Part shown: piece after piece, positions 1 through 64,000 of the stretch
Position numbering within the stretch: position 1 is the stretch's first letter
How the letters are laid out: every line of letters starts with the position of its first letter
IMG/VR virus record: IMGVR_UViG_3300035698_015907
DNA: 64,000 nucleotides
Reading direction: 5' to 3' (one strand)
Source of the DNA: a virus
Program-made: the position numbers and the translations under genes
Notes under the pieces: generated by a model
The model's input: only the letters and a program-made list of their open reading frames with translations
Database searches by the model: none
What the model was told of the DNA's origin: nothing

Positions 1-413
1 CTTTTATCAAGATAAGATATAACTGGGTGTTCATCAGGAAAACTAGTTATTTTAGTTAAATTAGACAATACACCAGGAATTTCTTCCACAACATTTGGTG
101 TATCTATATTTTTATCTGGCTTGTAAGTACCGCTACGAAGCTCTTTTAATAGCTCAAGTCTATATTCTCCATATAGACCAACATCTAGTTCTTTTAAAAG
201 TTTAGAAAATGTAGTGCCATAACCACAGTTGTGACACTTGTAAATTAATCTACCATCTAATGAATAGATGTATCCTCTAGCTCGAAATTTATTTTTTTCG
301 GAGTCGCCGCATATTGGACATCTAAAATTCCAAGCGCTACCTCTTTTAGAAAATCTTTCTAATCTAGGAGATAATAAGCTTAAATATTTCTCTTCAAGCC
401 AGATATAGCTCAA
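1..413 (-). CDS. DNA primase, T4 gp61-like (N-terminal part; runs off window)
   Basis: TTG start; translation MSYIWLEEKYLSLLSPRLERF...NFRCPICGDSEKNKFRARGY...YKCHNCG is the T4-type primase zinc-binding domain. Confidence 0.9.
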   Translation of the reverse strand, partial: MSYIWLEEKYLSLLSPRLERFSKRGSAWNFRCPICGDSEKNKFRARGYIYSLDGRLIYKCHNCGYGTTFSKLLKELDVGLYGEYRLELLKELRSGTYKPDKNIDTPNVVEEIPGVLSNLTKITSFPDEHPVISYLDK

Positions 414-482
414 CAAATTGAATAAAGTCCAAAATAATACGGGTGACCTATTATACTAAATAGACCACCCGTTGTCAAGGAA

Positions 483-725
483 TTAAGACTGTGTGTTGAG
501 TATTACTTTAATCCAGTTAATTACATTATCATATAAAGCGATAATAGCTATTATGCCACCCGCAAAAACGAATAATACATTGCGCGCATACTTAGAAATC
601 CAATTCAAACTTTTTTGTTTTACAAGCATATCTCGAAGAATGAGATATTCTGATCTAGGTAAAGTTACAACTACAACTTCGTCTCCCGTAGATACTGATT
701 CTGTAACATCATTTTTCGGGGCCAC
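483..725 (-). CDS. small membrane protein
   Basis: 80 aa, one hydrophobic segment. Confidence 0.55.
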   Translation of the reverse strand: MAPKNDVTESVSTGDEVVVVTLPRSEYLILRDMLVKQKSLNWISKYARNVLFVFAGGIIAIIALYDNVINWIKVILNTQS

Positions 726-1036
726 TGTAATTTACCCCTTCTTAGAAAACTTGTCAAAAACACCTTTGATCCAGCTCCATGCTACTGCTGCAATATCCTT
801 AATAAGCTCATAAGCTACAGGAAATTTCCAGAAAATAAGCCACCCAGTAACTAAGCCTAGGAAATAGAAGATAAACTCAGACATTATTATTTCTCCCTTT
901 CTTCTTATTCCTAGTAAGACGTTGTAAAAGTTTCATCATGGCAGTTTTTCCTGGTGGCTCGCCTCTCGGTCCAACACCTATACCATCTACTGCGCCGCCC
1001 CCGGCATTATTAGTAGGAGAATCTTCGATAATATTC

Positions 1037-1435
1037 TTAGATGTCCTGTAAAACTTTTTCAATATGTTTGTCCGGAATAATTTCGTCACAATATATAGTT
1101 AAATTATTAATGCCAATTCCATATACTCTATCAGGTAAAGTTCCTAATAAATCAAGAAATGGCGATAAGTATTCTTCAAAACCTTCAAGTTTAAGAAATA
1201 GCATTTTAGTCGTTTTTTCAGGACTAAAAACATTATTAAGAGATATAATATGATTAAGTATCAATCGTTCTCTTAATTCACCGGTTTCTCTATATTTGTT
1301 GAGTAACCTTTTGATGTATTTGAATCTTTTAATATCTTCTTCAAATTCATCGATGTCATAGCACTGTGGATTATCATAATGTTTGGCCGCATACAGAAGC
1401 CAATTAGAATCGTCCAATTGATCATAATCAAACAT
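1037..1435 (-). CDS. conserved hypothetical protein of T4-like phages (primase-adjacent)
   Basis: YAAKHYDNPQC...FEEDIKRFKYIKRLL...ERLILNH motif typical of T4-like phages. Confidence 0.75.
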   Translation of the reverse strand: MFDYDQLDDSNWLLYAAKHYDNPQCYDIDEFEEDIKRFKYIKRLLNKYRETGELRERLILNHIISLNNVFSPEKTTKMLFLKLEGFEEYLSPFLDLLGTLPDRVYGIGINNLTIYCDEIIPDKHIEKVLQDI

Positions 1436-1441
1436 ATGGAC

Positions 1442-1768
1442 TTACCAGGATATTGCAACTCTTTTAATAGTACTAGCTCCAGTAATAATATAGATATAAT
1501 CGCCATCTGACCATATAGATCCAACAGGATAACCAGATGGGACATCTGTAGAATTAGCTGGTGTAGTAGTATCTGTAGCAATCAAGTAAGGAGCTTGAAC
1601 ACTTCCTCCGAATTCAACGTTTGCTACAACATTTGATTCCAGAAAAACTTTAGCGGTGGATTTTTTTCCAGTAGGAGTTCCTGACGGATCGTCTATTATG
1701 TAAATTAGGTCCTCTGCAGCGACCGTTGTGATCGCTGAGAGGTCTGTTACTTTCTTTGATGTGGCCAA
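1442..1768 (-). CDS. putative virion structural protein
   Basis: KKVTDL N-terminus and KRVAISW C-terminus; downstream of late promoter. Confidence 0.5.
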   Translation of the reverse strand: MATSKKVTDLSAITTVAAEDLIYIIDDPSGTPTGKKSTAKVFLESNVVANVEFGGSVQAPYLIATDTTTPANSTDVPSGYPVGSIWSDGDYIYIITGASTIKRVAISW

Positions 1769-1784
1769 TGTAGTTTATCCTCTA

Positions 1785-2402
1785 TTAGCTGAATGTTAAT
1801 GCAGCAGCTTCAGAATAAACTGTGGTTGTGTTGGTATTGCTTAGCCTTGCTCTCCACAACGAACCATCAGTCAAACCATTGGTGTTAGATATAGACAGCG
1901 TAGCTGTATCTACATTAGAATAAACACCTGCTTCGGCAACGTTAACAAAAGTTCCATTAGCGTCAACATCAACCTGCCACAAGTAATCAATTGATCCACC
2001 TGTTGGATTGGTGATAGCAACAACAGTGAATGTTGCTGGATCATCTTCTGTAACTTCACTAGCAGAAGGATCTGTACTAACAAGAATTACATAGTTATCA
2101 ATACCGTCAGCAGCATCACCAGTAAATGAAGATGATGTTACTAGAGTTTCATAGATAACTCGACCGGCTCTACCACCAGAGCCAGTAGTTTTAAGATTCC
2201 ACCCAGCATGAGCAACATCAACAAAAATTGTTTCAACATCTGAGACACCGAACATTCCATGAGTTGCACCAGTGATGTAAGCGCTACTAGTTGTGTTATT
2301 AAATAATGCGTTTGAAGTCGTTGAATTAGCGACTTTATTCAAGAGGGCTGGTGCCCAGCTAACCGAGTTGGCCTCTTGATCGTTTCTACCCCATTGGGCC
2401 AT
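1785..2402 (-). CDS. virion structural protein with C-terminal Ig-like domain
   Basis: MAQWG...HAGWNLKTTGSGGRAGRV..ETLV; Ig-like YLWQ..TATLSI..LWRARLS; preceded by TATAAATA. Confidence 0.7.
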   Translation of the reverse strand: MAQWGRNDQEANSVSWAPALLNKVANSTTSNALFNNTTSSAYITGATHGMFGVSDVETIFVDVAHAGWNLKTTGSGGRAGRVIYETLVTSSSFTGDAADGIDNYVILVSTDPSASEVTEDDPATFTVVAITNPTGGSIDYLWQVDVDANGTFVNVAEAGVYSNVDTATLSISNTNGLTDGSLWRARLSNTNTTTVYSEAAALTFS

Positions 2403-2433
2403 TGATTGACTCTCCTGATATTATCTGGTGTTA

Positions 2434-2441
2434 TATTTATA
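2434..2441 (-). promoter_or_regulatory. T4-type late promoter TATAAATA
   Basis: exact TATAAATA on minus strand upstream of structural genes. Confidence 0.7.
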
Positions 2442-2590
2442 CGTCACGTATTAAGGTAGGATCGGCAGAAATAGCTAGAACAGCTGTTTCTGTGATGCTT
2501 CTATTGTGACTACCAGAGAGTCTAGACCTAACAAGATTCCATGTAAAAGATTCAGATGTATTAGTTGGAGCTGCACCCGGATGAGGTTTC

Positions 2591-3223
2591 TTAACCTCTG
2601 GGTATAGAATAATTTCTCCGTACTGATTTTTCTTTTGCTTTTTTGACTTCTTTTGCATTATTAGACCTATTAGAAGACTCTCTCTTAGGTCTATTTATAC
2701 TGTTAATATCTCGATATAAATTAAAAATATCTATTGGAGACACATCTTTATAAGCAGAGCGGAATGATTTGTAATCTCCATCATTAACAAATGATCTTAT
2801 TTTGGTACCAGACAACCAATTTTCATCATTTCGTACACATGGTAATACAGTCGTAGTTGAAAAATTGAAATTTTTTGTATTACAATTCTCAAGCATTCTA
2901 AAATATTCTTTAGATCTATCTGATCCACATACCAATACAACATTTTTGTAGCTAATGTTAATGTATGTTAACCAATCTACTATATGCATTTTATCTGGAG
3001 TAGATAATTCATAATTAGCATAACCTAATATCTTAGGAAGATAAGAAAACTTTGTTTCGGGCTTTAATGGGTTGTGAGAATTTCCACTAGTACAAGAAAC
3101 ACCTATTATATGATCAAAATTACACGACTCTGCTATATCTATAACAGTATCTCTGATAATTTTATGACCGAGTGTGGGAGGATTAAAACGGCCGAACGAA
3201 AATACTACGGTGTCTGATGCCAT
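2591..3223 (-). CDS. cytidyltransferase-like nucleotidyltransferase
   Basis: FGRFNPPTLGH, VCGSDR and SGTKIR motifs. Confidence 0.8.
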   Translation of the reverse strand: MASDTVVFSFGRFNPPTLGHKIIRDTVIDIAESCNFDHIIGVSCTSGNSHNPLKPETKFSYLPKILGYANYELSTPDKMHIVDWLTYINISYKNVVLVCGSDRSKEYFRMLENCNTKNFNFSTTTVLPCVRNDENWLSGTKIRSFVNDGDYKSFRSAYKDVSPIDIFNLYRDINSINRPKRESSNRSNNAKEVKKAKEKSVRRNYSIPRG

Positions 3224-4275
3224 TTTTTATGATTCTTTCCTGTGAATCTTTGATTAACGATCTTTAATGCTCTCATCGATCCAGAAACTACATCAAAAAA
3301 CTTAAGAACAAACCCTTCAATATCTCTTTCATTTATTACTACGTCAGAACAATTTTTCAGCTGCTTAACCAACTCTATAACATTGTTATAGTGCTGCTCA
3401 TTTTCTGTTATATCTCTTAGAATGTTATCATATTTTTTATTAATATTCTCGATGGCTTTTTCTCTAACCATCTTTGATACTTTTTTCTGTTCTTTCTGAA
3501 TTAGAAAATTTTTGAATGCATCTATGTCCATAGAATTAAAATAGTATGTTCTGAAAGACGAATTCAAGAATTCATTTAGTTCTTTTTTGTAACCAATTTT
3601 TTCTATTGATTTCGCAGATTTCACATTCTTAAGTAGAGATTTTACTGATAAATTACATTCCATTAATCTGAGTGATGTGATATAACTATCACTGATGTAT
3701 GGCGTGTTTTTAACATAATGGATGGATTTACTATTTCTATGTGGGTCGCTTTCGCATGGTACAAATTTGCCATCGACACATTTAGATGTTATAGTGATAG
3801 CTAATTTCTTGTTTGGATCGTAGGTAGAACCCAAATCATATGTTATAACATTCGGTGTTATGTAACATGATAAACCGCTGTCATCATATTCCATCCATCC
3901 AATTTGATATAACACATTTTCACCACCTAATATTTCTTCAGCATAATCTAATGCTATACTAAGAATTTTTAGCTGGTTTTTCTTGTCTGAATAAGCTTTT
4001 TCAATATCAGATTTATTAGTGAACATAGGAGATTTAACTCCTTTATATCCTACAGCAGGCAAGCTATTATGGATACCAACTTTTATAGACATAGCATCGT
4101 CTATTTTTTCTGAAATTTCACATCTAAAAGAATTAGACCCCATAGCTTTAAGTGACATTTCATCAAAGCACACTGATGCTAATTCTAATGATTCAATACA
4201 CTTTTCAGCATTTTCATCAAGTTGCCACACGTGATCAATATGTTCTATGACCGGAGGCTTTATATCAATACTCAT
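3205..4275 (-). CDS. hypothetical protein (usual partner of the T4-like cytidyltransferase gene)
   Basis: 356-aa ORF; HIDH, EKID, PNVITY, EGFV motifs. Confidence 0.55.
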   Translation of the reverse strand: MSIDIKPPVIEHIDHVWQLDENAEKCIESLELASVCFDEMSLKAMGSNSFRCEISEKIDDAMSIKVGIHNSLPAVGYKGVKSPMFTNKSDIEKAYSDKKNQLKILSIALDYAEEILGGENVLYQIGWMEYDDSGLSCYITPNVITYDLGSTYDPNKKLAITITSKCVDGKFVPCESDPHRNSKSIHYVKNTPYISDSYITSLRLMECNLSVKSLLKNVKSAKSIEKIGYKKELNEFLNSSFRTYYFNSMDIDAFKNFLIQKEQKKVSKMVREKAIENINKKYDNILRDITENEQHYNNVIELVKQLKNCSDVVINERDIEGFVLKFFDVVSGSMRALKIVNQRFTGKNHKKWHQTP

Positions 4276-5858
4276 TATATAATCCTAATCTTGAGAACAT
4301 TTCTATTTCCATCATAATCAACATGTCGTAACACCGTTTTAATTTTTAATTCGGCGTTCAAATCTTTAAGTATTTCAAGATTTTCAACTCTATCATCCCA
4401 CATCTGTACTTCATCATATGATCCATTTACAACTAAATCTTTTATAACACGTTTCTTATTTTCTTCGGTAGTTTCATTATTCAATTTTATATTGCCAGAT
4501 CTATGAATATGTATTTTGTTTGCATCGATATTATATTCATTCAATTTCTTTAAGAATATATCATGATCAGTGAAATCTGTTCTAGCTGTTACTATAATAA
4601 CATCTTTTCCGTCATTTGATAATTTTAGCATTCTATCAATCATTTTTTGTATAGGTAATGCATTACCAAAGAAGTGTTCAGAGTCTTTAAATGTTTCATA
4701 AGAAAATGAATGATCATTCATAAGTTCATGATCATGATATTCTTTTGTAGATAATTTATGTACAACAGCACCAGATTTATCTATTACATGAACTGATGGT
4801 TCAGTACCTTCTTTATACCAGAATAATGTATCATCCATATCAAAAATATAGAGCACACGCTTTTTTCTTTTTCGTTCATTAAGCATTTGTACTTTAAAAT
4901 CACCACGCCAATTAGTAACAGGTCCAGAATTTGTTCGTATTGATAAAGTAGCAACTATTTCTTCTACTTGAAATTTCTTATTGAATGCTAGAAAATTGAT
5001 ATTAATAGAATTACTGTTATTGTGAACTCTAAAATTTTCATATTTCTCAGAAGCTTCTTTAGTCTTCCGTTCAATGTTATACACATCAAACAAAGCACCA
5101 GCTGGATGCACTCTTACATGCGTTCTATAATGTGGAAAAACAGTATCATGACACGAAGCTTCAATTATGATATTTTTGATAAAATCAGAGCTGCTATTTT
5201 CTAATGAGTTTCTAATAGCTTGAGCTATATTGCGTCGATATGCTAAACTAGATTGTTCAGCTTTTTTCGCAATATCAGTGCCTTTCAGACTTTTATATCT
5301 GTCATGATTTTCTTTTGCTGTGCCATTAAAACCGAGCTGTTTTATGTATTTGTCATGTTGTTTTCTAAAAGAATTTAGATAATCAATTTTTAATTTTTCT
5401 TCTAAAGTCGAACAACCAGAATTTCTTAATGTAGCATGTTTTGATGTACCGTACTTAGCTGAAATACCAATAAAGTTACCGGTAGAAATAGTCTGTATCA
5501 TTAAATCAGCATCAGAATTTATATCTTTGATACCAGTAAGTTTTTCATGCTCACCTATAGATCCTAAGCTGTCATCAAGTGATGTCCATGTAACGCTCTG
5601 AACATCAGTAGTGTTACATAGATGGCCATCAACATGCAGCGCAGATTTAATATGTTCTGATAAAGAATATGAATGCTCAGATATTAAATCACAAGCTTCA
5701 ATTCCTAGTGTATTAACACATACATTATAAATTTCAGATGGAGAAGATTCTTCAGATCTAAAATGATTAGGCCACGTATTTCCAGATAAAGCCCATGCTA
5801 ACATTATTTCATGAGCTTTACCGCGAGCATCATGTTTGCTCCCGTTAATTCTTGTCAC
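4275..5858 (-). CDS. fusion: restriction-endonuclease-like N-terminal domain plus HAD phosphatase
   Basis: E...ADL...GISAK (PD-(D/E)xK-like); C-terminal YIFDMDDTLF, IVTAR, WDDR HAD motifs. Confidence 0.65.
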   Translation of the reverse strand: MTRINGSKHDARGKAHEIMLAWALSGNTWPNHFRSEESSPSEIYNVCVNTLGIEACDLISEHSYSLSEHIKSALHVDGHLCNTTDVQSVTWTSLDDSLGSIGEHEKLTGIKDINSDADLMIQTISTGNFIGISAKYGTSKHATLRNSGCSTLEEKLKIDYLNSFRKQHDKYIKQLGFNGTAKENHDRYKSLKGTDIAKKAEQSSLAYRRNIAQAIRNSLENSSSDFIKNIIIEASCHDTVFPHYRTHVRVHPAGALFDVYNIERKTKEASEKYENFRVHNNSNSININFLAFNKKFQVEEIVATLSIRTNSGPVTNWRGDFKVQMLNERKRKKRVLYIFDMDDTLFWYKEGTEPSVHVIDKSGAVVHKLSTKEYHDHELMNDHSFSYETFKDSEHFFGNALPIQKMIDRMLKLSNDGKDVIIVTARTDFTDHDIFLKKLNEYNIDANKIHIHRSGNIKLNNETTEENKKRVIKDLVVNGSYDEVQMWDDRVENLEILKDLNAELKIKTVLRHVDYDGNRNVLKIRII

Positions 5859-6077
5859 TCACTCCTTCCTTCTTCTCATCATCAAAAGCAGATCCTGTGC
5901 ACATATCATTCATAATTGCAAAAACAAAATCTTGATTCTTTTCAACCCATTCATCAGGAAAAAACATAGTATCAATTTCTCCATGACAATGCGCATCAAG
6001 CTGCGTAGTATGTTCGTCATCTAGTTTTTTTGATGTAATCTTTTGAACATACTTTTTACATTTCTTGCATATTATTT

Positions 6078-6470
6078 TCATGTATATTTCTTTTTAAGAT
6101 CCTTTACGTATGCATCAGTAACGTTTTCTGCTACAGTTATAGCAGTGTCAGCGTCGCTGCCAGCTTCGATGATTCCACTATATGTTATATTCCAGATTTT
6201 GGCTACATGATCTATTAGTATAGAATCAAGCCAATATCTTGCTAACATTTCATAATCAGCATAACAATCAGCTGCTCTATCGAATAGAGTGTCTATATCT
6301 GATCTGATATGAGGAAGATTATGAAAATCTTTTACTAGCATGCGCTCCTTCTTAGAAGGCTTTTCTTTAAACAAAAAATCTACATTACATGCTGTAAAAA
6401 ATTCCATCCTTTTTAGGACTTGATTCCAGTATTCTTCTATTTTGTCTTGATCAGTCATAGTAGGAGGCAT
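6078..6470 (-). CDS. hypothetical protein
   Basis: 130-aa ORF in operon. Confidence 0.6.
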   Translation of the reverse strand: MPPTMTDQDKIEEYWNQVLKRMEFFTACNVDFLFKEKPSKKERMLVKDFHNLPHIRSDIDTLFDRAADCYADYEMLARYWLDSILIDHVAKIWNITYSGIIEAGSDADTAITVAENVTDAYVKDLKKKYT

Positions 6471-6527
6471 AATTCATTCTCACACTAAAAAAATATTGTA
6501 CAATGAATTATGTTCTTTGTCAATATA

Positions 6528-7172
6528 TTAAAATTCTTCGTATTTTCTTTTTATATATTCAGCTTCATCCATGTGTTCAACATAACCATCTGAATCTGTG
6601 ATTATATAATCATCAAACTTTATGATTCTTTTAGAATTAGTCTTTGTAGAATAATAGTGTATTTCATAAAGTTTTTCATTAATCATTGTATGATTTAAGT
6701 TAATATTAGTCGCAACTATAGATGATCTGCAAGATGAAGTAACAGAATTAAGCCATAGAGAAATTTCTAATGCTGAAGATTGTTTACCATCAAACTTTAT
6801 AGCATATAATTTCGCTGGATTAATTTTTATTATTTCTTTCATTCCTTTTACTGGAGGAACTACAATATAATTTTCATCAAACAAATATTCTGGAAAACTA
6901 TGTTTATTATTAGTATCACAATCAATAAAAACTATATCAGTTTCACAAGTATCTAAATTTGTTATCTTAGAAATAAAACACACGTTATTAGGAACATATT
7001 CATAATCGCGGCCATCACCAGCATCACCATCATTCACATAGTGTGTAGGCTGTAGTTTTTCTTCTTCATATAAAGCAAATCTTTTATTGATATTAGCAGT
7101 ATAAGAATTCTTTGCCAAATCAACTAGAATGTTCTTAAGTTTGCTTGATATTAATTCATCTTCAAATTTCAT
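6528..7172 (-). CDS. hypothetical protein
   Basis: 214-aa ORF in operon. Confidence 0.6.
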   Translation of the reverse strand: MKFEDELISSKLKNILVDLAKNSYTANINKRFALYEEEKLQPTHYVNDGDAGDGRDYEYVPNNVCFISKITNLDTCETDIVFIDCDTNNKHSFPEYLFDENYIVVPPVKGMKEIIKINPAKLYAIKFDGKQSSALEISLWLNSVTSSCRSSIVATNINLNHTMINEKLYEIHYYSTKTNSKRIIKFDDYIITDSDGYVEHMDEAEYIKRKYEEF

Positions 7173-7414
7173 TTTCTTGTACCATCCTCAAATGCACTTT
7201 TTGTTGCGTTTTTCATTATTATTAAATCATAAAGAGATATATTCCATTTTTTAGAATATTCTTCTATTGCGCCAATCAAATCTGATAATTCTATCAAACT
7301 CATAACATGATTGTTTTGTTCTATCGCATCAATGAATTCAAGATATTCTTCAGTTATCTTAGAAGCTTCCCCAAATTCACCTTTCGGTATTTCAGTTAGA
7401 TGATATGCCATCAA
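7169..7414 (-). CDS. MazG-like all-alpha NTP pyrophosphatase
   Basis: KITEEYLE...IELSDL (EExxE...ExxD). Confidence 0.55.
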   Translation of the reverse strand: MMAYHLTEIPKGEFGEASKITEEYLEFIDAIEQNNHVMSLIELSDLIGAIEEYSKKWNISLYDLIIMKNATKSAFEDGTRK

Positions 7415-8008
7415 TCATTCCTCATATGTTTCTAAACAATTTATCAACTGGGACAATCTAGGCTCTGCTACACCTGTGCCATAAATCCAAGTTCCTAACA
7501 AAGTAGAATTTCTTATACCATATGATCCCAATTCATATCCAAAATATGTAATATCACATCCTTCATCAGTTTTGTCAAATCTTATACCTTTATCATGAGG
7601 TACAATCTTTTTGAAAAATTCTGATGCATCATCCATCATCTCATCTAATAATCTAGACAGATAATCTTCCTCAGCATTAGAATCTATTATTATAAGTTCA
7701 TTTTTGATGAAATATTTAGTGTGCAATTCATCAAATTGATTATCTCTGATGCAAGGTGTTACCGTTTGATACTTACCATCTGGTAGATAACCTTTTGCAA
7801 GCATATACAAAAACGATTGTTCACCACTTCCAACGAAAGTTTTCTTTTTACCTCTGTGTTCAACATGATAATTTGAAGCAAAATCGGGTTTAGTTATATT
7901 GTTAATATCTTCTGTAACAAGCCATGGCGCTTCAATTCTAGTATAACCACAACTTTCATAATGCGTTATTGATATATCAATAATGCCATAATCTATAGTT
8001 CTATTCAT
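7415..8008 (-). CDS. class II aminoacyl-tRNA synthetase-like catalytic fragment
   Basis: GYTRIEAPW (motif 1), TPCIRD (motif 2), ELGSYG...GTGVAEPRL (motif 3); no anticodon-binding domain. Confidence 0.65.
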   Translation of the reverse strand: MNRTIDYGIIDISITHYESCGYTRIEAPWLVTEDINNITKPDFASNYHVEHRGKKKTFVGSGEQSFLYMLAKGYLPDGKYQTVTPCIRDNQFDELHTKYFIKNELIIIDSNAEEDYLSRLLDEMMDDASEFFKKIVPHDKGIRFDKTDEGCDITYFGYELGSYGIRNSTLLGTWIYGTGVAEPRLSQLINCLETYEE

Positions 8009-9017
8009 GAAATAATTTCACCATTTTATCTATTATCATGTAATGATCAAATGCTAAAGCATTTTTCATATTAGTTCGAACATAATCTAAATCTATCCAA
8101 CCAACCCAAGCAGCATCATCTTTTGCTTTAATTTCTATGTCATAATTATCATCTAGTATGTGACCATAAGCTATGGATATAATAATAGCTCGTGGGTCAC
8201 GGTCCTGGTCGCCTGAGACCACCACATGCTGACCTAAGCTTAAGCCGTGAGTGACCTCATGCAGCTTTATGTGGGTCTCCTCATAAAGCTCTCTTATAGC
8301 TCCCTCTAGTGGCGTCTCGCCAAGCTCAAAAAATCCACCAGGCAGAGCAAACCCTCCAATATAAGGATTCTTCTTTCTTTTTATGAGCAATATTTTGTTG
8401 TTTTGAATTATGACATTATCACATGTTATGTGTGGTCTAATCCCGTGAGAAGTTATATAATAACTGCTGGAGTTATACATATCAACAACGTTTTTAATTT
8501 CGGGATTTTTAAAATTATCTAAAACAATGTCATGGTGTCTGTTAGACACCCATGCTAGATCAAGAATGCTACTATTTTTACGATCTACATTCAAATTTTT
8601 ATAATAACATTCTCTTATAACAGTAGAATTAACTGAATTAATTTTTTCAGCTAATACTACATTCCAATATGGTTGAAATGAATTAATATAAGAATATTCA
8701 TCTAAATTTTTAACATGAACATAAAGAGAATTATCTCCAGGTCCAATTAATTTCATAATATTTCTAGACCACAGTTCAGTATTACCTACATCATACATAT
8801 GATGTACTAGAACTCTATTTTTATATTGCTCCGGTATAGCGCTATCAATGATTTGTAAGCGTTCTCTGAATGTGAACGGGTCTCTAGCAGTTCTCATCTG
8901 ATTCGGAGAACACACTATTAAATGAAGATAATCACAATCTGCTAAAGCTTTTTCAACAACTGACATGTGCCCAGAATGAAAAGGCTGAAATCTACCTATT
9001 ACTACAGAGTTTTTCAT
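8001..9017 (-). CDS. nadM: bifunctional NMN adenylyltransferase / Nudix ADP-ribose pyrophosphatase
   Basis: GRFQPFHSGH plus Nudix box GGFFELGETPLEGAIRELYEET and DDA. Confidence 0.85.
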   Translation of the reverse strand: MKNSVVIGRFQPFHSGHMSVVEKALADCDYLHLIVCSPNQMRTARDPFTFRERLQIIDSAIPEQYKNRVLVHHMYDVGNTELWSRNIMKLIGPGDNSLYVHVKNLDEYSYINSFQPYWNVVLAEKINSVNSTVIRECYYKNLNVDRKNSSILDLAWVSNRHHDIVLDNFKNPEIKNVVDMYNSSSYYITSHGIRPHITCDNVIIQNNKILLIKRKKNPYIGGFALPGGFFELGETPLEGAIRELYEETHIKLHEVTHGLSLGQHVVVSGDQDRDPRAIIISIAYGHILDDNYDIEIKAKDDAAWVGWIDLDYVRTNMKNALAFDHYMIIDKMVKLFHE

Positions 9018-10243
9018 TATAGAACTCTCAGAAGAATTGTATTTTCATTAATTCTACCATTAGGCTTATATCCACTCCCATTGAGAGTGTCCATATATTT
9101 CTTAAGTGCTACTTTACCAGATAACATAATGCCATCTAATCTTTCTTTAGTTTGACGTCCAATCTTTTTTGATATGGATTTTTCTTCATCATAGTTAAGA
9201 ATTGTAGTTCCCTTAACACTAAAACCTTGATCATTTCTTGCTCTATAGAGAGTTAGTAATGTGTACTTTGAATTGTAAATCCAAAGTTCATTAGCACCAA
9301 GAATTTTGATTGGGCTTATGGATTCCATTTTAGTATCAGGATCTTCTTTCTGATACTTTAGACGAGAAATAAGTTTTTCTGCAGATACTGGTTTTTTTCT
9401 TCTAGCTTTTCTGACTTTGGGTTCATCAATATCATTAGAAGACTTTTTAGTTTGCTTAGATTTCTTAGTATCGGAAAGAAACGCTCTGCAATCAAAAAGA
9501 ATTTTTTCAGCTAAAGTTCTGCTCTTTTTAAGTTGACCAAAACTTTTTCTCTCAATCTCATCTAACTCAGATGTATCAGAGTTTAATAGTCTATCACAAT
9601 CTTTAATAAATTCTTCTATCTCAACCATCATGTCTTTTACATGTTCGGGCTGAACTTCATCATCTTTCAGAATTTTGATAATATCAATAGCATTATTCAT
9701 CCTCTTTTTTGGAAGAGGATCAAAAGCATTGAATGCTTCATTCAATATTTCAAGATAACGATCAAATTTTAATTCTTGCGGGGATCTTTTAAGTGAAGGT
9801 AGTCGAAATGGCTTTTTTGTTTTGAAAGATTCTTCGACATCACGAAATTCTTGATCTACACTTTTTATCTTTGTGAGTTGACTTTCAAAAAGATTAATGT
9901 AATAATCTTCATCTTCGAAAGTCTCTTCTATAAGAAGCATTCTAGCAATCCAGCATGCTGAACTGCCAAAGCCAAAAATACGAGACTCATGTATTCTTTT
10001 AATATTATCAACATCTTCAAATCTATTAATAGATGTTAGATAATCAGTTAAAAAGTTTTTTGCTTTCTTGTAATCCACTACATTAAGTGTATACCAATTG
10101 AAAGCTGTTGAAACTTCTGTATGGGACATTGGATGATCATATGTGATCTCAGTCCCATAAGCTTTTTTATTCAAAGCAGCGAGGGCAGATTTTCCCATCC
10201 GTCCTGCTGATACTTTGGCAGGTTTCTTATCTATCCTAGCCAA
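9017..10243 (-). CDS. conserved T4-like hypothetical protein
   Basis: 408 aa; C-terminal ILGANELWIYN..VKGTTI..NGRINENTILL. Confidence 0.65.
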   Translation of the reverse strand: MARIDKKPAKVSAGRMGKSALAALNKKAYGTEITYDHPMSHTEVSTAFNWYTLNVVDYKKAKNFLTDYLTSINRFEDVDNIKRIHESRIFGFGSSACWIARMLLIEETFEDEDYYINLFESQLTKIKSVDQEFRDVEESFKTKKPFRLPSLKRSPQELKFDRYLEILNEAFNAFDPLPKKRMNNAIDIIKILKDDEVQPEHVKDMMVEIEEFIKDCDRLLNSDTSELDEIERKSFGQLKKSRTLAEKILFDCRAFLSDTKKSKQTKKSSNDIDEPKVRKARRKKPVSAEKLISRLKYQKEDPDTKMESISPIKILGANELWIYNSKYTLLTLYRARNDQGFSVKGTTILNYDEEKSISKKIGRQTKERLDGIMLSGKVALKKYMDTLNGSGYKPNGRINENTILLRVL

Positions 10244-10276
10244 TTTTTATATCCCATATTATTAGAGTATATACTA

Positions 10277-10873
10277 TCACACTTTAATTTCAATGTCAAC
10301 AGCGTCGATCTCTTTATTAGATCCTCTTTGAATGATTTTACCAGTCCAATTCGGTAGAAATTGAACCCAATCAGGATCATCAACAACAATCGGAAACTTA
10401 GACCTGATTTGCATCATTTCATAGAAAGATGGTGTCCAAGGAGTTTGCCGTGGCTTCCATTTCGGTGACAATGAATCACCTTTTGCATTATTACAATCTT
10501 TACAAGAAGCAACAACGTTATCCCACGTGTGTTTACCGCCTGCTGCTCTTGGCATTAGATGATCATAAGTCATGTTAGATATACTTAATGGATCACCACA
10601 ATATTGACAAAGACAATGATCTCTGTAAAATAGTGATTCCTTTTTAAGTCTAACATCTTTTCTGAAAGAATGACTATTGAAGTTAGCAATAACAGACGGC
10701 CATTTCAATCCAAGGTCTTTCACTGTTTTAATACCATCTTCATACCAAAGTACAACAGTGCAGTTATCAGTAAGATAACGAGTTATCGCATCTTCAGCTG
10801 GTATTGTATATAGAGGAAACATTGATAATGGCATAAAACTAGAATTTAATACTAGAGTACGTCTGTTTTTCAT
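10277..10873 (-). CDS. HNH endonuclease
   Basis: TLVLN..RDHCLCQYCG..TYDHLMPR..GG..WDNVVASCKDCNNAKG. Confidence 0.9.
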   Translation of the reverse strand: MKNRRTLVLNSSFMPLSMFPLYTIPAEDAITRYLTDNCTVVLWYEDGIKTVKDLGLKWPSVIANFNSHSFRKDVRLKKESLFYRDHCLCQYCGDPLSISNMTYDHLMPRAAGGKHTWDNVVASCKDCNNAKGDSLSPKWKPRQTPWTPSFYEMMQIRSKFPIVVDDPDWVQFLPNWTGKIIQRGSNKEIDAVDIEIKV

Positions 10874-10953
10874 TTCATAATCTCATACAAAAATGAGGCT
10901 AAGCCCCTCGACTTAACCTCATATTTCACCATATACTATGTTTTGTCAAGGCT

Positions 10954-11118
10954 TTACATAATATAATTCTTTTGTTCCATAGCAATAGCTTTAATATCGG
11001 CACGTGAAATGCCCAAATCTGAAAGCGATCTATTATCTAAAGAAGATAGTTCTCTTACTGTATTCTGATACTGCATCCATCTTTTGAATGAATTCTTAAT
11101 ATTTTTCATGACACCCAT
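10954..11118 (-). CDS. DUF1127 small protein (54 aa, not in ORF track)
   Basis: MGVMKNIKNSFKRWMQYQNTVRELSSLDNRSLSDLGISRADIKAIA..; SD AGGAG. Confidence 0.85.
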   Translation of the reverse strand: MGVMKNIKNSFKRWMQYQNTVRELSSLDNRSLSDLGISRADIKAIAMEQKNYIM

Positions 11119-11216
11119 GATGTTCTCCTACTTTTCTATAAGTTATTATACCTTATATTTAGCGCAAGAAACATGGATAATTGGGTATACCTACTATTCA
11201 CTGAGGTTGACCCTCT

Positions 11217-11873
11217 TTACTTGTGCTTATCTTTGTGGACGTACACAACATCAGCAACTGACATACAAACTCTATCATATCCAAGTGATTTCATATGTTC
11301 TTCACCTTTTCTATCATAGCTTTCTGCAGCAACTACTGGCTTAAATTTCTTTATTGTTTCATCAGCTCCAAGTATAGCTTTGTGTTCGTGACGTTCTATA
11401 TCAAGCCATAATAAATCGCATGCATCTAATTCAAGTTGATCTACTTTAAATGCTGGAATATTTTTAGTTGAACCAGCATCAATAGTATTCATACCAAGAT
11501 TTCTACTATTATTAACACTAATTCCAACTAAACCATTTTCATCAGATAATGCTGCATTAAATTTGAATATGTTATCAAATGGAGTATTCAGAGCTAAACA
11601 CAAAAAACTTAGAGGATATGGTTCAAAAGTATAAACTCTCTTAAATCTTCTTCCAAGCATTAAGGGATACAATCCCATGTTTCCGCCTGCTTGAACTACA
11701 ACATCAAATTTTAAAACTCTACTAAATATTTCTTTTCTGTGAGTTTCCCAATCTTTGTGCGGTCCATGCCAAGAACCTGATTCACCTTTAGGCCACCAAA
11801 GACCATTTACGCCTTCATCAGCTATAATTTTTTCATTGTCAAGATGAATTTGATTTTCGAAACTTTCAGACAT
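11217..11873 (-). CDS. FkbM-family methyltransferase
   Basis: VQAGGNMG, VYTFEP, NAAL, LDIERHE motifs. Confidence 0.85.
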   Translation of the reverse strand: MSESFENQIHLDNEKIIADEGVNGLWWPKGESGSWHGPHKDWETHRKEIFSRVLKFDVVVQAGGNMGLYPLMLGRRFKRVYTFEPYPLSFLCLALNTPFDNIFKFNAALSDENGLVGISVNNSRNLGMNTIDAGSTKNIPAFKVDQLELDACDLLWLDIERHEHKAILGADETIKKFKPVVAAESYDRKGEEHMKSLGYDRVCMSVADVVYVHKDKHK

Positions 11874-12432
11874 TTCTATTGAACACTGCTAATATGGCTG
11901 CTTCACCCTGTGAATCTATATCTCTGGTTCCAATACCAGTCCACAAACCAGATGGCTCTGTTACATCTTCTAATGAAATTTTATTCCATTTTATTAATTC
12001 CCACTGGAACCACTGCTCTCTTCTAGAGTCATACAAATATATTTCATTTGAATCTGGATAGAGTATTTTAAAAACTTCAATAGCCCAAGCAGTTCCACCT
12101 ATTACAAGGCCAGTATCTATATCAAGGCCAGCGACAGCGTAAACAGAATTAGTATTTTTAACTTGCCAATAATTTCTTCTAAGCAAATTATTGACATGAT
12201 CTGATTTAGTGGGGAATTTTCTTTTTAGAACTTTGTTAGCCATACACAATAAAGGATCAGCTAAATTAAGGTCTTGTTGAGATAAAACTTTTGAACCTTC
12301 ATTATTAGAAGATCGGTGGGTTTCAAAAACATAATTAATATATTCATGACCAGCTCTTTTAGCTGCTTCTATCCAAAGAGTATCAGCTCCAATCGCGCCG
12401 CCCGATTGACAGTAATTAATATTCGAACTCAA
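11866..12432 (-). CDS. SLOG/DprA-like Rossmann-fold protein
   Basis: SGGAIGADT, LLRRNYWQV, GGTAWA, GIGTR. Confidence 0.6.
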   Translation of the reverse strand: MSSNINYCQSGGAIGADTLWIEAAKRAGHEYINYVFETHRSSNNEGSKVLSQQDLNLADPLLCMANKVLKRKFPTKSDHVNNLLRRNYWQVKNTNSVYAVAGLDIDTGLVIGGTAWAIEVFKILYPDSNEIYLYDSRREQWFQWELIKWNKISLEDVTEPSGLWTGIGTRDIDSQGEAAILAVFNRNV

Positions 12433-12633
12433 GGTAATTCAATTCCTGTGAAAATCTTAATCATGAAAATATTAAGAAGAATAAAAGAAAATACATAAAC
12501 ATAAAGATCATTATGTTCTGCGAATGCTAATGCAAACATTGTTATGATGGTAGAAATAATACCAGCAACAACAAATATACCAGAATAAATCAACGCATCC
12601 ATAAACAACATTATTTTCCAGCTTTACATTTTG

Positions 12634-13080
12634 TTATGTATTAGCAGCAGGCTTCTTTACAACAGGCTTCTTAGCAACCTTCTTTACAACCGGAGTTTTA
12701 ACTGAAGGCTTTTTAGCGGCTGGCTTCTTTACTGGTGTTTTCCCAACAGAAGCTTTTTTGACTCTTTTCTTTGGAGCTGGCTTAGGTGTTTCCACAACAT
12801 TAGAAACAACTTCTGCTTCAGTAGATTTTTCTTTTACTACCACCACTTCAAGTGTCGCAGAGCCTGAAGAATTCAAAGATTCTTCATTGTCAGTCGCAGC
12901 ATCTATAATAAAAGTTTGTGACTTGAATTCTAGTTCATCGCCAGGTACCATTAACGAATGCATTAATGCATTCGCAGTTTCTTTACTTTCGCGGTCTTTG
13001 CGTCCAAAATAATAAACAGCCCAGCAGACTAATACAAATCCACCAACAAATAACAAGCTCCACATAAGTTCAATGTCCAT
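12634..13080 (-). CDS. membrane-anchored protein with Lys/Pro/Ala-rich tail
   Basis: N-terminal TM helix; repeated (V/A)KKP. Confidence 0.6.
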   Translation of the reverse strand: MDIELMWSLLFVGGFVLVCWAVYYFGRKDRESKETANALMHSLMVPGDELEFKSQTFIIDAATDNEESLNSSGSATLEVVVVKEKSTEAEVVSNVVETPKPAPKKRVKKASVGKTPVKKPAAKKPSVKTPVVKKVAKKPVVKKPAANT

Positions 13081-13325
13081 TTAAATTCTCCTTAATTGCA
13101 CTATTTGTTTCAATCCATTCTATAAGATTGTTTCCATACGAAGCATCTGAAATCGTGATAACATTAGGAAAATTTCTTTCAATCATTTCTGTAGCTTCAT
13201 CAAAATTACGAACTATTACAGTTCCATTTTTATATGGGACTTCAGCAATACCAGTATCCGTAACGAAGAGTTCATAATCACTCTTTCTTATCATATTTAT
13301 CACTCATATTTATAAATTCAACGTG

Positions 13326-13724
13326 TTATTTTGAATACACAATCCACTCAGGCTTAATTTCACATGAGATAGAAAAGTGTGGAAAATGACCTTCAGTAGT
13401 TACTAAATAACCCGAATGAACAGAACCATCTGTATCAGGTTTATTTTCAGGATAGATATTATCTTTATTGTTCTTAAACCAGTTCTGCACCATTTCTGCT
13501 ATAGCTTCTGGACTTTCTCTATCAGACAAAAATTTATTATATGTAGTTGAATCAGAATTTGTCGCCCAATGGAGAAATAAACTTTTCCCTCCATCAGATA
13601 CAGTCCAACCACAAAAATCACTGTTTATTAATCTAAGTAAAACTGCAAGTCGACTTACACTTTCACCAGTAGCTCTTAATGAAAAGAGGCCATTTATACC
13701 TCCTGAAATATCTTCAGACATCAT
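13326..13724 (-). CDS. hypothetical protein
   Basis: 132-aa ORF, PDTDGS..G..PEWIVYSK. Confidence 0.6.
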   Translation of the reverse strand: MMSEDISGGINGLFSLRATGESVSRLAVLLRLINSDFCGWTVSDGGKSLFLHWATNSDSTTYNKFLSDRESPEAIAEMVQNWFKNNKDNIYPENKPDTDGSVHSGYLVTTEGHFPHFSISCEIKPEWIVYSK

Positions 13725-13733
13725 ATATCCTCT

Positions 13734-14279
13734 TCATACCGTTTCAACTTCTAACGAAACACCTTGAGCTTCTATCATAGTTTCAATCTCATCAAAAGAA
13801 ACTGGTGTATATGCAATTCTTTCAACAGATATATTCAAATATCTCTTATCAGGTAAAACTCTTTCATGAATATGGCCGTGAACATTAGCTTTAATTCTAA
13901 TTTCATGCTCACCAAGATAAACAGGACGATGTGTTAATAGTATCGGTCCCATCCTCCTAGATTCCATCACTTTTTCAAAATGCTGAAAATAGAATTCAAA
14001 GTCTTTACGTTCAGCATAATCATGATTTCCTAAAATCAGACGTTTGTGACCATTCATTCGATGTAAAAGAGGTGAAAGCTTTTTGATACCAAACCCTACA
14101 TCACCAAGACAATACCATTTATCATAAGGACGAACAACTTTGTTGTGGCACTCAATGATATGCTCATTCATTTCATCTGCATCAGCAAATTGGCCACGAA
14201 AAAGATTTCCATCATCATCTTTGAATGTGAGAATCTTTGCGTGATTTAAATGTAGGTCGCTTGAGAAAAATAATGTCAT
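13734..14279 (-). CDS. calcineurin-like metallophosphoesterase
   Basis: SDLH, LGD, GNHD, THRP, HGHIH motifs. Confidence 0.9.
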   Translation of the reverse strand: MTLFFSSDLHLNHAKILTFKDDDGNLFRGQFADADEMNEHIIECHNKVVRPYDKWYCLGDVGFGIKKLSPLLHRMNGHKRLILGNHDYAERKDFEFYFQHFEKVMESRRMGPILLTHRPVYLGEHEIRIKANVHGHIHERVLPDKRYLNISVERIAYTPVSFDEIETMIEAQGVSLEVETV

Positions 14280-14318
14280 TTAAATATTGTACTACAAAAA
14301 TAATGCTTTGTCAACAGA

Positions 14319-14879
14319 TTATTCAGTATCATCTTCATTTGTATCTAATGCTTCTATGAATTCATCATCTGTAGGTAGTTCATGTAAAGTATATTCTTTC
14401 ACAAACTTAACTGGTTCATATTCACCACCATCATCAAAGATAGAAGAAGGAAATCTTTCACCTTCACCTACTAGAATTTTGTTGCACCCTTCATAAATTT
14501 CAAACATTTCTCTATCAAGATCTATAATATAAGCCCATTCACAAAATAGACTATCACCTGCAAAATCAATGTCATTTTTAAGAACTATTTCATTAGAATT
14601 ATTATTTTCATTAATGAACTTAATAATTTGTGCGCCGTGAATTCGGTGAGTGAAAGGAAATTTTTCAACATAACTTCCTGTAAATTCGCTCTCAGTGCCA
14701 AATCTGCATTGATCTAAGCTGTTCTTGAAATTTTCAATACCATGATCTTCTTCCATGATATTTCTAAGTATTGTTAAAAGATCAAGACCTTGACCTCTAG
14801 GATAACCATACCACTGACCATACTGTGCAACAACAGGTTCACCATTGCGATAAACCGCGATAAGATGTCTAGTACCCAT
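14319..14879 (-). CDS. conserved phage hypothetical protein
   Basis: MGTRHL..AQYGQW.GYP..G..FCEWAYIIDLD. Confidence 0.7.
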   Translation of the reverse strand: MGTRHLIAVYRNGEPVVAQYGQWYGYPRGQGLDLLTILRNIMEEDHGIENFKNSLDQCRFGTESEFTGSYVEKFPFTHRIHGAQIIKFINENNNSNEIVLKNDIDFAGDSLFCEWAYIIDLDREMFEIYEGCNKILVGEGERFPSSIFDDGGEYEPVKFVKEYTLHELPTDDEFIEALDTNEDDTE

Positions 14880-14880
14880 T

Positions 14881-15333
14881 TTAATTCACTCCTTCATTTC
14901 CAACTATAGGTCCACCTGGAAATACAGCTAGACCACCATTTTTATATCTAACTAATCGACCGCTTCCACAGCAAATCTTACATTCTTTTTCACCGAAGAA
15001 ATCTAATCCCATTAGACCATAATCAGAAACATGACCATATCCTGCACATTCATAGCATTCTACAAAATCATGATTTTCTTTGAATTTGTTTAACATAGAT
15101 GACATGCCAAATTCTGGATGCATGCCATCAGACAATGTTGATATAACATCTAAATATCTATTCCATGAGGGGACTTGTTCATAATGATTATGTAATTTTT
15201 TAATTGCGATATATATTAAAGCAGGATTACAAAATGGATTATCTACACTTTCAAGTATTTTCTTGTAAAGCTTTTCCACATCGCCATGCAATAACATAGC
15301 ATCAATATAAGAATCTGTTACAGAAACACTCAT
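14881..15333 (-). CDS. hypothetical protein with DnaJ-type zinc finger
   Basis: CYECAGYG...CKICCGSG. Confidence 0.55.
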   Translation of the reverse strand: MSVSVTDSYIDAMLLHGDVEKLYKKILESVDNPFCNPALIYIAIKKLHNHYEQVPSWNRYLDVISTLSDGMHPEFGMSSMLNKFKENHDFVECYECAGYGHVSDYGLMGLDFFGEKECKICCGSGRLVRYKNGGLAVFPGGPIVGNEGVN

Positions 15334-15471
15334 CAGAGCTTGCTTAAAACCTTTTTAACTTCTTTGATAGTTTCCTTAACACCATTTCTAAGTTCGGTGT
15401 ATTGCTTAATTTTCTTCTCAAACATAACATGTTTATCATTAAGAACAACAAGACGATCTTCTAATTCTTTT

Positions 15472-16056
15472 TTAGTTTCTATCATTTATCAATTTCTCTA
15501 TTTTTTCTTTAACATAAGCAGGGTTAGCTTTGCCTCGAGCTTCTTTCATAACTTGGCCAACTAGCCAATTATTTACTTTGTCTGAACCATCTAATTTTTC
15601 AGAATTAGCTTCAATGATATTAATTATCGTTGTATCAATATCACTATTTTTCACTGGAACATATTTAGGATCGGATAAAATTTTGGAGAGCTCTTCACCA
15701 AACAAATATCGCCTAATTACATCTTTGAAATGTCTCTTATCAAGAACTTCAAATTCAAACATCATTCTACATAGAACATTCATTAATTCTATGTTAACTA
15801 GATATTCTAAACCGACTTCACCAAATTCATTAGATATTGCATTGCCATCATTATTAATAAGCTTTGCTATCTTTGAAGAATAGTCAAAGTTTTTAGTAAA
15901 TGGTTCACTAAATTTAATTGCTTCTGGTATCCAAGCATCTGTCAGTCTAACATAACCTGTAGTGAATTCTATATTTCCAAATTCATCAAGTCTGTTGCAT
16001 GTACCATATTCTATATCATCTACAATTTTAACATTTTCATATGAATATTTAGACAC
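15472..16056 (-). CDS. GatB/YqeY C-terminal domain protein
   Basis: WLVGQVMKEARGKANP. Confidence 0.75.
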   Translation of the reverse strand: MSKYSYENVKIVDDIEYGTCNRLDEFGNIEFTTGYVRLTDAWIPEAIKFSEPFTKNFDYSSKIAKLINNDGNAISNEFGEVGLEYLVNIELMNVLCRMMFEFEVLDKRHFKDVIRRYLFGEELSKILSDPKYVPVKNSDIDTTIINIIEANSEKLDGSDKVNNWLVGQVMKEARGKANPAYVKEKIEKLINDRN

Positions 16057-17275
16057 AAGTCTTCCCTATTCCATCAAGCAGTTCTTCACGATTTAATACA
16101 AATCTAGAATTTCCCCACTCGGTGCGAAGCTCTTTAAGCTTAATACCAACATCAGGACCAGGTGGAATTCCAAGTTCAATTAAATCTTTACCAGAGACTG
16201 GAAATTTTGGCTTTGGCATTGCCATATATTCATCAAGAAATCTTGCAAGCTTATGATCACCAATATAAACAGAATAATGATATAGCTTTCCAGGATCAAG
16301 TTCACCTCGTGCTATTCTAGACATAACATATTCTGGGCCATCAACCCAGTAAATTGCATGTCCTTTAGCTCCATCTTCTACAATATGATTCTTAATTATG
16401 AATTTCATAATATCATAAGAATTATTGTCGAACTTAAGTCTCTTTCTCAAATTTATCAGATTATCTAACGAGTTGAGCATTGCTACTATGTAATACAACG
16501 GGCTCTTTGCTCGATCATTTATAGCAAGTTCTTCTATTTTAGCAATGCAGTCAGGTGATAGATACAAACTAGCATCTATAGAATACAGTATATTATGATA
16601 TTCCATAATCTTTAGCACTGTTAATGCAGATGTGCCAGAACAAATCTTAATAAGTTCAGACCAAATTCTTTCACCAGAGATTTCTGAAAGATTGCTACTT
16701 AATTTTGTGATTATTTCTAATGTTATAGGATCAATGACTGGATTATTAAGCTTTGACGCGAAACGAAAATAACGAAGTATTCTAAGATAATCTTCTTTGA
16801 TTCTAGAATCAGCATAACCTACAAATTTAATGACTTCGTTATTTAGATCATTCAAGCCATCAAAATAATCGTATAATACACCTTCTTTATCCATATACAT
16901 AGCATTGAATGTGAAATCTCTGCGTGATGCATCAACTTCCCAATCAGTAGTAAATTCTATTTCAGCATGACGGCCATCAGTAATAATATCTTTACGAAGA
17001 GATGTTATTTCAACGGCTTGCTTATTGATAATAGCTGTAATTGTACCGTGCTTCAGACCGGTTGGAATTACATTATATCCTAATGCAGCTAAAGAACTGC
17101 ATATATCAGTCGGCTTAACATCTGTAGCAATATCAATATCATCAGGTTCAATGCCCTGAAGCATATCACGTACACAACCTCCAACAAGTCGTGCACTGCC
17201 ACTTTTTATACTAGCAGCCTTATCAACCTTTCGTAGTATTGATAATGTGTTATGATCTATTTCAAAAGAATTCAT
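16049..17275 (-). CDS. cca: CCA-adding tRNA nucleotidyltransferase
   Basis: VGGCVRD, DIDIAT, EITSLR, DASRRDFTFNAM, RIKEDYLRILRYFRF, ISGERI. Confidence 0.92.
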   Translation of the reverse strand: MNSFEIDHNTLSILRKVDKAASIKSGSARLVGGCVRDMLQGIEPDDIDIATDVKPTDICSSLAALGYNVIPTGLKHGTITAIINKQAVEITSLRKDIITDGRHAEIEFTTDWEVDASRRDFTFNAMYMDKEGVLYDYFDGLNDLNNEVIKFVGYADSRIKEDYLRILRYFRFASKLNNPVIDPITLEIITKLSSNLSEISGERIWSELIKICSGTSALTVLKIMEYHNILYSIDASLYLSPDCIAKIEELAINDRAKSPLYYIVAMLNSLDNLINLRKRLKFDNNSYDIMKFIIKNHIVEDGAKGHAIYWVDGPEYVMSRIARGELDPGKLYHYSVYIGDHKLARFLDEYMAMPKPKFPVSGKDLIELGIPPGPDVGIKLKELRTEWGNSRFVLNREELLDGIGKTCV

Positions 17276-17337
17276 TTAATGTAACCACATTTTGTTCAGT
17301 TTTATATTTGTTATTTAAGCTCTCTGAAAAATAAACA

Positions 17338-18804
17338 TTATTTCTTTTTCCACGGCATATCTACTACGCCAGCCATAATAGATCCTCTTGGCATAATACG
17401 ATCTTCAACAGTAGCAAGACCATATTTATTTATTTGACTCTGGACTTGTTCAGCATTTTTATATGATGACGGAAGCTCAGATATATCAATATCACCAGTG
17501 TAAAACCGAATATCAAGACCTTCGGTTTCCCTTTTCAATACTGCATCTTTAACTTCTTTTGGAACAGTCCTATTTTTATTCCACTGATCTCTCACGCCAA
17601 ATTCATCTACAATTCTTCTAGTATGTTCAGTTCTTGACAAGTTTCTTCCTGCACCATGGGGTGCAAAACCAAGATTCTTATCTGAATTAGCATGGCTAGT
17701 AAGAAGAATTGGCTGAGCCATATTCAAAGGAATGATAGTAATTCCATTATCATCTAATGAATACCCATCATATGATGGCGTAGCTCCTTTAGCATGGAAG
17801 AAATTATCTCCACGTTTGAACACGAAGTTGTGTTCATTCCAAAACCAGTCTTCCATGGAATTACCAAGTCTTTTTGCAATAGTTTCGTGTATAGCAAAAT
17901 GATTCATTTTAGTCCACAAACGAACAGTCTGAAGAGCTATCCAATAATCATGACCAATTTTGCTGTCATAATCTAGCCACGCCTGATGCTCTGGAATTCT
18001 TGGTGCTACAACAGCAGTATGCTTCTTTGCAGCTGACATTCCATGCTTATATAACAAACCACCAAGAGACCTAGAACCATGATGAGTAACTAGACACATC
18101 TGTCCTGTGGATTCTAATTCACCGACATACAAAAAGTGATTTCCATCACCTTGAGTCATAAAGTGGTTCTCGGCAGCATCAACAAACTTCTTATTATCAA
18201 GAAAACTATTTCCTTCGAATTTAGAAATAAGTTCCTTTAGTTTGTGGTTTCTGCGCACTTCTGATTTAGATCTTTTGCCTAAACCAAAGTGAGTAACTTT
18301 CATTGCTTCATCAAGAACTCTTTTTACATCATCATTGCGCTTGAAAATAGTTACTGCCATCGAGCAGCAAATATCAGCAGAATGCATTCCTGGATGAATG
18401 GTACCTTTAGTTTCTATTACGCCCCCAACTGGAATAGTTCCAAGCTGATTTCCAGCCGGCATTGAATCTGGCATAACCGCAGCTCTTTCCACGGTCGGTA
18501 GTCTCATAATTGCATCCATGTGTTGGATTACATTTTTGAGATTCTCTCTTTCATCATCAGATTCTGGATCTAAAAATATCTCGAACGGGCGAGAATTTGT
18601 ACGAAGAGATAAAAGGCTTTCTTCATACACTTTCTGTTTTTCTAGAACATCATCATAGAATTTTAAAGCAGCAAATTTAATTTCATCTAATGAACTGCCT
18701 TTATTTTCCATTAGATTTACAACATTTAACAAATCACGAAAGTGTTTACCTTCCGGGATTCCCCACTCTTTTAATTTTTCGCCATTCATAGTATCATCCG
18801 CCAC
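17338..18804 (-). CDS. rtcB: RtcB-family RNA ligase
   Basis: MPD, SADICCS, GDGNHF, THHGSR, NEHN, HAKGAT, HGAGR, ELPSSYK. Confidence 0.92.
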   Translation of the reverse strand: MADDTMNGEKLKEWGIPEGKHFRDLLNVVNLMENKGSSLDEIKFAALKFYDDVLEKQKVYEESLLSLRTNSRPFEIFLDPESDDERENLKNVIQHMDAIMRLPTVERAAVMPDSMPAGNQLGTIPVGGVIETKGTIHPGMHSADICCSMAVTIFKRNDDVKRVLDEAMKVTHFGLGKRSKSEVRRNHKLKELISKFEGNSFLDNKKFVDAAENHFMTQGDGNHFLYVGELESTGQMCLVTHHGSRSLGGLLYKHGMSAAKKHTAVVAPRIPEHQAWLDYDSKIGHDYWIALQTVRLWTKMNHFAIHETIAKRLGNSMEDWFWNEHNFVFKRGDNFFHAKGATPSYDGYSLDDNGITIIPLNMAQPILLTSHANSDKNLGFAPHGAGRNLSRTEHTRRIVDEFGVRDQWNKNRTVPKEVKDAVLKRETEGLDIRFYTGDIDISELPSSYKNAEQVQSQINKYGLATVEDRIMPRGSIMAGVVDMPWKKK

Positions 18805-19075
18805 TTCCTAATGGAAAAGGAGCTTCACTTAATTTAAGTTCTTTTCCAATTACAACATCATCATTAAAATAGTCATAAGCAAATTTAGTCTTAATTCTTT
18901 TTGCGAGCCACAAACCATTTTCAACACTAAAATTTACTGACCATGAATTATGCAATTTATATTCTAATTCTGCTACTGACCCTGCAATCTTCATCAAGTT
19001 TTCTGCCGAAACCACTGCAGGTGCAGCAATCAAACCGATTGCTGCCGTAATAAAACTTCTGCGTTGAATATTCAT
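18794..19075 (-). CDS. small protein with twin-arginine-like leader
   Basis: MNIQRRSFITAAIGLIAAPAVVSA. Confidence 0.55.
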   Translation of the reverse strand: MNIQRRSFITAAIGLIAAPAVVSAENLMKIAGSVAELEYKLHNSWSVNFSVENGLWLAKRIKTKFAYDYFNDDVVIGKELKLSEAPFPLGSGG

Positions 19076-19082
19076 TTCTTTC

Positions 19083-19724
19083 CTAGCATGAACAAGAGAA
19101 ATATTCAGGTACAACACCAGTTATAGGTGAACCGATGATAGTAGCAATATCTTCCCACAAATAAGAAGGAATATTGCCGCGTGCGTCTGAATCATATATT
19201 GTGATATGTGAAGTGTCAATACAATCTAAACATACATGAATAAATTCTGTTAGTTCCATAGAAATATCATTATCATTCATAACTCGTTGTATGCGTTCTT
19301 CAGCATTTTTAACGTCTGATGTTTCTGGAACACCCCATTTATTAATAGTATAAGTGCTAGCAATAGTCACCGTTGAACCGCTTATAGCTTCTTGATCACC
19401 ATTAAATGATGGATGCTCCCATTCATGGCGAAGAGCTGTGATAGTTCTTGGATATAGAATTAGCCAAAACTTTAGACCTGGATTAACACCAGTCTAAAGA
19501 AATGGATCAACAATACCAATGAATTTTTCAGTAACACCAATAATTGACGAAACTTTATCATGACTTCCGGCAACCAGACCAACATGTTGATTTGGAAAAA
19601 GTCTCTCATCAGAAGTCACTGGAACTACTGCAAGATGAATAGCATCTCTGTTGCTTTCGGTAGCAGCTAGAATAGTGCCGAGAGTTTCTAGTGCTGTTGC
19701 GGGTTCACTCGTAGAATTAGCCAT
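19083..19724 (-). CDS. conserved phage protein interrupted by one in-frame TAG (19494-19496)
   Basis: ORFs 19494..19841 and 19083..19370 are in one frame; reads RDAIH...[37 protein letters not shown]...YFSCSC. Confidence 0.75.
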
Positions 19725-20720
19725 AACTTTATATTCCTTTCCTTTTCCTATTGCACTTCTCATGCAGAGTGTGCATGGACCACATGTCCCGCATTTATTA
19801 GTATCAATCATTTCTTCCCGGTCACGGTAAAAAGCTCTCATGTACTAAAGCGGTGTCTGAAAAATAATCTAACGCCCTAGTCAAATCACTTTTTTATATA
19901 TACACGTAGGCTCGGATAAAGAGCCTATTACTTGGTACGCTTGAGATGATTTAGTTTCTAACATATTAGCTAAATCATTTACGTCTTTAGCTGGAACATA
20001 CATTTCACCATTATGCATAATATATGACGGTGACAATGATATATCATCAAATTTTGCAAGAACTGTTACTGATAAAATCTCAGCTATTACTATCTAAATC
20101 CTTATAAAATGTGCATGAAGATAGTAATGACAATCGAACTTTGCCGCTATTTTCAAGCAGAATAAATTTTGAAGTTTTTCCCATGTACTTATCAATGAGA
20201 TATGTGCCGTCTTTGAATTTAATGAAAAGACGTTTACCTTTTGGAAAGGTTGAATGAAGGACCATAATTACCACGCGTTAATTTCAATGTCAACCCATGA
20301 CCACGAGCTCGCTTTATAATTAGAGGGCTCCCACGGTCAGTTTTTACCGACTTGAGCTTATATAATTCATGCCAGCGGAAAAACATATTCCAATCTGACT
20401 CTCTAAATGTATCATCTGGGAACCAGAGTTTAACTTTAGATTTCTTTACAATTGACTTACCATCCGCGAAGACGCGGGCTATCGCTCGGACTGTTGTTGC
20501 AGATGGATATGTTATGATTTCATCAGCTGACATGAGAGACCTATTAAATTATTGTAGACCACACCAGTATCCACTGGGGCCCAAAGACAGATCTTATTGT
20601 ACACATAAAAATGGGTTTTGTCAAGGCTTATTTTACAAGCTATTGTTTTTAAATTACTATTTGACAACCAGTTGTTTGTATTATATAATTTAGTTGACAT
20701 TTGCAACTTTGGGACTTATA

Positions 20721-20954
20721 ATGCTAAAATTGCAGTATTATACAGACGGGAAAAGACATTTAATATGTCTGCCCTATTCAATTCAAAATCTTCATAAGAT
20801 GGCTGATGAATTGGGTATTAAACGATGTTGGTTTCATCGTGATCATTACGACATCCCTAAAAGAAGGATCGTAGAAATAGAAGCTAAATGCTGCTTTATA
20901 ACCTCTAAGGAGATAGCACAAATTGCTAGACCAAACATCAATAACAAGACTTAA
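20721..20954 (+). CDS. DUF4031-like protein
   Basis: LHKMADELGIKRCWFHRDHYDIP. Confidence 0.65.
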   Translation: MLKLQYYTDGKRHLICLPYSIQNLHKMADELGIKRCWFHRDHYDIPKRRIVEIEAKCCFITSKEIAQIARPNINNKT

Positions 20955-21197
20955 TCTCACTCTTGGTGAAAACATTATTATCAGTGGAACTGATGATCAG
21001 TTTGAAAATGCAAAAGGATCAAATTTAGGGCTTGGGATTCTCGGTAGTTCTAATGCTCCTGATGTATACATTATATTGCTAGAAGATAGAATTCCAGAAA
21101 ATATTGCAATTTTAATGTCAGAAGAATATTTGTATAGATTCCAATAAGGATTGATACGTTTAAACGTTTTGATCGATTAATCAATAAAATAGAAAAA

Positions 21198-21473
21198 ATG
21201 ATACCTTGGGGTAAAAATTTCCTTAAATGGGTTATAAAGCCAGAAGCATTCATTTTTAGAATCCCACTTGCTATACTCTTTATGCTAGGTGGGCTTATAA
21301 GTTTTCTTCCTATATTGGGAATTTGGATGTTTTCCCTCGGTCTCATTTTATTAGCTATTGATATAGTAGTACTACGAGAGCCGCTCGCAAGATTTCTTAT
21401 CAGAGTTCATCGTCTATTTCAAAAAATTATTAGAAAAATAAAATTGAAGTGGAGTGAAATAAATGGCTGGTAA
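21198..21473 (+). CDS. small membrane protein (PGPGW-like)
   Basis: GG..FLPILGIWM..LGLILLAID. Confidence 0.6.
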   Translation: MIPWGKNFLKWVIKPEAFIFRIPLAILFMLGGLISFLPILGIWMFSLGLILLAIDIVVLREPLARFLIRVHRLFQKIIRKIKLKWSEINGW

Positions 21474-21666
21474 AAAAGAAGTTTTTATATTTTTAGATGC
21501 TTTAAGGCGCAGTGGCGCTGTGAATATGTTTAGTGCTTCTTCATATATTGAAGAAGAGTTTGATCTACCTAACAAAGAATCAAAACAGCTGTTAGTAGAT
21601 TAGATGGAAACATTTGATGATGAAATATCTGTTGAAGATAGAATAAAACAACTAAAAAGTAGTTGA
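21463..21666 (+). CDS. small conserved phage protein with in-frame TAG (21601-21603)
   Basis: MAGKKEVFIFLDALRRSGAVNMFSASSYIEEEFDLPNKESKQLLVD*METFDDE...; SD GGAG. Confidence 0.65.
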
Positions 21667-21758
21667 CAAACATAAAACTCTGATATATAATATCTTACCA
21701 TCAATTTAGAATGGTTAATAAGCACAAAGATATTAACATTATCTGAGCGAGGATACAA

Positions 21759-23264
21759 ATGAACAAGTTTATGAAGTCACTAAAGACAAATCAAGAAAAG
21801 AAGCTAACCGAGAATGGAGGAATTACTTTTGATTCCTCGGGTCAATCTAATGTTGATCTGTTTTTCCAAATCGGTGCACTTCGTGGTCAAGAACCAGATC
21901 GGCTTTATAGACTTTTTTCTAAGGCTTACGGCGAAAATAAAGAACTAGCAATTAGAACTATGTTGTGGGTTCGTGATGTTAGGGGAGGAGCTGGTGAACG
22001 CAAGATTTTTAGGGATCTACTAACCTGGCTCGAAACTAATGATCGCGATATTTTGGTAGATATTCTTCCAGCGATTCCAGAGCTGGGACGTTGGGACGAT
22101 CTTTTGGTTTTCGGTACTAAGAAATTCAAGACCAATGCTTTCAATATGATTGAACAAGCTTTGGGCGAAGCAAATGGTCTTTGTGCAAAATGGATGCCTC
22201 GAAAGGGCGTCGTTGCAAATGAACTTAGAAACCATATGAAACTTTCACCGAAGCGATATAGAAAACTTCTAGTTGAATTAACTAATGTTGTCGAAAATCA
22301 GCTTTGCGCTAAGCAGTGGGAAGACGTTAATTATGAAAAAGTTCCTTCTGTAGCTCAGTCTAGATATAATAGAACTTTCCTACGACATGATGAGGAAAGG
22401 TATCGTGAATTTAGTGAAAAAGCTAAGACATATGCTGAAGCTGTAGCATCAGGTGAACCGATTCCAGATGATGTTGAAAAGGTAAAAATCAATGCTGGTG
22501 CCGTATATCCATATGATGTTTTGAAGTCTGTCGTTAATAGTTATTTTGGCGGCTATGGTTATGGAGCACAAGATAATAGTTTCAGTGTCGATACTGTTAG
22601 AGCACAGTGGTTGACTTTGCCTAATTATATAGGAAATAATAGTGTTCTTCCTATGGTTGATGTTTCAGGATCAATGACTTCATTGATTGGTTCGAAAAAT
22701 CTAAGTGCGTTGCAAGTTGCATTGTCACTTGGTTTGTATATGTCTGGAAAGAACAGCGGCGCATTTCATAATGCTCTATTGACTTTCACTTCTGTGCCGG
22801 AGTTGATTCACTTGAAGGGTGAAGATATTATTGCTCATATAGAGCAGATGTCTAAAGATCGCTGGTATGGATCTACAAACGTTTCTGCAGCATTTACAAA
22901 GATTTTGTCTTTCGCAGTTAAGAATGCTGTTCCACAGGAAGATATGCCTGAATATATCATAGTATTTTCTGATATGGAATTTGATCGTGCTGATCGTACT
23001 GGTGGTGAAACTGCATCTGAAGATATGGAAATCCAGTTTTCTAGTGCTGGCTATAGAGTTCCTAAAGTTGTTTGGTGGAATATCCAATCACGTCAGGATA
23101 ATGTACCAGTATCATTTAATAAGAATGGTGCTGCTCTAGTTTCTGGTTTTTCGCCATCTCTTGCAAAGAACATCATGAGTGGTGAAAGTATTAATCCAAC
23201 TGAAATGATGCTAAAAGTTATCATGGACGAAAGATACGATCTAAAGAAGTATGCAGCCGCTTAA
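21759..23264 (+). CDS. DUF2828 / TROVE(Ro60)-like protein with C-terminal vWA domain
   Basis: TENG, RDVRGGAGER, GRWDDL, AKWMPR, MIDAS VDVSGSM, FSDMEFD, LVSGFSP; own sigma70 promoter at about 21663-21691. Confidence 0.85.
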   Translation: MNKFMKSLKTNQEKKLTENGGITFDSSGQSNVDLFFQIGALRGQEPDRLYRLFSKAYGENKELAIRTMLWVRDVRGGAGERKIFRDLLTWLETNDRDILVDILPAIPELGRWDDLLVFGTKKFKTNAFNMIEQALGEANGLCAKWMPRKGVVANELRNHMKLSPKRYRKLLVELTNVVENQLCAKQWEDVNYEKVPSVAQSRYNRTFLRHDEERYREFSEKAKTYAEAVASGEPIPDDVEKVKINAGAVYPYDVLKSVVNSYFGGYGYGAQDNSFSVDTVRAQWLTLPNYIGNNSVLPMVDVSGSMTSLIGSKNLSALQVALSLGLYMSGKNSGAFHNALLTFTSVPELIHLKGEDIIAHIEQMSKDRWYGSTNVSAAFTKILSFAVKNAVPQEDMPEYIIVFSDMEFDRADRTGGETASEDMEIQFSSAGYRVPKVVWWNIQSRQDNVPVSFNKNGAALVSGFSPSLAKNIMSGESINPTEMMLKVIMDERYDLKKYAAA

Positions 23265-23474
23265 AGAAAGAGTAAAATGAAGAATTTTTTTCTAGATCCT
23301 TTGTTTTGGCTATGTTTTGTTGGTGTACTTTTTGTATCAGGATTATGTTCAGTGTTCATTTATCCTGATTCACCAGCAGTAGGTAGATTTATCGCAGCAT
23401 TTCTTATTGGAATTGTTGGAGGTAAGTTTTATGGAGTTCTTTCAAAATAAGAGGACCACGGCCCTCTTATTTTA

Positions 23475-23503
23475 TTGACAAATGCATTTATCTCGTATAA
23501 ATA
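23475..23503 (+). promoter_or_regulatory. promoter of tRNA array (TTGACA plus TATAAATA)
   Basis: TTGACA 23475-80, TATAAATA 23496-503, after a terminator hairpin at about 23446-23472. Confidence 0.65.
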
Positions 23504-23518
23504 GATGCATATGATTAT

Positions 23519-23590
23519 GGGGTAGGCGTCGGGACGCAAGTTTCCTTTGCACGGAGACTGTCGAGGGTTCAACTCCCTTCTACTCCACCA
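23519..23590 (+). tRNA. tRNA-Ala(TGC)
   Basis: cloverleaf, G3:U70, CCA. Confidence 0.85.
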
Positions 23591-23591
23591 C

Positions 23592-23667
23592 GGGCCCATA
23601 GCTCAGCTGGGAGAGCGTCTGAATGGCATTCAGAAGGTCGTCGGTTCGATCCCGATTGGGTCCACCA
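23592..23667 (+). tRNA. tRNA-Ala(GGC)
   Basis: cloverleaf, CCA. Confidence 0.92.
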
Positions 23668-23717
23668 AATTTTTATGGTTGACAAGGTAAGTTTTACTTG
23701 GTATAATTAATTATAAT

Positions 23718-23792
23718 GCGGGTATAGCTCAGTGGCAGAGCTTTAGTTTTCCAAACTAAGAGTCGTGGGTTCGATCCCCATTGCCCGCTCCA
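23718..23792 (+). tRNA. tRNA-Gly(TCC)
   Basis: cloverleaf, U73 CCA. Confidence 0.92.
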
Positions 23793-23906
23793 AACATCGG
23801 AGATTGCGCTTTGAGTAAAACTCTTAAGTTCGTCTTCTACATCGGTTTATTGAAAATTGCAATATTAACGGTGATTATAGTGTATATAATGACGTTTTAG
23901 AAATAT

Positions 23907-23982
23907 GCCCCGGTAGGCAAACGGCAAAGCCGCTCTTCTCAAAAGAGAGTGTATGTAGGTTCGACTCTTACCCGGGGCACCA
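23907..23982 (+). tRNA. tRNA-Leu(CAA), short variable region
   Basis: loop CTCAAAA, CCA. Confidence 0.88.
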
Positions 23983-23991
23983 GATTTAACT

Positions 23992-24075
23992 GCGCTTGTG
24001 GCGGAATGGTAGACGCACTGGTTTTAGGTACCAACGCCGAAAGGCATGGAGGTTCGAGTCCTCTCAAGCGCACCA
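23992..24075 (+). tRNA. tRNA-Leu(TAG)
   Basis: type II cloverleaf, CCA. Confidence 0.92.
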
Positions 24076-24145
24076 ATTATCATTAGAATGGAGGCGAGAT
24101 TCAAGCACATTCTAATGAAGGGACGATGCATCGTCCCGGTGATAT

Positions 24146-24218
24146 GCCTGTGAAACTAAGTAGTTCGATCGTTCTCATAAGACGATTCGCGGAGGGGCGG
24201 GACCTCCCATAGGTACCA
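24146..24218 (+). tRNA. tRNA-Met(CAT), divergent T-loop
   Basis: acceptor GCCTGTG/CATAGGT, loop CTCATAA, T-loop GGCGGGA. Confidence 0.75.
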
Positions 24219-24230
24219 ATTTTGAATAAT

Positions 24231-24305
24231 GCTCTTGTCGTCTAGTGGCTAAGGCGTTCGGCCGATAACCGAGAAAACATGGATCGAAACCATGCTGGAG
24301 CACCA
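24231..24305 (+). tRNA. tRNA-Ile(GAT), C33 instead of U33
   Basis: loop CCGATAA, CCA. Confidence 0.8.
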
Positions 24306-24312
24306 AATGAAT

Positions 24313-24398
24313 GCGATTGTGGTGGAATGGTAGACACGATAGCTTGAGGGGCTATTGAGGTAACACTCGTGAAGGTTCAAATCCTTTCAGTCGCACCA
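24313..24398 (+). tRNA. tRNA-Leu(GAG)
   Basis: type II cloverleaf, CCA. Confidence 0.92.
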
Positions 24399-24604
24399 AA
24401 GAATTAGGCTCTGAATTCGGCATAATAATCAGTCTTTTTGCGAGGACAATGATTAAAACCGGAACTAGCGCAAACTAGTACTGTATCTGAGATGGTATAG
24501 GTTTCCTGTGAAGGGAATGGGCTGGATTATAAAGTTTGAAAGAGTTCTTTGAGAACGTTTAAGTTTACTTAAATAAAGGTTCGATTCCTTTTCTTTCTCA
24601 GAAT

Positions 24605-24697
24605 TGCGGGGTTGAGAAGTCTGGTCATCTCCCTGGTCTCATAAGCCAGTAGCGCAACGACGTTGCGTCGGGGGTTCAAATCCCCCTCCCGCTTCCA
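24605..24697 (+). tRNA. tRNA-Met(CAT) with long variable arm (possibly initiator-derived)
   Basis: loop CTCATAA; extra arm GCGCAAC/GTTGCGT; probable 1:72 mismatch. Confidence 0.75.
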
Positions 24698-24814
24698 GTA
24701 TAGGTCTATCAATCCCTCAGAGTTTGACTCTGAAATAATAGATTGTTGATAACAGGTGCGTAACTACAACAATATTTGGAGCCCAAGGTGATCCAAATGC
24801 CTATAAACTAATAT

Positions 24815-24895
24815 GGACCTGGAGCGTAAAGCTACTCAGGAGAGAGCAATGGCTTCAGCCATCCGCAGGAGGTTCGATACCTCCCAGGTCTTCCA
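24815..24895 (+). ncRNA. tRNA-like RNA, 8/4 fold, TTCA tetraloop at anticodon position
   Basis: acceptor GGACCTGG/CCAGGTCT, T-loop TTCGATA, CCA; same scaffold as the tRNA-Lys at 40852. Confidence 0.6.
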
Positions 24896-25005
24896 TTGTT
24901 GGTATCTAACACCAATAGAAGTTAGATATTTTTGAAACCCCTGCCGATGTGGGCTCAAGAAGAATGTTGAATATCGGATAGGTAAGTTTGAAGGCTTACC
25001 GAACT

Positions 25006-25080
25006 GCTCGAGTATTCTAATGGCAGTGATCATTCCTTGGTACGGAATGGGTCTGGGTTCGATTCCCGGTTCGAGCACCA
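25006..25080 (+). tRNA. tRNA-Thr(GGT)
   Basis: cloverleaf, CCA. Confidence 0.9.
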
Positions 25081-25300
25081 TAGAATTTAAATGAAAGAAT
25101 TTGTGAATGTCAGATACTGTTATTGATAACTTATATGTTCGGATTTTTTTATACATTCGGTGTAAATTACAATGACCATTCAGAGTTAGAACAAAAACTT
25201 GATACTGGTGTGATTGTTGCTAGATCATTAACTCTCAGTATTTTTGGCCAATATATTGGCCTGCTAGAATATCAATTGATTTGACTAAAAACTAATAAAT

Positions 25301-25376
25301 GCCTCATAGGTGAAAATGGCTGTCATGCCTCTCTTGTAAGGAGGAGGACTCGGTTCGAATCCGGGATGGGGCACCA
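25301..25376 (+). tRNA. tRNA-Thr(TGT)
   Basis: cloverleaf, CCA. Confidence 0.9.
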
Positions 25377-25385
25377 CAAATTTAA

Positions 25386-25460
25386 GCTCGGTTAACTCAG
25401 CGGAAGAGTGTCTCTTTTACACGGAGAAAGTCGTGGGTTCGATCCCCTCACCGAGTACCA
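25386..25460 (+). tRNA. tRNA-Val(TAC)
   Basis: cloverleaf, CCA. Confidence 0.92.
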
Positions 25461-25467
25461 ATTTAGA

Positions 25468-25542
25468 GCCTGATTAGCTCAGAGGAAGAGCACTACGTTG
25501 ACATCGTAGGGGCGGCAGGATCGTTACCTGCATCAGGCACCA
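25468..25542 (+). tRNA. tRNA-Val(GAC)
   Basis: cloverleaf, CCA. Confidence 0.9.
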
Positions 25543-25547
25543 TTAAT

Positions 25548-25622
25548 GCGGTTGTAGCTCAGTGGAAGAGCGAAACATTGCCAATGTTTAGGTCGCGGGT
25601 TCAATCCCCGCCAGCCGCTCCA
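25548..25622 (+). tRNA. tRNA-Gly(GCC)
   Basis: cloverleaf, CCA. Confidence 0.92.
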
Positions 25623-25639
25623 TTAAATGGATATTCTAT

Positions 25640-26065
25640 ATGAATGATGATAAAGAGGAAGTTTGGCGCTTTGATGAAAAATCAAATGAGCATAGCGTTG
25701 AATTTGATAATACATTCATAGATGGAAAATATACTGAATATGTTCCATTAGAAGATCCTAAAGATAGAGCAAGGCAATTACATGTAATTGAACACTATGT
25801 ATCTAATACTGTACATGTACTTAATACTAATATTAAATCTTGGATCGGTCAGCGTTTCAAAATACAAATTGGGAAGTATAAAGGATATACTGGTACAGTA
25901 ATTGATTGTATAATAGTTGCTTGTTATAATAGAAATGACGGCAGAAGTTATGGAATCAATTTTATGCTTGAAATAGATAGAAAAGATGGTTCTGGCACTA
26001 TTGCTATTGGTCCGAATTATTGGACTCGAGTTTATTATGCTGCTCATGATTTAGAAACTATATGA
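25640..26065 (+). CDS. hypothetical protein
   Basis: 141-aa ORF inside tRNA array. Confidence 0.6.
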   Translation: MNDDKEEVWRFDEKSNEHSVEFDNTFIDGKYTEYVPLEDPKDRARQLHVIEHYVSNTVHVLNTNIKSWIGQRFKIQIGKYKGYTGTVIDCIIVACYNRNDGRSYGINFMLEIDRKDGSGTIAIGPNYWTRVYYAAHDLETI

Positions 26066-26256
26066 GAAAATTTATTTTAGAACTTGAAATTGATGGTGAT
26101 CAGCACGAAAGATTCGAAGAAGTTCGTTTGAGAGATATTGAAAAAGATCGGTTATTAACAGAAGCTGGTTGGCAAATACTTCGAATAAAGTGGAAAGATA
26201 TGTTCAAAGATACTAAATTTTGGACACAGAAAGCCAATAGTTTTATTGGGTTGTAG
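26062..26256 (+). pseudogene. C-terminal fragment of a DUF559/Vsr-like endonuclease
   Basis: LEIDGDQH..RD..KD..L...GWQILRIKW; N-terminal half absent; runs into tRNA-Asn. Confidence 0.65.
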
Positions 26257-26321
26257 CTCAACGGTAGAGCACCGAGCTGTTAACTCGACGGTTGCAGGTT
26301 CGAATCCTGCCCTCCCAGCCA
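26247..26321 (+). tRNA. tRNA-Asn(GTT), mismatched acceptor stem
   Basis: loop CTGTTAA, G73 CCA. Confidence 0.85.
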
Positions 26322-26365
26322 ATTCCTAAGCTTCGTTCGAATCGAAGTGCAGGAGCCATTTATTA

Positions 26366-26442
26366 CTGGCTATAGCTCAGCTTGGCAGAGCGCCTGCTTT
26401 GGGAGCAGGAAGTCGGAGGTTCAAATCCTCCTAGCCAGACCA
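26366..26442 (+). tRNA. tRNA-Pro(TGG)
   Basis: cloverleaf, CCA. Confidence 0.92.
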
Positions 26443-26453
26443 AATTATGAATA

Positions 26454-26531
26454 CTGTGTGTAGCTCAGCTTGCGAAGAGCGCTTCCCTCGGAAGGAAGAG
26501 GCCAGAGGTTCAAATCCTCTCACACAGACCA
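26454..26531 (+). tRNA. tRNA-Pro(CGG)
   Basis: cloverleaf, CCA. Confidence 0.9.
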
Positions 26532-26535
26532 AAAT

Positions 26536-26610
26536 ATGGGTGTAGCTCAGAGGAAGAGCACGAGTCTCCAAAACTCGGTGTCGGGATTTCGAAATTCCCC
26601 ACCCATGCCA
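26536..26610 (+). tRNA. tRNA-Trp(CCA)
   Basis: loop CTCCAAA, G73 CCA. Confidence 0.9.
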
Positions 26611-26789
26611 ATTTAGAATATTGATATGAAACTTTATCGATATAAAAGGAATGGACAGCTTTATCTTTTGTATAAAGTAAATCCACCTAGACAAACTGGT
26701 AGTTATTATGAAGCTGTTGGATATAGTCATCATGATGTTATCAAGAATGTAAAGTTAAAGGATTTCGTATTAAAATATAATAATTAAAT

Positions 26790-26865
26790 GCCCATCAAGC
26801 TAACCAGGTGGAAGCGCTTGTCTGAAGAACAAGAGGGCTCCGATCAATACGGAGGATGGGCACCA
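26790..26865 (+). tRNA. tRNA-Phe(GAA)
   Basis: loop CTGAAGA, CCA. Confidence 0.88.
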
Positions 26866-26872
26866 TATTCAA

Positions 26873-26939
26873 GGTATACTTACAGCAACTATTGCCTTAA
26901 GGGCATTCAAACTTGAACTTTGAAGAAGAATGTATACCG
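26873..26939 (+). ncRNA. UUACAGCA stem RNA 1 (putative Y-like RNA)
   Basis: GGTATAC-TTACAGCAA...GTATACC-G; internal anticodon-like hairpin TTCAAA-CTTGAAC-TTTGAA. Confidence 0.65.
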
Positions 26940-26951
26940 ATAACTACATAA

Positions 26952-27028
26952 TGCCCTCTAGCACAATTGGTAGTGGCGCCTGGCTCTGAACCAGGAGGTT
27001 CTAGGTTCGAGACCTGGGAGGGCAACCA
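26952..27028 (+). tRNA. tRNA-Gln(CTG)
   Basis: U1:A72, loop CTCTGAA, CCA. Confidence 0.9.
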
Positions 27029-27117
27029 TTTTAAGGATATGAAATGTCGATATTGTTTGTTCCAGTATTAATAGGAATATCATTAGCGTTTCATATCCTT
27101 CGTACTAAAGATACTAA

Positions 27118-27181
27118 AGGATCATTACAGCATTAATACTATTTCAGATAATAAGGCGCTGTTCAGACAGCATTGATCCTG
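27118..27181 (+). ncRNA. UUACAGCA stem RNA 2
   Basis: AGGATCA-TTACAGCAT...TGATCCT-G; internal GCTG-TTCAGA-CAGC hairpin. Confidence 0.6.
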
Positions 27182-27282
27182 AAATTATAATTATTGTTTT
27201 GCTGCAGCATAATTTATTAGCTGGTTCGATTCCGACTATCCCCGCCATATGGGGATTTTGGTAAAAACAAACCAGAAAAATT

Positions 27283-27370
27283 GGAAGATAAACTGAGTAG
27301 GTCACTCAGGGCTCCCTGGAAAGGAGTACGGTCCCACTGGACTGCGTTTCGAGTACGCTGTCTTCCGCCA
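27283..27370 (+). tRNA. tRNA-Ser(GGA)
   Basis: type II, G73 CCA. Confidence 0.85.
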
Positions 27371-27383
27371 TTAAGGATGTAAA

Positions 27384-27566
27384 ATGTCAGCATTAATTTC
27401 TTTTGTGATAGTCGCAGCTGTTGCGTTGCTTATAGCAGAAATTTGTATTTTTATTGTTAGAAAAGTACCTATCATAGATAACGCAATCAAACAGATTGTA
27501 GAATGGGCAATTTATGCCGTAACTGCAATTTATCTTCTCATGGAAATTTTGAAGTTAGTAGGATAA
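27384..27566 (+). CDS. small two-TM membrane protein
   Basis: 60 aa, hydrophobic. Confidence 0.6.
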   Translation: MSALISFVIVAAVALLIAEICIFIVRKVPIIDNAIKQIVEWAIYAVTAIYLLMEILKLVG

Positions 27567-27646
27567 TAAATCTAACAGGGTTAGACATCGTTTCGAAAAC
27601 GATTGGGTCCTAACGGACTGGGGATCGAGACCTCTATTATCCGCCA
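27561..27646 (+). tRNA. tRNA-Ser(CGA)
   Basis: type II, G73 CCA. Confidence 0.85.
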
Positions 27647-27652
27647 TCTATT

Positions 27653-27739
27653 GGAGAGTCAACCTAACAGGGGTTAGGGCCCGCCTTGAAAGCGGATCGG
27701 TCCTTCGGGACTGGGGTTCGAGTCCTCGGCTCTCCGCCA
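27653..27739 (+). tRNA. tRNA-Ser(TGA)
   Basis: type II, G73 CCA. Confidence 0.9.
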
Positions 27740-27806
27740 TCTAATTAAATTTAATAACATATAATAAACGGTTGACAACGGATGCTAACCGTGGTATAAA
27801 TAAAGT

Positions 27807-28200
27807 CATGATCAAGTTGTTAAGTCAGCAGGTTCATAGCAGATGGTTTCAGGACCCGGGGGCAGTACCCGGCGCCTCCACCATGAGTACACAGTAACAA
27901 AATATATTTTGTTATAACAAAATATTGGTCAGGACTTCCGCGGCCCTGGTTTTATTATAGTTGTTAAACGATCTCACTCGCGATCACTCGCGATGAGATG
28001 CAGAATCTATAATAGTTATCTGTGTATTCTTGATGGGGGCGAAATAGGTTTCGACTGATGCAGTAAACTAGAAAATCGATCATCGTTTTGCACACGCCAG
28101 TGCTCGTAAGATAGATGCCAACGATAATGACATCGCTGTTGAGATGGCCCTAGCGGCTTAATCTCTCGGGGTTCGAAGGTACCTGGCAACAGAAACCTTC
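27807..28200 (+). ncRNA. ssrA: two-piece (permuted) tmRNA, alphaproteobacterial type; tag ANDNDIAVEMALAA
   Basis: acceptor piece ends GACCCGGGGGCAGTACCCGGCGCCTCCACCA (27883); coding piece starts GGGGGCGAAATAGG (28035); tag ORF 28117-28161; 3' CCTGGCAACAGAA motif; promoter TTGACA 27772 / TATAAA 27795. Confidence 0.92.
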
Positions 28201-28216
28201 ACTTAATTTTGGCTAA

Positions 28217-28340
28217 AGGATTGTTACAGCAAAATTTATGCTTGGCTTTCAACCACCTTGTCGTAGGTTCGAATCCTACCTTCTCCAATTGGGGAAGTAG
28301 CTCAGTTCGGTAGAGCGGGTAACGCAAAAAAGCAATCCTG
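28217..28340 (+). ncRNA. UUACAGCA stem RNA 3 containing a circularly permuted tRNA (YrlA-like topology)
   Basis: AGGATTGT-TACAGCAAAATTTA, then T arm GTAGG-TTCGAAT-CCTAC, acceptor CTTCTCC-AATT-GGGGAAG, D arm GCTC-AGTTCGGTA-GAGC, then GCAATCCT-G. Confidence 0.8.
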
Positions 28341-28371
28341 ACCAGCATACCACGAATTAATAATTTGAATT

Positions 28372-28448
28372 GCCCCGATAGCTCAACGGTTAGAGCAGAT
28401 GTTTCTAAAGCATTGTGTTGTGGGTTCGAATCCCACTCGGGAGCGCCA
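28372..28448 (+). tRNA. amber suppressor tRNA (anticodon CTA)
   Basis: anticodon arm GATGT-TTCTAAA-GCATT; canonical D and T arms; acceptor with a bulged A; G73 CCA. Confidence 0.85.
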
Positions 28449-28567
28449 TTTGAGGAACTATAATGAATAATTTTTAGATTAATATGGAGGTGATGATGTA
28501 GATCATTAAGAAACCTCCATAAAGTACATATCAATTGAACATTAATTTTAATTCAAGGAGATATGTA

Positions 28568-28969
28568 ATGCATTCTGAAACAAGAAAATGGGTTGAAGAT
28601 TCAATCCGCAATGAATATTTTTTCACCAAAGAAAGTTCTGAGTTTAATAGTCTTTGGCGAGAATATTTTTCAATTATTAATAAGTTTTCAAAAGAGTTGA
28701 ACACCCTCAATACTTCTAAAGAAGTATATTTGGATTGGGTTAAGACTTGGAGAATGTTTTATTCTAAGCTTTCTTATGAAAGTAGAATGTGCAAGAAGGC
28801 TAGGAAAACTACAAAGTTTAGTAATAGTCATGCAGAATATGCCGCTGAAAATGCACGAAGACTTAAGACTGTTGCAACAAGTATGATGCATCTTAGGGCA
28901 GAATCAAAAGAATTTGCCGAAGAATCATATTTAAAAGAACATAAAGAAAAAAGTGAAATAGCAGCTTAA
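28568..28969 (+). CDS. hypothetical helical protein
   Basis: SD AAGGAG; YLDWVKTWRMFY; ends in AA. Confidence 0.65.
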   Translation: MHSETRKWVEDSIRNEYFFTKESSEFNSLWREYFSIINKFSKELNTLNTSKEVYLDWVKTWRMFYSKLSYESRMCKKARKTTKFSNSHAEYAAENARRLKTVATSMMHLRAESKEFAEESYLKEHKEKSEIAA

Positions 28970-29011
28970 ATAAAGGTTGACATGTTAATTCTAGTGTGGT
29001 AATATTACTAC

Positions 29012-29999
29012 ACAATAACAAATTAGCAAATTGCCTTTTAACAAAAGCAGAAAGAAAATATATAACAAGAATTGCGTGTGGCAAATGGATGGTGTTTAGC
29101 CATCGCCTACTAATCAAGGAATAACCTGTCTCTTAAAAGACAAACGAGATTAGATGCAGCAAGAATTGGCGGCGTGACGTCATTAGGATAAGTTCCGTAA
29201 GGAACCCAATGCAGGAATTCCTACATACCTGCTCTGAAAGGCCATTTACGCAGACCTGACCGACATCGCGAGATGTGCTTCGTTTAGAAAACGGACGGAG
29301 ATAAAATGGAAGTCAGGCAGAGGAAATAGCATATGTTTATGTGCCACCTCGGTGGGAACACAAGCATATGAAGAGATCTGGAAAATCCTCTCTGCAACCA
29401 AACTGACCATATTCTACGGTAAAGGGTAGTTCATTTGTTCGAGATCGCAATCAAGAGCTTATGAGCAGTTTTGCGGGTTAAGGGTTTCACTTGTAGTGAA
29501 GTCATTGATCCAAAGAAATCAGCTGAGTAGTCGGCAGACGAAAGGTATGAGGAGTGTTGTATTCTGTATCTAACAAGATTCGGAGCAACTGAGATAGCAC
29601 TTTTCTGTAGGTTAGCATAGCTCAAACTAGAGCAACTCGGTTTTAACGAGTAGGTTGGTGGTCTGATAGCCACCTGTTTATTTAAACGCAAAGACTATCT
29701 CAGATAACCACGTAAAGTGGCAAATGGTTGAACCTTCGGGTAATCAACCCCAAAGAGACTCGCAAGGTCAAATTGGTTCGTATTTAATGTTTCATAAAGG
29801 GAAGCACCCTTGAATGGCCCGCAAGGTCAATGAGAATATGAATGCGGAGTAGTGGTTATTGTTAAGCCTAACGCATGGCTTTAAATTGCGCCATCGATGT
29901 TTTACCGGAAAATTCTGGTGGATGTCTTGTTAATCTCACTCGCAAGGTGTAGAGTACGGCAGGAAGAAGCATCATATAAACGGGTAATCTCACCGTTTT
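29012..29999 (+). ncRNA. GOLLD-like giant structured ncRNA with embedded tRNA-like (TTT) domain
   Basis: about 1 kb without a credible ORF after a TTGACA/TAATAT promoter; many GNRA/UUCG hairpins; GAGTGTTGTATT, GCAACTGAG, terminal CGG-GTAATCTCA-CCG; located in tRNA array. Confidence 0.75.
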
Positions 30000-30028
30000 G
30001 TAATTCTCTTAATGGATTAAGTGATAAA

Positions 30029-30412
30029 ATGAAAATCAAAGTTATTCTAACTCAAGATTTTTATCAACACGACTATGATGATTATGACAGTAATAGGATT
30101 ATTACATCTGGTATTACTGAGTGGGAAGAAGTAACTCCAAAAGAATTTGAGTTTCTTAGACAGAATATTAAAAAAATTAATGTTAACGATCAAAATGCAA
30201 TAATAGTTCAGCAGGATGATATTCCTGTAATTAGACGTATTGCAGATATTAAAGAATATATTAAAAAAGAAGTTGCAGCAGAAGAAGCTCGGCGAGAAAA
30301 AGAAAAGAAGATTGCTGAAGATAAAAAAACAGCGTGGCTTCTAAAAAAGAAAACAAAGATTGAAGCAGATGAACTTTTGTTGCTGAAAACTTTGCAAGAA
30401 AAATATAAATAA
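30029..30412 (+). CDS. hypothetical coiled-coil protein (true start 30029)
   Basis: MKIKVILTQ..SGITEWEEV; upstream part of the track ORF lies in the ncRNA. Confidence 0.65.
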   Translation: MKIKVILTQDFYQHDYDDYDSNRIITSGITEWEEVTPKEFEFLRQNIKKINVNDQNAIIVQQDDIPVIRRIADIKEYIKKEVAAEEARREKEKKIAEDKKTAWLLKKKTKIEADELLLLKTLQEKYK

Positions 30413-30418
30413 CATCAA

Positions 30419-30504
30419 GGAAAGTGAAACGGGGAGGTCTCCGTACCTGTTTGCTAAACAACGTGCTCTAATAGAGTGGGCTTCGATTGCTCCGCTTTCC
30501 GCCA
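30419..30504 (+). tRNA. tRNA-Ser(GCT)
   Basis: type II, G73 CCA. Confidence 0.8.
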
Positions 30505-30511
30505 GTTTTAT

Positions 30512-30601
30512 GGGATACTTACAGCAAAATTTACATTAGCAATGGTAGCTAATCTGTCTTTAAAACAGATGATTCGGTTCAGATCCGACAAGTGTATCCC
30601 G
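30512..30601 (+). ncRNA. UUACAGCA stem RNA 4 with D-, anticodon(TTA)- and T-like arms
   Basis: GGGATAC-TTACAGCAAAATTTA, TTAGC-AATGGTA-GCTAA, TCTGT-CTTTAAA-ACAGA, TCGG-TTCAGAT-CCGA, GTATCCC-G. Confidence 0.75.
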
Positions 30602-30731
30602 CTTTAATTTAAAAGGTTTTTAGAATGTGTGCTGCTTCTTATATTGGTGATTATTTTCAGAAAGGTTTTGAGAATAATTATCCAGATACTTGGAAATATA
30701 TCTATGATCAGCAACCAACACCAAAATAGAT

Positions 30732-30929
30732 TTGAGTAATTTTGTTACTAAAGAAGAATTCAATAAGCTCAAAACAGATATTGAAGAACTTAAAATTCTT
30801 CTAAAAGCAGCTATAAGATATGATGAGAAAACAAATCAACCTCATTGTGAACACGAAGATAAGGTTACTTTAATTAAAAGACTTGCTGAAGCTGTTGGTG
30901 TAGATCTTTCGGATCTTGATTTGAACTAA
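30732..30929 (+). CDS. hypothetical protein
   Basis: LLKAAIRYDEKTNQPHCE. Confidence 0.65.
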   Translation: MSNFVTKEEFNKLKTDIEELKILLKAAIRYDEKTNQPHCEHEDKVTLIKRLAEAVGVDLSDLDLN

Positions 30930-30934
30930 TATAT

Positions 30935-31008
30935 CACCCGGTGGCAGAAAATTGATGTATCCGCCTGCAAAGCGGAGGAAGTCGGAGAGTTACCGACCCG
31001 GGTGTCCA
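30935..31008 (+). tRNA. tRNA-Cys(GCA)
   Basis: loop CTGCAAA, U73 CCA; divergent T-loop. Confidence 0.8.
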
Positions 31009-31101
31009 TCACAGTAAGAAGAAATAAGGCCCTGCGGGGCCTTTTTATTGACATATGAATTCAGTTATGATATTATATTGATATAATATGGTGAGATTGA
31101 T

Positions 31102-31395
31102 ATGGCACTAGATGATGTAGTGTTTCTACAAGTTGTTCTGGGTCCAGAAACAATTAAGAAATATTCAGATTGGATGCAGAAGTGTATTGCTGATGATTTA
31201 GAACATCAAAAGAAAAACATCAAAGATCCAGATGAAACTTATCTTATGTCGTGGGAAGCTGGATTTCCCTATCATGGTGCAATAGGCGGAGGTGTTACAA
31301 TAGAAGTTTCTGAGACTAGTATTGGACAAGTAGTTCGTGCTAATTATACACCCTTAGATAGAAACATTGATCTCACGGAGTATGACTTATGGTAA
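31102..31395 (+). CDS. hypothetical protein
   Basis: GAIGGG..TSIG..DLTEYDLW. Confidence 0.65.
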   Translation: MALDDVVFLQVVLGPETIKKYSDWMQKCIADDLEHQKKNIKDPDETYLMSWEAGFPYHGAIGGGVTIEVSETSIGQVVRANYTPLDRNIDLTEYDLW

Positions 31396-31664
31396 ATAAA
31401 GATACTATGGTAGAGTTTCTCAAAAACAATAAATATGTTAGAGTGGAATTCACCAAAGTTGATGGCTCAAAGAGAATTATGCTTTGCACTATCAATTCAG
31501 ATGAATTGATCAAAATCGCATATACAATTCCTATTAAGCTAGGAACTGAAGATAAATTGAAAGAAGACACTAGCGATAGAATTGTAGTTTGGGATACTGA
31601 AAAGGATGGGTGGCGTTCTTTTCTTGTTGCTAATGTTGAAAAATTTGAGGCAATCAATATCTAG
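31389..31664 (+). CDS. WYL_2/SH3-like protein (T4-like DUF2693)
   Basis: VEFTKVDGSKRIMLCT...VWDTEKDGWRSF. Confidence 0.75.
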   Translation: MVNKDTMVEFLKNNKYVRVEFTKVDGSKRIMLCTINSDELIKIAYTIPIKLGTEDKLKEDTSDRIVVWDTEKDGWRSFLVANVEKFEAINI

Positions 31665-31876
31665 ATGAGAGCTGAAATACCAGAAGATAAAGTAATGGCA
31701 GCCGAAATGGCATTTAGAATCTCAGAACCACATGGTGATGAAAATTCTTTTGCTGTTGCTTTAGGGAAAGGAAAGAAATTTAGAAGAGCGGGTCTTCGCC
31801 CATTCTATATCTTTGATGATGAGCAGATGCAAATCATTGTTACATCCAAAGAGAATATGGAGAACATTCTACATTA

Positions 31877-32446
31877 ATGTCATCTAAAATTCGTTTCTAT
31901 TATGGAAGCATGGGTTGTGGAAAATCAACATATGCAATGCAGATGTGTCACATGTTAACAGCATCTGATTTTGATGCAACACTTCTTAAATCATCTTTTG
32001 ACACGAGAGATGAAAATGTTATAAGATCACGAATTGGCTTTGAAGCTAATTGTATTTCAATAGATGCTAATACTAATGTTTATGATGTGGTTAACATCTA
32101 TAAAGTAACTCATATTATAGTAGATGAAGCACAGTTTTTATCTACTAAAAATATAACTTCATTAATAAAATGTGCTGATGAATACAACATGGAAATTAAT
32201 TTATTCGGTTTAAGAACTGCTTATACTGGAAAATTATTTGATGCTTCTGCAGAAATTATGGCTGTAGCTGATGAACTTATTGAACTCCCTTTGATATACA
32301 AAGATGGCGAAAAAGCTATAATGCATATTAGAAAAGTTGGAGGGACTGAAGTTTATAGCGGCAAAGATGAATTTGTCGGTGATATAGATGAAGAATATGA
32401 ATCAGTATCTAGAAGAGAATATTTTTCCAGAAGATATTCTAATTGA
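31877..32446 (+). CDS. tdk: thymidine kinase
   Basis: YGSMGCGKST, SRIG, IVDEAQFL, FGLRT. Confidence 0.92.
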   Translation: MSSKIRFYYGSMGCGKSTYAMQMCHMLTASDFDATLLKSSFDTRDENVIRSRIGFEANCISIDANTNVYDVVNIYKVTHIIVDEAQFLSTKNITSLIKCADEYNMEINLFGLRTAYTGKLFDASAEIMAVADELIELPLIYKDGEKAIMHIRKVGGTEVYSGKDEFVGDIDEEYESVSRREYFSRRYSN

Positions 32447-32451
32447 ATTAA

Positions 32452-32523
32452 TCCCCGTTGCTCTGGTGGGTAAGTAGGCCTTTGACCCCTACCGGCTTGG
32501 TTCGAATCCAAGGCGGGGATCCA
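32452..32523 (+). tRNA. tRNA-Gln(TTG)
   Basis: U1:A72, loop CTTTGAC, CCA. Confidence 0.8.
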
Positions 32524-32539
32524 CCTACAGGATGATAAA

Positions 32540-33049
32540 GTGAACAAACTATTCGTTTTCATACGCAGTGATTTAGAGTCTATGTCAGTTGGTAAAGCGT
32601 GCGCTCAAGTTGCTCATGCTGCTAGCATGGTATCTCATGTTTATTTTAGCATTGATGTTTTAGAAGAATATTATTCTTGGTCCGAATCTGCTCATGATTA
32701 TGCAAAAAGCATAGACAAAGAAAACAAACTTCTGCCATCATATCTTGGCTTTGGTACTACGGTCGTTTTAGATGGAAAGAATTTAGATCCTTATACTATT
32801 GTTGCTGCCCGACCAGAATTTAAGAATAAATTCCCCGAAACAATCGAAGAATCAATTGAATCATTAGGTCAAGCTTCTGGTGTCGTTAGAGACCCTACAT
32901 ATCCATTAAGAGATGGTGATGTGGTTCATAGTATAGATATTCCTACATGTTTCTGGGTTTTTGGTGATCCTTCTTCAGATTTTGAACTTTATGCATTTCT
33001 CAGAAAGTTTTCATTATATAATGGTAACGAGATAAGCTCTAATAAATAA
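32540..33049 (+). CDS. peptidyl-tRNA hydrolase, Pth2 type
   Basis: RSDLESMSVGKACAQVAHAA, TVVL, VRD..PTC. Confidence 0.75.
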   Translation: MNKLFVFIRSDLESMSVGKACAQVAHAASMVSHVYFSIDVLEEYYSWSESAHDYAKSIDKENKLLPSYLGFGTTVVLDGKNLDPYTIVAARPEFKNKFPETIEESIESLGQASGVVRDPTYPLRDGDVVHSIDIPTCFWVFGDPSSDFELYAFLRKFSLYNGNEISSNK

Positions 33050-33054
33050 AAGAA

Positions 33055-33130
33055 GCTTCCTAGGTGAATAAGGATGTCACACCCGTTTCGTAATCGGGAG
33101 GACTCGGTTCAATTCCGAGAGGGAGCACCA
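33055..33130 (+). tRNA. tRNA-Thr(CGT)
   Basis: cloverleaf, CCA. Confidence 0.85.
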
Positions 33131-33156
33131 TTTTATATTATGGAGTAGAAAATAAA

Positions 33157-33750
33157 ATGCTAAGGGCAGTATTTGCAGTAATCATATTATTAGCTTCGGT
33201 GATTTCGGCATTTATTGCCATCGGTTCAGTCAATCAAATAAAAGCAGCAGAAATTTCTACAATAGATGATAGTATTATCATCGAAGGTTTTTTTGTACCT
33301 GAAGATTTTGATAATTTTATAGAAGAAATAAAAAAAGAAGAATTTAATAGTGTAACTAAAGTTATATTAAAAGATTCTTTAGGTGGTGATTTTTATACTT
33401 CTGTTCGTATCGGCTTATCCATAAAAATACTTGAACTTGATACTCAAACAGAAGGCTTGTGTTATTCAGCTTGTGCATATACGTGGTTGTCTGGAAATAC
33501 ACGCTATTATGATCCTTTTTCTACTATTGGAATACATATGCCTGCGGGTGTAAACGATGAAACAGATGAAGATTATGCAGCTAGTTCTGAAATAGCAACA
33601 CTAATGGTGGTTTGGTATCTAACCAAAGTAGATGTTCCTCTTCCTGCAATAGAAATTTTTGTTGAAGTAGATAATAGAAAAATTTTGTATTTCAATAAAA
33701 CATTTCTTTTTATGCTAAATATAGAAGCTGAAGAAATAACGGATTATTAA
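33157..33750 (+). CDS. exported ClpP/crotonase-fold protein (COG3904-like)
   Basis: signal anchor; DSLGG, CYSAC, IGIH. Confidence 0.6.
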   Translation: MLRAVFAVIILLASVISAFIAIGSVNQIKAAEISTIDDSIIIEGFFVPEDFDNFIEEIKKEEFNSVTKVILKDSLGGDFYTSVRIGLSIKILELDTQTEGLCYSACAYTWLSGNTRYYDPFSTIGIHMPAGVNDETDEDYAASSEIATLMVVWYLTKVDVPLPAIEIFVEVDNRKILYFNKTFLFMLNIEAEEITDY

Positions 33751-34317
33751 TTATGGAAGATGCATATTATTATAAATTAGCATCCATAGCAGCAGATTTG
33801 CAGTGGATGTCTAAAGAGCTTAAATCTAATAATTTTGAAAAGCTTTTTACTTCCGAAGGAACAAGAAAGAAAGCAAGAACTCTTTTAGGAGAAATCGGAA
33901 GAGATGCTAAATATATTCAATCTAAGGCCGGTGAAGAATTTCACACAGAATTTGAAACACAGAATTCACAGCCGCCAATTAAAGGATGATATATCTAAAC
34001 GTTTAGCTAATGAAAAGATTAATCCTCTAGATTTAGAAACTGAAAGCTCTATAATTGATATTCTAGTAGAGAATAATAAACCGAATAAATGGGCTAAATT
34101 TGATTTCAATCCAGCTGAAAATTTAGCAGATTGTGTTGAACTAGTAGAAACCGCATTCCCACAAGAAATTTGGTCCGTCGATCGTGAGATCGACGGATTT
34201 TATGTTGCGTATGTAGCTAATGATAGCTATAGTGTTGTGAGTTTCAGCTCGTCAAGAGCTCTGATTTGGGCTGCATGGAATGCATATAGAATATCTAATG
34301 ATTCAGGTACTGAATAA

Positions 34318-34674
34318 TTAATCTACATTTTCCCAGCGGTTTGTAGTTGAATTAAAAACTCTTTTCGTTGTATTGCTATTTGACTTATTAAAGAAATTAG
34401 GAAGTTTTATTCCTGTACCACCAGTAGTAACTGGTTCTTTCCATTTTTCAGCAGCTTTTCTTCCTCCTATCAGAGCAGCTGTTATTATACCGAGAGTTAT
34501 GACTCCAACTCCGGCAGCTGCAGGCCAGCCTCCAATCTTAGTTATGAAAGAATAGATATTCCAACACACACCAAAAACGATTAGAGCTACACCTACTACT
34601 ATAGCGATTTGAAGCCAAAAAGGAACTAACCCCCAGAAGCATTCAGCTGAAAGATTGAATACGCAAGCTAACAT
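34318..34674 (-). CDS. membrane protein downstream of endolysin (lysis accessory?)
   Basis: two TM segments; co-oriented with endolysin. Confidence 0.5.
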   Translation of the reverse strand: MLACVFNLSAECFWGLVPFWLQIAIVVGVALIVFGVCWNIYSFITKIGGWPAAAGVGVITLGIITAALIGGRKAAEKWKEPVTTGGTGIKLPNFFNKSNSNTTKRVFNSTTNRWENVD

Positions 34675-35573
34675 TATAATATACCCTCAATTGAATTAGT
34701 TCCCTTTAGCCTTTCTCTTATGATCCAGAACGCAAATCCTGCAACAATAAGTATTAGCAGAATTTGAACTGCAAGTGGTAAGGAACCTAACACACCAACA
34801 ATAGATGCTACAAGTGCACCTAGTGCAGACCATATTGTAGTTGAATTCATAGCGCCTTTGTTTTCTTTCTGGGGAGCAGGATTCATGATAAGAACTTCTT
34901 CATTCTCGTCTGAATTCTTTTTGGCTACTAAATCACCGGGCGCTGGAATAACACCTTCAGAATTTCTTAGTGCAGTTTCGAATTTAAGAGCGTAGTCAGC
35001 TATTACTTTTGATTTATCAACACCATTTACTATTTTTCTAGCTGCAGCGTATTCTTTAGCATCTTCAGCGTCTGATTCATCTACGCCATCTAGATAATCT
35101 GGAAGTTTCTTTCCAGTAAACATGCCTTTTAGCATGCCTTCATATATGATTTGAGCTGCAATATCTGGATCTAGCGCTAGGCTCGGATTCTTAACAAGAT
35201 CAAGCTTGAGCCACTCACCCATTTTCTTATAGTTGTATTCATGGGTTAGCTGAACAAATCCTCTACCAAAGAAACCAGTTTTCCAGTAAGGAGTCTTTAC
35301 CCAAGTCAACTGGCCTTTGCTCCAAGCGCTATTTAAACGAGCAATAGCCTGAGCATCTGTGTCTGCGAATGTCTCTCTTACCGGTTCCATAGTTGCGCCA
35401 GTTTCATGCCATGCAGTTGCTAGAACGTAAGAAATCCATTCAGTATTAAAATTTCTTCTTTCGCCTTCTGTAATAAGAAGTTCTATTCCATCAACTTGTC
35501 CTTGACCAAGTCTACCCCCAACGGCAAGCTTAGATCTAATAATATCGAATAATTTTTTTCGATCGTAAAACAA
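34674..35573 (-). CDS. GH19-like endolysin with C-terminal TM helices
   Basis: YVLATAWHET, FFGRGFVQLTH..NY, ARKIVNG.D; late promoter upstream. Confidence 0.88.
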   Translation of the reverse strand: MFYDRKKLFDIIRSKLAVGGRLGQGQVDGIELLITEGERRNFNTEWISYVLATAWHETGATMEPVRETFADTDAQAIARLNSAWSKGQLTWVKTPYWKTGFFGRGFVQLTHEYNYKKMGEWLKLDLVKNPSLALDPDIAAQIIYEGMLKGMFTGKKLPDYLDGVDESDAEDAKEYAAARKIVNGVDKSKVIADYALKFETALRNSEGVIPAPGDLVAKKNSDENEEVLIMNPAPQKENKGAMNSTTIWSALGALVASIVGVLGSLPLAVQILLILIVAGFAFWIIRERLKGTNSIEGIL

Positions 35574-35598
35574 TTTGTATCTCCTCCTAATTATATTC

Positions 35599-35606
35599 TA
35601 TTTATA
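35599..35606 (-). promoter_or_regulatory. T4-type late promoter TATAAATA
   Basis: exact match upstream of endolysin. Confidence 0.75.
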
Positions 35607-35664
35607 TTTTAGTCGTGTACAACTGTATTAATTTGTGGTATTATATAAGAAAAGGAGATTGTTC

Positions 35665-36276
35665 ATGGAGCAGCTGCTAAAAAAGCTCTATCTTGAATAT
35701 AAACCATGGAATTGCGATCATAATTCTGTTGAATTATCTGCTGTATCCTATTTTTCTGCTACAGCTCATAAAGGCCAATTTTATGGAAGCAAAGATTATT
35801 TCACTGAACATGTGTATGAAGTATACAAAAAGACTCGTGACATAACAAACGATCCTATTTCGTGTGCTGTAGCTTTGCTTCATGATGTTATTGAAGATAC
35901 TCCAATTAAACTTGAAGATATTAATAATGAGTTTGGTTCAGAAGTAGCATTGCTTACTCATTTGTGCACTGATCCTGTTGGCAGCAGCAGAAAAAATAGA
36001 AAAAAAGCTCTTTATGATTTGTATGATGAATACATTTTCATCGATCCAGTTCTTACGATAAGAGCCGCAACAGTTAAATGTATAGATCGTATTAAAAATC
36101 AAGAATATGGAATTTCAAACAATAATATTTCAAAAATGGAAATGTATGTAAAAGAATTTCCAGAATTCATGCGTAGAATTGGTCATCTTGTTAATAATTC
36201 TTATGATGGCGTCATATGGAATGAATTGTTTGAACAGAATAAAAAAATGATAGAAAGAGCGGTTATATACAAATGA
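35665..36276 (+). CDS. HD-domain hydrolase, RelA/SpoT (Mesh1)-like
   Basis: AHKGQ..Y..H, ALLHDVIEDT, VKCIDR..N. Confidence 0.85.
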   Translation: MEQLLKKLYLEYKPWNCDHNSVELSAVSYFSATAHKGQFYGSKDYFTEHVYEVYKKTRDITNDPISCAVALLHDVIEDTPIKLEDINNEFGSEVALLTHLCTDPVGSSRKNRKKALYDLYDEYIFIDPVLTIRAATVKCIDRIKNQEYGISNNNISKMEMYVKEFPEFMRRIGHLVNNSYDGVIWNELFEQNKKMIERAVIYK

Positions 36277-36772
36277 AAGAGCTAAAAGGTAATATCATAA
36301 ACACAGAGCTGAAACATATTTTTCATGGCGCTAATTGCAAAGGTGTGATGGGAGCTGGAGTAGCACTTGCACTGAAAAATAATTATGATGGTCTTTTTGA
36401 AGAATATAAAAATATGTAGATAGCTTTGAATTTGATTCAGAACTTGTGGGCACATCAGTAAGTTATGAACACAAAGAAACAGGAAAATATATTCATAATC
36501 TATTTACTCAGTATAATGTAGGATATGGCAAAAATGCTAGATACAATTATCTAGTAACTGCTGTTATACAAGCATGCCAGGAAATTACGCAGGTTATAGA
36601 GCCACTTAAAAGAGCTAGAAGCCCGATAGAAAAAGCTGGGATGGACCGGATTAAAATTGCAATTCCACGTATTGGTGCTGGTCTTGGTGGTTTAGAATGG
36701 TATATTGTTAGAGAACTCTTAGTTGAACTTGAAGAAAGACTGCTTGTAGAATTCTAGGTGTATACACTTTGA
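36273..36772 (+). pseudogene. Macro domain (Appr-1''-p processing) gene, frameshifted, with TAG near the 3' end
   Basis: HGANCKGVMGAGVA in frame 1; shift at A5 run 36408-12; NLFTQ..PRIGAGLGGLEW..VEF*VYTL in frame 2. Confidence 0.8.
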
Positions 36773-37189
36773 TCGTAAGACTAGAAAAATTTATTAGTTG
36801 ACATTGAAAATTTAATGTGATATATTAATAATGATTGTGGCATGATGCCACAGTTTGAAAAAGAGCAATCATGAAACTTTTGTTTAGTATTGTAGCAGCG
36901 GCTACCATGCTTTTTTCTTCACTTGCATTTGCACAGACCGCAGTAAGCAGCGTTTGATTGCTACGATCGATCGTGTTGATCCGATTAGTGATGAAGACCT
37001 ACGTCCCAATATTTCTTCTTGGGCTGACATGTGGGATAGTCTTAAGTCTGTAACTGGCTCGAAAGCTGTTGAAATGATGGAAGCATCTAAGGCAGCTCTT
37101 GATGATGTTTTGGATGAAGCTACCAAATAAGTCTAGGATGTAGGAGGGGACGCGTCCCCTCCTACTATTCATTATGAAATGGGTGTAAT

Positions 37190-37582
37190 ATGAAATTCTT
37201 TCTCATTAAATGGATTACAGTTATAGTATTTTTCATTGCTACATTTTGGCCAGAATATGGTCTTATGTTTCAGGCGATCAAATACTTCCCTGTTAATCCA
37301 GTTCTTGTTTTAGCAATGGTTATGATTTGGGCAATTCCAGCAGCACTGTTTTTGCCACTTAGCAGATTTTATTTCCAGATGTTTACAACAATATCATTTG
37401 TTGGACTGTTCGGAACTTTGACATGGATGGTATATCCTAATGTAGATTTTATTCTTTCGAATGTCTACATTTATCTTATTGTTCTAGCTGCTGTTATAAT
37501 TGGTTGGTGGACTGTTTCTACTACAGTATGGCGCAGAATGCGTAATATTGTTGCTGTTGATGAAGGCGATGATCCAGACTGA
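37190..37582 (+). CDS. multi-TM membrane protein
   Basis: hydrophobic 130 aa. Confidence 0.6.
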   Translation: MKFFLIKWITVIVFFIATFWPEYGLMFQAIKYFPVNPVLVLAMVMIWAIPAALFLPLSRFYFQMFTTISFVGLFGTLTWMVYPNVDFILSNVYIYLIVLAAVIIGWWTVSTTVWRRMRNIVAVDEGDDPD

Positions 37583-38085
37583 TGCGTATTTTTCTAGATT
37601 CAGATGGCGTTGTAGCAGACTTCGATAAGTCTGCTCGCGCTATTTTAGGAGAAGATCCTAAAGCATTCGAAACGCTAAATGGCGCTAGTAAATTTTGGGA
37701 GATATTAGAATCTGCGGATAGATTTTATTACAATCTCGAAATAATGCCAGATGCTATGAAACTCATAAACTATCTGATGCCAGTGAATCCAACGATATTA
37801 TCAGGTGTACCTAACAATATGCCTGAAGCGCATTATGATAAGCATCAGTGGTACAAAGACAAGCTAAACAATCTATTTCCTGTTATTACATGTCAAAGTA
37901 AAGATAAATTCAGATATTGTACATACGGAGATATTCTGATTGATGATACTTTGAAATATCGTCAGCACTGGGAAGATATGGGTGGAACTTTTGTTCATCA
38001 TACTTCTGCAGAGAATACAATTAGAACTTTGCGTTCTAATATACCGTTTCTTATTAAATTAAATTGGAGAATTTTAACGGATTAA
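37582..38085 (+). CDS. 5'(3')-deoxyribonucleotidase (HAD)
   Basis: IFLDSDGVVADF, ILIDD, W...GG. Confidence 0.85.
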   Translation: MRIFLDSDGVVADFDKSARAILGEDPKAFETLNGASKFWEILESADRFYYNLEIMPDAMKLINYLMPVNPTILSGVPNNMPEAHYDKHQWYKDKLNNLFPVITCQSKDKFRYCTYGDILIDDTLKYRQHWEDMGGTFVHHTSAENTIRTLRSNIPFLIKLNWRILTD

Positions 38086-38538
38086 TATGAAGTTCATTTG
38101 GTATCTTTTCAAGAGTACATTTATTACTGGATCAGTAATAATCGGGGCAATTTTCTTAGCTTCATTGTTTTTTGCACTAACTTGCAGATCTGGTGATTCT
38201 GGTTGTGGAATAATAGCAATTGGTGTACCATATGCTCTCTTTATGTATCAATGGATTGTTTGGATTGCTGCTGCTTTATGGACGCTGTTCAAATATATCA
38301 TTGCTAATCGATTTGGAAATTTTTTATAAATGGATGCAAAAGAAGGTGATACTGTTAGATGGATTTCGTCAATAGATAAAATTGAAAGAATTGGCTTGGT
38401 TGTAAGAAAACTTCCTTGCAAAAGTAAAAGAGAGCCACGACCATCGAAGCATTGGTATTCTATTGTTAAATCTACTACGCCTATTATAAGCTTAGAATTA
38501 GCACCGAGTTCTGCAATTAAAGAGATAATTGAAGCAAG

Positions 38539-39012
38539 TTGACTGTAATAGCATATAGAAATGGTATAATAGCTTCTGATAGTCTTATGGCTGATACTAA
38601 TAGTGGTAGTGTACATTTCACCACTGAAAAATTATTCAGAATGGCTAATGGGGAAGTTATAGGTTGCGCTGGAGATATAAGAGAGTATACTAGATTTATT
38701 GAATGGTATGAAAGTGGCGAATTCATCGACTCTTGGGAACCTCATGAAGAAGATACGTTTGAAGCCATATGTGCGTACTCAAATGGTTGTATTCATTATT
38801 TTGACAATTCAACGAGAGCAATAGAAATAAAAAATGATTACATAGCAATTGGTATTGCAGCAGATGTTGCAATGGGTGCTATGTATATGGGAGCTGATGC
38901 AGACATTGCAGTTAAAGCAGCTTGTGAATTGAATGTGTGGTGTCGGCTGCCGATTAGAATAGAAAAAATATCAAAAGAGGAATCAAATAATGACTTTAGT
39001 ACAACATCCTAA
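38539..39012 (+). CDS. HslV/proteasome-type Ntn hydrolase
   Basis: N-terminal (M)TVIAY..ASDS, GCAG, AIG..A.GAM..GA. Confidence 0.75.
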   Translation: MTVIAYRNGIIASDSLMADTNSGSVHFTTEKLFRMANGEVIGCAGDIREYTRFIEWYESGEFIDSWEPHEEDTFEAICAYSNGCIHYFDNSTRAIEIKNDYIAIGIAADVAMGAMYMGADADIAVKAACELNVWCRLPIRIEKISKEESNNDFSTTS

Positions 39013-40165
39013 ACTTTACAAAAAAGACGATCATGAAAATGTTAGAGTGTGGTGGGTAGAAACTGATGAAGATCAGTATCGAGTAGTGTATGGTGTACTC
39101 GATGGTAAAATGGTTGATTCTGATTGGAAGACTGCGGTACCTAAGAATGTTGGTAAAGTGAATGGAACTACAGGAATATCTCAGGCTATTTCTGAAAAGG
39201 ATTCTCTTTATAAAAAGCAGCTGAAGCAGGGTAAGTATCACGAATCCATCGATGATGTTGATGAGGATGGATACTTTGAACCTATGCTCGCTACAGTGTG
39301 GACTAATTCTAAAAAGAAGCCCATTGGTAAAAAAATTCTAGAAGATGCATTTGAATCTAAAAATTATAGAATTTTTGTTCAGCCAAAATTAGATGGTATT
39401 CGTAATATTACTACATCTAGCGAGATGAGATCACGCAATGGAGAAAAGAGAGTATCATGTCCGCACATTCATAATGCTCTTGCTGATTTCTTTGTACAGC
39501 ATCCTGATGTTATTCTTGATGGAGAATTGTACAATCATGAATACCATGATAATTTCAATCAGATACAATCTCACGTTCTAAAAACTAAGCCTGGTCTTAT
39601 TGATCTTGCCGAGACCGCTAAAAATATCAAATATTATGTTTATGATGCATATATTCTAAGTCTGCCTACAGTTCCATATAACCAGCGTAACATATTAATT
39701 AATGAACTTGTTGGTACTCCCGGTATTGAAGTAGTAAAAACTCATGAAGTTCTTAGTATGGAAGAACTCGATGAAATTTACGGAGAAATTCTAAACCAGA
39801 ATTATGAAGGAATGGTTGCTAGAATTAATGGTTCATATGAACCCGGTAAGCGTTCTAAGCTCCTCATAAAGCGCAAAGAATTCTTTGATGAAGAATTTGA
39901 AATTGTTGATATTATGGAAGGTACTGGCAATTGGAACGGAAAAGCTAAATCTGTGAAGTTTAAACTTCCAGATCGTGATCTACCTTATGATAAATTGCCT
40001 GAATCTGGTATTAGAGGTGATGAAGCAGAAATGTCTGAGCTCCTAAGAAATAAAGGCAAGTATATTGGCGGTGATGTTACTGTTAGATACCCCAATAAAA
40101 CTCCTGATGGGAAGCCGCGGTTTGGTGTTGCAATCGCTTTTTATGAAGGTAAAAGAAAGTCTTAA
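38990..40165 (+). CDS. ATP-dependent DNA ligase
   Basis: PMLA, QPKLDGIR, LDGELY, YEGMV, KRS..L.KRK, PRF. Confidence 0.92.
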   Translation: MTLVQHPKLYKKDDHENVRVWWVETDEDQYRVVYGVLDGKMVDSDWKTAVPKNVGKVNGTTGISQAISEKDSLYKKQLKQGKYHESIDDVDEDGYFEPMLATVWTNSKKKPIGKKILEDAFESKNYRIFVQPKLDGIRNITTSSEMRSRNGEKRVSCPHIHNALADFFVQHPDVILDGELYNHEYHDNFNQIQSHVLKTKPGLIDLAETAKNIKYYVYDAYILSLPTVPYNQRNILINELVGTPGIEVVKTHEVLSMEELDEIYGEILNQNYEGMVARINGSYEPGKRSKLLIKRKEFFDEEFEIVDIMEGTGNWNGKAKSVKFKLPDRDLPYDKLPESGIRGDEAEMSELLRNKGKYIGGDVTVRYPNKTPDGKPRFGVAIAFYEGKRKS

Positions 40166-40321
40166 TGCTTTGGAGAATCCCTCACACAGTTAAAAATGTT
40201 GAGAATAATATCTCGTCATTTGTAAAATGGATTGTGAAGAAAATAAAAAACTTCAAACACAATAGCTAGGTTGACAGCCTAATATTTTTGTGGTATAATA
40301 TAAAAATGATGGAGGTCATTT

Positions 40322-40579
40322 TTGAAATTCAATTCTAATGCTTCGGCGGAATTTATACTAGATACACCACTGGACCATCCTGAGCGTATTTTTTCTTCCC
40401 CATCAACGATGCGGGATGAATATAAAATACTTGCGAAAAAGTGGCATCCAGATGTTGTTGGTGATTTAGGTTCCGCCGAAGCAGTTCTTGCTCATATCAA
40501 TGTTCTTTTTAAGAATGCAAAAGATAAACCAGCATATAATGAATTTTATGGGGCTTCATTCAAATTTTCAAAACCATGA
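40322..40579 (+). CDS. short J-domain protein
   Basis: YKILAKKWHPD..HIN. Confidence 0.6.
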   Translation: MKFNSNASAEFILDTPLDHPERIFSSPSTMRDEYKILAKKWHPDVVGDLGSAEAVLAHINVLFKNAKDKPAYNEFYGASFKFSKP

Positions 40580-40770
40580 AAACATTAAGAGAAGAAGCAA
40601 TCATAGCAGATGATTGCAATCAAGTTCTTACTGATGTTGACCCTCGCGATATACTTTCTTTGTATAAAGAATTAGATGATCTTCGCGAATATATAAGAAT
40701 ATGGCAAATAGAGAAAAAAAGAGTTGACAATAAAATCTAGTTGTGGTATAAATAGACTATAATAATTTAT

Positions 40771-40846
40771 GCCCCTGTAGGCAAACGGTAAAGTCAGTCG
40801 GTTTAAGCCCGATAATTTGCAGGTTCGACTCCTGCCAGGGGCACCA
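40771..40846 (+). tRNA. tRNA-Leu(TAA), short variable region
   Basis: loop TTTAAGC, CCA; promoter just upstream. Confidence 0.9.
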
Positions 40847-40851
40847 AATTT

Positions 40852-40935
40852 GGGCCATCAGCGTTAAATCAGACAGGTGTTTGGAGCAGCCTTTTAAGCT
40901 GTCCGCAAGAGGATCGTTACCTCGGTGGCCCTCCA
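40852..40935 (+). tRNA. tRNA-Lys(TTT), non-canonical 8/4 fold
   Basis: GGGCCATC/GGTGGCCC, GCAGC-CTTTTAA-GCTGT, 4-bp T stem, CCA. Confidence 0.75.
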
Positions 40936-41075
40936 CTTTTTATAAGGGTTTTGATTGTTTATGGAAGATTGGATATGTAAAATTGGTGTAGATAATTTAT
41001 CTATTATCGCATTTGTTTTTATTCTAATTGTTTCGGAAACAGTGTTTTCTTTCTAATATATGAAATGACATGTGA

Positions 41076-42155
41076 ATGACGAAATATCAGAAATTTGGTT
41101 CTAACGTTGTTATTATTGATCGCTATGAAGATAATATTTTAAATAAAATTCCTTCTGAAACTTTTTTAGTATCATTCAATCCTAATAATGAAAGCTATTT
41201 TTTAGAACAGATGTCTGATCTGAAAGTTTCAGACAAAGTTTATGGTGATGTTGAAAATATAGCTGATAGAATTCTTTATACTTTTGATGATAGAAAAGTA
41301 TCTACTGGTGTTCTTCTAACTGGTGAAAAAGGTTCCGGCAAAACTCTTCTTGCAAAAATTCTTTCTAAGAAATTGAAGAAAGCAGAGATTCCGACCATCT
41401 TGGTTTCATCGCCATTTTGTGATGATAACTTTAAATCTTTTATCCAAAGTATTGATGACAAATGCATGATACTTTTCGATGAATTTGAAAAAGTTTATTC
41501 ATCAAAAGAACAGATGCAACTATTAACGATGTTTGATGGCGTTATGAGTTCTAAAAAGCTGTTCGTTATTACTAGCAATAATGAACATCGTTTAGATTCT
41601 AATATGATGAATAGACCAGGTCGTTTCTTTTATGCATTGCATTATGATTCTATCTCTATAAAGCAAATAAAAGAATATGCAAAGGACAATTTAAAAAATA
41701 AGAATAACATAGATTCTCTTATTAAATTAGGAGAAGTATTATCTAATATGAACTTTGATATGCTTAAAGCTCTTGTTGAGGAAATGAATAGATTTGATTG
41801 CTCAGTCAAAACTGCTTTACAATTTCTTAATATTTCTCCAAGAAAAATTCTTTTTAATTATGAATTAGTAAATTTTGTTCTTCTAGATGAAGAGTTAGCT
41901 AATAGAAGTAAACCTACTAAGAATAATATGAATTATAATATTGATATTGAAGAAGATGTTGTACACGTAAATCTCGAAAACAAATCTGGTAAACTAGAGC
42001 TTAATTATAATGAAACTGAAATATATTTTAAGCAGCAAGATATTACTTCTATAAAAGACGGTATTGTTACATACGAAAAGCCGAATCTTGCTGTTGCAAG
42101 TTTCGCTCGTAGATCAATTAAAAGAAAAAATTATGATATAAAGAATATGTTATAA
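41076..42155 (+). CDS. AAA+ ATPase
   Basis: GEKGSGKT, ILFDEFEK, NRPGRF. Confidence 0.9.
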   Translation: MTKYQKFGSNVVIIDRYEDNILNKIPSETFLVSFNPNNESYFLEQMSDLKVSDKVYGDVENIADRILYTFDDRKVSTGVLLTGEKGSGKTLLAKILSKKLKKAEIPTILVSSPFCDDNFKSFIQSIDDKCMILFDEFEKVYSSKEQMQLLTMFDGVMSSKKLFVITSNNEHRLDSNMMNRPGRFFYALHYDSISIKQIKEYAKDNLKNKNNIDSLIKLGEVLSNMNFDMLKALVEEMNRFDCSVKTALQFLNISPRKILFNYELVNFVLLDEELANRSKPTKNNMNYNIDIEEDVVHVNLENKSGKLELNYNETEIYFKQQDITSIKDGIVTYEKPNLAVASFARRSIKRKNYDIKNML

Positions 42156-42167
42156 ATATATTCAAAT

Positions 42168-42249
42168 GCCCATGTATCGTCACCGCCTCCTAAGCGGTCG
42201 TTAAAAGCGTAACTGGAGTATGTCGGTTCAAGTCCGGCCATGGGTACCA
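42168..42249 (+). tRNA. tRNA-Arg(CCT) lacking a canonical D arm
   Basis: 7-bp acceptor, 7-nt linker, ACCGC-CTCCTAA-GCGGT, long insert, T arm, CCA. Confidence 0.75.
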
Positions 42250-42258
42250 CAAATTAAC

Positions 42259-42335
42259 GGCCTAGTAACTCAGCTGGACAGAGTAGCTCCCTTCTAAGGA
42301 GACAGTCGAGGGTTCGAATCCTTCCTAGGTCACCA
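42259..42335 (+). tRNA. tRNA-Arg(TCT)
   Basis: cloverleaf, A20, CCA. Confidence 0.92.
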
Positions 42336-42342
42336 ATTTTAA

Positions 42343-42747
42343 ATGTGTATTATGAACCTATATTTTGAAAAAACATCGTTCTCTCATGTTACTAAAGAAG
42401 CTGATACAAGTGATGAATGGGATAGAGACGATACTAGTACTGAATGGTCTTTTGGTAGATTAGGTCTTACAAAAAGACAATATGAAGAATCATTTCCAGT
42501 CTCATTTGATGTAAAAGCTGGTGATATTGTTTTTGCAGTAGTAGCAGTATGGAGTACTGGGAATTCATTCAGTCATGATGAACAACACTGTTCTGAACTA
42601 TTTGGCATATTTAAAGATGCTAACGAAGCACTAGAATTTGAAAAAGCACTAAAAAATAAATCTGTACCTGATATATATTATCCGTGGGATGGATATTTTG
42701 AAAGTTTAGATTATATTGAACTTTTAACGAGAATTGTTGAACCGTGA
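42343..42747 (+). CDS. hypothetical protein
   Basis: WSTGNSF..PWDGYFESL. Confidence 0.65.
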   Translation: MCIMNLYFEKTSFSHVTKEADTSDEWDRDDTSTEWSFGRLGLTKRQYEESFPVSFDVKAGDIVFAVVAVWSTGNSFSHDEQHCSELFGIFKDANEALEFEKALKNKSVPDIYYPWDGYFESLDYIELLTRIVEP

Positions 42748-43468
42748 AATGGGCATTACTTTTATTTTTGGTTCCAATGTTTCCGAATGCGGAAGAAACC
42801 ACTGGTTATTCTATATTTGAAGATGAACTTGGATATAATATTACAATAGATGCTTCAAATGAAGATGCATGCAACGTCGCAAAAAATTATTTTCTTGGTA
42901 AAATTGTAGACCTTCCTACTGAGCAAGAACCAGACTGGATTGTTCTCAAATCTATATGTAAATTAGCCTTGACAGCGTAGTCTGTTTGTGTTATTATTAA
43001 CATATGAATAGGAAAGAGTTTTTCTTAGCGGTGGCTAAGATAATAGGAAATGAAGATACTTATATAGAACCAACTGACTATATAAGAAGGTGGAAAAGAA
43101 AAAGATCAAAAGAAGGTTTATATCCTGGTTTTGGAATTATTAGATGGTTCAATGAAAATTTGATCTGTGTAGTTTTAGAAGGTTCTGGTTCCAAAGTAGT
43201 TTTATCCGCAGATGCAGCTTTGTTAATTATCAAAAAGAAGATTGAAAATGAAAAGACGTAATTTTCTAACTGGAATTACATTAGTACTTGCCGCATCTGC
43301 AACACGTGCTGTTGCAGCAGAAGATGTTGCAGTAACTCATGATTATGATGAGTGGATTCATATTACTAATAATATGCCCTATGCCCTATGAGCACACTAA
43401 ACGCATCGTTGAAAATATTGATGCATTCAAATTGCATTCGAATTTCATGCTAAATACACATGCAGTAA

Positions 43469-43726
43469 TTGATGGGCGAGATATATACGACGTCTAAGAA
43501 ATTTAATGCAGTTTTAAGTAATGAATTAATACAAGATTTGAAAGCTATTCAAGGTTTTGATGCAGAAAAAGAACTAGTAGAGATCATATCTACTGAAATT
43601 TCACAGGAACTTGATGAATTTCTGAAATCTAACCATTATGTCTATGATATATCAGCAGTTAGATTTATAGATGATAGAACGTTTGCACCCTCGCTAGGAT
43701 TTATAATGAGGTATGCTGAAGTATAA
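43469..43726 (+). CDS. mini-protein resembling segments of T4-like major capsid protein
   Basis: ELIQDLKAIQGFDAEKELVEIISTEI and TFAPSLGFIMRY. Confidence 0.65.
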   Translation: MMGEIYTTSKKFNAVLSNELIQDLKAIQGFDAEKELVEIISTEISQELDEFLKSNHYVYDISAVRFIDDRTFAPSLGFIMRYAEV

Positions 43727-43732
43727 GAATTC

Positions 43733-43807
43733 GGGCCTGTAGCTCAATGGTGGAGCCGACCGCTCATAACGGTCTGGTTGTAGGTTCGAATCCTACCGGG
43801 CCCACCA
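43733..43807 (+). tRNA. tRNA-Ile2(CAT)
   Basis: GGGCCTG acceptor and GACCG-CTCATAA-CGGTC typical of the lysidine Ile tRNA. Confidence 0.8.
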
Positions 43808-43997
43808 CTTTACCCGTGTCTATTCCCAGACTCGTTAATAATGGGGAAGGTGTATAGCGGCCACACAGCATCCAGCGCTAGGTATTCTGGATAAACAAAG
43901 TGCCTAGTGCCTAGGAAAGACCTGATTGGAGACTTCGCGAAGTCTCTAATTATAGGATCAGTATTTTGGTAGATACTGATCCTATTCCACAGATTAA

Positions 43998-44088
43998 GCG
44001 CGTAAGACTTGGCAGTCAGGGATGTTTTATAAACATTTCGCTCCAGATGGGAGCCCTTGAGAGAGTTCGATCCTCTCTGCGCGCACCA
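43998..44088 (+). tRNA. tRNA-Ile(TAT) with long variable arm
   Basis: GATGT-TTTATAA-ACATT, extra arm GCTCC/GGAGC, A73 CCA. Confidence 0.75.
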
Positions 44089-44093
44089 ACATT

Positions 44094-44168
44094 GCTAGAT
44101 AGGAGTTGATAGCGGCTCGCTGGACTGTGAATCCGGAGGGGTAGGGGCAGTACCTACATCTAGTACCA
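44094..44168 (+). tRNA. tRNA-His(GTG), A73, no encoded G-1
   Basis: CTGGA-CTGTGAA-TCCGG; preceded by T; ends ACCA. Confidence 0.85.
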
Positions 44169-44787
44169 ATAGGAGGAATTTTTATGGATAAAACAGTAGG
44201 TAGATGTTCTCAATGTGGAGGCAATGTTACAGTTCCAAGTGAATGGCTTGGCATACATCCTCCGGTTCCAACTTGTCATTCTTGCGGAGCTCAAGCAGTT
44301 AGCAGATTGCCAATCATAGAAACTGAGCCAGTCGCAGAAGCTAATTCTGTAGGTTATCTTGCAGAATTTGATAAATGGACGAATAACACTCGTTCAAAAT
44401 TAGATAAGATTTATAATTTAAAAGAAAATAGCAAACCATAGGTAATTTAATTTGGAAGATGATGAATTTGGCCTTGAGATGCTAGAATCAGTATCAATAG
44501 GTTACGAGCTGGGTGAAAAGTTCATGTTTATGCTTAATGACAATCCAGCTGAAAATGTAATAGATATGCATGGCAAACCAATAAAGGAAGATTTCTTCGT
44601 TCCAGAATTAAATGACGAAGATGAAATAAAAGGTTTCAATGCTGCTATTCATGATCATCTACAAGTTGAAGATGATTTTGATTATCTGAAGTTGTTTCTT
44701 TTTATAAAGAACGCAGGTTAATATAAAATGAATATGAAAATAAAGGAGAGTTGTATGTTATGTAGATAAACTACAGGAGAACATACA

Positions 44788-45270
44788 ATGGAAAATTGGA
44801 ATGGCATAAGTGCCGTTACTGTCTGTTTCAGGTCTGGAAAGAAGATTGAATATTCTTCGTTAGAAGAAGCTGTTTCTCATTCCACATATGCTGAAATTGA
44901 GACAGAGTCCAAAGATCAGCATGATTTGATTATTCCTGCTTGGAAAATCAAAGAAGTTTCTGATAAAGTTCCGAGGATTTATCGGAGCTGGAAAAGATTT
45001 GCTAACAGGAAATTCAAGTTTCGAGACGGTCCTGTTCCTTATGTGCGCAGCAAGCGCGGTGGTAGGGCTGGAGGAGTTCATAAAGGAAAGCTGAAGCAGC
45101 AGCTTGTTTCTTCTTATCAGTATCTTGATGATATGGAAGAATCAGAAGGTTATCTCAAGCCGTGCACACGAAATGTTCGTCCGTTCTTTTTCTGGAATGA
45201 TTATTATGAAGAAGCCGGTTTGAGAAATAATAACTGGAAGCGCTTCAGGAAACAGCAATACAAAAATTAA
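44788..45270 (+). CDS. basic hypothetical protein
   Basis: FRDGPVP...NWKRFRKQQYK. Confidence 0.65.
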   Translation: MENWNGISAVTVCFRSGKKIEYSSLEEAVSHSTYAEIETESKDQHDLIIPAWKIKEVSDKVPRIYRSWKRFANRKFKFRDGPVPYVRSKRGGRAGGVHKGKLKQQLVSSYQYLDDMEESEGYLKPCTRNVRPFFFWNDYYEEAGLRNNNWKRFRKQQYKN

Positions 45271-45282
45271 TTTACTTTTTTG

Positions 45283-45459
45283 TTGACACAACAGCAAAAA
45301 CGTGGTATAAATATAAACACAATCAATAAAGGAAATACAAAGTGACTTACAGTGAACGCGATTATCGTGAGGATTATTCAATCGAGTAAAGCTCGACGCG
45401 GACATCTGTTGCCTTGTATAGGCCAATCAGGGACCGAGTCGAAAGACCGGTCCTTTTTT
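45283..45459 (+). promoter_or_regulatory. promoter, leader peptide (45342-45389, MTYSERDYREDYSIE) and intrinsic terminator: putative attenuator
   Basis: TTGACA-17-TATAAA; SD AAGGA; GTG start; hairpin over the stop codon; terminator GGACCG-AGTCGAAAGAC-CGGTCC-T6. Confidence 0.7.
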
Positions 45460-45656
45460 ATTGGGGAATTGAAATGGATAAGTACGATAATTATAACAAA
45501 AACGAACTTATCAACATCATGAAAGTTCGTATTCGAGCTGGTAACTGGACCGAAGCAAGGACTATCGGAGAGTATATCAGACAGAATTTTAGAGAGCCTG
45601 CAACCAAGGAGGGTGACACTACGTTGCTGGTTTGAAAAAATCTGTAAAAAGTTAAT

Positions 45657-45739
45657 GGGAAGGTAAAGCTAGTGGTTCTAGCAATGAGTCTGTAAAACTC
45701 ATCCTAACGGGAGTGGATCGAAACCGCACTTTCCCACCA
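45657..45739 (+). tRNA. tRNA-Tyr(GTA)
   Basis: TGAGT-CTGTAAA-ACTCA, variable arm, CCA. Confidence 0.85.
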
Positions 45740-45759
45740 CAATATGATCGGAGAATATT

Positions 45760-46062
45760 ATGTTTACGGGAGGAAAAGAAAACTTCCTTAAGAAAGATAT
45801 TTCTGATAGAGACCTTGATGTTCTATTTGGTCCTTTTGAAGAAGGCGAAAAAGAGAAAGCTAATGTTTGGCTAGAAGATGCTGCTATGCTAGAAGATATA
45901 GTAGTGATGCTTGGGAAAATGCCATCAAAAGGACAAGCTAGAAAGAATGGATGGGGAGGAGAAATCCCCAAAGGTTTCAAAGAGTGGAAAATAGGAAAAA
46001 CAAAGTTCTGGACTTGGGGTGGTTACAACAAGGAAGAATTGGTGATAGAACAGATATGCTAA
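45760..46062 (+). CDS. S4-like domain protein (TyrRS C-terminal-like)
   Basis: LEDIVVMLGKMPSKGQARKNG. Confidence 0.5.
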   Translation: MFTGGKENFLKKDISDRDLDVLFGPFEEGEKEKANVWLEDAAMLEDIVVMLGKMPSKGQARKNGWGGEIPKGFKEWKIGKTKFWTWGGYNKEELVIEQIC

Positions 46063-46140
46063 AGAGTACTCTTTAGTATGATATGCGAAACATTTGCTGT
46101 TAACAAAATGTTAGAGGTGAGAGCCCTCCTATCACCGCCA
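46041..46140 (+). tRNA. tRNA-Asn(GTT), 8/4 fold with greatly extended D region
   Basis: GGTGATAG/CTATCACC G73 CCA; loop CTGTTAA. Confidence 0.65.
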
Positions 46141-46145
46141 TTAAT

Positions 46146-46220
46146 GTTCACGTATCCGTCTGGTGACGGAAGCTGTCTGTCTAACAGCCGAGGCGGGTTC
46201 GATTCCCGTCGTGAGCGCCA
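46146..46220 (+). tRNA. tRNA-Asp(GTC)
   Basis: cloverleaf, G73 CCA. Confidence 0.9.
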
Positions 46221-46280
46221 TTAAGTTGTTGATTGCGTAAATAGGTAATCCGAGATCCTACAATCAACAACTCTTTATAT

Positions 46281-46357
46281 ACCCACGTAGCTCAGCGGAC
46301 AGAGTGCAACCCTGCGAAGGTTGAAGTCGGTAGGTTCAAATCCTCCCGTGGGTACCA
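46281..46357 (+). tRNA. tRNA-Arg(GCG)
   Basis: CAACC-CTGCGAA-GGTTG, A20, CCA. Confidence 0.88.
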
Positions 46358-46368
46358 ATACAAATAAT

Positions 46369-46449
46369 GCCCCTGTATCGCCCCTGCCTTCGAAGCAGTC
46401 GTTAAAAGCGTAATGGAGTATGCAGGTTCAAATCCTGTCAGGGGCTCCA
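46369..46449 (+). tRNA. tRNA-Arg(TCG) lacking a canonical D arm
   Basis: same architecture as 42168..42249. Confidence 0.75.
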
Positions 46450-46455
46450 TAATTT

Positions 46456-46531
46456 GTCCCGTTCGTCTAGTATGGAAGGACACCACCCTCTCAAGGTGAA
46501 AACAGGGGTTCCAATCCCCTACGGGATACCA
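46456..46531 (+). tRNA. tRNA-Glu(CTC)
   Basis: cloverleaf, CCA. Confidence 0.88.
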
Positions 46532-46536
46532 AATAC

Positions 46537-46611
46537 GGCCCAGTCGTCTAGTGGCTAGGACACTTGCCTTTCAAGCAGGGAAAGAGGGATCGAAACCCTT
46601 CTGGGCTACCA
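46537..46611 (+). tRNA. tRNA-Glu(TTC)
   Basis: cloverleaf, CCA. Confidence 0.88.
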
Positions 46612-46674
46612 ATTCAAAGAATGTACAAAAGAAGTCTCCTGTGGTATATTAATTTATACCATAGGAGTTTTGTT

Positions 46675-47181
46675 ATGAATGGTAGCTACGAATTTGAAAT
46701 TCCTGAATTTAATAGACTGATCAAGTATCGTACTTCTGGTGACATTGTTCATTTTACATTAGACAAAAAAGAATTCATATTTCGCCAGAAATATACTAAT
46801 AAAGCTATAAAATCAATGAAGAAATTTGTTGAAAGATCAAAAAATCCTTCATTACATAATATTGCAGCATTTAATAGTGTTTCAGGAAAATTAATTTCAG
46901 AATATGAATATATTACTCCGATAGAAATAGATCATAAAGGTTCTATTCTCTGTGAACTCTCAAAGACTAAGGGAGTATACCATATTTTGGGGCAGAAATT
47001 GTCACAGAATTATACACAGCGAAATTTTAATCCTCATCACAAAAGTGAATTCGGAAAAAACATTAGATATAGTGTGCTGGTTTTTGATAATGGTTTAGAA
47101 TTAGAACCATATGAAAATATTATTTTAGAAAATTTGAATAAGCAATATAGTGATCCAATTCTTAGCATATACACTTTCTGA
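46675..47181 (+). CDS. hypothetical protein (true start 46675)
   Basis: SD AGGAG; upstream part of the track ORF overlaps tRNA-Glu. Confidence 0.6.
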   Translation: MNGSYEFEIPEFNRLIKYRTSGDIVHFTLDKKEFIFRQKYTNKAIKSMKKFVERSKNPSLHNIAAFNSVSGKLISEYEYITPIEIDHKGSILCELSKTKGVYHILGQKLSQNYTQRNFNPHHKSEFGKNIRYSVLVFDNGLELEPYENIILENLNKQYSDPILSIYTF

Positions 47182-47223
47182 ATTCTAATAAATAAGATAG
47201 AATGCGGGGATGCTCTATCTTAT

Positions 47224-47775
47224 ATGAAAAATCTATTCACTAGTACACTGTCTTCTATAGCACTCGGTCTTTTATTAGCTGCTGTAGCGTGGTTATCATA
47301 TATCAGTGCAGTGCACGAATATAGAAAAAATATACCAGTATCATCTATTTTTACTGCTGCAGTGCAAGTTCCTAATTTTCCAGCTGGGGAAAATCCTCAT
47401 GTAATTTATAATAGAGTAATATATCAAGATTTTATTGGAAGTTTTTCTGTAGAAGTTAAAAGAATAAAAGATTCAGCAACACTTTGTATTGGAAGTATTT
47501 CAGGGTTAAAATATTCTGTAGACGAAAGTTTTGATGAAGAATTAGCAACTTTAGATTGGTATATAGGAAAGAAGTGTTCAGCAAATCTAAAACCAGGAAA
47601 TTATTTTCTAGAGACAACATACACGATTAATGTATCAGAAGTTGATTATCCAAGAAAATATTTAACAACGACATCTAATATTTTTTCTGTTATTGATCCC
47701 GCATTAGAAGAGAATCTTAAACAAAAATTATTATCCAGTCCTGTACCGGTACAGGACTGGAATTGGGAGGATTGA
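47224..47775 (+). CDS. membrane-anchored hypothetical protein
   Basis: N-terminal TM. Confidence 0.6.
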   Translation: MKNLFTSTLSSIALGLLLAAVAWLSYISAVHEYRKNIPVSSIFTAAVQVPNFPAGENPHVIYNRVIYQDFIGSFSVEVKRIKDSATLCIGSISGLKYSVDESFDEELATLDWYIGKKCSANLKPGNYFLETTYTINVSEVDYPRKYLTTTSNIFSVIDPALEENLKQKLLSSPVPVQDWNWED

Positions 47776-47779
47776 TATT

Positions 47780-48169
47780 ATGAACGATTGGATAAAACCT
47801 GTAATAGTTTTTGGTATAATTATATTAGTATTAGTAGTTGGTGCAATTGCAATCAAATTCTATTACTTTTCTGATGATCCTTTGGTTGAACTTGGAATAG
47901 TTGAAGAAACAGAAGAAAAAGCTCCAATACACGTAACACAATTTTCCTCCCATAGGACTAAAGACGAGGCTGCTAGAGCAGTAGAAATACATTCTAATAA
48001 GTATCCAGATCTTTTTAGATCGTCTGATTTAAAAGTATTCAGGGTTGAATTAGATTCAGGAACGTGGTATAGAGTTCTCTTACCAACTGAAACTAGAACA
48101 CAATCAGAAGCGTTGTGTAATACGATAAAATCACGGGGCGGAGATTGCTTAGTGTTATCATTCAACTAA
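47780..48169 (+). CDS. SPOR-domain membrane protein
   Basis: TM then Q.SS.R...A..GTWYRV..A..LC..IK..GGDC. Confidence 0.8.
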   Translation: MNDWIKPVIVFGIIILVLVVGAIAIKFYYFSDDPLVELGIVEETEEKAPIHVTQFSSHRTKDEAARAVEIHSNKYPDLFRSSDLKVFRVELDSGTWYRVLLPTETRTQSEALCNTIKSRGGDCLVLSFN

Positions 48170-48782
48170 GATTTATCATAATTCTTTTGATGTTTTAAGA
48201 CTTCGTCTGTTGAATTAACAGTCTTAACATATTCACTATGTTTGTTAGGATGAAACAATGCAACAGAATGCATATCTTTATCAGTATCGCTCATAGAAAA
48301 ATCAGCATGAACAACTCCATGAAAACCTCTACTTTTTAAATGATTTACTAGACCGTCTACTTCTTTGTGGGAATATTCTCCAACATTTCTATCTAGATGC
48401 GAATATACTGGATCATCTTTATGATGTTTAACAGATTTTCCGCTGATAGCTGCCATAGATTGTCTAACTTCATGTTCATTAGCTAATTTGACATTAGCTT
48501 TCATTTTTCGTATATGTATTTTCTGGTCCTTATCACCCACTAGATGGTCCTTCATGAAACGAAGCTTCAGTTTCTTTAGCACCATTATAACCTTTATGAC
48601 CAGAAGTAAACCATGTCACAGGGTGTGATGATTTTTCTTGCATTTTTGAATTATCAGAATATTTAGAAGCAGTAATATGATATAGAGGTGATCCAGCTTT
48701 AGGCGCTTCTAGATGCTTAGGAGTTTCATGAGTAAATTCACCTTCTGCTTTATAGTTTTTATTTGTATCAGCTTCTAACATG
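48166..48782 (-). pseudogene. His/Lys-rich hypothetical gene split by a frameshift (possibly ADP-ribosyltransferase-like)
   Basis: ORFs 48533..48883 (LYHIT..WFTS) and 48166..48585 (LKSRGFHGV..VALFHP) overlap in different frames. Confidence 0.45.
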
Positions 48783-50495
48783 AGCCGTCTATATGTATTA
48801 GTTAGATTTAGATGTATTTTAGAAATCCTTTTTGTCTTATTTATTAATTGACATTTATGATTATGTATGGTATTATAAAACAAATATCATGAAAGGTTTC
48901 TTAAATGAAGAAAGTTGTGTTGATTACTTTTGTTTCTAGTCTAGATGATGAAATTATCATCACTGTCCCAGAATTAGAAACACAGACTGTTAAGGATTAT
49001 TTTACTCTCGGGGGAAGAAATCTTCAAGATTATGACCGAGTAGAATATTCTGATGATATTTCTATCAACCCTAGGATGAGAATTAACGGTCAGATTGCTA
49101 GCTCTAGCAATTAGTAAAATCCATAGTTATATGAAAGAATTAACATGGCAAAAGTTACAAATCGCGCAATCATCTCGTTTTCAGCAGTATTAACATTAGA
49201 AGAAGAAGAAATTAGAGCGCTTGATGCTTTAGTTGGATATGGTGATGATGCTTTCATAGAAGAATTTAAGGAACGTCTTGGGAAATCTTATTTGCGCGAT
49301 CATGAAAATGGTTTGCGTTCTGCTTTCAGTGCTATTCGCAGCCAAGTTCTACCAGCACTAAGTACTATTGATGAAGCTCGGCGCCGGTTATCAGTTGATG
49401 TGCCCAATAGTTAATTGTACATGAGAAGATTGTTATGAGCAATAAGCATGTTATGAAGTTTAAAGGAAAAACTTTTACTTTCACGGATGATGATATTATC
49501 AAGTGGTCAGTTGGTATTGAATTGACTTCTAATAATATTGTAGAAGAGTGTGTCCTATTAGCTCTTACTGATAATTGGCTAGATGACATTGAACACTCAC
49601 AGCTTGCTCATACTCCAAGAAAAGAACTTGATGATTTTTTCGAGTTTGGTATGACTGCACTAATCAAAAAAATCTTCAAAAAAGAAAAAACTACTGTCTA
49701 AATCCAATCTTCAGAAAAAAAAGAAGTGTTGACATTGTGCTACTATTGTGGTACAATGTTTACATTATTGACACCCTCTGGAGTAGAATATAATGCAGGG
49801 TGAAGTCACCATATCTAATAGAATAATAAACTACGATATAATAAGAGGATTTTTTCATATTAAATCATCTTGGTTAAAAGAGATGAATGATATTATGTAC
49901 GTTAATATGTCTGATAAAAATGTCAAATATGTTTTTGAAGATTATATTATGGGTGAAGAAATGAATGGTTTTATATATGGTCCCGAAGATAAAACCGTAA
50001 ATCATGTTTTAGTTATTTGGGACGATTAGGAAGATAATGACAACAATTAATACTGCAGTGTTGTTCCCTGATGTAAGCATGAGTGAAGTCATGCATAAAT
50101 TCAGAGCGTCAAAAGGAACAATAATTCTTAGAGCTTATTCTCCAAAAGCTGCTAGGCCTAAGAAGCCTAAGTTTGAACCAGGTCAGCCTAGAGTAAAGCT
50201 TGAAAAAGAAGTAAATCTACAACATTGGAATATTGATTTTATTGGGCCAAGACCTGAATTAACTGGTTTAGCTCATGAAGGTTGATAATGAAAGGGAACA
50301 TAATGACAGTTGACAGATTCAGCAACTAAGAAAAGAAGAAGTAGAAAGAACAAAAGCGATCCATTATCTCAAAAAGAATCAGATCGTTTAGTTCAAGAAT
50401 TTCTTGACTCTGGCGGAAAGGTTAAGAAATATAGAACTGGCGCCACTTCAAAAAAGAAAGAATAGACATTTCGTCTAGAAATTAAAGGAAATTAA

Positions 50496-50963
50496 ATGAA
50501 TAAGTTTATTACTGCAGCTTTTGCTGCTCTTGCTCTTGCTTCGGTAAGTATGCCTGCTGTATCACAGGATCAGGTTGAGATTGGACGTCTCTCTTGTGAT
50601 GTAGATGGAGGTCTAGGTTTTATTATCGGTTCTAGCAAGGATATGTCCTGCGCTTTTATTCGGGCTGGACAAGAGACTGAATATTTTGATGGCACTATCA
50701 AGAAGCTTGGTCTTGACATTGGATTCACGGCCGCCAGCAGAATTGAATGGCTAGTCTTCTCAGCAAATCCTAGTCAGGTCGAAGAAAGCTCACTTGCTGG
50801 TACATATGTAGGTGCTTCTTCTGAAGCAAGTCTCGGTGTTGGACTTGGTGCTAATTGGTTGGTAGGCGGATCGGAACGTGGTGTTGCACTCCAGCCATGG
50901 AGTGCTCAGGGATCGCTCGGTCTTAATCTCACTATGGCAGTTGCTACGCTCGAGCTTTATTGA
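50496..50963 (+). CDS. DUF992 exported protein
   Basis: signal peptide; G.L.C.V.GG.GFIIGSS....C.F; LAGTYVG; LQP.S.QG..GLN. Confidence 0.85.
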   Translation: MNKFITAAFAALALASVSMPAVSQDQVEIGRLSCDVDGGLGFIIGSSKDMSCAFIRAGQETEYFDGTIKKLGLDIGFTAASRIEWLVFSANPSQVEESSLAGTYVGASSEASLGVGLGANWLVGGSERGVALQPWSAQGSLGLNLTMAVATLELY

Positions 50964-51442
50964 TCAAAACGGGAGGGGAATTTCCCTTCCCAATCTATAT
51001 GAAAGAAAAACATGCAAGAAATTACTCCTGCTACCAAGAAAATAATTCATTCTATCACTTGTGATTGTTGTAAAGTGAAATATGATGATATTTTTGAAAT
51101 TCAAGAATTTTTATCATGGGAAGATGTGGCAGGATACGGTAACAGCAATTATGGTGATGGAAGTAAGTTGGCTCTAGATTTATGCCAATACTGTACTGCG
51201 AATTTATTAAGTAGATATATCAGACGCGAAGAAGATTATGTTTGAATTTATAATAGTAATTATTTGGTTATTTTTCGCAGGTTGGTCATTTGGAAATCTT
51301 ATTTCTGATTATGATTATGATAAATCAAAAGATTCTTTTGTTCCAATATTCATGTTCTGTTCTGTTTAGCTTTTGCACCTTTTGTTGCTGGTGTGATATT
51401 AGCAGAAATAACAATAAAAAACAAATCTAAAGAAGATGAAAA

Positions 51443-51886
51443 ATGAAAAATTCTGAAGACGACTATATTACTGCCTCAAATAGAAAATTCCTTTATGGTG
51501 CGTTCGGTATTGTATTTCTAATTGTATTTCTAATTGTTACTTGGATGGTTGTTGCTCCGCAGTATAATGTCTGGGCTCAGAGGCTAGCTGGTGAAGCTAG
51601 ACTAGAAGAAGCTAAGTCTTCACGACAGATTGCAGTCCAAGAAGCCCAAGCATCTTTTGATGCTGCAGATTTCACTGCTAAAGCAGAAGTTCGGCGAGCG
51701 CAAGGTGTAGCTGAAGCTAATAAGATTATCGCAGACAGTCTTGGCGGTTCTGAAGGTTATCTCCGCTGGAGGTATATTGAGATGCTTGAGAATTCTGATT
51801 CTGGAGTCACAATTATATACATTCCAACAGAAGCTGGTCTTCCTATTCTTGAAGCAGGCAGAGCTCCTATAAGTGATCTAAAATGA
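51443..51886 (+). CDS. membrane protease-regulator-like (SPFH-related) protein
   Basis: PQYNVW..GEA.L..AEVRRAQGVAEANKII..IYIPTEAGLPILEA. Confidence 0.7.
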   Translation: MKNSEDDYITASNRKFLYGAFGIVFLIVFLIVTWMVVAPQYNVWAQRLAGEARLEEAKSSRQIAVQEAQASFDAADFTAKAEVRRAQGVAEANKIIADSLGGSEGYLRWRYIEMLENSDSGVTIIYIPTEAGLPILEAGRAPISDLK

Positions 51887-52320
51887 AATATGTAAAAATT
51901 ACTGTTGAATTTCCCATTCCTATTCGGGAAGAAGAAAATGTAGATTATGGTGATTTTGAAGATTCTATGCAATTTTGGGAAGCTAATCCATCTCCAATTG
52001 AAATTTCTAAAGAAGTAAATAATATTTTTGAAAGTGAGCACTGTGGTATAGCTGAATATAAAACTACAGTAGTAACAGCAGAGTTTTTGATAAATGAAAG
52101 ATGTTCTAGGAAAAGAAGTCGGGCCCGGAGATAATATTGTGTATGTTACTCGACGCGGTTCTTATATGGGTTTTCATAAAGCTGAGATTATATCCGAAAG
52201 TACTGATAAATACGGTAATACAATTTTGAATGTTTCGATTGATGAAGACTGCGAACCACGCAAAGTAACTAAAAAGAATCGAATATTAACTGCAAATCAT
52301 TTTGTTAAAGTAGATTAGAA

Positions 52321-52854
52321 ATGAAAAGACGTAGTTTCATAATCGGTGCTGCAGCATTATCAGGTTTTAGCACTGCTACTGTTAATGTTTTTGCTTCAGA
52401 AACTAGTAAAGAAGAATTTTCATTTCTTCGTGTGTATGGGAATGAAAACTTCTCTATTAAACTTGATACAGAATATTTAGATGCATATTCTTCTTATCAA
52501 GAAGCTTTAGCATCTTTAGTACCAAAATTAAAAGTAGATGAACTTTATTCACGTATTATTTCATCTATATCTGATATAAAGTATGCTGATTGGATAGCAG
52601 GAAATCAAGTAGCTAGGAGATCTAGAAGAGGTATAGGTTATTCTATAGATATTTCTAAAGTAACTAATGACTTTGATTTACATCTTGTAGCATATGATCA
52701 CAAATTAACGTTAAAAGATGGATCAAAACCAGATTCATTTATTATTAATAATAAAAATGGTATATTTGCTATTCATCCTGATTATGAAAAATATGCAATA
52801 ATGTATCATAAGCAGTTTCTATCACCAGGAGTAAATGTACGGGAGTACGACTAA
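52321..52854 (+). CDS. hypothetical protein with Tat-like leader and a capsid-like RRG segment
   Basis: MKRRSFIIGAAA; GNQVARRSRRGIG. Confidence 0.55.
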   Translation: MKRRSFIIGAAALSGFSTATVNVFASETSKEEFSFLRVYGNENFSIKLDTEYLDAYSSYQEALASLVPKLKVDELYSRIISSISDIKYADWIAGNQVARRSRRGIGYSIDISKVTNDFDLHLVAYDHKLTLKDGSKPDSFIINNKNGIFAIHPDYEKYAIMYHKQFLSPGVNVREYD

Positions 52855-53532
52855 ATGAAAAGAGAAATTCACTTACTACCAGCAGAAGGCGGCGAAGATG
52901 CTAAGCTCTTTGTTACCGATCTGAAAAAAGTATTCCAGAAGCTTGCTATTAATAATGACTGGAATTTTGATTGAAGAGATTCATCCAGAGGGATGGTTCT
53001 TAATATTGAAGGAAAGAATCTTTCTTCAATAGATAATCTAAATGGAGGCATACGTATTCAGCGAGTCCCTCCAACAGAAAAACGCGGAAGAGTTCATACA
53101 TCAACTGTTACTATAGCAGTTCTACAAGAAAAAAAGAACTTTGATTCTAATCTTGAAATGCGTTCAGATAAAGACTTCCGAATAGACTGGTTCTCAGGAA
53201 CTGGTAAAGGTGGTCAACATCGCAACAAATCCCAAAATTCATGTAGAGTAACTCACATTCCAACTGGAATGACTGAGACACGGCAATCTCGAAGTCGTGA
53301 AAATAATATGACTCAAGCTATAGATGCTCTAAATTCTAAATTAGATTCTATGGGCAATGAGAATATACATTCTTCTATGTCTAAAGATAAGAAGAAGAAA
53401 GTTGGAAGCGGAATGCGCGGTGATAAATTCATTACTATCCAGTTCCAAAATGACCGAGTCACTAATCACGACAATGGAAAACAGTGCACCGCCACCCAAT
53501 TCATGAAAGGAAAATTAGAATTAATATGGTAA
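52855..53532 (+). CDS. class I peptide release factor (RF1-type PxT, no domain 1) with in-frame TGA at codon 40
   Basis: SD GGGAG; MKREIHLLPAEGGEDAKLFV..WNFD*RDSS..RIQRVPPTEKRGRVHTS..GTGKGGQHRNK..RVTHIPTG; TGA 52972-74. Confidence 0.85.
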
Positions 53533-53862
53533 TTTCAGTAGAAATTATAGATCGTTACATTAAGATGATCGAAGAAGCTATATCAGAATCACCGAATGAT
53601 GATCAATATACATCATATTCTCATCTTATATGGATGCTTAATGAAATTAAGACTGGAGAAATGCAATATGGTAAATCTAATCGTTGGTTAGGATTTGTTC
53701 AGGGTATTATTATTGAGAGAGGCTTAACTACAATCAACGAAGAACGCGATTTTACGCGGCCATTTTTTCATGAAGAATTTACGTCAAAATTAGGGGTTGA
53801 CACCTAACCCGAAAATTGGTAGGTTAGCAAGGTCAATTGGTCAACCTTGGAAAGGAAACCCC

Positions 53863-54717
53863 GTGATTAATTCTAAAGAAGCTCAGTCGCGTGATAATGT
53901 CCGTCGCCGTGTTAATAGAGCGGCCCAGTCAGGAAACAATGTCGTTTCTCTTCATGATGACTCGGAAATTTTCAATCGCATTGAGAGCCGGTTCCGTATC
54001 CTTGATAAACTGTCCGACTCAGTAATTTCAGGCAAGTCAAATGCTCTTATTCTCTCGGGTCCTCCGGGAGTTGGCAAGTCTCATCTTCTTGAGAAGAAGG
54101 TTGCTAAGTACGATCCCAACGCCATCAATGTTAATGTATCTAAGGGATACATTCGAACAACTGCTCTTTATCGTATTCTTTGGGAATGTCGTGAGAAGGG
54201 TCAGTTGGCAGTGTTTGATGATGCTGACTCTGTGTTTGGCGATCTCAATTCTCTAAATCTTCTTAAGTCAGCCCTTGATACTGGAAAAAATCGAGTTCTC
54301 ACTTATGGTTCCGACTATGTTATTACTGACTCTCAGGGTCGAAAGGTTCCTAATAAGTTCGAATTTTCGGGTTCGGCAATTTTCATTACTAATTACGACT
54401 TTGACGCGTTGATTGAGAAGAAGCATAAATTCTCAGAACACTTCAAAGCTCTCATGTCAAGATCCCACTATGTGACTCTTGGTATGCGTACTCCTCGTGA
54501 TTATTTGGTGCGTATTCACCAAGTTGTAGAAACTCCGGAATTTGCTGAAGAACATGAAGTTGATTCTCAGACTATCGAAGAAATTCTTGAATATATCGAT
54601 CATAATTATGATCGAATGCGAGAGCTGTCGATCAGGTCTGCAAAGAAGCTGATCGATCTTCGGGAAACTGATCCTGATGGTTGGCAAGAACTTGCTGATC
54701 TGACTTGTCTGATTTAG
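53863..54717 (+). CDS. AAA-family P-loop ATPase
   Basis: GPPGVGKS, VFDDAD, FITN, ALMSR; GTG start after GGAAAGGA. Confidence 0.85.
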   Translation: MINSKEAQSRDNVRRRVNRAAQSGNNVVSLHDDSEIFNRIESRFRILDKLSDSVISGKSNALILSGPPGVGKSHLLEKKVAKYDPNAINVNVSKGYIRTTALYRILWECREKGQLAVFDDADSVFGDLNSLNLLKSALDTGKNRVLTYGSDYVITDSQGRKVPNKFEFSGSAIFITNYDFDALIEKKHKFSEHFKALMSRSHYVTLGMRTPRDYLVRIHQVVETPEFAEEHEVDSQTIEEILEYIDHNYDRMRELSIRSAKKLIDLRETDPDGWQELADLTCLI

Positions 54718-54887
54718 ATTTTATCAGTTAAGGTGTAGATGCCACATCTCTCCTTTCCACCCGACCAATGATGTGGCAGCTGCTCCTAGGGCGGGATTAA
54801 TTTCCCGCCCTAAATTTATTTGTTGACACCGAAAATTACATATGGTAATATGTTCCCATAATAAGAATTCCAACTGGAGTATATGGA

Positions 54888-55844
54888 ATGTCCGTTACTA
54901 ATAATATTATGCCTGAAACTTACGCTGATGTAAAAGCCCCGTGGTCTGGGCTTGGAACACCAGTCAATAATGACATGACTGCTCAGCAGATGCTGATCGC
55001 ATCAGGGTGCGATTGGCGAGTGGAAAAGTTTCCGAACATTATTCGTATCGGGGGTAGTGATCTCTACACCGGCACCGAAGCATTGGTTCGTATGAGTGAT
55101 AACAAGGTTCTCTCGGCTAATGTTGGTCCTGAGTGGGAACCTCTCCAAAATTCTGAAGCTTTCGACTTCTTTGAGCAGTTTGTTAAAGAAGGCAAAATGA
55201 CAATGGAAACTGCAGGTTCGCTTCGTGGTGGACTTGTTGTCTGGGCTCTTGCGAAAGTTGGCAAGGCTTTTGATATTTTCAAGGGCGATGTTGTTGAGTC
55301 TTATCTTTTGTTCTCATGTTCGCATGAATATGGTCGAGCAACTGTAGTAGATTTTACACCAATTCGTGTTGCTTGTTGGAATACTCTCAAGATGGCTCTT
55401 TCCAACAAGACCAATAAGGCTGCTGTGGTGAACCACCGAGCAAAGTTTGAACCTACTAAGGTCCAGGAACTTCTTGGTATTGCTGACTCTAAGTTCAGTG
55501 ACTTCAAAGAACAGTCCCAGTTCCTTGGTTCTAAGAAAGCAACCGATGAACAGGTTCTTGAATTTCTCAAAGAGACTTGGCCTGTTATCTCGAAAGGAAA
55601 GAAGCCTGCTTCTAAGTCAATTTCCAAGTTGGCTAAGCAAGCTTTCGATCTTTATCCGAATCAGCCTGGTTCGGAATATGCTACCGGAACTTGGTGGCAA
55701 GCATTCAATGCAGTGTCTTATATGGTAGATCATGAACTCTGCCGTGATCAAGATACTCGCCTTTATCTGTCTTGGTATGGTTTGACTCGTGATACCAAGA
55801 CGAAAGCTTTTAATCGGGCTCTTGAGTCTGCAAAAGCAGCGTAA
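54888..55844 (+). CDS. DUF932 (TIGR03299-like) protein
   Basis: PWSGLG, LQNSEAFDFF, ETAGSLRGG, TPIRVACWNTL, GTWWQAFNAV. Confidence 0.85.
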   Translation: MSVTNNIMPETYADVKAPWSGLGTPVNNDMTAQQMLIASGCDWRVEKFPNIIRIGGSDLYTGTEALVRMSDNKVLSANVGPEWEPLQNSEAFDFFEQFVKEGKMTMETAGSLRGGLVVWALAKVGKAFDIFKGDVVESYLLFSCSHEYGRATVVDFTPIRVACWNTLKMALSNKTNKAAVVNHRAKFEPTKVQELLGIADSKFSDFKEQSQFLGSKKATDEQVLEFLKETWPVISKGKKPASKSISKLAKQAFDLYPNQPGSEYATGTWWQAFNAVSYMVDHELCRDQDTRLYLSWYGLTRDTKTKAFNRALESAKAA

Positions 55845-55900
55845 TTAATTGGGTGGGAGAAATCCCACCTGATATTATTTCATGAAGTAGGAGTGATATT

Positions 55901-56362
55901 GTGGCTAAGAAGATGAAGACTTTTAGTAATGCAGAAATTACGCGTCTCCGAGAAAGTTTTGAGGAGCACATGAAGCCGTGGTTGGAGAAGTATGGTCTTC
56001 GCATGGATGTTGGCGAAGTCGGTTTCAATCCACACTCGATGCGTATTGAGCGCACTCGATTTACGATTCCGTCAGCGCTAAAGGATCATCAGGTTAAGAA
56101 GCTACAGATGACTCTTCAGACGCACAAGATTATTCCTCTAGGACGTGACTCTACGTTGCGGTCTGATACTCTGCGCTTGGTTGGGTATAAGTATAAAAAC
56201 ACTGTCAACCCATGGGTGGTTGAGCCCATACACGGTGGCCCAGAGAGGACCATTGACGACACTGAGGCCCGTCTCCATTTTGCCGAGTTGGTCCCACTCA
56301 GCGCCGACACTGGTGTCAGTGTGCAGACGCCCAAAATGTTAGAAGTACACAATGCAACATAA
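55901..56362 (+). CDS. hypothetical protein, paralog of 62836..63252
   Basis: shared layout ending LVG(Y/H)....NPW. Confidence 0.6.
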   Translation: MAKKMKTFSNAEITRLRESFEEHMKPWLEKYGLRMDVGEVGFNPHSMRIERTRFTIPSALKDHQVKKLQMTLQTHKIIPLGRDSTLRSDTLRLVGYKYKNTVNPWVVEPIHGGPERTIDDTEARLHFAELVPLSADTGVSVQTPKMLEVHNAT

Positions 56363-57322
56363 TGATTTGAATTCTGACGTAATTCGGCTGATGCAACTCA
56401 ATGAAGCTAGGACTTATTGCTGTCATGCTCCAAATGGTATTCCGTTTGATGAAGTAATTAAATCTATTTTCATGGAAATAAATGAGATACGCAACAGAAT
56501 TAGAAGCTTTGCTGATGGTAAATCTTATGAAACATATGTTTCTAACGAGGATACATTAGAAGCTCTTCTTGCATATCAAAATGCTATTGCTGATGTTCTC
56601 ATGGAAGGTGGTGTTCTTACACCTGAGAATGGTGATATGAATTCTTGGTGGCAGAAAATAATTGATGCGCAAGTACAAGGTGCACAAGTCATTAGAAATA
56701 TCAAAAAACACAAAATTGACATATGAACTTAGAGTTTTCTTTGTTCTATTTGCTGGTGTTTTGTTGATGGCATTTCAGTATTTTTCAATGCGCCTGCATT
56801 CATTAAAAATGTCATATTTCTCTTTGGTGTTGTTGTAGTTTTTTACACCGGTTTTGCATCTCTCCTTACAGGTTTCTAATGAAAAATCAAATCTATCTTT
56901 ACGAAATTTTGGTTCCTACCGTGAGAAATGACGGTCGTCCATTTAGAACTAGATTTCACAGAGTGTGGGATAAAAAGATTCGAGATTTGACCTGTGGCTT
57001 AACGATCATGCAACCTGCTAAAGGTCAGTGGATCGATGTGTCAACAGGGAATCTTTATTCTGAGCGGATGATTCCTGTGAGAATTGCATGTACATATGAG
57101 CAGCTGCAGACTGTGATCGATATAACAATAGAATACTATGATCAACTTGCAGTCATGGCTTATAGAATTGCTGATCAAGTAATTATAAAGACAAAGAAAC
57201 AATGACATTTTCCATTATTATCGTCTTAGCCATTTTTGCTTCATTTATTATTGTAGTAAGTGAACTTGACTATCGTGAATGGAAAAAGATAGAAGCTAAA
57301 AGAAGGGAACAGGAGAGAAATT

Positions 57323-57802
57323 ATGTCTAGGTATCCTAAAACTCATCAAGAAATGTTCAATATTCTAGCTGAACATCTTATTAGTCAGGGAACACGATCC
57401 ACCCGCTCCTTAAGCGCTGGGTGCGTTTATAGAACTTCAGCTGGATTGAAGTGTGGAGTAGGTTGTTTTATTCTAGACGAAGATTATCGTGAATGGATGG
57501 ATGAAAAGGGGTCAACCTCTTTTATGACACTTATTGAACGTGCAGAAGCCGTAAAAAGATCAGATATTAATCCAGAACTGCTGGAGTTTCTACTAGCTAA
57601 TCAAGATATTCTTTATCAGTTTCAGCAACTCCATGATTCAATAAATCCATTTTTGTGGCCAATTGCTCTTATGAAAATGGTAATCAAGATGGATCTCGAA
57701 ATTCCATCTTGCTTAGATGAAACAAATGAACAAATAGATAAAATGGATGATTACGAAAAAAGTGAACTCTATGATATTGTATGTTATGAGAATGCATGTT
57801 GA
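57323..57802 (+). CDS. hypothetical protein
   Basis: HLISQG..CVYR..GLKCGVGCFI..FQQLHD. Confidence 0.65.
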   Translation: MSRYPKTHQEMFNILAEHLISQGTRSTRSLSAGCVYRTSAGLKCGVGCFILDEDYREWMDEKGSTSFMTLIERAEAVKRSDINPELLEFLLANQDILYQFQQLHDSINPFLWPIALMKMVIKMDLEIPSCLDETNEQIDKMDDYEKSELYDIVCYENAC

Positions 57803-58076
57803 AAAAATATAGTTTCACAATGAAAGTTTCTGATCCAGAACTTAACCAAGTGTCATCTTTGCAAATGACACTTAAATCTAGTTCAGCTCCTGCTTCTATT
57901 ATAGCGCTGAAAAAATATATCCATGCAATGGATCTTGTTGGTAAAGTATCGATCACATCATTTTCTGGCTTTGTAGGAAATGAAAAATTCGACCTTCCTG
58001 ATATAATTTAGAATTCCCATGTGGGATGTTGTGAAGCGCAGAAATTCTTCTGTGTAAATTTGAAAGAGAGTGAAAA

Positions 58077-58595
58077 ATGATTAAGCGGTTTGGATTGACA
58101 TTTCTAGCCCTGGCTCTGAGCACCAGCGCTGTTTTTGCTGCAGGTATTCCTGTTGGATGTTCTGATGGTTCGCGCAATGAACCTCAGGCGCCGACTGTTA
58201 TTCCTGCTTGGAATGAAGATGTTGCTGATATTCTTCATGAAGCAGAGTTCGAGACTCATACGACTATTTTAGGTGGACCTCAGTATCCTGTTATCATCGT
58301 TCCCCAGTCGAAGTATTGTGGACCTGAATATGCTGGTACTGGCTATCAGCGCGAGAATGGTTTTTGCGATATCGTCGCTCGAGGCCCTGAGACTACGTCG
58401 CGCCGGTCTAAGAGCGAAGAAATTCTTGTTGCTGAAGAGTGGGTCGAAGTAACTCCCGATATTGAACATCCTGAAGAAGTTATTCCGAATCCGGATCTTG
58501 TAGTCCCGACTTTGACTGTGACGTGGCTTGATTTCTATAACTGGCAGCCGGTCATCACGTATACTACTCATGATGGGTCTTGCCCTTCTCACTAA
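58077..58595 (+). CDS. secreted hypothetical protein
   Basis: Sec signal peptide ending AVFA. Confidence 0.6.
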   Translation: MIKRFGLTFLALALSTSAVFAAGIPVGCSDGSRNEPQAPTVIPAWNEDVADILHEAEFETHTTILGGPQYPVIIVPQSKYCGPEYAGTGYQRENGFCDIVARGPETTSRRSKSEEILVAEEWVEVTPDIEHPEEVIPNPDLVVPTLTVTWLDFYNWQPVITYTTHDGSCPSH

Positions 58596-59055
58596 AATAG
58601 ACAACTGAAAGAGAGAAGGGGCACCACTGCTCTCTTCTCTCTATTATAAGTTGACATTAGCGCACACTGTAGTATTATACATTAAATTCCTAAGTTATAA
58701 GCAGAAAAAACTGTTAGAAAACAATGGCTTTAATGTTGCTATTCTGACCTATATCGGCGCACCATTAGATAACCTAATAAAACGCATATAGTTCTTTATC
58801 TCTGTCGTACTTTTTGATGAAAAAAGAGAAATATGAATATCAGACGTATGATAAAAGATCAATTTAATGGCATCTATGAATCTTTCATTCATAATGGGGT
58901 TCCAATTAATCACACAGACATGAAAGATTTGGTTCAAAACCTTTATATTCCAGCAGAAGGTTGGAATGAAGATATTGTATCTGATTCACTGATACTTGTT
59001 AATAATCTAATTCGAAAATTTCCACCTCCTATTCAAACAGTAACTACTAAATGGG

Positions 59056-59610
59056 ATGATGAAGATGGCTTTTAAGTTTGAAGAATATCTATCTAAGTAC
59101 GATGGTTGGTCAGATATTGTTGTTGTTAAATCTGACAATTTTCTGACTGATTTACAGCGCTCAAATCTTCGAAAGCTTGCCACATATCTATGGGATTCTA
59201 TTCCACCCCCAAAGTTCAGTATGGGTTCATGGATTAATTTCACCAAACAATGGCCAGCTGAATTACGAGGTTGGTCAGGAATTGCACATGATCTTGGTGT
59301 TATTAAAATAGAATACTACACTAATCCGGTGTTTGGAACTGTTGCGTGTGCGGCAGGTCATGGTCCTATGCTTGGATTAAGTGCACCTGAAATTGATAAA
59401 CACAAGATAAACAAAACCAAGTTCGGCTGGAATACTTATATAGAAGAAGTTTTTGGTGTCCGAATGTATGATATATCTTTTGACTGGTTGTTCGAATCGT
59501 CATGGGTATCGTATGACAATACTCCTCAAGGTGCAGCAGCTAGAATAGAATATTTTCTACATCATAACGCATGTCCTACTATTGATCTCACGGAGTATGA
59601 CTTATGGTGA
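59056..59610 (+). CDS. hypothetical protein, paralog of 59943..60431
   Basis: PPPKF..TVACAAGHGP..FDWLF..W...DNTPQGAAARI. Confidence 0.7.
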   Translation: MMKMAFKFEEYLSKYDGWSDIVVVKSDNFLTDLQRSNLRKLATYLWDSIPPPKFSMGSWINFTKQWPAELRGWSGIAHDLGVIKIEYYTNPVFGTVACAAGHGPMLGLSAPEIDKHKINKTKFGWNTYIEEVFGVRMYDISFDWLFESSWVSYDNTPQGAAARIEYFLHHNACPTIDLTEYDLW

Positions 59611-59942
59611 ATAAACAGAACTTCAATAAACTCATGACTTCATTAATGAGCCCCCGAAAGCTGGACATTTAATATGTCAATGGATTGATGAACAGAATTG
59701 CACCTTCTGTATCGCGGGTGCGTGTGAAATGATTAGTGCAAAAGAGGAAGATAGACCAATTTCTAAATGGCCATATCAAATCTTAGATAATGCATATGAA
59801 TTCTTGAAAATCTCACAGTATAGTGCAGAATATCTATTCGCACCTAGGGGTTTGTATCTAGATATTATTACAGATCAAGATGCTCTTGAGACTATCGAAC
59901 ACTACAAGCTAACACAAAAAGTAATATGGGAAGTATTATAAG

Positions 59943-60431
59943 ATGCTGTATGTTGAAGTTAATATCTCCGCGCTCAAGCGCAAAAATCTCAACAAATTGG
60001 CGGACTATCTAGACGCATCGACTCCGCCCCCAAAATTTGATATGATGTTCTTTTTCATGAGGCGCCAGGGGAATAATCTAGGTAATCTTAACGATCCATA
60101 TCAAATCAAAGATGAATTCTATACAGAATGTGATACTGTTGCATGTGCAGTAGGCCATGGACCACTCGCTGGAATTAAAGCTAAAAAGGGCGAGACTTGG
60201 GCCACCTACGCATTCCGTACACTGTGTTCTTGCGATGATTCTTTTGATTGGTGTTTCGCCCAATATTGGGCTGACCACGATAATACACCGAAGGGAGCAG
60301 CCGCTCGAATTCGATATATGTTATCAGAGAAAGCAGTTCCATCTGATACTAGTATTATTTCGATGCATCATGCAGACGCATATTACAGTTTCATGAAGAA
60401 TGTAGGATTTCCAGTAGATGACGTACGCTGA
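59943..60431 (+). CDS. hypothetical protein, paralog of 59056..59610
   Basis: PPPKF..TVACAVGHGP..FDWCF..W...DNTPKGAAARI. Confidence 0.7.
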   Translation: MLYVEVNISALKRKNLNKLADYLDASTPPPKFDMMFFFMRRQGNNLGNLNDPYQIKDEFYTECDTVACAVGHGPLAGIKAKKGETWATYAFRTLCSCDDSFDWCFAQYWADHDNTPKGAAARIRYMLSEKAVPSDTSIISMHHADAYYSFMKNVGFPVDDVR

Positions 60432-61072
60432 AGATCTTTACGATATCTCAGGCACGAAGTTTGAACTTCGTATTGTTGCAGATACTAATGATGCGGACTA
60501 TATAACCGAAATCACGATCGTGTCTGAGAAAATGATCGAATACATTAAGCCTATCTGTGATGAGATCAAAAAGTGCAAGAGACACAACTGGCCGGCGAGT
60601 GAATATGTTGATGGAACTCCTGGAGAGTTGTATCCCATGTTGACTGAAGAACAGATCGACATATTTGTAGAATTACTTCCATATGGAGCAGTCAAACTAG
60701 ACAGAGCCTTCGACACCGTCATAAAATCTACACATTGCCCATCTCCTGGCCCTCGACAACGACGATATATTTCTGATAAATGACATCGACCACCTCAAGA
60801 ACAAGCCGCCTCAGCCTCCTAAATCTACGTATCAATGACGATTATTATGTAGAAGAAGATTACACCCTCGCCCCTACATCAGAATGGAAAGGCAGCGTGC
60901 ATATTTCAAAGAAACCGTTCCATGTCAGGAGACGAATATGAGAAGTTTCTTAGAACATTTTTGTAAAGAAGTCACATATCTATGACTATATAAGGGTATC
61001 GTATATAGTAGAGACACATAAAGAGTATATTCGTAACACATCTATATAGAGAGCATCGTTCCCTCCATTATA

Positions 61073-61167
61073 TCGTAACATATCCTCCATTGATTCGTAA
61101 CATATCCTTCATTGATTCGTAACATATCCTTCATTGATTCGTAACATATCCTCCATTGATTCGTAAC
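61073..61167. repeat. 22-bp tandem repeat x4.3 (TCGTAACATATCCTYCATTGAT)
   Basis: units start at 61073, 61095, 61117, 61139, partial at 61161. Confidence 0.95.
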
Positions 61168-61896
61168 GGCAATTCTAGTTATTCAAGTCGATCCTTGAAG
61201 CTAGAAAATTTTTTTGATGCTGCACCTTGATGTGAAAAAAGAAGTCGCACACACGTTCGAAAAAGAAGTCGCACACACATCATCGTGCACACATAATGCG
61301 TAGAATAAAAAGAAGTCGCGTTATAGCTTCATGCGAATACTTCGTTTTAAGCTTAGAACGCGCTATCAACACTTCAACACATCTAACGCGTACCTTAGTC
61401 AGCTCGAAATGCGAGAAATTTTTTCCGACGCTAGATGTTGACATAGAAGAATAAAGCATGCGCGCCCGTGCGTAGAGGGCATCGACGCATTTTTTAGTTG
61501 ACAGACATATCCCATTGTTGTAGACTGGGATCATGATCAACTTACCGGAACACACTTCAGTTAATTGCCAGTCGCCGTGCTGGTCCTGTGGCTCTCTAGG
61601 GTTTATGGGACTAGGTCACAGCGTCGGCGTGTGGTCGGGTTTGGGGTTTATATGGGTTACCCTAGCGGGTGACTCAGTCGGTGCTCACGGCTCAAATATG
61701 GGCCTAAAATAATTTGACTGGATGGGTTGACACCTTATAGGGATATAGGTACCTTATATCCACAGTCGAAAAACTGGGTGAATAAAAGAGTTTGGTCAGT
61801 TGAAAAAATATCAGATTAGCCATTGACAGACTATCTAAAATGAATTATATTCAAACCATAAGCTGGCCGGGTGGTCAGATAACCAAGGAGACTAAA

Positions 61897-62448
61897 ATGA
61901 CGAACACCATTAACTTCCGTAACGCCCTTCAGGCAGCTCTGTTCTCGGCCATCGTGGTCCCGGGGCTGGTCAAGGGTAAGTGGGCTGCTTCGACCCCTGA
62001 GGGTCACGGTGCCGACTGGGCCGATGCTAAGGTCCAGGTTAATGCTTCCCGGGTTGGGGTGAACTTCGAGCCTAAGCGCACGATGTACAATCTCCTCAAT
62101 AAGGACTTCATTGTGGCATCGACTGAGAAGGCCCTCAAGGAAGCCGCTAAGGTGGCCGGTGAAGAGGTCCCGATGAAGGTCATCCGCAAGGAGCTGATCG
62201 ATGTCATGATCGTCATGCGGACGACTCAGGGTAGCAAGGAATATATGTTCCACCGCGGGATGGTCGGCGCCGGCAAGATCGGTCGCCCGAAGAATGACGA
62301 GATCGAGGCCATCGAGAAGGCGGCTGTATCGGCTAAGACTGCGGTCAAGGCGGCTAAGGCGAAGCCCGCCGCTAAGAAGGCGGCTTCTGGGACCAAGAAG
62401 GCCACCAAGAAGGCCGCTGAGAAGCCGGCTGAGGCCGTCGCTGCTTAA
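61897..62448 (+). CDS. GC-rich early protein with Lys/Ala-rich histone-like tail
   Basis: SD AAGGAG; strongly G/C-ending codons; AKKAA repeats; ends VAA. Confidence 0.75.
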   Translation: MTNTINFRNALQAALFSAIVVPGLVKGKWAASTPEGHGADWADAKVQVNASRVGVNFEPKRTMYNLLNKDFIVASTEKALKEAAKVAGEEVPMKVIRKELIDVMIVMRTTQGSKEYMFHRGMVGAGKIGRPKNDEIEAIEKAAVSAKTAVKAAKAKPAAKKAASGTKKATKKAAEKPAEAVAA

Positions 62449-62459
62449 CCCCAAATCAG

Positions 62460-62492
62460 GGTCTCCCGGGAAACTGGGAGGCCTATTTTTTT
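62460..62492 (+). terminator. intrinsic terminator
   Basis: GGTCTCCCGG-GAAA-CTGGGAGGCC followed by a T run. Confidence 0.8.
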
Positions 62493-62645
62493 GTCAAAAA
62501 TAGGGGGTTGACAACTGAAGGTTTTGGCGGTATATTGAAGGAGGTAGGGCGGGTGGAGCTGATTTTTTGACTATCTCGTATATGAAAATAAGGGTTGACA
62601 TGATCCTGTTTACTAGGTAGTATAATCACAATGGGAGGGAATATC

Positions 62646-62780
62646 ATGGCTAAGATTGTCAAATCAAAGAATGTTGCAGCCAAGGCACTGTCTGAAGGTC
62701 AGTACCGTCATAAAGTAGTGACTAGTCGTAAGGTGTATAAGCGCCATGATCGGCACAAAAATAATATGATTAGGTATTGA
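62646..62780 (+). CDS. small basic protein, ArfA-like (44 aa, not in ORF track)
   Basis: SD GGAGG; KNVAAKALSEGQYRHKVVTSRKVYKRHDRHK. Confidence 0.5.
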   Translation: MAKIVKSKNVAAKALSEGQYRHKVVTSRKVYKRHDRHKNNMIRY

Positions 62781-62835
62781 CAGGGGTGTGATTCCCTGAT
62801 AGTATCTAATCATACCAACGGAAAGGCAGGTTCCC

Positions 62836-63252
62836 ATGACGAAGTTTGATAAGATCGAGTCAAAGCAGGACGCGGTTGCGATCCGAAAGTTTTTGGAGCA
62901 GAAGATCGCTCCCCTCTTGGCAGAAGCCAATCTCACGATGAAGCTAGGCAATGCAGTGTACCAGTCAGGTGAGATCACTTTCAAGCAAGTGAATATTCAG
63001 ATCGCCGCAGGTGATAATGCTGAGAAGCGAGATGCTTTGAAGCTTAAGCGGCTACGTAGCTACTTGATGCAGAGTGGTGTGATCGTTCCTAGTGATGAAC
63101 GTACTGTGTTTGAGTCAGCTCGATACAAGCTAGTTGGTCATCGGCCGTCTGCTTGGAAGAATCCGTGGACAATTGTTGACAAGCGCGATGGTAAGACTTA
63201 TGTCTGCACCAGCACGACGGCTCAGCGAGAGTTCGGAAGTATTCCGGTCTGA
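62836..63252 (+). CDS. hypothetical early protein
   Basis: own promoter; YKLVGHRPSAWKNPW. Confidence 0.7.
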   Translation: MTKFDKIESKQDAVAIRKFLEQKIAPLLAEANLTMKLGNAVYQSGEITFKQVNIQIAAGDNAEKRDALKLKRLRSYLMQSGVIVPSDERTVFESARYKLVGHRPSAWKNPWTIVDKRDGKTYVCTSTTAQREFGSIPV

Positions 63253-63334
63253 GAATAAAAGAAGTCGCGCATGGACACACTGTGCGCGACTGTCTGCAAA
63301 AGAAGTCGCATGCGTGCATGCACATGAGGAGTAG

Positions 63335-63674
63335 ATAAGGCTAGTAGTAGCTATTGGCGCCATAGTATTAATTGGATCGTTGGTTCTGCATACATGGACT
63401 GTTTGGTTGATCTAGGGATGGTTCAGTATTCATATTGGACTACCAGTCATGCCATTCATTGGTGCATTCGGAATAGTACTTCTAGTTGGTTTCTTAACAC
63501 CATCTAGATCTGCGGTTTGGGCAGATACTAAAAGAAGATGATCCTGTGAGAACTAAGTTAGTATTTACAGAATTGTTAAGTGTGTTTGTGAAGCCGATTT
63601 TATATTTGTGTATGGCTTGGGCTGGCTACTTCTTTCTTGTTGGCACTAGTCCAACTATGATTTTGCCGATCTGA
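63335..63674 (+). pseudogene. membrane protein gene with ATA at the start position, in-frame TAG (63413) and a frameshift
   Basis: SD GAGGAG then ATA; WTVWLI*GWFSIHIGLP..GIVLLVGFLT; shift near 63530. Confidence 0.55.
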
Positions 63675-63738
63675 AATTAGGTGTTGACTTGACCTCCGAA
63701 TCAGGGTAGTATGATCACATAATCAAACGGAGGTTCCC

Positions 63739-64000
63739 ATGAAAGTCGCAGAATTGATTGACATGCTCGGTGATTTTGATCCTGAGTCAGAAGACCGGTT
63801 TTCTTACAACTATGGTGACTACTGGAGGACGACGGTGGCTAAGAACCCCATGAACGTTGAGAGTGGGGTAGTTAAACCCACTCGCGAAGAAGTGCTAGAT
63901 GCCTTCGCGGTCGAACCTCAGCATGATCGCACAATTCTTGAAAGGTATCTGAAACAATATCCGGAGTACGCGTCTGAATTGGTCAAACTATCCAGGGAAG
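63739..64000 (+). CDS. hypothetical early protein (runs off window)
   Basis: SD GGAGG; MKVAELIDML..SYNYGDYWRT. Confidence 0.7.
   Translation, partial: MKVAELIDMLGDFDPESEDRFSYNYGDYWRTTVAKNPMNVESGVVKPTREEVLDAFAVEPQHDRTILERYLKQYPEYASELVKLSRE

What the first reader, a model, noticed from the sequence alone, without database searches (positions are those of the whole stretch)
21708..30601. Candidate new RNP system: Ro60/TROVE-like DUF2828 protein plus a family of UUACAGCA-stem RNAs carrying tRNA parts
Seen: four intergenic elements in the tRNA array (26873-26939, 27118-27181, 28217-28340, 30512-30601) share one architecture. Each has a 7-8 bp closing stem, TTACAGCA directly 3' of the 5' strand, a variable cargo and a terminal G. 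The stem sequence varies while pairing is kept (GGTATAC/GTATACC, AGGATCA/TGATCCT, AGGATTGT/GCAATCCT, GGGATAC/GTATCCC). Every cargo is a tRNA piece: an anticodon stem-loop, a T-like hairpin, a permuted tRNA, or D+anticodon+T arms. A degenerate copy (AGAATG..TAAGCA..CATTATCT-G, 21708-21745) sits in the 5' UTR of the DUF2828 gene. Known: bacterial Ro60 (Rsr) binds the terminal stem of Y RNAs, which carry tRNA-like modules and often occur with rtcB. Inference: these are a distinct Y-like RNA class bound by DUF2828 through UUACAGCA. They may act as decoys for host anticodon nucleases or as adaptors for RtcB/CCA tRNA repair, with the UTR copy giving autoregulation.
Basis: partly seen in the sequence, partly recalled or inferred. 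Interest (0 to 1): 0.92.

Follow-up and report, generated by a model that had tools for sequence, protein, structure and literature searches.

The report
Phage Ro60-like protein, partner RNAs
A salt-lake phage hides four small RNA genes among its tRNA genes; all share one short "handle" that, in hundreds of other phages, travels with a ring-shaped Ro60-like protein also encoded here, so they are most likely that protein's partner RNAs, a largely undescribed cousin of the Ro/Y-RNA particle.

Summary
Four + strand elements (26873-26939, 27118-27181, 28217-28340, 30512-30601) each have a perfect 7-bp closing stem, UUACAGCA just after the 5' strand, and a G after the 3' strand. ORF 21759-23264 (DUF2828 + vWA) is predicted to fold like Ro60 (Z 24, 416 residues). 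The same handle, consensus AGGAUNN-NU(A/U)CAGCAA...NNAUCCU-G(UU), is heavily enriched and strand-locked next to DUF2828 genes: 266 versus 21 sites in 81 viral loci, against 15/14 in controls. It shows compensatory stem changes. In 30 of 81 loci it ends 10-27 nt before the DUF2828 start codon. Element 3 carries a YrlA-type permuted tRNA mimic, element 4 a tRNA-like body with a UUA anticodon loop, and element 1 an anticodon-like hairpin. Element 2's cargo is not demonstrably tRNA-like. This window's 5'-UTR copy is decayed. Binding, discrete RNAs and function are inferred, not shown. Known already: the protein is annotated "Ro-like", and a 2025 Listeria-phage paper guessed at Y RNAs. I found no description of the handle family in Rfam 15 or the papers searched. 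The handle matches the Dictyostelium Class I RNAs. This scan has already reported the same system on other DNA (over 130 genomes by its notes).

The parts
21663..21691 (+). Sigma-70-type promoter of the DUF2828 gene (TTGACA-17-TATAAT); predicted start site near 21698
   Evidence: 12 of 12 consensus match; consensus match only, not shown to be active
21708..21745 (+). Degenerate handle copy in the 5' UTR of the DUF2828 gene: AGAATGG-TTAATAAGCA...CATTATCT-G, then SD and ATG
   Evidence: Sequence. The 3' strand, G, SD and ATG line up with intact UTR handles of other phages. The box is broken, the stem is bulged, and there is no R1 hit at E<=10. An intact handle ends 10-27 nt before the ATG in 30 of 81 other loci.
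21759..23264 (+). Ro60-like protein gene (DUF2828 + DUF7788/vWA, 501 aa)
   Evidence: Pfam PF11443 and PF25043; PHROG 850 'RNA-binding protein'. AlphaFold2 model pLDDT 89, pTM 0.88. The top ten structural matches are all Ro60/Rsr/TROVE: Z 24.0, rmsd 3.9 A, 416 residues with 2i91_A. The MIDAS residues D301, S303, S305, T373 and D405 are invariant in 45 relatives.
26873..26939 (+). Handle RNA 1: GGUAUAC/GUAUACC stem, UUACAGCAA box. Cargo is two hairpins, one anticodon-loop-like (CUUGAAC). Lies between tRNA-Phe and tRNA-Gln.
   Evidence: R1 44.7 bits, but it is in the seed
27118..27181 (+). Handle RNA 2: AGGAUCA/UGAUCCU stem, UUACAGCA box. Cargo is hairpin GCUGU-UCAG-ACAGC, which carries a second ACAGCA copy next to the 3' strand.
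   Evidence: R1 35.0 bits, but it is in the seed; no tRNA-like feature found
28217..28340 (+). Handle RNA 3: AGGAUUG(U)/(G)CAAUCCU stem, UUACAGCAA box. Cargo is a small hairpin, then T arm, closed acceptor stem and D arm (a permuted, YrlA-type tRNA mimic at 28255-28324), then an A-rich linker.
   Evidence: Rfam YrlA positions 23-89, 46 bits, E 1e-9, below the gathering score of 69. It aligns with 12 handle-plus-YrlA-like RNAs of other DUF2828 phages; 15 of 23 pairs show compensatory changes.
30512..30601 (+). Handle RNA 4: GGGAUAC/GUAUCCC stem, UUACAGCAA box. Cargo is a tRNA-like body (D arm, anticodon arm with UUA anticodon, T arm; 30533-30596) in normal order, with the acceptor largely replaced by the handle.
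   Evidence: Rfam tRNA 30.4 bits; R1 28.6 bits, E 1.6e-4, not in the seed
17338..18804 (-). RtcB RNA ligase gene. Context only; a link to the system is inferred.
   Evidence: Pfam PF01139, E 8e-26. RtcB or an RNA ligase also lies near DUF2828 in Listeria phage LP-125 and Salmonella phage Munch.
16049..17275 (-). CCA-adding enzyme / poly(A) polymerase family gene (context only)
   Evidence: Pfam PF01743 and PF12627

Best explanation
The four elements are small non-coding RNAs of a widespread phage family defined by one 'handle'. The handle is a 7-bp helix joining the 5' and 3' ends (consensus AGGAUNN/NNAUCCU), an unpaired NU(A/U)CAGCAA box directly after the 5' strand, an A-rich stretch before the 3' strand, and a 3' G, usually GUU. 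The handle is most likely the binding site for the Ro60-shaped DUF2828 protein encoded 3.6-7.3 kb upstream on the same strand. This parallels Ro60, which holds the terminal stem of Y RNAs. The RNAs would be transcribed with the tRNA array and released by tRNA-processing nucleases, with the closed stem protecting their ends. The variable cargo, mostly tRNA look-alikes, would then tether the ring to tRNA-binding factors. Most plausibly this serves tRNA surveillance, repair or protection during infection, alongside the phage's RtcB ligase and CCA-adding enzyme. In many phages a handle in the protein's own 5' UTR, next to the ribosome-binding site, suggests feedback control; in this phage that copy is decayed. 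Shown here: motif, structure, covariation, co-occurrence and the predicted Ro60 fold. Inferred: binding, processing, function and feedback.
For: Protein. The predicted fold matches Ro60 over the whole length (Z 24.0, 416 residues; all ten top hits are Ro60/Rsr/TROVE, then vWA-only hits at Z about 10). MIDAS residues are invariant.

Forward association, counting handles on the DUF2828 strand versus the opposite strand: 266/21 in 81 IMG/VR loci (76 loci positive), 133/10 in 80 metagenome loci, 55/7 in 34 genome-contig loci, and 15/14 in 117 control loci of similar total size.

Reverse association. A handle-only pattern expected about 5 times by chance hit at least 120 viral contigs. Of 118 of these, 68 carry DUF2828 (37 within the fetched stretch against 1 of 117 controls). 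Most of the rest are small fragments.

Specificity. Five DUF2828-negative tRNA-rich phages (T5, T4, Bxz1, CcrColossus, G) had no handle hit. Five of 8 DUF2828-positive cultured phages had hits, often directly upstream of the gene.

RNA-level selection. In alignment A2, 54 double-sided stem changes against 14.5 in shuffles, and inner pairs show all four Watson-Crick types.

Y-RNA likeness. Element 3 and relatives carry the YrlA T / closed acceptor / D module.

Cargo. Anticodon-loop-like hairpins occur in 74 of 200 short cargos against 3.5 expected.

UTR. A handle ends 10-27 nt before the ATG in 30 of 81 loci.

Context. RtcB and a CCA-adding enzyme lie nearby.

Literature. A P100-like Listeria phage's Rsr-like protein lies downstream of very abundant ncRNAs, and its authors suggest Y RNAs (PMC12282133).
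Against: No experiment or read data show that these RNAs exist as discrete species or bind the protein. No RNA run holds this window.

Sequence profiles do not link DUF2828 to TROVE: the Pfam scan at E<=1 gave no TROVE match, and the profile search against PDB sequences gave E 0.5 for the phiLo TROVE protein. The Ro60 link rests on a predicted structure.

The canonical Ro-binding motif GNCGAA is absent.

Some contigs with handles lack DUF2828, including a complete 54-kb record (G119) and large records G063, G080, G092 and G100.

The window's elements lack the usual GUU tail (only G is kept), and its UTR copy fails the model.

DUF2828 and handles could both simply be parts of a tRNA-array module, with another protein reading the handle. 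For the look-alike Dictyostelium Class I RNAs, the only proven direct binder is an RRM protein (Rnp1A/CIBP).

In Clostridia-type DUF2828 loci (32-35% identity) my strict pattern was at background (15/8).
Confidence: 0.75

Rival explanations
1. The handle is a processing or stability signal of phage tRNA-array transcripts, or the binding site of some other factor (an RNase, RtcB, or an RRM/KH-type protein). DUF2828 co-occurs only because both belong to the same tRNA-metabolism module.
For: All four elements lie inside the tRNA array, flanked by tRNAs. About 40% of handle-bearing contigs show no DUF2828, including one complete genome. The look-alike Class I RNA of Dictyostelium is bound directly by an RRM protein (PMC7919456).
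Against: tRNA-rich phages without DUF2828 (T4, T5, Bxz1, CcrColossus, G) have no handle hits. Handles cluster directly upstream of the DUF2828 gene, and sit inside its 5' UTR in 30 of 81 loci, even where no tRNA array is adjacent. The partner has the fold of a protein whose known job is to hold such terminal stems.
Confidence: 0.13
2. The elements are aberrant or decaying tRNA genes, or tRNA fragments with insertions, that happen to share a repeat and have no dedicated RNP.
For: Element 4 scores just above the Rfam tRNA threshold (30.4 against 29). The array holds several other odd tRNA-like genes.
Against: The same handle closes very different cargos, including plain hairpins. It is conserved with compensatory changes across phages whose DUF2828 proteins are under 50% identical. 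Elements 1 and 2 have no cloverleaf.
Confidence: 0.05
3. They are DNA-level elements: miniature mobile elements or recombination sites with 7-bp terminal inverted repeats.
For: Short inverted repeats flank a variable cargo, with several copies per genome.
Against: The strand bias relative to transcription is extreme (266 against 21). The box is asymmetric and present on one arm only. G-U pairs occur in stems. The cargos are structured RNAs with covarying helices. No target-site duplications or transposase association were noticed.
Confidence: 0.03

Closest known systems
Ro60 (Rsr, TROVE + vWA) with Y RNAs: bacterial and phage YrlA/YrlB (Rfam RF02553; Chen et al. 2014, PMC4201824) and Thermus phage phiLo Ro60 with Yrl1/Yrl2 (PMC12135203)
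   Same: A ring-plus-vWA protein fold. Small RNAs are encoded near the gene on the same strand and closed by a 5'/3' terminal stem with a conserved motif on the 5' side. One RNA (element 3) has the T arm / closed acceptor / D arm tRNA mimic. RtcB lies nearby, as in the Salmonella rsr-yrlBA-rtcBA operon.
   Different: The protein belongs to Pfam DUF2828, not TROVE, and the similarity shows only at fold level. The handle box is (A/U)CAGCAA, not GNCGAA. There are several RNAs per genome (up to 11 per locus) with diverse cargos, many of them minimal hairpins that display anticodon-like loops. A handle often sits in the protein's own 5' UTR. Rfam YrlA scores stay below threshold (46 against 69).
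Class I RNAs of Dictyostelia (Aspegren 2004; Avesson 2011; Kjellin et al. 2021, PMC7919456; search pattern in PMC5054030)
   Same: The design is the same: a short stem joining the 5' and 3' ends, a conserved unpaired motif directly after the 5' strand (published pattern GTTGRC-CTTACAGCAA...GTCAAC-TG), an invariant 5' G paired to C, a 3' CUGU tail (the phage consensus is ...CC-UGUU), variable cargo, about 60 nt, and many genes per genome.
   Different: They are eukaryotic and were reported as unique to dictyostelids. The stem is 6 bp with a different sequence. The known direct binder is the RRM protein Rnp1A/CIBP. No DUF2828-type partner is known, and I could not test whether Dictyostelium encodes one. 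The window's elements keep only the G of the tail.
Rsr-like CKA15_055 and abundant ncRNAs of P100-like Listeria phage CKA15 (PMC12282133, 2025)
   Same: The related phage LP-125 has a protein of the same family as the window's, annotated DUF2828 (33% identity to the window protein). The authors saw the Rsr likeness by HHpred and proposed that nearby abundant ncRNAs could be Y RNAs.
   Different: No motif or RNA family was defined. In LP-125, the region that corresponds by position to their most abundant RNA matches ROOL (87 bits). The three handle RNAs lie in the gap directly upstream of the gene.
T4 stable RNAs C and D in the tRNA cluster (from my own knowledge)
   Same: Small stable non-tRNA RNAs embedded in a phage tRNA array.
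   Different: T4 has no DUF2828 gene and no handle hit.

Membership tests
YrlA / bacterial Y RNA (Rfam RF02553) | Score at or above the Rfam gathering threshold (69 bits) | tested here: not met
   The best hit is element 3 at 46 bits, covering model positions 23-89 only. Elements 1, 2 and 4 give no YrlA hit.
YrlA / bacterial Y RNA (Rfam RF02553) | tRNA-like module in the order T arm, closed acceptor-like stem, D arm | tested here: met
   Met by element 3 only: 28255-28324 aligns to the module at E 1e-9, with covariation across 13 relatives.
YrlA / bacterial Y RNA (Rfam RF02553) | GNCGAA(N0-1)G Ro-binding motif near the 5' end (PMC4201824) | tested here: not met
   The 5' side carries UUACAGCA(A) in all four elements. 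Model positions 1-22 and 90-114 are not matched.
YrlA / bacterial Y RNA (Rfam RF02553) | Encoded within about 4 kb of a TROVE-domain Ro60 gene on the same strand | tested here: inconclusive
   Same strand, but 3.6-7.3 kb from the gene. The gene is DUF2828, not Pfam TROVE. In other phages the handles lie directly upstream.
Ro60 / TROVE protein family | HEAT-repeat ring plus C-terminal vWA domain | tested here: met
   Predicted model only: Z 24.0, rmsd 3.9 A over 416 residues with Xenopus Ro60. Ranks 1-10 are all Ro60/Rsr/TROVE.
Ro60 / TROVE protein family | Sequence-level match to the TROVE domain | tested here: not met
   The Pfam scan at E<=1 gives DUF2828, DUF7788 and VWA families but no TROVE. 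The profile search against PDB sequences gives E 0.5 for the phiLo TROVE protein.
Ro60 / TROVE protein family | MIDAS motif in the vWA domain | tested here: met
   D301-x-S303-x-S305, T373 and D405 are invariant in 45 relatives.
Ro60 / TROVE protein family | Binds the terminal stem of partner RNAs | not testable with these tools
   Only co-occurrence evidence is available.
Dictyostelid Class I RNA | Short stem joining the 5' and 3' ends, with the conserved 11-nt motif (CCUUACAGCAA type) directly after the 5' strand | tested here: met
   UUACAGCA(A) follows the 5' strand in all four elements. This gives 8-9 of the 10 motif letters of the published pattern CTTACAGCAA.
Dictyostelid Class I RNA | Invariant 5' G paired with the C of a 3' CUGU tail | tested here: inconclusive
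   The phage consensus is (A)GG...CC-UGUU. The window's tails are CCG-A, CCUG-A, CCUG-A and CCCG-C, so the G is kept and the U after it is not.
Dictyostelid Class I RNA | Dictyostelid origin with a DUSE promoter; length 42-65 nt | tested here: not met
   The source is a phage from a salt-lake metagenome. Lengths are 67, 64, 124 and 90 nt.

The most novel reading that the evidence does not exclude
The (A/U)CAGCAA-handle RNAs and DUF2828 proteins form a second, ancient Ro/Y-type ribonucleoprotein. DUF2828 proteins occur in phages, bacterial genome contigs and eukaryotes (plants, fungi and dinoflagellates). On this reading the unexplained Class I RNAs of Dictyostelium are the same RNA family. That would mean their missing core partner is a DUF2828/Ro-like ring protein, possibly the uncharacterised DDB_G0281243 that was pulled down with Class I RNA DdR-21. 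It would also mean the family is not unique to dictyostelids.
Probability: 0.25. Interest if true: 0.9.

Novelty: new variant of a known kind. Interest (0 to 1): 0.8.

Why it matters
Ro60 and Y RNAs are a classic but still poorly understood RNA-surveillance particle. This would be a second version with its own recognition code. Relatives of the protein occur in 711 annotated phage records, including tractable ones: Felix O1-type coliphages, P100-type Listeria phages and Campylobacter Fletcherviruses. That gives easy genetic systems for asking what such particles do. The tRNA-mimic cargos, together with the neighbouring RtcB and CCA-adding genes, point to the phage-host contest over tRNA integrity. 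The shared handle offers a concrete, testable lead for the 20-year-old puzzle of the Dictyostelium Class I RNAs. It would also turn many 'hypothetical small ORFs' and blank gaps in phage tRNA regions into annotated RNA genes.

Tried and rejected
1. The exact 14-mer TTACAGCAAAATTT in viral contigs was too unspecific. The 117 loci were reused as controls.

2. Single-protein locus searches found only one viral relative and no metagenome relative. Alignment-based scans returned only relatives of 41-49% identity, so orthologous copies of elements 1-4 in close relatives could not be compared.

4. Sequencing runs: no RNA holder listed. The nine holders are salt-lake metagenome DNA runs.

5. No whole genome is held for this window.

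6. Model R1 did not find the UTR copy, aligned element 3 wrongly because of its long cargo, and gave no further convincing copies in the window. Weak hits at 45251 and 47459 lie inside ORFs.

7. A relaxed regex scan of the window gave mostly chance hits.

8. The strict handle pattern was at background in 46 Clostridia-type DUF2828 loci. It would miss variant handles.

9. Whether Dictyostelium encodes DUF2828 stayed untested. The 'longer' and dinoflagellate-seeded protein searches and the ESM Atlas gave plants, fungi, dinoflagellates and viruses only. DDB_G0281243 appears in only one preprint.

10. Phage K transcriptome ncRNAs are irrelevant, because phage K has no DUF2828.

11. Complex prediction was not used. 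I make no protein-protein claim.

12. ACAGCA pairing with the 3' tail UGUUGU was considered and dropped. The tail is not conserved in this window, and the topology is awkward.

Full report
**Setting.** The window is part of a large tRNA-rich phage from a salt-lake metagenome. DNA runs hold 0.9 of its words and no RNA run holds it. No whole genome is held, and there is no close relative in the annotated phage collection. Between 21.7 and 31 kb it encodes:
- a DUF2828/vWA protein (21759-23264);
- about 20 tRNAs;
- a two-piece tmRNA (27768-28203);
- an amber-suppressor-type tRNA(CUA);
- a GOLLD RNA (29549-29996).
All lie on the + strand. RtcB, a CCA-adding-enzyme homologue and a GatB/YqeY-domain protein lie just upstream on the other strand.

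**Observation check.** The four elements are exactly as described. TTACAGCA occurs four times on the + strand, all within 3.7 kb. Each copy is preceded by 7 nt with a perfect complement 40-110 nt downstream followed by G. The 8-mer count alone is unremarkable. In control viral DNA, however, only 1.5% of ACAGCA sites have such a stem plus G, so four of four is about 5e-8 by chance. Each element folds with the closing stem in its minimum-energy structure.

**The protein.** Pfam gives DUF2828 plus DUF7788/vWA and no TROVE. PHROGs calls the family 'RNA-binding protein'. An AlphaFold2 model built on 45 relatives is confident (pLDDT 89, pTM 0.88). Foldseek and VIA-align both place Ro60 structures in all top ranks: Xenopus, human, Deinococcus Rsr and Thermus phage phiLo. 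The best match is Z 24.0, rmsd 3.9 A over 416 residues; vWA-only hits follow at Z about 10. The MIDAS residues are invariant. A sequence profile does not reach Ro60 significantly, so this is a fold-level relative. The family is very large. At least 7,900 proteins match at E<=1e-10, at least 580 IMG/VR contigs carry it, and so do 711 annotated phage records. In mycobacteriophage cluster L it is already labelled 'Ro-like RNA binding protein'.

**The RNA family.** Sub-threshold Rfam YrlA matches occur in 30 of 50 DUF2828-bearing viral records, several directly upstream of the gene. Reading their ends showed the same signature as in the window: (A)GGAUAC-UUACAGCA...GUAUCCUGUU.

I then counted handles with a strict definition: a 7-bp stem with G at position 2, then NN, then ACAGCA with at most one mismatch, then 18-170 nt, then the complement, then G. 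Counts are on the DUF2828 strand versus the opposite strand:
- 81 IMG/VR DUF2828 loci: 266 / 21, with 76 loci positive;
- 80 metagenome DUF2828 loci: 133 / 10;
- 34 genome-contig loci: 55 / 7;
- 117 control viral loci of similar total length: 15 / 14.

In 93 non-redundant elements, stem pairs 1-5 are nearly fixed (A-U, G-C, G-C or A-U, A-U or U-A, U-A). Pairs 6-7 take all four Watson-Crick types. ACAGCA is followed by A in 78 of 93, the stretch before the 3' strand is A-rich, and the tail is G, then U U in 73 of 93. On a 32-sequence alignment there are 54 double-sided changes against 14.5 in shuffles, and the signal vanishes when the 3' partner is slid. That set was selected for pairing, so the enrichment against controls is the non-circular evidence.

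**Reverse test.** The handle-only pattern AGGATNNNNACAGCAAN{25,55}ATCCTGTT, expected about 5 times by chance, hit at least 120 viral contigs. Of 118 of these, 37 hold DUF2828 within the roughly 9 kb fetched, against 1 of 117 controls. A further 31 hold it elsewhere in the record. Most of the rest are fragments under 20% complete. Five larger records lack it, one of them a complete 54-kb genome.

**Specificity.** Whole-genome searches with model R1 gave no hit in T5, T4, Bxz1, CcrColossus or phage G. All five are tRNA-rich and DUF2828-negative, and the last three are cited as carrying canonical Ro60 homologs and Y-RNA-like ncRNAs (PMC12135203). Hits appeared in 5 of 8 DUF2828-positive cultured phages. 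Examples are three tandem handles in the gap directly upstream of the gene in Listeria phage LP-125, two in Campylobacter phage F374, and one among the tRNAs of Felixounavirus E9. Rfam 15 has no family for the handle: only cargo hits to YrlA and tRNA appear.

**The four elements here.** R1 scores elements 1 and 2 (both in its seed) at 44.7 and 35.0 bits, and the independent element 4 at 28.6 bits.
- Element 3 is a member of a conserved sub-class: handle, small hairpin, T arm, closed acceptor, D arm, A-rich linker. 15 of 23 pairs show compensatory changes across 13 sequences.
- Element 4 holds D, anticodon (UUA) and T arms in natural order. Its acceptor is cut down to 3-4 pairs and replaced by the handle.
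- Element 1 shows an anticodon-like 7-nt loop. Such loops occur in 74 of 200 short cargos family-wide against 3.5 expected, most often with UGU at the anticodon position.
- Element 2 has only a tetraloop hairpin that repeats ACAGCA. I could not call it tRNA-like.
- The window's tails keep the G but not the usual UU.

**The UTR copy.** In 30 of 81 loci a handle ends 10-27 nt before the DUF2828 ATG, often with the box UUCAGCAA. That is good comparative support for control or co-processing at the 5' UTR. The window has a perfect promoter at 21663-21691. At the equivalent place it has AGAATGG-TTAATAAGCA...CATTATCT-G, with conserved spacing to the SD and ATG. The box is broken and the stem is bulged, and R1 does not detect it. 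It is probably a weakened relic.

**Mechanism.** By analogy with Ro60, which reads mainly the 5' strand of the Y RNA terminal helix (PMC4201824), the fixed AGGAU helix plus the unpaired ACAGCAA box is the likely protein-binding site. The variable tRNA-like cargo is the likely effector module. Processing out of the tRNA transcript, binding, feedback and any role in tRNA repair or as a nuclease decoy are inferences. I put the RNP itself at about 0.75 and any specific function at 0.3 or less.

**Prior knowledge.**
- Chen et al. 2014 described YrlA next to TROVE proteins, with a GNCGAA motif.
- The phiLo study did the same with a CGAA motif.
- A 2025 study of the P100-like phage CKA15 noted the Rsr likeness of CKA15_055, found the protein in virions, and speculated that hyper-abundant ncRNAs nearby are Y RNAs. 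In the related LP-125, the region that corresponds by position matches ROOL, while the handle RNAs lie next to the gene.
- I found no paper or Rfam family describing the handle.

**Dictyostelium.** The published search pattern is GTTGRC-CTTACAGCAA...GTCAAC-TG (PMC5054030). The published description gives a short terminal stem, an 11-nt motif next to the 5' strand, an invariant 5' G, a 3' CUGU and variable cargo (PMC7919456). Both match the phage handle closely. One of four proteins pulled down with Class I RNA DdR-21, DDB_G0281243, is of unknown function. I could not test whether it, or any dictyostelid protein, is DUF2828-like. DUF2828 proteins do occur in plants, fungi and dinoflagellates, and some dinoflagellate ones are fused to KH domains.

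**Earlier notes of this scan.** The scan's own notes report the same DUF2828-plus-handle system on other DNA, over 130 genomes by word search. My scores rest on the tests above.

Noticed in passing
window 29549-29996 (probably from about 29010; promoter-like site 28977-29005): GOLLD RNA (Rfam 172 bits) with an embedded tRNA-like module at 29611-29682 (Rfam tRNA 36.9 bits). It lies in the same array as the handle RNAs. A GOLLD also lies near the YrlA-like/handle region of another DUF2828 phage (L212, 203 bits).
   Followed up: partly
L516:1471-2022 (Listeria phage LP-125): A ROOL-like RNA (87 bits, E 2e-17, just under the gathering score) sits about 1 kb upstream of the DUF2828 gene. By position it probably corresponds to the hyper-abundant 'CKA15_059-061' transcript that PMC12282133 suggested might be a Y RNA.
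   Followed up: partly
window 27283-27372, 27566-27648, 27652-27736, 30420-30505: Four tRNA-like genes ending in CCGCCA that ARAGORN missed. 27283-27372 and 30420-30505 fold into cloverleaf-like shapes with an extra arm, and 27652-27736 matches Rfam tRNA-Sec (47.7 bits). 27566-27648 shows hairpins but no closing stem in the predicted fold.
   Followed up: partly
window 27194-27270: A T arm plus a closed acceptor-like stem (AUCCCC-GCCAUAU-GGGGAU), enclosed by an A/U stem (TTGTTTT/AAAACAA) with a GCAGCA box but no 3' G. It may be a fifth, divergent member or may be chance; not assigned.
   Followed up: partly
window 27768-28203 and 28372-28444: A two-piece (permuted) tmRNA lies directly before element 3, and a tRNA with anticodon CUA (amber suppressor type) lies directly after it. 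Element 4 displays the ochre-type UUA anticodon.
   Followed up: no
window 27157-27172: Element 2 has a second ACAGCA inside its hairpin. GCUGU could pair with either box copy, which suggests a possible self-masking switch.
   Followed up: no
viral records G061 (114278-116805) and G101 (38419-40744): The DUF2828 gene is split into an N-terminal and a C-terminal piece about 0.9-1.1 kb apart. This may be an inserted intron or homing element.
   Followed up: no
proteins P0135 and P0146 (relatives of dinoflagellate DUF2828 proteins): DUF2828 proteins fused to KH RNA-binding domains. Long eukaryotic forms also occur in plants and fungi.
   Followed up: no
window 24076-24230, 24400-24600, 24700-25005: Further structured-looking non-tRNA stretches between tRNAs, with no Rfam match and no handle.
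   Followed up: no
L508:5419-5779 (mycobacteriophage LeBron): The 360-nt gap after the 'Ro-like RNA binding protein' gene holds two ACAGCAA boxes. One has a GGUCAC/GUGACC stem (weak R1 hits, 12 bits).
   Followed up: partly

What the first reader, a model, noticed from the sequence alone, without database searches (positions are those of the whole stretch)
28217..28340. Circularly permuted tRNA embedded in a closed stem (YrlA topology)
Seen: the order is anticodon-like hairpin (TGG-CTTTCAA-CCA), T arm, acceptor 3' strand CTTCTCC, AATT loop, acceptor 5' strand GGGGAAG, D arm. The 3' half of a canonical-looking tRNA therefore precedes its 5' half, and the acceptor stem is closed by a loop. Known: this T, closed acceptor, D order is that of YrlA-type Y RNAs. 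Inference: it is either a non-chargeable tRNA mimic or a precursor that RtcB ligation and CCA addition (both encoded here) could mature into a tRNA. A similar, weaker arrangement occurs at about 27218-27268.
Basis: partly seen in the sequence, partly recalled or inferred. Interest (0 to 1): 0.8.

Follow-up and report, generated by a model that had tools for sequence, protein, structure and literature searches.

The report
Phage Y-RNA-like permuted tRNA mimic
This stretch encodes a roughly 125-nucleotide phage RNA that folds like a tRNA turned inside out, and it probably partners a Ro60-like protein encoded 5 kb upstream; it belongs to a large, so far uncatalogued phage branch of the Y RNA world.

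Summary
At 28217-28339 (+), a 7-bp terminal helix encloses a T arm, a loop-closed 7-bp acceptor stem and a D arm, in that permuted order.

It is not decayed tRNA debris. Homologues occur in Ro-like-encoding phages of very different lineages: Klebsiella KP13-26, a Felix-like coliphage, Sinorhizobium phiN3, mycobacteriophage LeBron and many IMG/VR contigs. All four helices covary (97.5% of cells paired against about 41% with slid partners).

The family shares a handle: the terminal helix, then UUACAGCA(A), then an A-rich 3' linker. The window holds five such RNAs within 3.7 kb of the tRNA array.

The window also encodes a DUF2828/DUF7788 protein (21759-23264). Its predicted fold matches Ro60/Rsr best, although Pfam TROVE does not detect it. 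RtcB and a CCA-adding enzyme lie nearby.

Best reading: a YrlA-type Y RNA of a divergent Ro-like RNP. The canonical GNCGAA motif is replaced by ACAGCAA.

The anticodon-like hairpin is weak and not conserved, so maturation into a decoding tRNA is unlikely. [quoted passage not shown]

First-reader notes from an overlapping window of the same genome already flagged this family.

The parts
28217..28223 (+). Terminal (handle) helix, 5' strand: AGGATTG
   Evidence: Pairs with 28333-28339. This helix is 98% paired across the 21-sequence alignment, and 6 of its 7 pairs show changes on both sides.
28224..28232 (+). Conserved handle motif: UUACAGCAA
   Evidence: C, G, C, A of CAGCA are invariant in alignment A3. 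Four of the five TTACAGCA occurrences in the window lie at 26880, 27125, 28224 and 30519 on the + strand, each beside a 7-bp closing helix.
28243..28255 (+). Weak anticodon-like hairpin: TGG-CTTTCAA-CCA
   Evidence: Present in the sequence. It has only 3 bp, is absent from the centroid fold, and is not conserved in the family.
28255..28257 (+). Short closing helix of the tRNA-like module (ACC), pairing with GGG... at 28318-28320
   Evidence: The Rfam YrlA alignment pairs 28255-58 with 28317-20. In A3 the helix as a whole is 62.5% paired; its first three pairs (70-80% paired, several pair types) carry the support and the fourth is mostly unpaired. Support is partial.
28263..28279 (+). T arm: GTAGG-TTCGAAT-CCTAC
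   Evidence: The helix is 100% paired in A3, and GGTTC.A..CC is invariant.
28280..28297 (+). Closed 7-bp acceptor stem: CTTCTCC - AATT loop - GGGGAAG. It includes a G3:U70-type wobble, followed by A at the discriminator position.
   Evidence: All 7 pairs covary in the family and 94% of cells are paired. The G:U at the 3:70 position is seen only in the window copy.
28298..28316 (+). U8-A9 and D arm: GCTC-AGTTCGGTA-GAGC, with A14 and G18/G19-like residues
   Evidence: The helix is 98.8% paired. T86 (U8-equivalent) is nearly invariant; G88, A92, G97 and T99 are invariant.
28317..28332 (+). A-rich 3' linker: GGGTAACGCAAAAAAG
   Evidence: The A-run before the 3' handle strand is conserved across the family.
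28333..28340 (+). Terminal helix 3' strand CAATCCT, plus the conserved following G
   Evidence: The family consensus here is ..CCUGUU.
21759..23264 (+). Ro60-like protein (DUF2828 + DUF7788 / vWA), the presumed protein partner
   Evidence: Pfam. PHROG 850 'RNA-binding protein' at 1e-137. The AF2 model has pLDDT 82, and its 12 best Foldseek PDB matches (E <= 0.001) are all Ro60/Rsr/TROVE. DxSxS is invariant.
26873..26940 (+). Second handle RNA: GGTATAC / GTATACC, with TTACAGCAA
   Evidence: R1 scores it at 26.2 bits; also found by the script. It lies between tRNA-Phe and tRNA-Gln.
27118..27181 (+). Third handle RNA: AGGATCA / TGATCCT, with TTACAGCA
Evidence: Model R1 missed it.
27191..27279 (+). 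Truncated tRNA-like handle RNA, with T arm and closed stem but no D arm.
   Evidence: R1 scores it at 28.2 bits, with alignment shown.
30508..30605 (+). Fifth handle RNA: GGGATAC / GTATCCC, with TTACAGCAAAA and a different cargo
   Evidence: R1 scores it at 31.2 bits. Sequence.
17338..18804 (-). RtcB RNA ligase
   Evidence: Pfam PF01139, 7.7e-26. The same RtcB / Ro-like neighbourhood occurs in relatives L091 and L092.
16049..17275 (-). CCA-adding-type nucleotidyltransferase
   Evidence: Pfam PolyA_pol head domain at 1.3e-30, plus its RNA-binding domain.
27768..28203 (+). Permuted (two-piece) alpha-type tmRNA immediately upstream, probably co-transcribed
   Evidence: Rfam RF01849 at 108.6 bits and RF04321 at 78 bits. 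ARAGORN extends the call to 28252, which overlaps the handle and is probably an over-extension.
28372..28444 (+). Amber-suppressor-type tRNA(CUA) immediately downstream
   Evidence: ARAGORN and Rfam tRNA at 55.8 bits.

Best explanation
The element is a non-coding RNA of about 123-130 nt belonging to the Y RNA class, of YrlA-like type.

Proposed biogenesis (inferred): it is transcribed on the + strand as part of the tRNA/tmRNA array. It is probably released by the enzymes that process its tRNA-like neighbours.

The RNA has two parts.
1. A handle. This is a 7-bp helix formed by its two ends, with the internal loop UUACAGCAA on the 5' side and an A-run on the 3' side. Four other small RNAs in this window share it, as do hundreds in other phages. 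It is most likely the docking site of the phage's Ro60-like ring protein (21759-23264).
2. A cargo. This is a permuted tRNA body consisting of a T arm, a loop-closed 7-bp acceptor stem and a D arm. It keeps the tRNA elbow nucleotides, so it presents the acceptor/T minihelix and elbow of a tRNA without a working anticodon arm.

By analogy with YrlA, the cargo would be recognised by tRNA-handling enzymes such as RNase P, the CCA-adding enzyme, TruB and Dus. It could also tether or gate the Ro-like protein in RNA quality control, tRNA repair or counter-defence.

Shown here: the sequence, the covarying structure, conservation across distant phages, genome-level co-occurrence and same-strand linkage with the Ro-like gene, and the Ro60-like fold of that protein.

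Inferred, not shown: expression, protein binding, processing and function.
For: 1. Structure. The Rfam YrlA model aligns to the T/acceptor/D module at 46 bits, E 1.2e-8. That is higher than the score of the published YrlA of mycobacteriophage ET08, which gets 37.4 bits.

2. Family. A 21-sequence alignment from independent phage contigs gives four helices, and 19 of 23 pairs show changes on both sides. 97.5% of cells are paired, against 35-43% when partners are slid. There are 126 double-change cells against 35 in shuffles, with 0 of 500 shuffles reaching the observed value.

3. Model R1 finds 55 strong hits (at least 50 bits) and 190 hits at E<0.01 in 81 loci. All are on the strand of the Ro-like gene.

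4. Linkage in whole cultured-phage genomes. All 7 strong, full-length hits lie within about 6.3 kb of the Ro-like gene, on its strand.
- KP13-26: 2 hits, starting 270 and 410 nt downstream of the gene.
- LeBron: 1 hit, 105 nt downstream.
- Coliphage E9: 1 hit, about 1 kb downstream.
- phiN3: 2 hits, 1.3 and 6.1 kb upstream.
- Listeria LP-125: three tandem handle RNAs 70-340 nt upstream of its DUF2828 gene, with RtcB downstream.

5. Ascertainment-independent test. A scan of IMG/VR for the handle motif alone gave 80 loci.
- 23 hold a Ro-like gene within the short locus, always on the motif's strand.
- Of 10 long contigs without it in the locus, 7 carry it elsewhere.
- That includes 4 of the 4 contigs that are at least 90% complete.
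- For comparison, the protein is found in 711 of 50,697 phage records.

6. Protein. The best structural matches of the AF2 model are Xenopus and human Ro60, D. radiodurans Rsr and Thermus phage phiLo Ro60, full length, E 1.6e-7 to 4e-5.

7. Context. RtcB and a CCA enzyme lie nearby, as in the rsr-yrlBA-rtcBA operon (PMC4201824, PMC7790460).

8. Literature. Two studies suspected but did not identify Y RNAs next to such proteins: Bas63 gp130 (PMC11482910), and Listeria phage CKA15, where three very highly transcribed unannotated regions lie within 2 kb upstream of the Ro-like gene (PMC12282133).
Against: - There is no expression or binding data for this phage.
- The Rfam YrlA gathering score is not reached (46 against 69).
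- The canonical Rsr-binding motif GNCGAAN0-1G is absent.
- Pfam TROVE does not detect the protein, so the partner is Ro60-like by fold only, with TM about 0.5.
- In the window the RNA lies 5 kb from the gene, not next to it.
- In freshwater phage contigs the handle modules are very numerous and fill the spacers between tRNA genes. That pattern would also fit a processing or punctuation signal.
- The fold z-score of the single sequence is modest, at -1.97.
Confidence: 0.75

Rival explanations
1. Two-piece, CCA-tailed tRNA-like RNA. RNase P cuts 5' of G28291 inside the AATT loop. The 3' end is trimmed to A28287, and the phage or host enzyme adds CCA. The two pieces stay together through the acceptor stem, the elbow and the terminal helix, much like the permuted tmRNA next door. 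In the window copy, G3:U70 plus A73 could even allow charging by AlaRS. This is compatible with the Y RNA reading and would be an added layer.
For: - The acceptor stem is exactly 7 bp and stacks on a 5-bp T arm.
- M. smegmatis YrlA, the one YrlA with a 7-bp stem, is cut by RNase P in vitro and is cleaved and CCA-tailed in vivo (PMC4201824).
- Several family members encode ACCA or ACCC directly after the acceptor 3' strand: L058:9747, L013:9633, L066:7347, L050:158 and L025:708.
- A CCA-adding enzyme is encoded in the window.
- G3:U70 and A73 are present in the window copy. AlaRS recognition of G3:U70 minihelices is established knowledge.
Against: - Most members have 3-5-nt loops without CCA.
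- Salmonella YrlA and D. radiodurans Yrn1 are not cleaved (PMC4201824).
- G3:U70 occurs in 1 of 21 aligned members only, so it may be chance.
- No data exist on RNA ends.
Confidence: 0.25
2. Permuted tRNA gene that matures into a decoding tRNA-Glu(UUC). The terminal helix is removed, RtcB joins the D-arm side to the anticodon-arm side, and RNase P and CCA addition open the acceptor end, as happens for the permuted tRNA genes of Cyanidioschyzon merolae.
For: - The 3' half precedes the 5' half.
- A 7-nt loop CTTTCAA has U33-like and A37-like positions.
- RtcB and a CCA enzyme are encoded nearby.
Against: - The 'anticodon stem' has 3 bp and competes with a closing helix.
- Across 51 homologues the corresponding spacer is 8-37 nt. 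About 22 have no hairpin, and the loops of the others range from 3 to 16 nt.
- The conserved ACAGCAA and A-run sequences would be discarded in this model, yet they are the best-conserved parts.
- A normal tRNA-Glu(UUC) exists at 46537-46611.
- No bulge-helix-bulge motif is evident at the junction.
- RNase P products (5'-P and 3'-OH) are not RtcB substrates. This is established enzymology.
Confidence: 0.04
3. The terminal helix plus ACAGCAA is a general processing or punctuation element of phage tRNA arrays. It could be a nuclease entry site, a transcript-end structure or a mobile intergenic repeat, and it would act independently of the Ro-like protein. The tRNA-like cargo would then be incidental.
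For: - In freshwater phage contigs, short modules of 60-72 nt fill the gaps between tRNA genes. They start 1-2 nt after ..CCA and end about 8 nt before the next tRNA.
- They also sit 15-80 nt before start codons.
- There are many copies per genome.
Against: - LeBron has a single full-length copy, 105 nt after its Ro-like gene and not in a tRNA array.
- KP13-26 has 26 tRNA genes in the 8-kb locus read, but its strong hits lie only just after the Ro-like gene.
- All four essentially complete genomes found by the motif alone carry the Ro-like gene.
- The tRNA-like cargo itself covaries.
Confidence: 0.1
4. Remnants of two adjacent decayed tRNA genes, with no function.
For: Tandem tRNAs can mimic the T-arm/D-arm order. 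This is the caveat noted in PMC4201824. The locus lies in a tRNA array.
Against: - The two acceptor strands pair with each other, and that pairing covaries in all 7 positions across phages.
- There is no 5' acceptor strand upstream and no anticodon or T arm downstream.
- The terminal helix covaries.
- The element is conserved from actinophage to proteobacterial phages.
Confidence: 0.01

Closest known systems
YrlA (Y RNA-like A) of Salmonella, M. smegmatis and mycobacteriophage ET08; Rfam RF02553; Chen et al. 2014, PMC4201824
   Same: - The tRNA-like module has the same permuted order: T arm, loop-closed acceptor-like stem, D arm, with elbow nucleotides kept.
- The 5' and 3' ends pair in a terminal stem.
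- It is encoded on the same strand as, and near, a Ro60-fold protein and RtcB.
- The Rfam model aligns to the module at 46 bits, compared with 37.4 bits for the published ET08 YrlA.
   Different: - The proposed Rsr-binding motif GNCGAAN0-1G is absent. The conserved handle is UUACAGCAA plus an A-run.
- The protein partner is DUF2828/DUF7788, which Pfam TROVE does not detect.
- ET08 shows the reverse pattern: it has a true TROVE protein and no match to the DUF2828 profile.
- The element is below the Rfam gathering score.
- The same handle carries other cargoes in sister RNAs.
Yrl1/Yrl2 of Thermus phage phiLo with phiRo60 (PMC12135203; PDB 9KOP, 9L5Y)
   Same: Small phage-encoded RNAs with a stem-bulge-stem layout lie next to a phage Ro60-fold protein. 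phiRo60 is among the best structural matches of the window's protein.
   Different: The phiLo RNAs were picked by the CGAA motif and are not described as containing a permuted tRNA body. The proteins share only about 13% identity.
Permuted tRNA genes of Cyanidioschyzon merolae (from my own knowledge)
   Same: The 3' half of a tRNA-like sequence precedes the 5' half, and the acceptor strands are joined by a short linker.
   Different: The algal genes yield complete decoding tRNAs through a circular intermediate and a bulge-helix-bulge junction. Here the anticodon arm is weak and not conserved, and the junction carries a conserved handle instead.
Two-piece (permuted) tmRNA; one copy lies at 27768-28203 of this window
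   Same: Both have a permuted gene order in which the T arm and acceptor 3' strand precede the acceptor 5' strand. The window copy of each has a G3:U70-type pair and an A discriminator.
   Different: The Y-like RNA has no mRNA-like reading frame, no pseudoknots, and no encoded CCA. Its intervening loop is only 4 nt, and it keeps a D arm.

Membership tests
YrlA (RF02553; Chen et al. 2014) | tRNA-like module ordered as T arm, closed acceptor-like stem, D arm, with conserved T-loop and D-loop residues | tested here: met
   Sequence. The Rfam alignment covers model positions 23-89 with no non-canonical pair. The helices covary in homologues.
YrlA (RF02553; Chen et al. 2014) | Score at or above the Rfam gathering threshold of 69 bits | tested here: not met
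   The score is 46.0 bits. The threshold is not discriminating for phage members, because the published ET08 YrlA scores 37.4 bits.
YrlA (RF02553; Chen et al. 2014) | 5' motif GNCGAAN0-1G, the proposed Rsr contact | tested here: not met
   The motif is absent from 28213-28346. UUACAGCAA is conserved in its place. By contrast, the ET08 YrlA has GGCCGAGAG near its 5' stem.
YrlA (RF02553; Chen et al. 2014) | Encoded next to a Ro60/Rsr (TROVE) orthologue | tested here: inconclusive
   A Ro60-fold protein lies 5 kb upstream on the same strand, and homologous RNAs lie 0.1-6 kb from such genes in other phages. However, the protein is DUF2828/DUF7788, not Pfam TROVE.
YrlA (RF02553; Chen et al. 2014) | Bound by the Ro60 orthologue; carries pseudouridine and dihydrouridine made by TruB and DusA | not testable with these tools
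   Needs immunoprecipitation and modification mapping.
Y RNAs in general | Terminal stem formed by the 5' and 3' ends, with a conserved internal loop or bulge that binds Ro60 | tested here: inconclusive
   The terminal 7-bp helix with strong covariation and the adjacent conserved loop are shown. Binding is not tested.
Permuted tRNA genes that give decoding tRNAs | The two halves reconstitute a full cloverleaf with a 5-bp anticodon stem and a 7-nt loop, conserved among orthologues | tested here: not met
   The window has a 3-bp stem. The arm is absent or variable in 51 homologues.
Permuted tRNA genes that give decoding tRNAs | Processing junction (bulge-helix-bulge) and a circular or ligated intermediate | not testable with these tools
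   No such motif is evident by eye at the terminal helix. Detecting intermediates needs RT-PCR.
Two-piece tmRNA | Alanine-type acceptor (G3:U70) together with an internal tag-encoding frame | tested here: not met
   G3:U70 is present in the window copy only. There is no tag frame, and neither ARAGORN nor Rfam calls a tmRNA on this element itself.
Ro60/TROVE proteins (the partner, 21759-23264) | HEAT-repeat ring plus a vWA domain with a MIDAS motif | tested here: met
   The AF2 model's 12 best Foldseek matches (E <= 0.001) are Ro60/Rsr/TROVE over the full length. The C-terminal half matches vWA domains. D301-x-S303-x-S305 is invariant in 30 homologues. The Pfam TROVE sequence model itself does not match.

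The most novel reading that the evidence does not exclude
The UUACAGCA handle defines a separate Ro-like RNP system of phages. One ring protein (DUF2828/DUF7788) would use a set of interchangeable small RNAs, each displaying a different piece of a tRNA. Here the piece is the acceptor/T minihelix and elbow; sister RNAs carry anticodon-arm-like hairpins. These could serve as baits, decoys or guides in the conflict over tRNAs between phage and host. The window copy would additionally be opened by RNase P and CCA-tailed into a two-piece, alanine-type acceptor, like a tmRNA without a message.
Probability: 0.12. Interest if true: 0.85.

Novelty: new variant of a known kind. Interest (0 to 1): 0.6.

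Why it matters
Ro60 and Y RNAs are studied from bacteria to humans, but phage versions are barely characterised.

This protein family is present in 711 of 50,697 sequenced phage records. It occurs in Escherichia, Salmonella, Listeria, Staphylococcus, Enterococcus, Campylobacter and Vibrio phages and in cluster L mycobacteriophages.

Two recent studies pointed to unidentified Y RNAs beside it:
- The Bas63 protein counters the Ppl defence (PMC11482910).
- Listeria phage CKA15 makes three very abundant unannotated transcripts just upstream of its gene (PMC12282133).

A sequence and structure definition of the partner RNAs makes these ideas directly testable in cultured phages. That definition is a terminal helix, ACAGCAA, and a cargo such as this permuted tRNA body. 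It would also correct annotation, because one member lies under 'hypothetical protein' CDSs in coliphage E9. Finally, it shows that the canonical YrlA motif is not the only Ro-type handle.

Tried and rejected
- The window's own genome is not held, so there were no whole-genome searches.
- An exact 40-mer of the element finds nothing in IMG/VR.
- blastn against cultured phages finds only KP13-26 for the element itself.
- A sequence search of the Ro-like protein against PDB finds nothing. Only the fold comparison does.
- Full-text search for 'DUF2828' gives nothing relevant.
- The supplementary tables of Chen et al. 2014 are not held. I therefore could not see which phages they listed, and I tested ET08 directly instead.
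- The closest protein relatives, at 59-61% identity (L091, L092), share the RtcB / Ro-like synteny. Their contigs end before, or right at, the orthologous RNA: L092 stops inside a copy at 16134-16180. Conservation of G3:U70 among close relatives therefore could not be checked.
- A generic script scan for 'any 7-bp stem + CAGCA' is too noisy: 28 hits on the plus strand, 25 on the minus strand, and 7 in shuffles. Only the TTACAGCA subset is informative.
- The minus-strand ORF 28199-28534 overlapping the element has no Pfam or PHROG match and overlaps a tRNA gene. I rejected it as a gene.
- The sigma-70 and terminator scans around the element are at background level.
Full report
**What is there**

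The window is phage-like. It holds 31 tRNA genes, a permuted alpha-type tmRNA (27768-28203), a GOLLD RNA (29549-29996) and an amber-suppressor-type tRNA (28372-28444).

- a 7-bp helix formed by AGGATTG (28217-23) and CAATCCT (28333-39);
- inside it, TTACAGCAA;
- a weak 3-bp hairpin with a 7-nt loop;
- a canonical T arm;
- the strand CTTCTCC, a 4-nt loop AATT, and the complementary strand GGGGAAG;
- TA, a canonical D arm, and an A-rich linker.

Rfam's YrlA model aligns to the T arm, closed stem and D arm at 46 bits (E 1.2e-8 in the local search). It does not align to the flanks, and the score stays below the curated 69 bits. The single-sequence fold reproduces the helices with a modest z-score of -1.97.

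**Is it conserved?**

Yes, and this decides against decayed tandem tRNAs.

- blastn found one hit for the element itself, in Klebsiella phage KP13-26 (Stephanstirmvirinae). It lies just downstream of a 476-aa DUF2828+DUF7788 protein.
- The window encodes the same kind of protein at 21759-23264.
- Using that protein I fetched 80 IMG/VR loci.
- A structural regex found about 22 elements with the same layout, all on the strand of the protein gene.
- A 21-sequence MAFFT alignment gives four helices by RNAalifold: terminal, T, closed acceptor and D. Nineteen of 23 pairs keep pairing through changes on both sides.
- On that alignment, which was not fitted to a structure, 97.5% of cells pair against 35-43% when partners are slid. 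There are 126 double-change cells against 35 in shuffles, with 0 of 500 shuffles reaching the observed value.
- A possible extra closing helix in the position of the top of the anticodon stem (window 28255-57 with 28318-20) has partial support: 62.5% of its cells pair, carried by its first three pairs.

**The family and its handle**

The covariance model R1 finds 190 matches at E<0.01 in the 81 loci, all on the + strand. Fifty-five score at least 50 bits and carry the tRNA-like body.

The remainder are modules of 60-72 nt that share only the handle. Their layout is UUUUAGGAUnC, then (n)nnCAGCAAA, a small hairpin, an A-run, and the complementary strand followed by UGUU. They sit between tRNA genes or just before start codons, including that of the Ro-like gene.

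In the window the handle occurs five times within 3.7 kb on the + strand: 26873-26940, 27118-27181, 27191-27279, 28217-28340 and 30508-30605. An earlier first-reader note pointed me to the second, which R1 had missed.

**The protein**

Pfam sees only DUF2828, DUF7788 and weak vWA, and PHROGs calls it an RNA-binding protein. An AlphaFold2 model (pLDDT 82) has as its 12 best PDB matches (E <= 0.001) Xenopus and human Ro60, D. radiodurans Rsr and the Thermus phage phiLo Ro60, each over the full length. The MIDAS DxSxS motif is invariant. It is therefore a Ro60-like ring-plus-vWA protein that the Pfam TROVE model does not reach. tblastn finds the family in 711 of 50,697 phage records.

**Linkage of RNA and protein**

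In whole cultured-phage genomes, every strong full-length R1 hit lies near the Ro-like gene on its strand.

| Phage | Strong hits | Position relative to the Ro-like gene |
|---|---|---|
| KP13-26 | 2 | start 270 and 410 nt downstream |
| Mycobacteriophage LeBron | 1 | 105 nt downstream, away from any tRNA array |
| Coliphage E9 | 1 | about 1 kb downstream, under annotated 'hypothetical protein' CDSs |
| Sinorhizobium phiN3 | 2 | 1.3 and 6.1 kb upstream |

Listeria phage LP-125 has three tandem handle modules 70-340 nt upstream of its DUF2828 gene, and RtcB downstream.

I also searched IMG/VR with the handle motif alone, to avoid choosing loci by the protein.
- 23 of 80 loci contain the gene within the few kb fetched, always on the same strand.
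- Of ten long contigs that lacked it there, seven carry it elsewhere.
- That includes all four contigs that are at least 90% complete.

**Relation to known YrlA**

The phage YrlA published by Chen et al. (mycobacteriophage ET08) lies just upstream of a genuine TROVE protein. It has no match to the DUF2828 profile and carries GGCCGAGAG rather than ACAGCAA.

There therefore appear to be two parallel pairings: TROVE Ro60 with GNCGAA-type YrlA, and DUF2828-type Ro-like protein with ACAGCAA-handle RNAs. They share the permuted tRNA-like cargo. R1 scores the ET08 RNA at 43 bits, and Rfam YrlA scores it at 37.

I file the window's RNA as a new variant of the Y RNA / YrlA kind, not as a member of RF02553. 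Two defining features of RF02553, the motif and the gathering score, were tested and not met.

**Mechanism**

I consider the Y RNA reading most likely (about 0.75). The handle docks the Ro-like protein, and the cargo mimics the acceptor/T minihelix and elbow of a tRNA. Nearby RtcB and CCA-adding genes are syntenic in relatives and echo the rsr-yrlBA-rtcBA operon.

Maturation into a decoding tRNA is unlikely. Across 51 distinct homologues the anticodon-arm position is an 8-37-nt spacer with no hairpin in about 22, and the conserved handle would be discarded.

Opening of the closed acceptor by RNase P with CCA addition is plausible. The stem is exactly 7 bp, there is a precedent in M. smegmatis, and some members encode ACCA right after the 3' strand. 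The G3:U70/A73 combination of the window copy is unique among the aligned members and may be chance.

A pure 'punctuation element' reading is weakened by LeBron and KP13-26 but not excluded.

**Literature**

Two studies suspected Y RNAs beside this protein without identifying them. The PhageMaP preprint reports that the Ro60-like gp130 of Bas63 counters the Ppl defence. The Listeria CKA15 study reports three very abundant unannotated transcripts within 2 kb upstream of the Ro-like gene, and finds the protein in virions.

**Limits**

- No expression, end-mapping or binding data exist for this phage.
- The window's own score with R1 is partly circular.
- The nearest relatives' contigs end before the orthologous RNA.

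Noticed in passing
window about 27283-27370, 27561-27646, 27652-27740 (+): Three tRNA-Ser-like genes with anticodon loops GGA, CGA and UGA, long D stems and encoded CCA. ARAGORN misses them. The third matches Rfam tRNA-Sec at 47.7 bits (gathering score 47) although its anticodon is UGA, so it has a Sec-like or allo-tRNA-like fold with a serine anticodon.
   Followed up: no
window 28372-28444 (+): A tRNA with anticodon CUA (amber suppressor type), which ARAGORN calls tRNA-Pyl. KP13-26 has a 'tRNA-Pyl' and phiN3 a 'tRNA-TERM' in the same kind of array.
   Followed up: no
window 27768-28203 (+): Permuted two-piece alpha-type tmRNA with tag ANDNDIAVEMALAA. By eye, TTGACA-17 nt-TATAAA lies just before or at its start (about 27763-27791). 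ARAGORN's 3' limit of 28252 runs into the Y-like RNA.
   Followed up: partly
window 29549-29996 (+): GOLLD RNA at 172 bits, full-length model, in the same tRNA/ncRNA region.
   Followed up: no
window about 30420-30505 (+): A tRNA-like 3' end (..TTCGATTGCTCCGCTTTCCGCCA) lies directly before the handle RNA at 30508. No tool called a tRNA there.
   Followed up: no
L058:9747-9857, L013:9633-9735, L066:7347-7485, L050:158-272, L025:708-822: Family members whose acceptor 'loop' is 10-21 nt long and begins with ACCA or ACCC, as if a genuine tRNA 3' end were encoded inside the closed stem.
   Followed up: partly
L216:3661-3931 (Listeria phage LP-125): Three tandem ACAGCAA-handle modules lie directly upstream of the DUF2828 gene, and an RtcB-like ligase lies 1.3 kb downstream. 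They may correspond to the three highly transcribed unannotated regions reported for the related phage CKA15.
   Followed up: partly
L090:7386-7520 (Escherichia phage vB_EcoM_E9): A 70-bit tRNA-like handle RNA lies under two annotated 'hypothetical protein' CDSs (7348-7497 and 7484-7660). These are probably mis-annotations.
   Followed up: no
window 4275-5858 (-), 32540-33049 (+), 8001-9017 (-): Further RNA and translation-related genes: a weak HAD 'Swiss Army Knife RNA repair' domain, a Pth2-like peptidyl-tRNA hydrolase, and a cytidylyltransferase-NUDIX fusion.
   Followed up: no

Follow-up and report, generated by a model that had tools for sequence, protein, structure and literature searches.

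The window, a 64,000-nt stretch of DNA from the virus record IMGVR_UViG_3300035698_015907, belongs to a phage and contains 31 tRNA/tmRNA genes together with ligase and clamp-loader-like genes. A megablast search with its first 20 kb matched no deposited phage. Within the tRNA cluster we found two tRNA-Arg genes with a rewired core, both on the plus strand, as are all the features described below: tRNA-Arg(CCU) (tRNA 1) at 42168..42249, with 79 nt plus an encoded CCA, and tRNA-Arg(UCG) (tRNA 2) at 46369..46449, with 78 nt plus an encoded CCA. Both are supported by their sequence, by Rfam and by a family covariance model, R1, and tRNA 2 also by blastn. Each rewired gene has an ordinary tRNA as a same-strand neighbour, 9-11 nt away. 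An ordinary cloverleaf tRNA-Arg(UCU) (42259..42335; called by ARAGORN, 58.1 bits with Rfam) lies 9 nt downstream of tRNA 1, and an ordinary cloverleaf tRNA-Arg(GCG) (46281..46357; called by ARAGORN, 57.8 bits) lies 11 nt upstream of tRNA 2. Pfam domains on ten neighbouring ORFs were ligase, AAA ATPase and SPOR, with nothing tRNA-related, and a tblastn search for a co-travelling protein, with 18 window ORFs (39.0-48.2 kb) against all collected loci, returned only DNA ligase, at two loci.

The acceptor stem (7 bp), the anticodon arm (5 bp and a 7-nt loop) and the T-arm (5 bp and a 7-nt loop) have standard sizes in both genes. In tRNA 1, the acceptor stem GCCCAUG/CAUGGGU, with a G1.U72 pair, is followed by UAUCGUC and then by the anticodon arm (42182..42198), which consists of a 5-bp stem, all five pairs of which covary in the family, and the loop CUCCUAA (anticodon CCT, 42189-42191). 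Next come the 23-nt segment CGUUAAAAGCGUAACUGGAGUAU, the T-arm GUCGG-UUCAAGU-CCGGC (42222..42238; from the sequence, the Rfam alignment and covariation), A73 and CCA. In tRNA 2, the acceptor stem GCCCCUG/CAGGGGC is followed by UAUCGCC and an anticodon arm with the loop CUUCGAA (anticodon TCG, 46390-46392), in which the first stem pair is a C.U mismatch; the following insert is that of tRNA 1 less one C, and it is followed by the T-arm, U73 and CCA. An earlier reading, made from the sequence only, had noted that just 7 nt stand in place of the D-arm and that the two genes have a segment in common on the 3′ side of the anticodon arm. Both observations hold, the former with the exact sequences that it gave, and the common segment is 23 nt long in tRNA 1 and 22 nt in tRNA 2.

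According to the covariation described below, these two segments contain the strands of a helix that spans the anticodon arm. In tRNA 1, the 5′ strand is CGU (nt 11-13, equivalent to canonical 23-25; 42178..42180) and the 3′ strand is GCG (nt 40-42, equivalent to canonical 10-12; 42207..42209). The 8-nt linker CGUUAAAA (42199..42206) runs from the anticodon stem to the 3′ strand; it is defined by sequence, and a hairpin proposed for it has no covariation. The relocated D-loop-like segment UAACUGGAGUAU (42210..42221) resembles A14-A15-..-G18-G19-A20, and its last U occupies the position of U48. In tRNA 2, the corresponding strands, also placed by covariation, are CGC (46379..46381) and GCG (46408..46410), and the relocated segment is UAAUGGAGUAU (46411..46421), as defined by sequence and the family alignment. 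A D-loop-like UGGA motif on the 3′ side of the anticodon arm had been proposed before, and AA(N)UGGA indeed follows the 3′ strand of the spanning helix.

ARAGORN called 31 genes in the window, and neither rewired tRNA is among them. With the Rfam model RF00005, tRNA 1 and tRNA 2 scored 29.9 and 31.7 bits, just above the gathering score of 29, and the ordinary tRNAs near the pair scored 43-67 bits. In the RF00005 alignment of both genes, 15 D-arm positions are deleted, leaving 4 nt, and 19-20 nt are inserted in the variable region; by Rfam and ARAGORN, the canonical D hairpin (10-13/22-25 closed by the D-loop, nt 9-26) is absent from both. The family model R1 describes G-U-A-U-C after the acceptor stem, the 11-13/40-42 helix around the anticodon arm, and GUAA(N)UGGAGUAU before the T-stem. 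It matched tRNA 1 (88.2 bits) and tRNA 2 (86.6 bits) over the full length, while the ordinary tRNAs of the window scored about 30 bits or less and the best other match in the window scored 30.3 bits. Because R1 was built with both window copies in its training set, the blastn matches serve as independent evidence. The same architecture was recovered by blastn in Streptomyces phage Francob (E = 2e-20; 89.5% identity to tRNA 2) and in 96 other phage records, and therefore it is not a chance arrangement. The Francob alignment also preserves the two-gene order of the ordinary tRNA-Arg(GCG) and tRNA 2. In deposited records, relatives of these genes bear the tRNAscan-type labels "pseudo" and "tRNA-OTHER", and in some phage records protein genes are annotated over the rewired tRNA.

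Among deposited phage genomes, 97-224 have the same layout, as do about 90 IMG/VR contigs, with arginine anticodons throughout. The carrier phages, including Felix O1 and the phi92 and 121Q groups, infect Actinobacteria and Proteobacteria; many uncultured viruses are also among the carriers, and the 79-nt layout is kept without indels. When the exact motif, a strict pattern, was searched against 185,579 prokaryote species, each represented by one genome, 36 matches were obtained, 32 of which are chance matches; each of the 4 real members lies on a MAG contig of 6-41 kb. By this strict-pattern scan, phages rather than cellular chromosomes are the carriers of the family. The sequence-only reading had argued for conservation rather than decay and had set the presence of the insert elsewhere as the test; the insert was found in hundreds of phages. 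No description of the rewired layout was found in openly searchable papers, subscription-only papers being outside the search.

Covariation was assessed in 70 distinct family copies, aligned including the acceptor, anticodon, T and spanning helices. In these four helices, 94.6% of cells are paired, compared with 63.8% in shuffles, and compensatory changes are found in 15 of the 17 pairs of the acceptor, anticodon and T helices. The pairs 11-42, 12-41 and 13-40 are formed in all 70 copies, with UA/GC/AU and CG/GC/UA/UG variants. Double changes were counted in 31 copies at 12-41 and in 14 copies at 13-40, with zero unpaired cells. Such two-sided changes, never leaving a cell unpaired, are hard to explain unless nt 11-13 and 40-42 are paired. 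A fourth pair, 14-39, was rejected, being formed in only 17 of 70 copies. The spanning helix was recovered neither by RNAfold from single sequences nor by RNAalifold from the 70-sequence alignment; it is retained despite this disagreement because of the covariation counts. It is the covariation, and not the energy models, that places a short D-stem around the anticodon arm. The earlier proposal that the D-loop has moved is thus borne out, but not its corollary of an otherwise missing D-arm: by covariation, D-stem nucleotides 11-13/40-42 include a strand inside the supposed insert, and CGUUAAAA is a linker rather than a variable-arm hairpin.

The mean identity in the 70 copies is 57% in stems and 87% at unpaired core positions. 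The conserved unpaired core includes U8, A9 and U10 as well as C32, U34, A36 and A37 of the linker, which are invariant in the 70 copies; all of these positions are outside the search pattern. The invariance of GUAA(N)UGGAGUAU in the main alignment is partly an artefact because this motif served as the search pattern. Among the copies picked by their 5′ half only, the exact D-loop-like motif was found in 57 of 65. Variant copies with inspected alignments keep GG, and UGGC, without the A20-like A, occurs among them. The suggested equivalent of A20 exists in both window genes, which have UGGA; it is common in the family but not universal. In effect, the canonical block 10-21 has been moved to a place just before U48 and the T-arm.

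The E. coli-type ArgRS identity set consists of C35, U36/G36, A20 and A/G73. The anticodons of the 70 copies are UCU (64), CCU (4) and UCG (2), with ACG and GCG in divergent copies. C35 is invariant in the 70 copies, and the window anticodons CCU and UCG combine it with U36 and G36, respectively. The discriminator 73 is G in 34 copies, A in 32, U in 3 and C in 1 (purine in 66 of 70); in the window, it is A73 in tRNA 1 and U73, which is unusual for tRNA-Arg, in tRNA 2. CCA follows the gene in 45 of 70 copies. The arginine codons of the window are AGA (50%), CGT (19%), CGA (10%), CGC (10%), AGG (7%) and CGG (5%), and the rewired CCU and UCG tRNAs form with the ordinary UCU and GCG tRNAs a non-redundant set for all six. 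The presence of such a split set in a novel phage argues for real decoding. An ordinary tRNA-Arg with the same anticodon was found near the rewired one in only 1 of 67 other loci. Four loci appeared to pair a rewired gene with an ordinary tRNA-Arg(UCU), but in three of them ARAGORN had mis-called the rewired gene. In the Felix O1 genome paper, a tRNA was expected for the over-used AGA codon but none was listed (PMC3185647); the Felix O1 tRNA cluster holds a rewired tRNA-Arg(UCU) with a score of 96 bits. It has also been reported that the ArgRS-independent parts of E. coli translation tolerate even a D-arm-less tRNA (PMC11551756).

With the layout, its conservation, the covarying helix and the exclusive arginine anticodons established by sequence comparison, both genes are probably working arginine elongator tRNAs of a phage-borne family with a rewired core, for which charging, ribosome use and the three-dimensional fold are predicted. 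A first alternative is a true D-arm-less tRNA-Arg of the animal mitochondrial tRNA-Ser(AGY) type, in which the 7 nt would be a connector, the insert would be either a variable-arm hairpin (GUUA/UAAC) or floppy, and nt 11-13 and 40-42 would not be paired. RNAfold forms a small hairpin, 33-36/43-46, in both window sequences, this hairpin is pairable in 95% of cells, and the spanning helix is never chosen by energy models. However, three of the four hairpin pairs are invariant, and the fourth has no double change, 10 unpaired cells and 9 gaps; these data give no support past the conserved letters, and the hairpin was rejected for lack of covariation. In contrast, both partners have changed in 31 of 70 copies at 12-41 and in 14 at 13-40, with no copy left unpaired at either. 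Moreover, the D-arm-less class lacks a D-stem and D-loop/T-loop contacts, whereas the rewired tRNAs have a 3-bp helix that covaries and a GG loop that is conserved, and we consider this alternative improbable.

The other alternatives question whether the RNAs decode, or whether they do so in the form encoded. A tRNA-like decoy or regulator outside decoding, for example a sponge that takes up a tRNA-Arg-directed host nuclease, ArgRS or a Ro-like RNA-binding protein of the phage, would fit the non-canonical fold and the Ro-like protein genes located near tRNA clusters in the phage of the window and in Streptomyces phages. It is unlikely, however, in that a decoy has no need for four to five arginine anticodons complementing the ordinary tRNA-Arg of the same genome, for an encoded CCA with an R73 discriminator, or for being the sole candidate AGA reader in Felix O1; many carriers also have no annotated Ro-like gene near the tRNA at the loci examined. 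That the genes are decaying pseudogenes, derived from an ordinary tRNA-Arg by D-arm deletion and an insertion, may be suggested by the rejection or weak scoring of rewired genes by tRNA finders and by the labels on their relatives, but one indel-free 79-nt layout is shared by phages of Actinobacteria and Proteobacteria and uncultured viruses, and compensatory changes maintain pairing in all four helices. Such conservation and covariation effectively refute decay. Finally, the transcript could be a precursor, with an ordinary cloverleaf arising once an intron is removed or the RNA is edited or rearranged. Introns are possible in phage and bacterial tRNA genes, and ARAGORN gives some relatives shifted boundaries, as though interrupted. 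Nevertheless, removal of the 22-23 nt segment would leave no D-arm at all, and a group I intron would not fit in so short a segment; nothing like one appeared in the Rfam scan. No other part of the RNA is as conserved as this segment, which is paired with the 5′ connector, and a processed precursor is very improbable.

As working elongator tRNAs, tRNA 1 (CCU) would read AGG and tRNA 2 (UCG) would read CGA and CGG. The half made up of the acceptor stem and T-arm (7 + 5 bp, with a UUCRANY T-loop and an encoded CCA) is ordinary, as is the anticodon arm. The chain runs from U8-A9 through the strand equivalent to canonical 22-25 (U10 C11 N12 N13) and N14 (= 26) to the anticodon arm, followed by the 8-nt linker CGUUAANN, the strand equivalent to 10-13 (N40 N41 G42 U43), the D-loop-like A-A-(N)-U-G-G-A-G-U-A and a U at the U48 place before the T-stem. 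With this strand order, the 3-bp helix 11-13/40-42 closes the junction that holds the anticodon arm. The helix probably stacks on the anticodon stem, giving 5 bp, an N14/N39 layer, 3 bp and a U10/U43 layer, i.e., 10 layers, equal to the canonical 5 + 1 + 4. The relocated GG may dock on the T-loop to form the elbow, and an L shape of normal size would be kept. For charging, the host ArgRS would rely on C35, U36/G36 and the A that follows GG.

The rewired topology may be an adaptation rather than a frozen accident, although we advance this only tentatively and regard it as rather doubtful: with the backbone path through the D region altered and the L shape kept, the RNA could go unrecognized by an enzyme that depends on the canonical D-arm or elbow. 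This enzyme might be a tRNA nuclease of the host (anti-phage or toxin), might belong to RNA quality control, or might act in the phage's own host-tRNA-directed shut-off. That the fold may evade host tRNases had already been suggested in the sequence-only reading. If so, rare arginine codons would still be translated while ordinary tRNA-Arg is under attack, and the half-ordinary, half-rewired arginine set of the window would be a hedge.

If charged and used, these RNAs would represent a natural tRNA of altered connectivity working with bacterial ArgRS, EF-Tu, RNase P and ribosomes, and would reveal what in the cloverleaf is indispensable. A tRNA-Arg is unannotated or mislabelled in hundreds of phage genomes, among them those of classic phages and therapy candidates such as Felix O1 and the phi92 and 121Q groups. 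The family could also provide a scaffold for orthogonal tRNA engineering. The window itself contributes two rare isoacceptors (CCU and UCG) and a clean, complete arginine set split between ordinary and rewired tRNAs.

The rewired tRNAs share with canonical bacterial and phage tRNA-Arg (RF00005; for example, 42259-42335 in the window) the 7-bp acceptor stem, 5-bp T-stem, UUCRANY loop, encoded CCA and location in tRNA clusters, as well as the 5-bp anticodon stem, the 7-nt loop with U33 and A37, C35 with U36/G36, the GG-A motif and, mostly, R73. Unlike them, they have no D hairpin; the whole anticodon arm lies between the D-stem strands, and the D-loop, rather than capping the stem, comes after it. 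Along the chain, the order is 8-9 / 22-26 / 27-43 / linker / 10-13 / 14-21 / 48, as opposed to the canonical 8-9 / 10-25 / 26 / 27-43 / 44-48. All bacterial-type tRNAs have been called cloverleaves (PMC11551756), and PMC7609411 lists no rewired case. D-arm-less tRNAs are without the D-stem and the T-loop-docking GG and adopt a Y or boomerang fold, whereas the rewired tRNAs keep a D-stem-like helix and a GG loop, re-threaded, and would belong to bacterial cytosolic-type translation. A non-tRNA strand order is also seen in the tRNA-like module of YrlA, a bacterial Y RNA present in phages that also carry Ro-like proteins, but its acceptor end is closed and not chargeable, while the rewired genes have free normal acceptor ends, CCA and arginine anticodons. 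Circularly permuted tRNA genes are said to have been described by Soma et al. in 2007 in the red alga Cyanidioschyzon merolae. In those genes tRNA parts are likewise in a non-standard order, but processing removes the permutation and yields an ordinary cloverleaf with new ends; the rewired tRNAs have normal ends, and it is the internal order of the presumed mature RNA that is changed. Allo-tRNAs and tRNA-Sec, with 8/4 or 9/3 acceptor/T configurations (PMC5389517), are similarly natural bacterial and phage departures from the 7/5 cloverleaf that are missed by standard finders. In these RNAs, however, helix lengths are changed and cloverleaf connectivity is kept, whereas in the rewired tRNAs the lengths are standard and the connectivity is changed.

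The two rewired arginine tRNA genes of the window, tRNA-Arg(CCU) at 42168-42249 (tRNA 1) and tRNA-Arg(UCG) at 46369-46449 (tRNA 2), both on the plus strand, quite likely encode functional arginine tRNAs with a re-threaded D-arm, their fold and charging being predicted. The layout proposed for both genes in the sequence-only reading is borne out. In each, an acceptor stem of 7 bp is followed by a 7-nt stretch (UAUCGUC in tRNA 1, UAUCGCC in tRNA 2) and by an anticodon arm of 5 bp with a 7-nt loop, CUCCUAA with anticodon CCU in tRNA 1 and CUUCGAA with anticodon UCG in tRNA 2. A common segment of 23 and 22 nt, respectively, CGUUAAAAGCGUAA(C)UGGAGUAU, lies 3′ of this arm. Both genes end with a standard T-arm, a discriminator A (tRNA 1) or U (tRNA 2) and an encoded CCA. 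ARAGORN reported 31 tRNA and tmRNA genes in the window, neither rewired gene among them. With the Rfam tRNA model (threshold 29) they score 29.9 and 31.7 bits, respectively, a pass that depends on deletion of the model's 15 D-arm positions and on a variable-region insertion of 19-20 nt.

Sequence comparison identifies the rewired layout as that of a family, not an accident. A blastn search of deposited phages with the 81-nt gene matched 97 records, in 94 of which the match spans nearly the whole gene; Streptomyces phage Francob is among them (89.5% identity, E = 2e-20). The carriers include Streptomyces phages, phi92-like and 121Q-like coliphages, Salmonella jumbo phages, one Vibrio phage and Rhodococcus phage NiceHouse. 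With a Kuravirus copy as the query, 224 records were found, including Felix O1 and its relatives. In almost all records no annotation underlies the match; the exceptions are protein genes or labels like tRNA-OTHER, tRNA-Undet, tRNA-Leu or tRNA-Val. For example, the rewired gene is labelled tRNA-Leu(taa) in phage 121Q (L006:395-476) and tRNA-Val in Yaboi (L002), apparently because the finders took the linker UUAA for the anticodon loop. Searching IMG/VR for the exact motif yielded 91 stretches and, after parsing, 70 distinct sequences, both window copies counted. Their alignment has 79 columns with only one 1-nt indel; the anticodon is UCU in 64, CCU in 4 and UCG in 2, CCA follows in 45, and the discriminator is G or A in 66. 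Divergent copies outside this set carry anticodons ACG and GCG. The ACG copy, in phage NiceHouse (L004:401-475), has a linker 4 nt shorter; the record places a 46-codon 'hypothetical protein' (gene 178) over it, probably a spurious gene. Three rewired Arg tRNAs, UCU, GCG and UCG, occur together on one IMG/VR phage contig (L141:478-555, 3326-3402 and 3407-3493), and likewise on a second (L144); in the UCG copy the T-arm is preceded by some 10 additional nt, which may form an extra hairpin. A motif scan of 185,579 prokaryote species, each represented by one genome, returned 36 matches; only 4 belong to the family, and these lie on MAG contigs of 6-41 kb that are probably phage-derived.

The sequence-only reading had placed a moved D-loop-like motif 3′ of the anticodon arm and had taken the D-arm to be otherwise missing. 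The motif is there; as for the rest, covariation indicates that a D-stem is present, threaded around the anticodon arm, with nt 11-13 pairing with nt 40-42 in 70/70 sequences. Pair 11-42 is always C-G (70/70), pair 12-41 is U-A in 39, G-C in 19 and A-U in 12, and pair 13-40 is C-G in 55, G-C in 7, U-A in 7 and U-G in 1, with no unpaired case at any of the three. Pairing drops from 94.6% to 33-45% when the 3′ partners are slid by 1-3 columns in the 70-sequence alignment, and 0 of 500 shuffles reached the observed covariation score. The helix is absent from energy-model predictions (RNAfold on single sequences, RNAalifold on the 70), so its support is that of covariation, not of folding energy. 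Two other pairings were rejected: 14-39 as a fourth pair forms in only 17 of the 70 copies, and a hairpin placed by RNAfold within the insert (33-36/43-46) is made up of invariant letters with no double change. Mean pairwise identity among the 70 copies is 57% in stems and 87% at unpaired positions, the latter figure being partly an ascertainment bias since GUAA(N)UGGAGUAUG was the search pattern. A second scan therefore relied on the 5′ half alone (GUAUC, the CUUCUAA loop and CGUUAA); of the 65 stretches that it returned, 57 have the exact 3′ motif. The variant copies whose alignments were inspected read GCGGAGUAU or UGGCGUAU; thus the GG is constant in them and the next A not quite.

Could such a gene be a decoy, or one in decay? 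Either would have no reason to retain arginine-only anticodons and an invariant C35, and the family has both, its anticodons coming from both arginine codon boxes. The codon supply of the window is consistent with functional arginine tRNAs. Each rewired gene lies 9-11 nt from a same-strand ordinary tRNA-Arg reported by both ARAGORN and Rfam, Arg(UCU) (42259-42335, +) beside tRNA 1 and Arg(GCG) (46281-46357, +) beside tRNA 2. The four anticodons are non-redundant. In 37 long ORFs of the window all six Arg codons are used (AGA 50%, CGT 19%, CGA 10%, CGC 10%, AGG 7%, CGG 5%), and about 22% of Arg codons would fall to the rewired pair. Of 67 other loci, only 1 has a nearby ordinary tRNA-Arg that duplicates the anticodon of the rewired gene; in three more that seemed to, ARAGORN had mis-called the rewired gene. 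In the Felix O1 genome paper, AGA was described as over-used and its tRNA as expected, and yet absent from the 22 tRNAscan-SE calls (PMC3185647). A rewired tRNA-Arg(UCU), not in that published list, lies in the Felix O1 tRNA cluster (L145:600-678, AF320576 25951-26029), partly under the annotated 'ORF100', and scores 96 bits with the family covariance model, which was built including both window copies. Moreover, a tRNA without any D-arm is still accepted by E. coli translation (PMC11551756), so acceptance of a re-threaded one is not far-fetched.

A search with the family model finds exactly two members in the window. They are 80% identical to each other; tRNA 2 is nearer, at 87%, to UCU copies of Streptomyces phages than to its CCU sibling, so anticodons have switched within the family. 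The window and Francob share the order of an ordinary Arg(GCG) directly upstream of a rewired Arg (L003:1496-1569 for the Francob Arg(GCG)). Since megablast with the first 20 kb of the window found no DNA-level relative among deposited phages, this shared order hints at movement of tRNA cassettes between very different phages. The usual anticodon of the bacterial CGY reader is ACG; that of the CGY reader in the window (46281-46357, +) and in Francob (L003:1496-1569) is GCG. Rewiring may possibly serve to evade host tRNases, as the sequence-only reading proposed. The anticodon loops are ordinary, so protection, if any, must act via the D region or elbow. No protein co-travelling with the rewired gene was found by tblastn of 18 window ORFs against the fetched loci or by Pfam on 10 neighbouring ORFs. 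Francob has, 1.3 kb upstream of its Arg(GCG) and rewired Arg pair, a gene for a Ro-like RNA-binding protein (gene 104, L003:1-225).

Two further tRNA genes of the window look class II-like. Isoleucine tRNAs are class I as a rule. The 91-nt tRNA-Ile(UAU) called by ARAGORN at 43998-44088 (+) has a long, class II-like variable arm of 5 bp, an atypical T region and a D-loop of 4 nt; its predicted fold is stable (z = -3.2), and it is unreported by the Rfam tRNA model even at E = 10. A 93-nt tRNA with anticodon CAU (24605-24697, +), with a long variable arm of 7 bp and a Ser/Leu-like D-arm, is a second class II-like case whose amino acid normally uses class I tRNAs. An ordinary tRNA-Asp(GUC) (46146-46217, +; Rfam 43.1 bits) is unreported by ARAGORN. 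A permuted tmRNA gene of the two-piece type (27791-28252, +) shares a tRNA cluster with a tRNA whose anticodon, CUA, reads amber (28372-28444, +).

We found no description of the rewired family in the openly accessible full texts searched, among them the genome papers on Kuravirus and Felix O1. A 2020 review of non-canonical natural tRNAs mentions neither phages nor a permuted D-arm (PMC7609411), and according to a 2024 paper the known bacterial tRNAs are all cloverleaves (PMC11551756). A re-threaded functional tRNA-Arg would be relevant to both tRNA and phage biologists. Mapped by sequence onto canonical numbering, U8 and A9 would keep positions 8-9, U10 C11 N12 N13 would correspond to 22-25, N14 to 26, and nt 15-31, the anticodon arm, to 27-43. 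C32 G33 U34 U35 A36 A37 N38 N39 would form a linker replacing the variable loop, N40 N41 G42 U43 would be 10-13, and A44 A45 (N) U G G A would supply A14, R15, G18, G19 and A20. We infer that the canonical block 10-21 has shifted to a place 3′ of the variable region and 5′ of position 48. The U that directly precedes the T-stem would be U48, making an A15-U48 Levitt-type pair possible. The 11-13/40-42 helix is predicted to continue the anticodon stem as one stack, with the GG docking at the T-loop. From anticodon stem to elbow, the stack would comprise 5 bp, a 14/39 layer, 3 bp and a U10/U43 layer, 10 layers in total. The elbow-building residues, GG and the T-loop UUCRA, are kept, and the canonical stack of 5 + 1 + 4 has the same total; hence an L shape of normal size is plausible for the rewired tRNAs.
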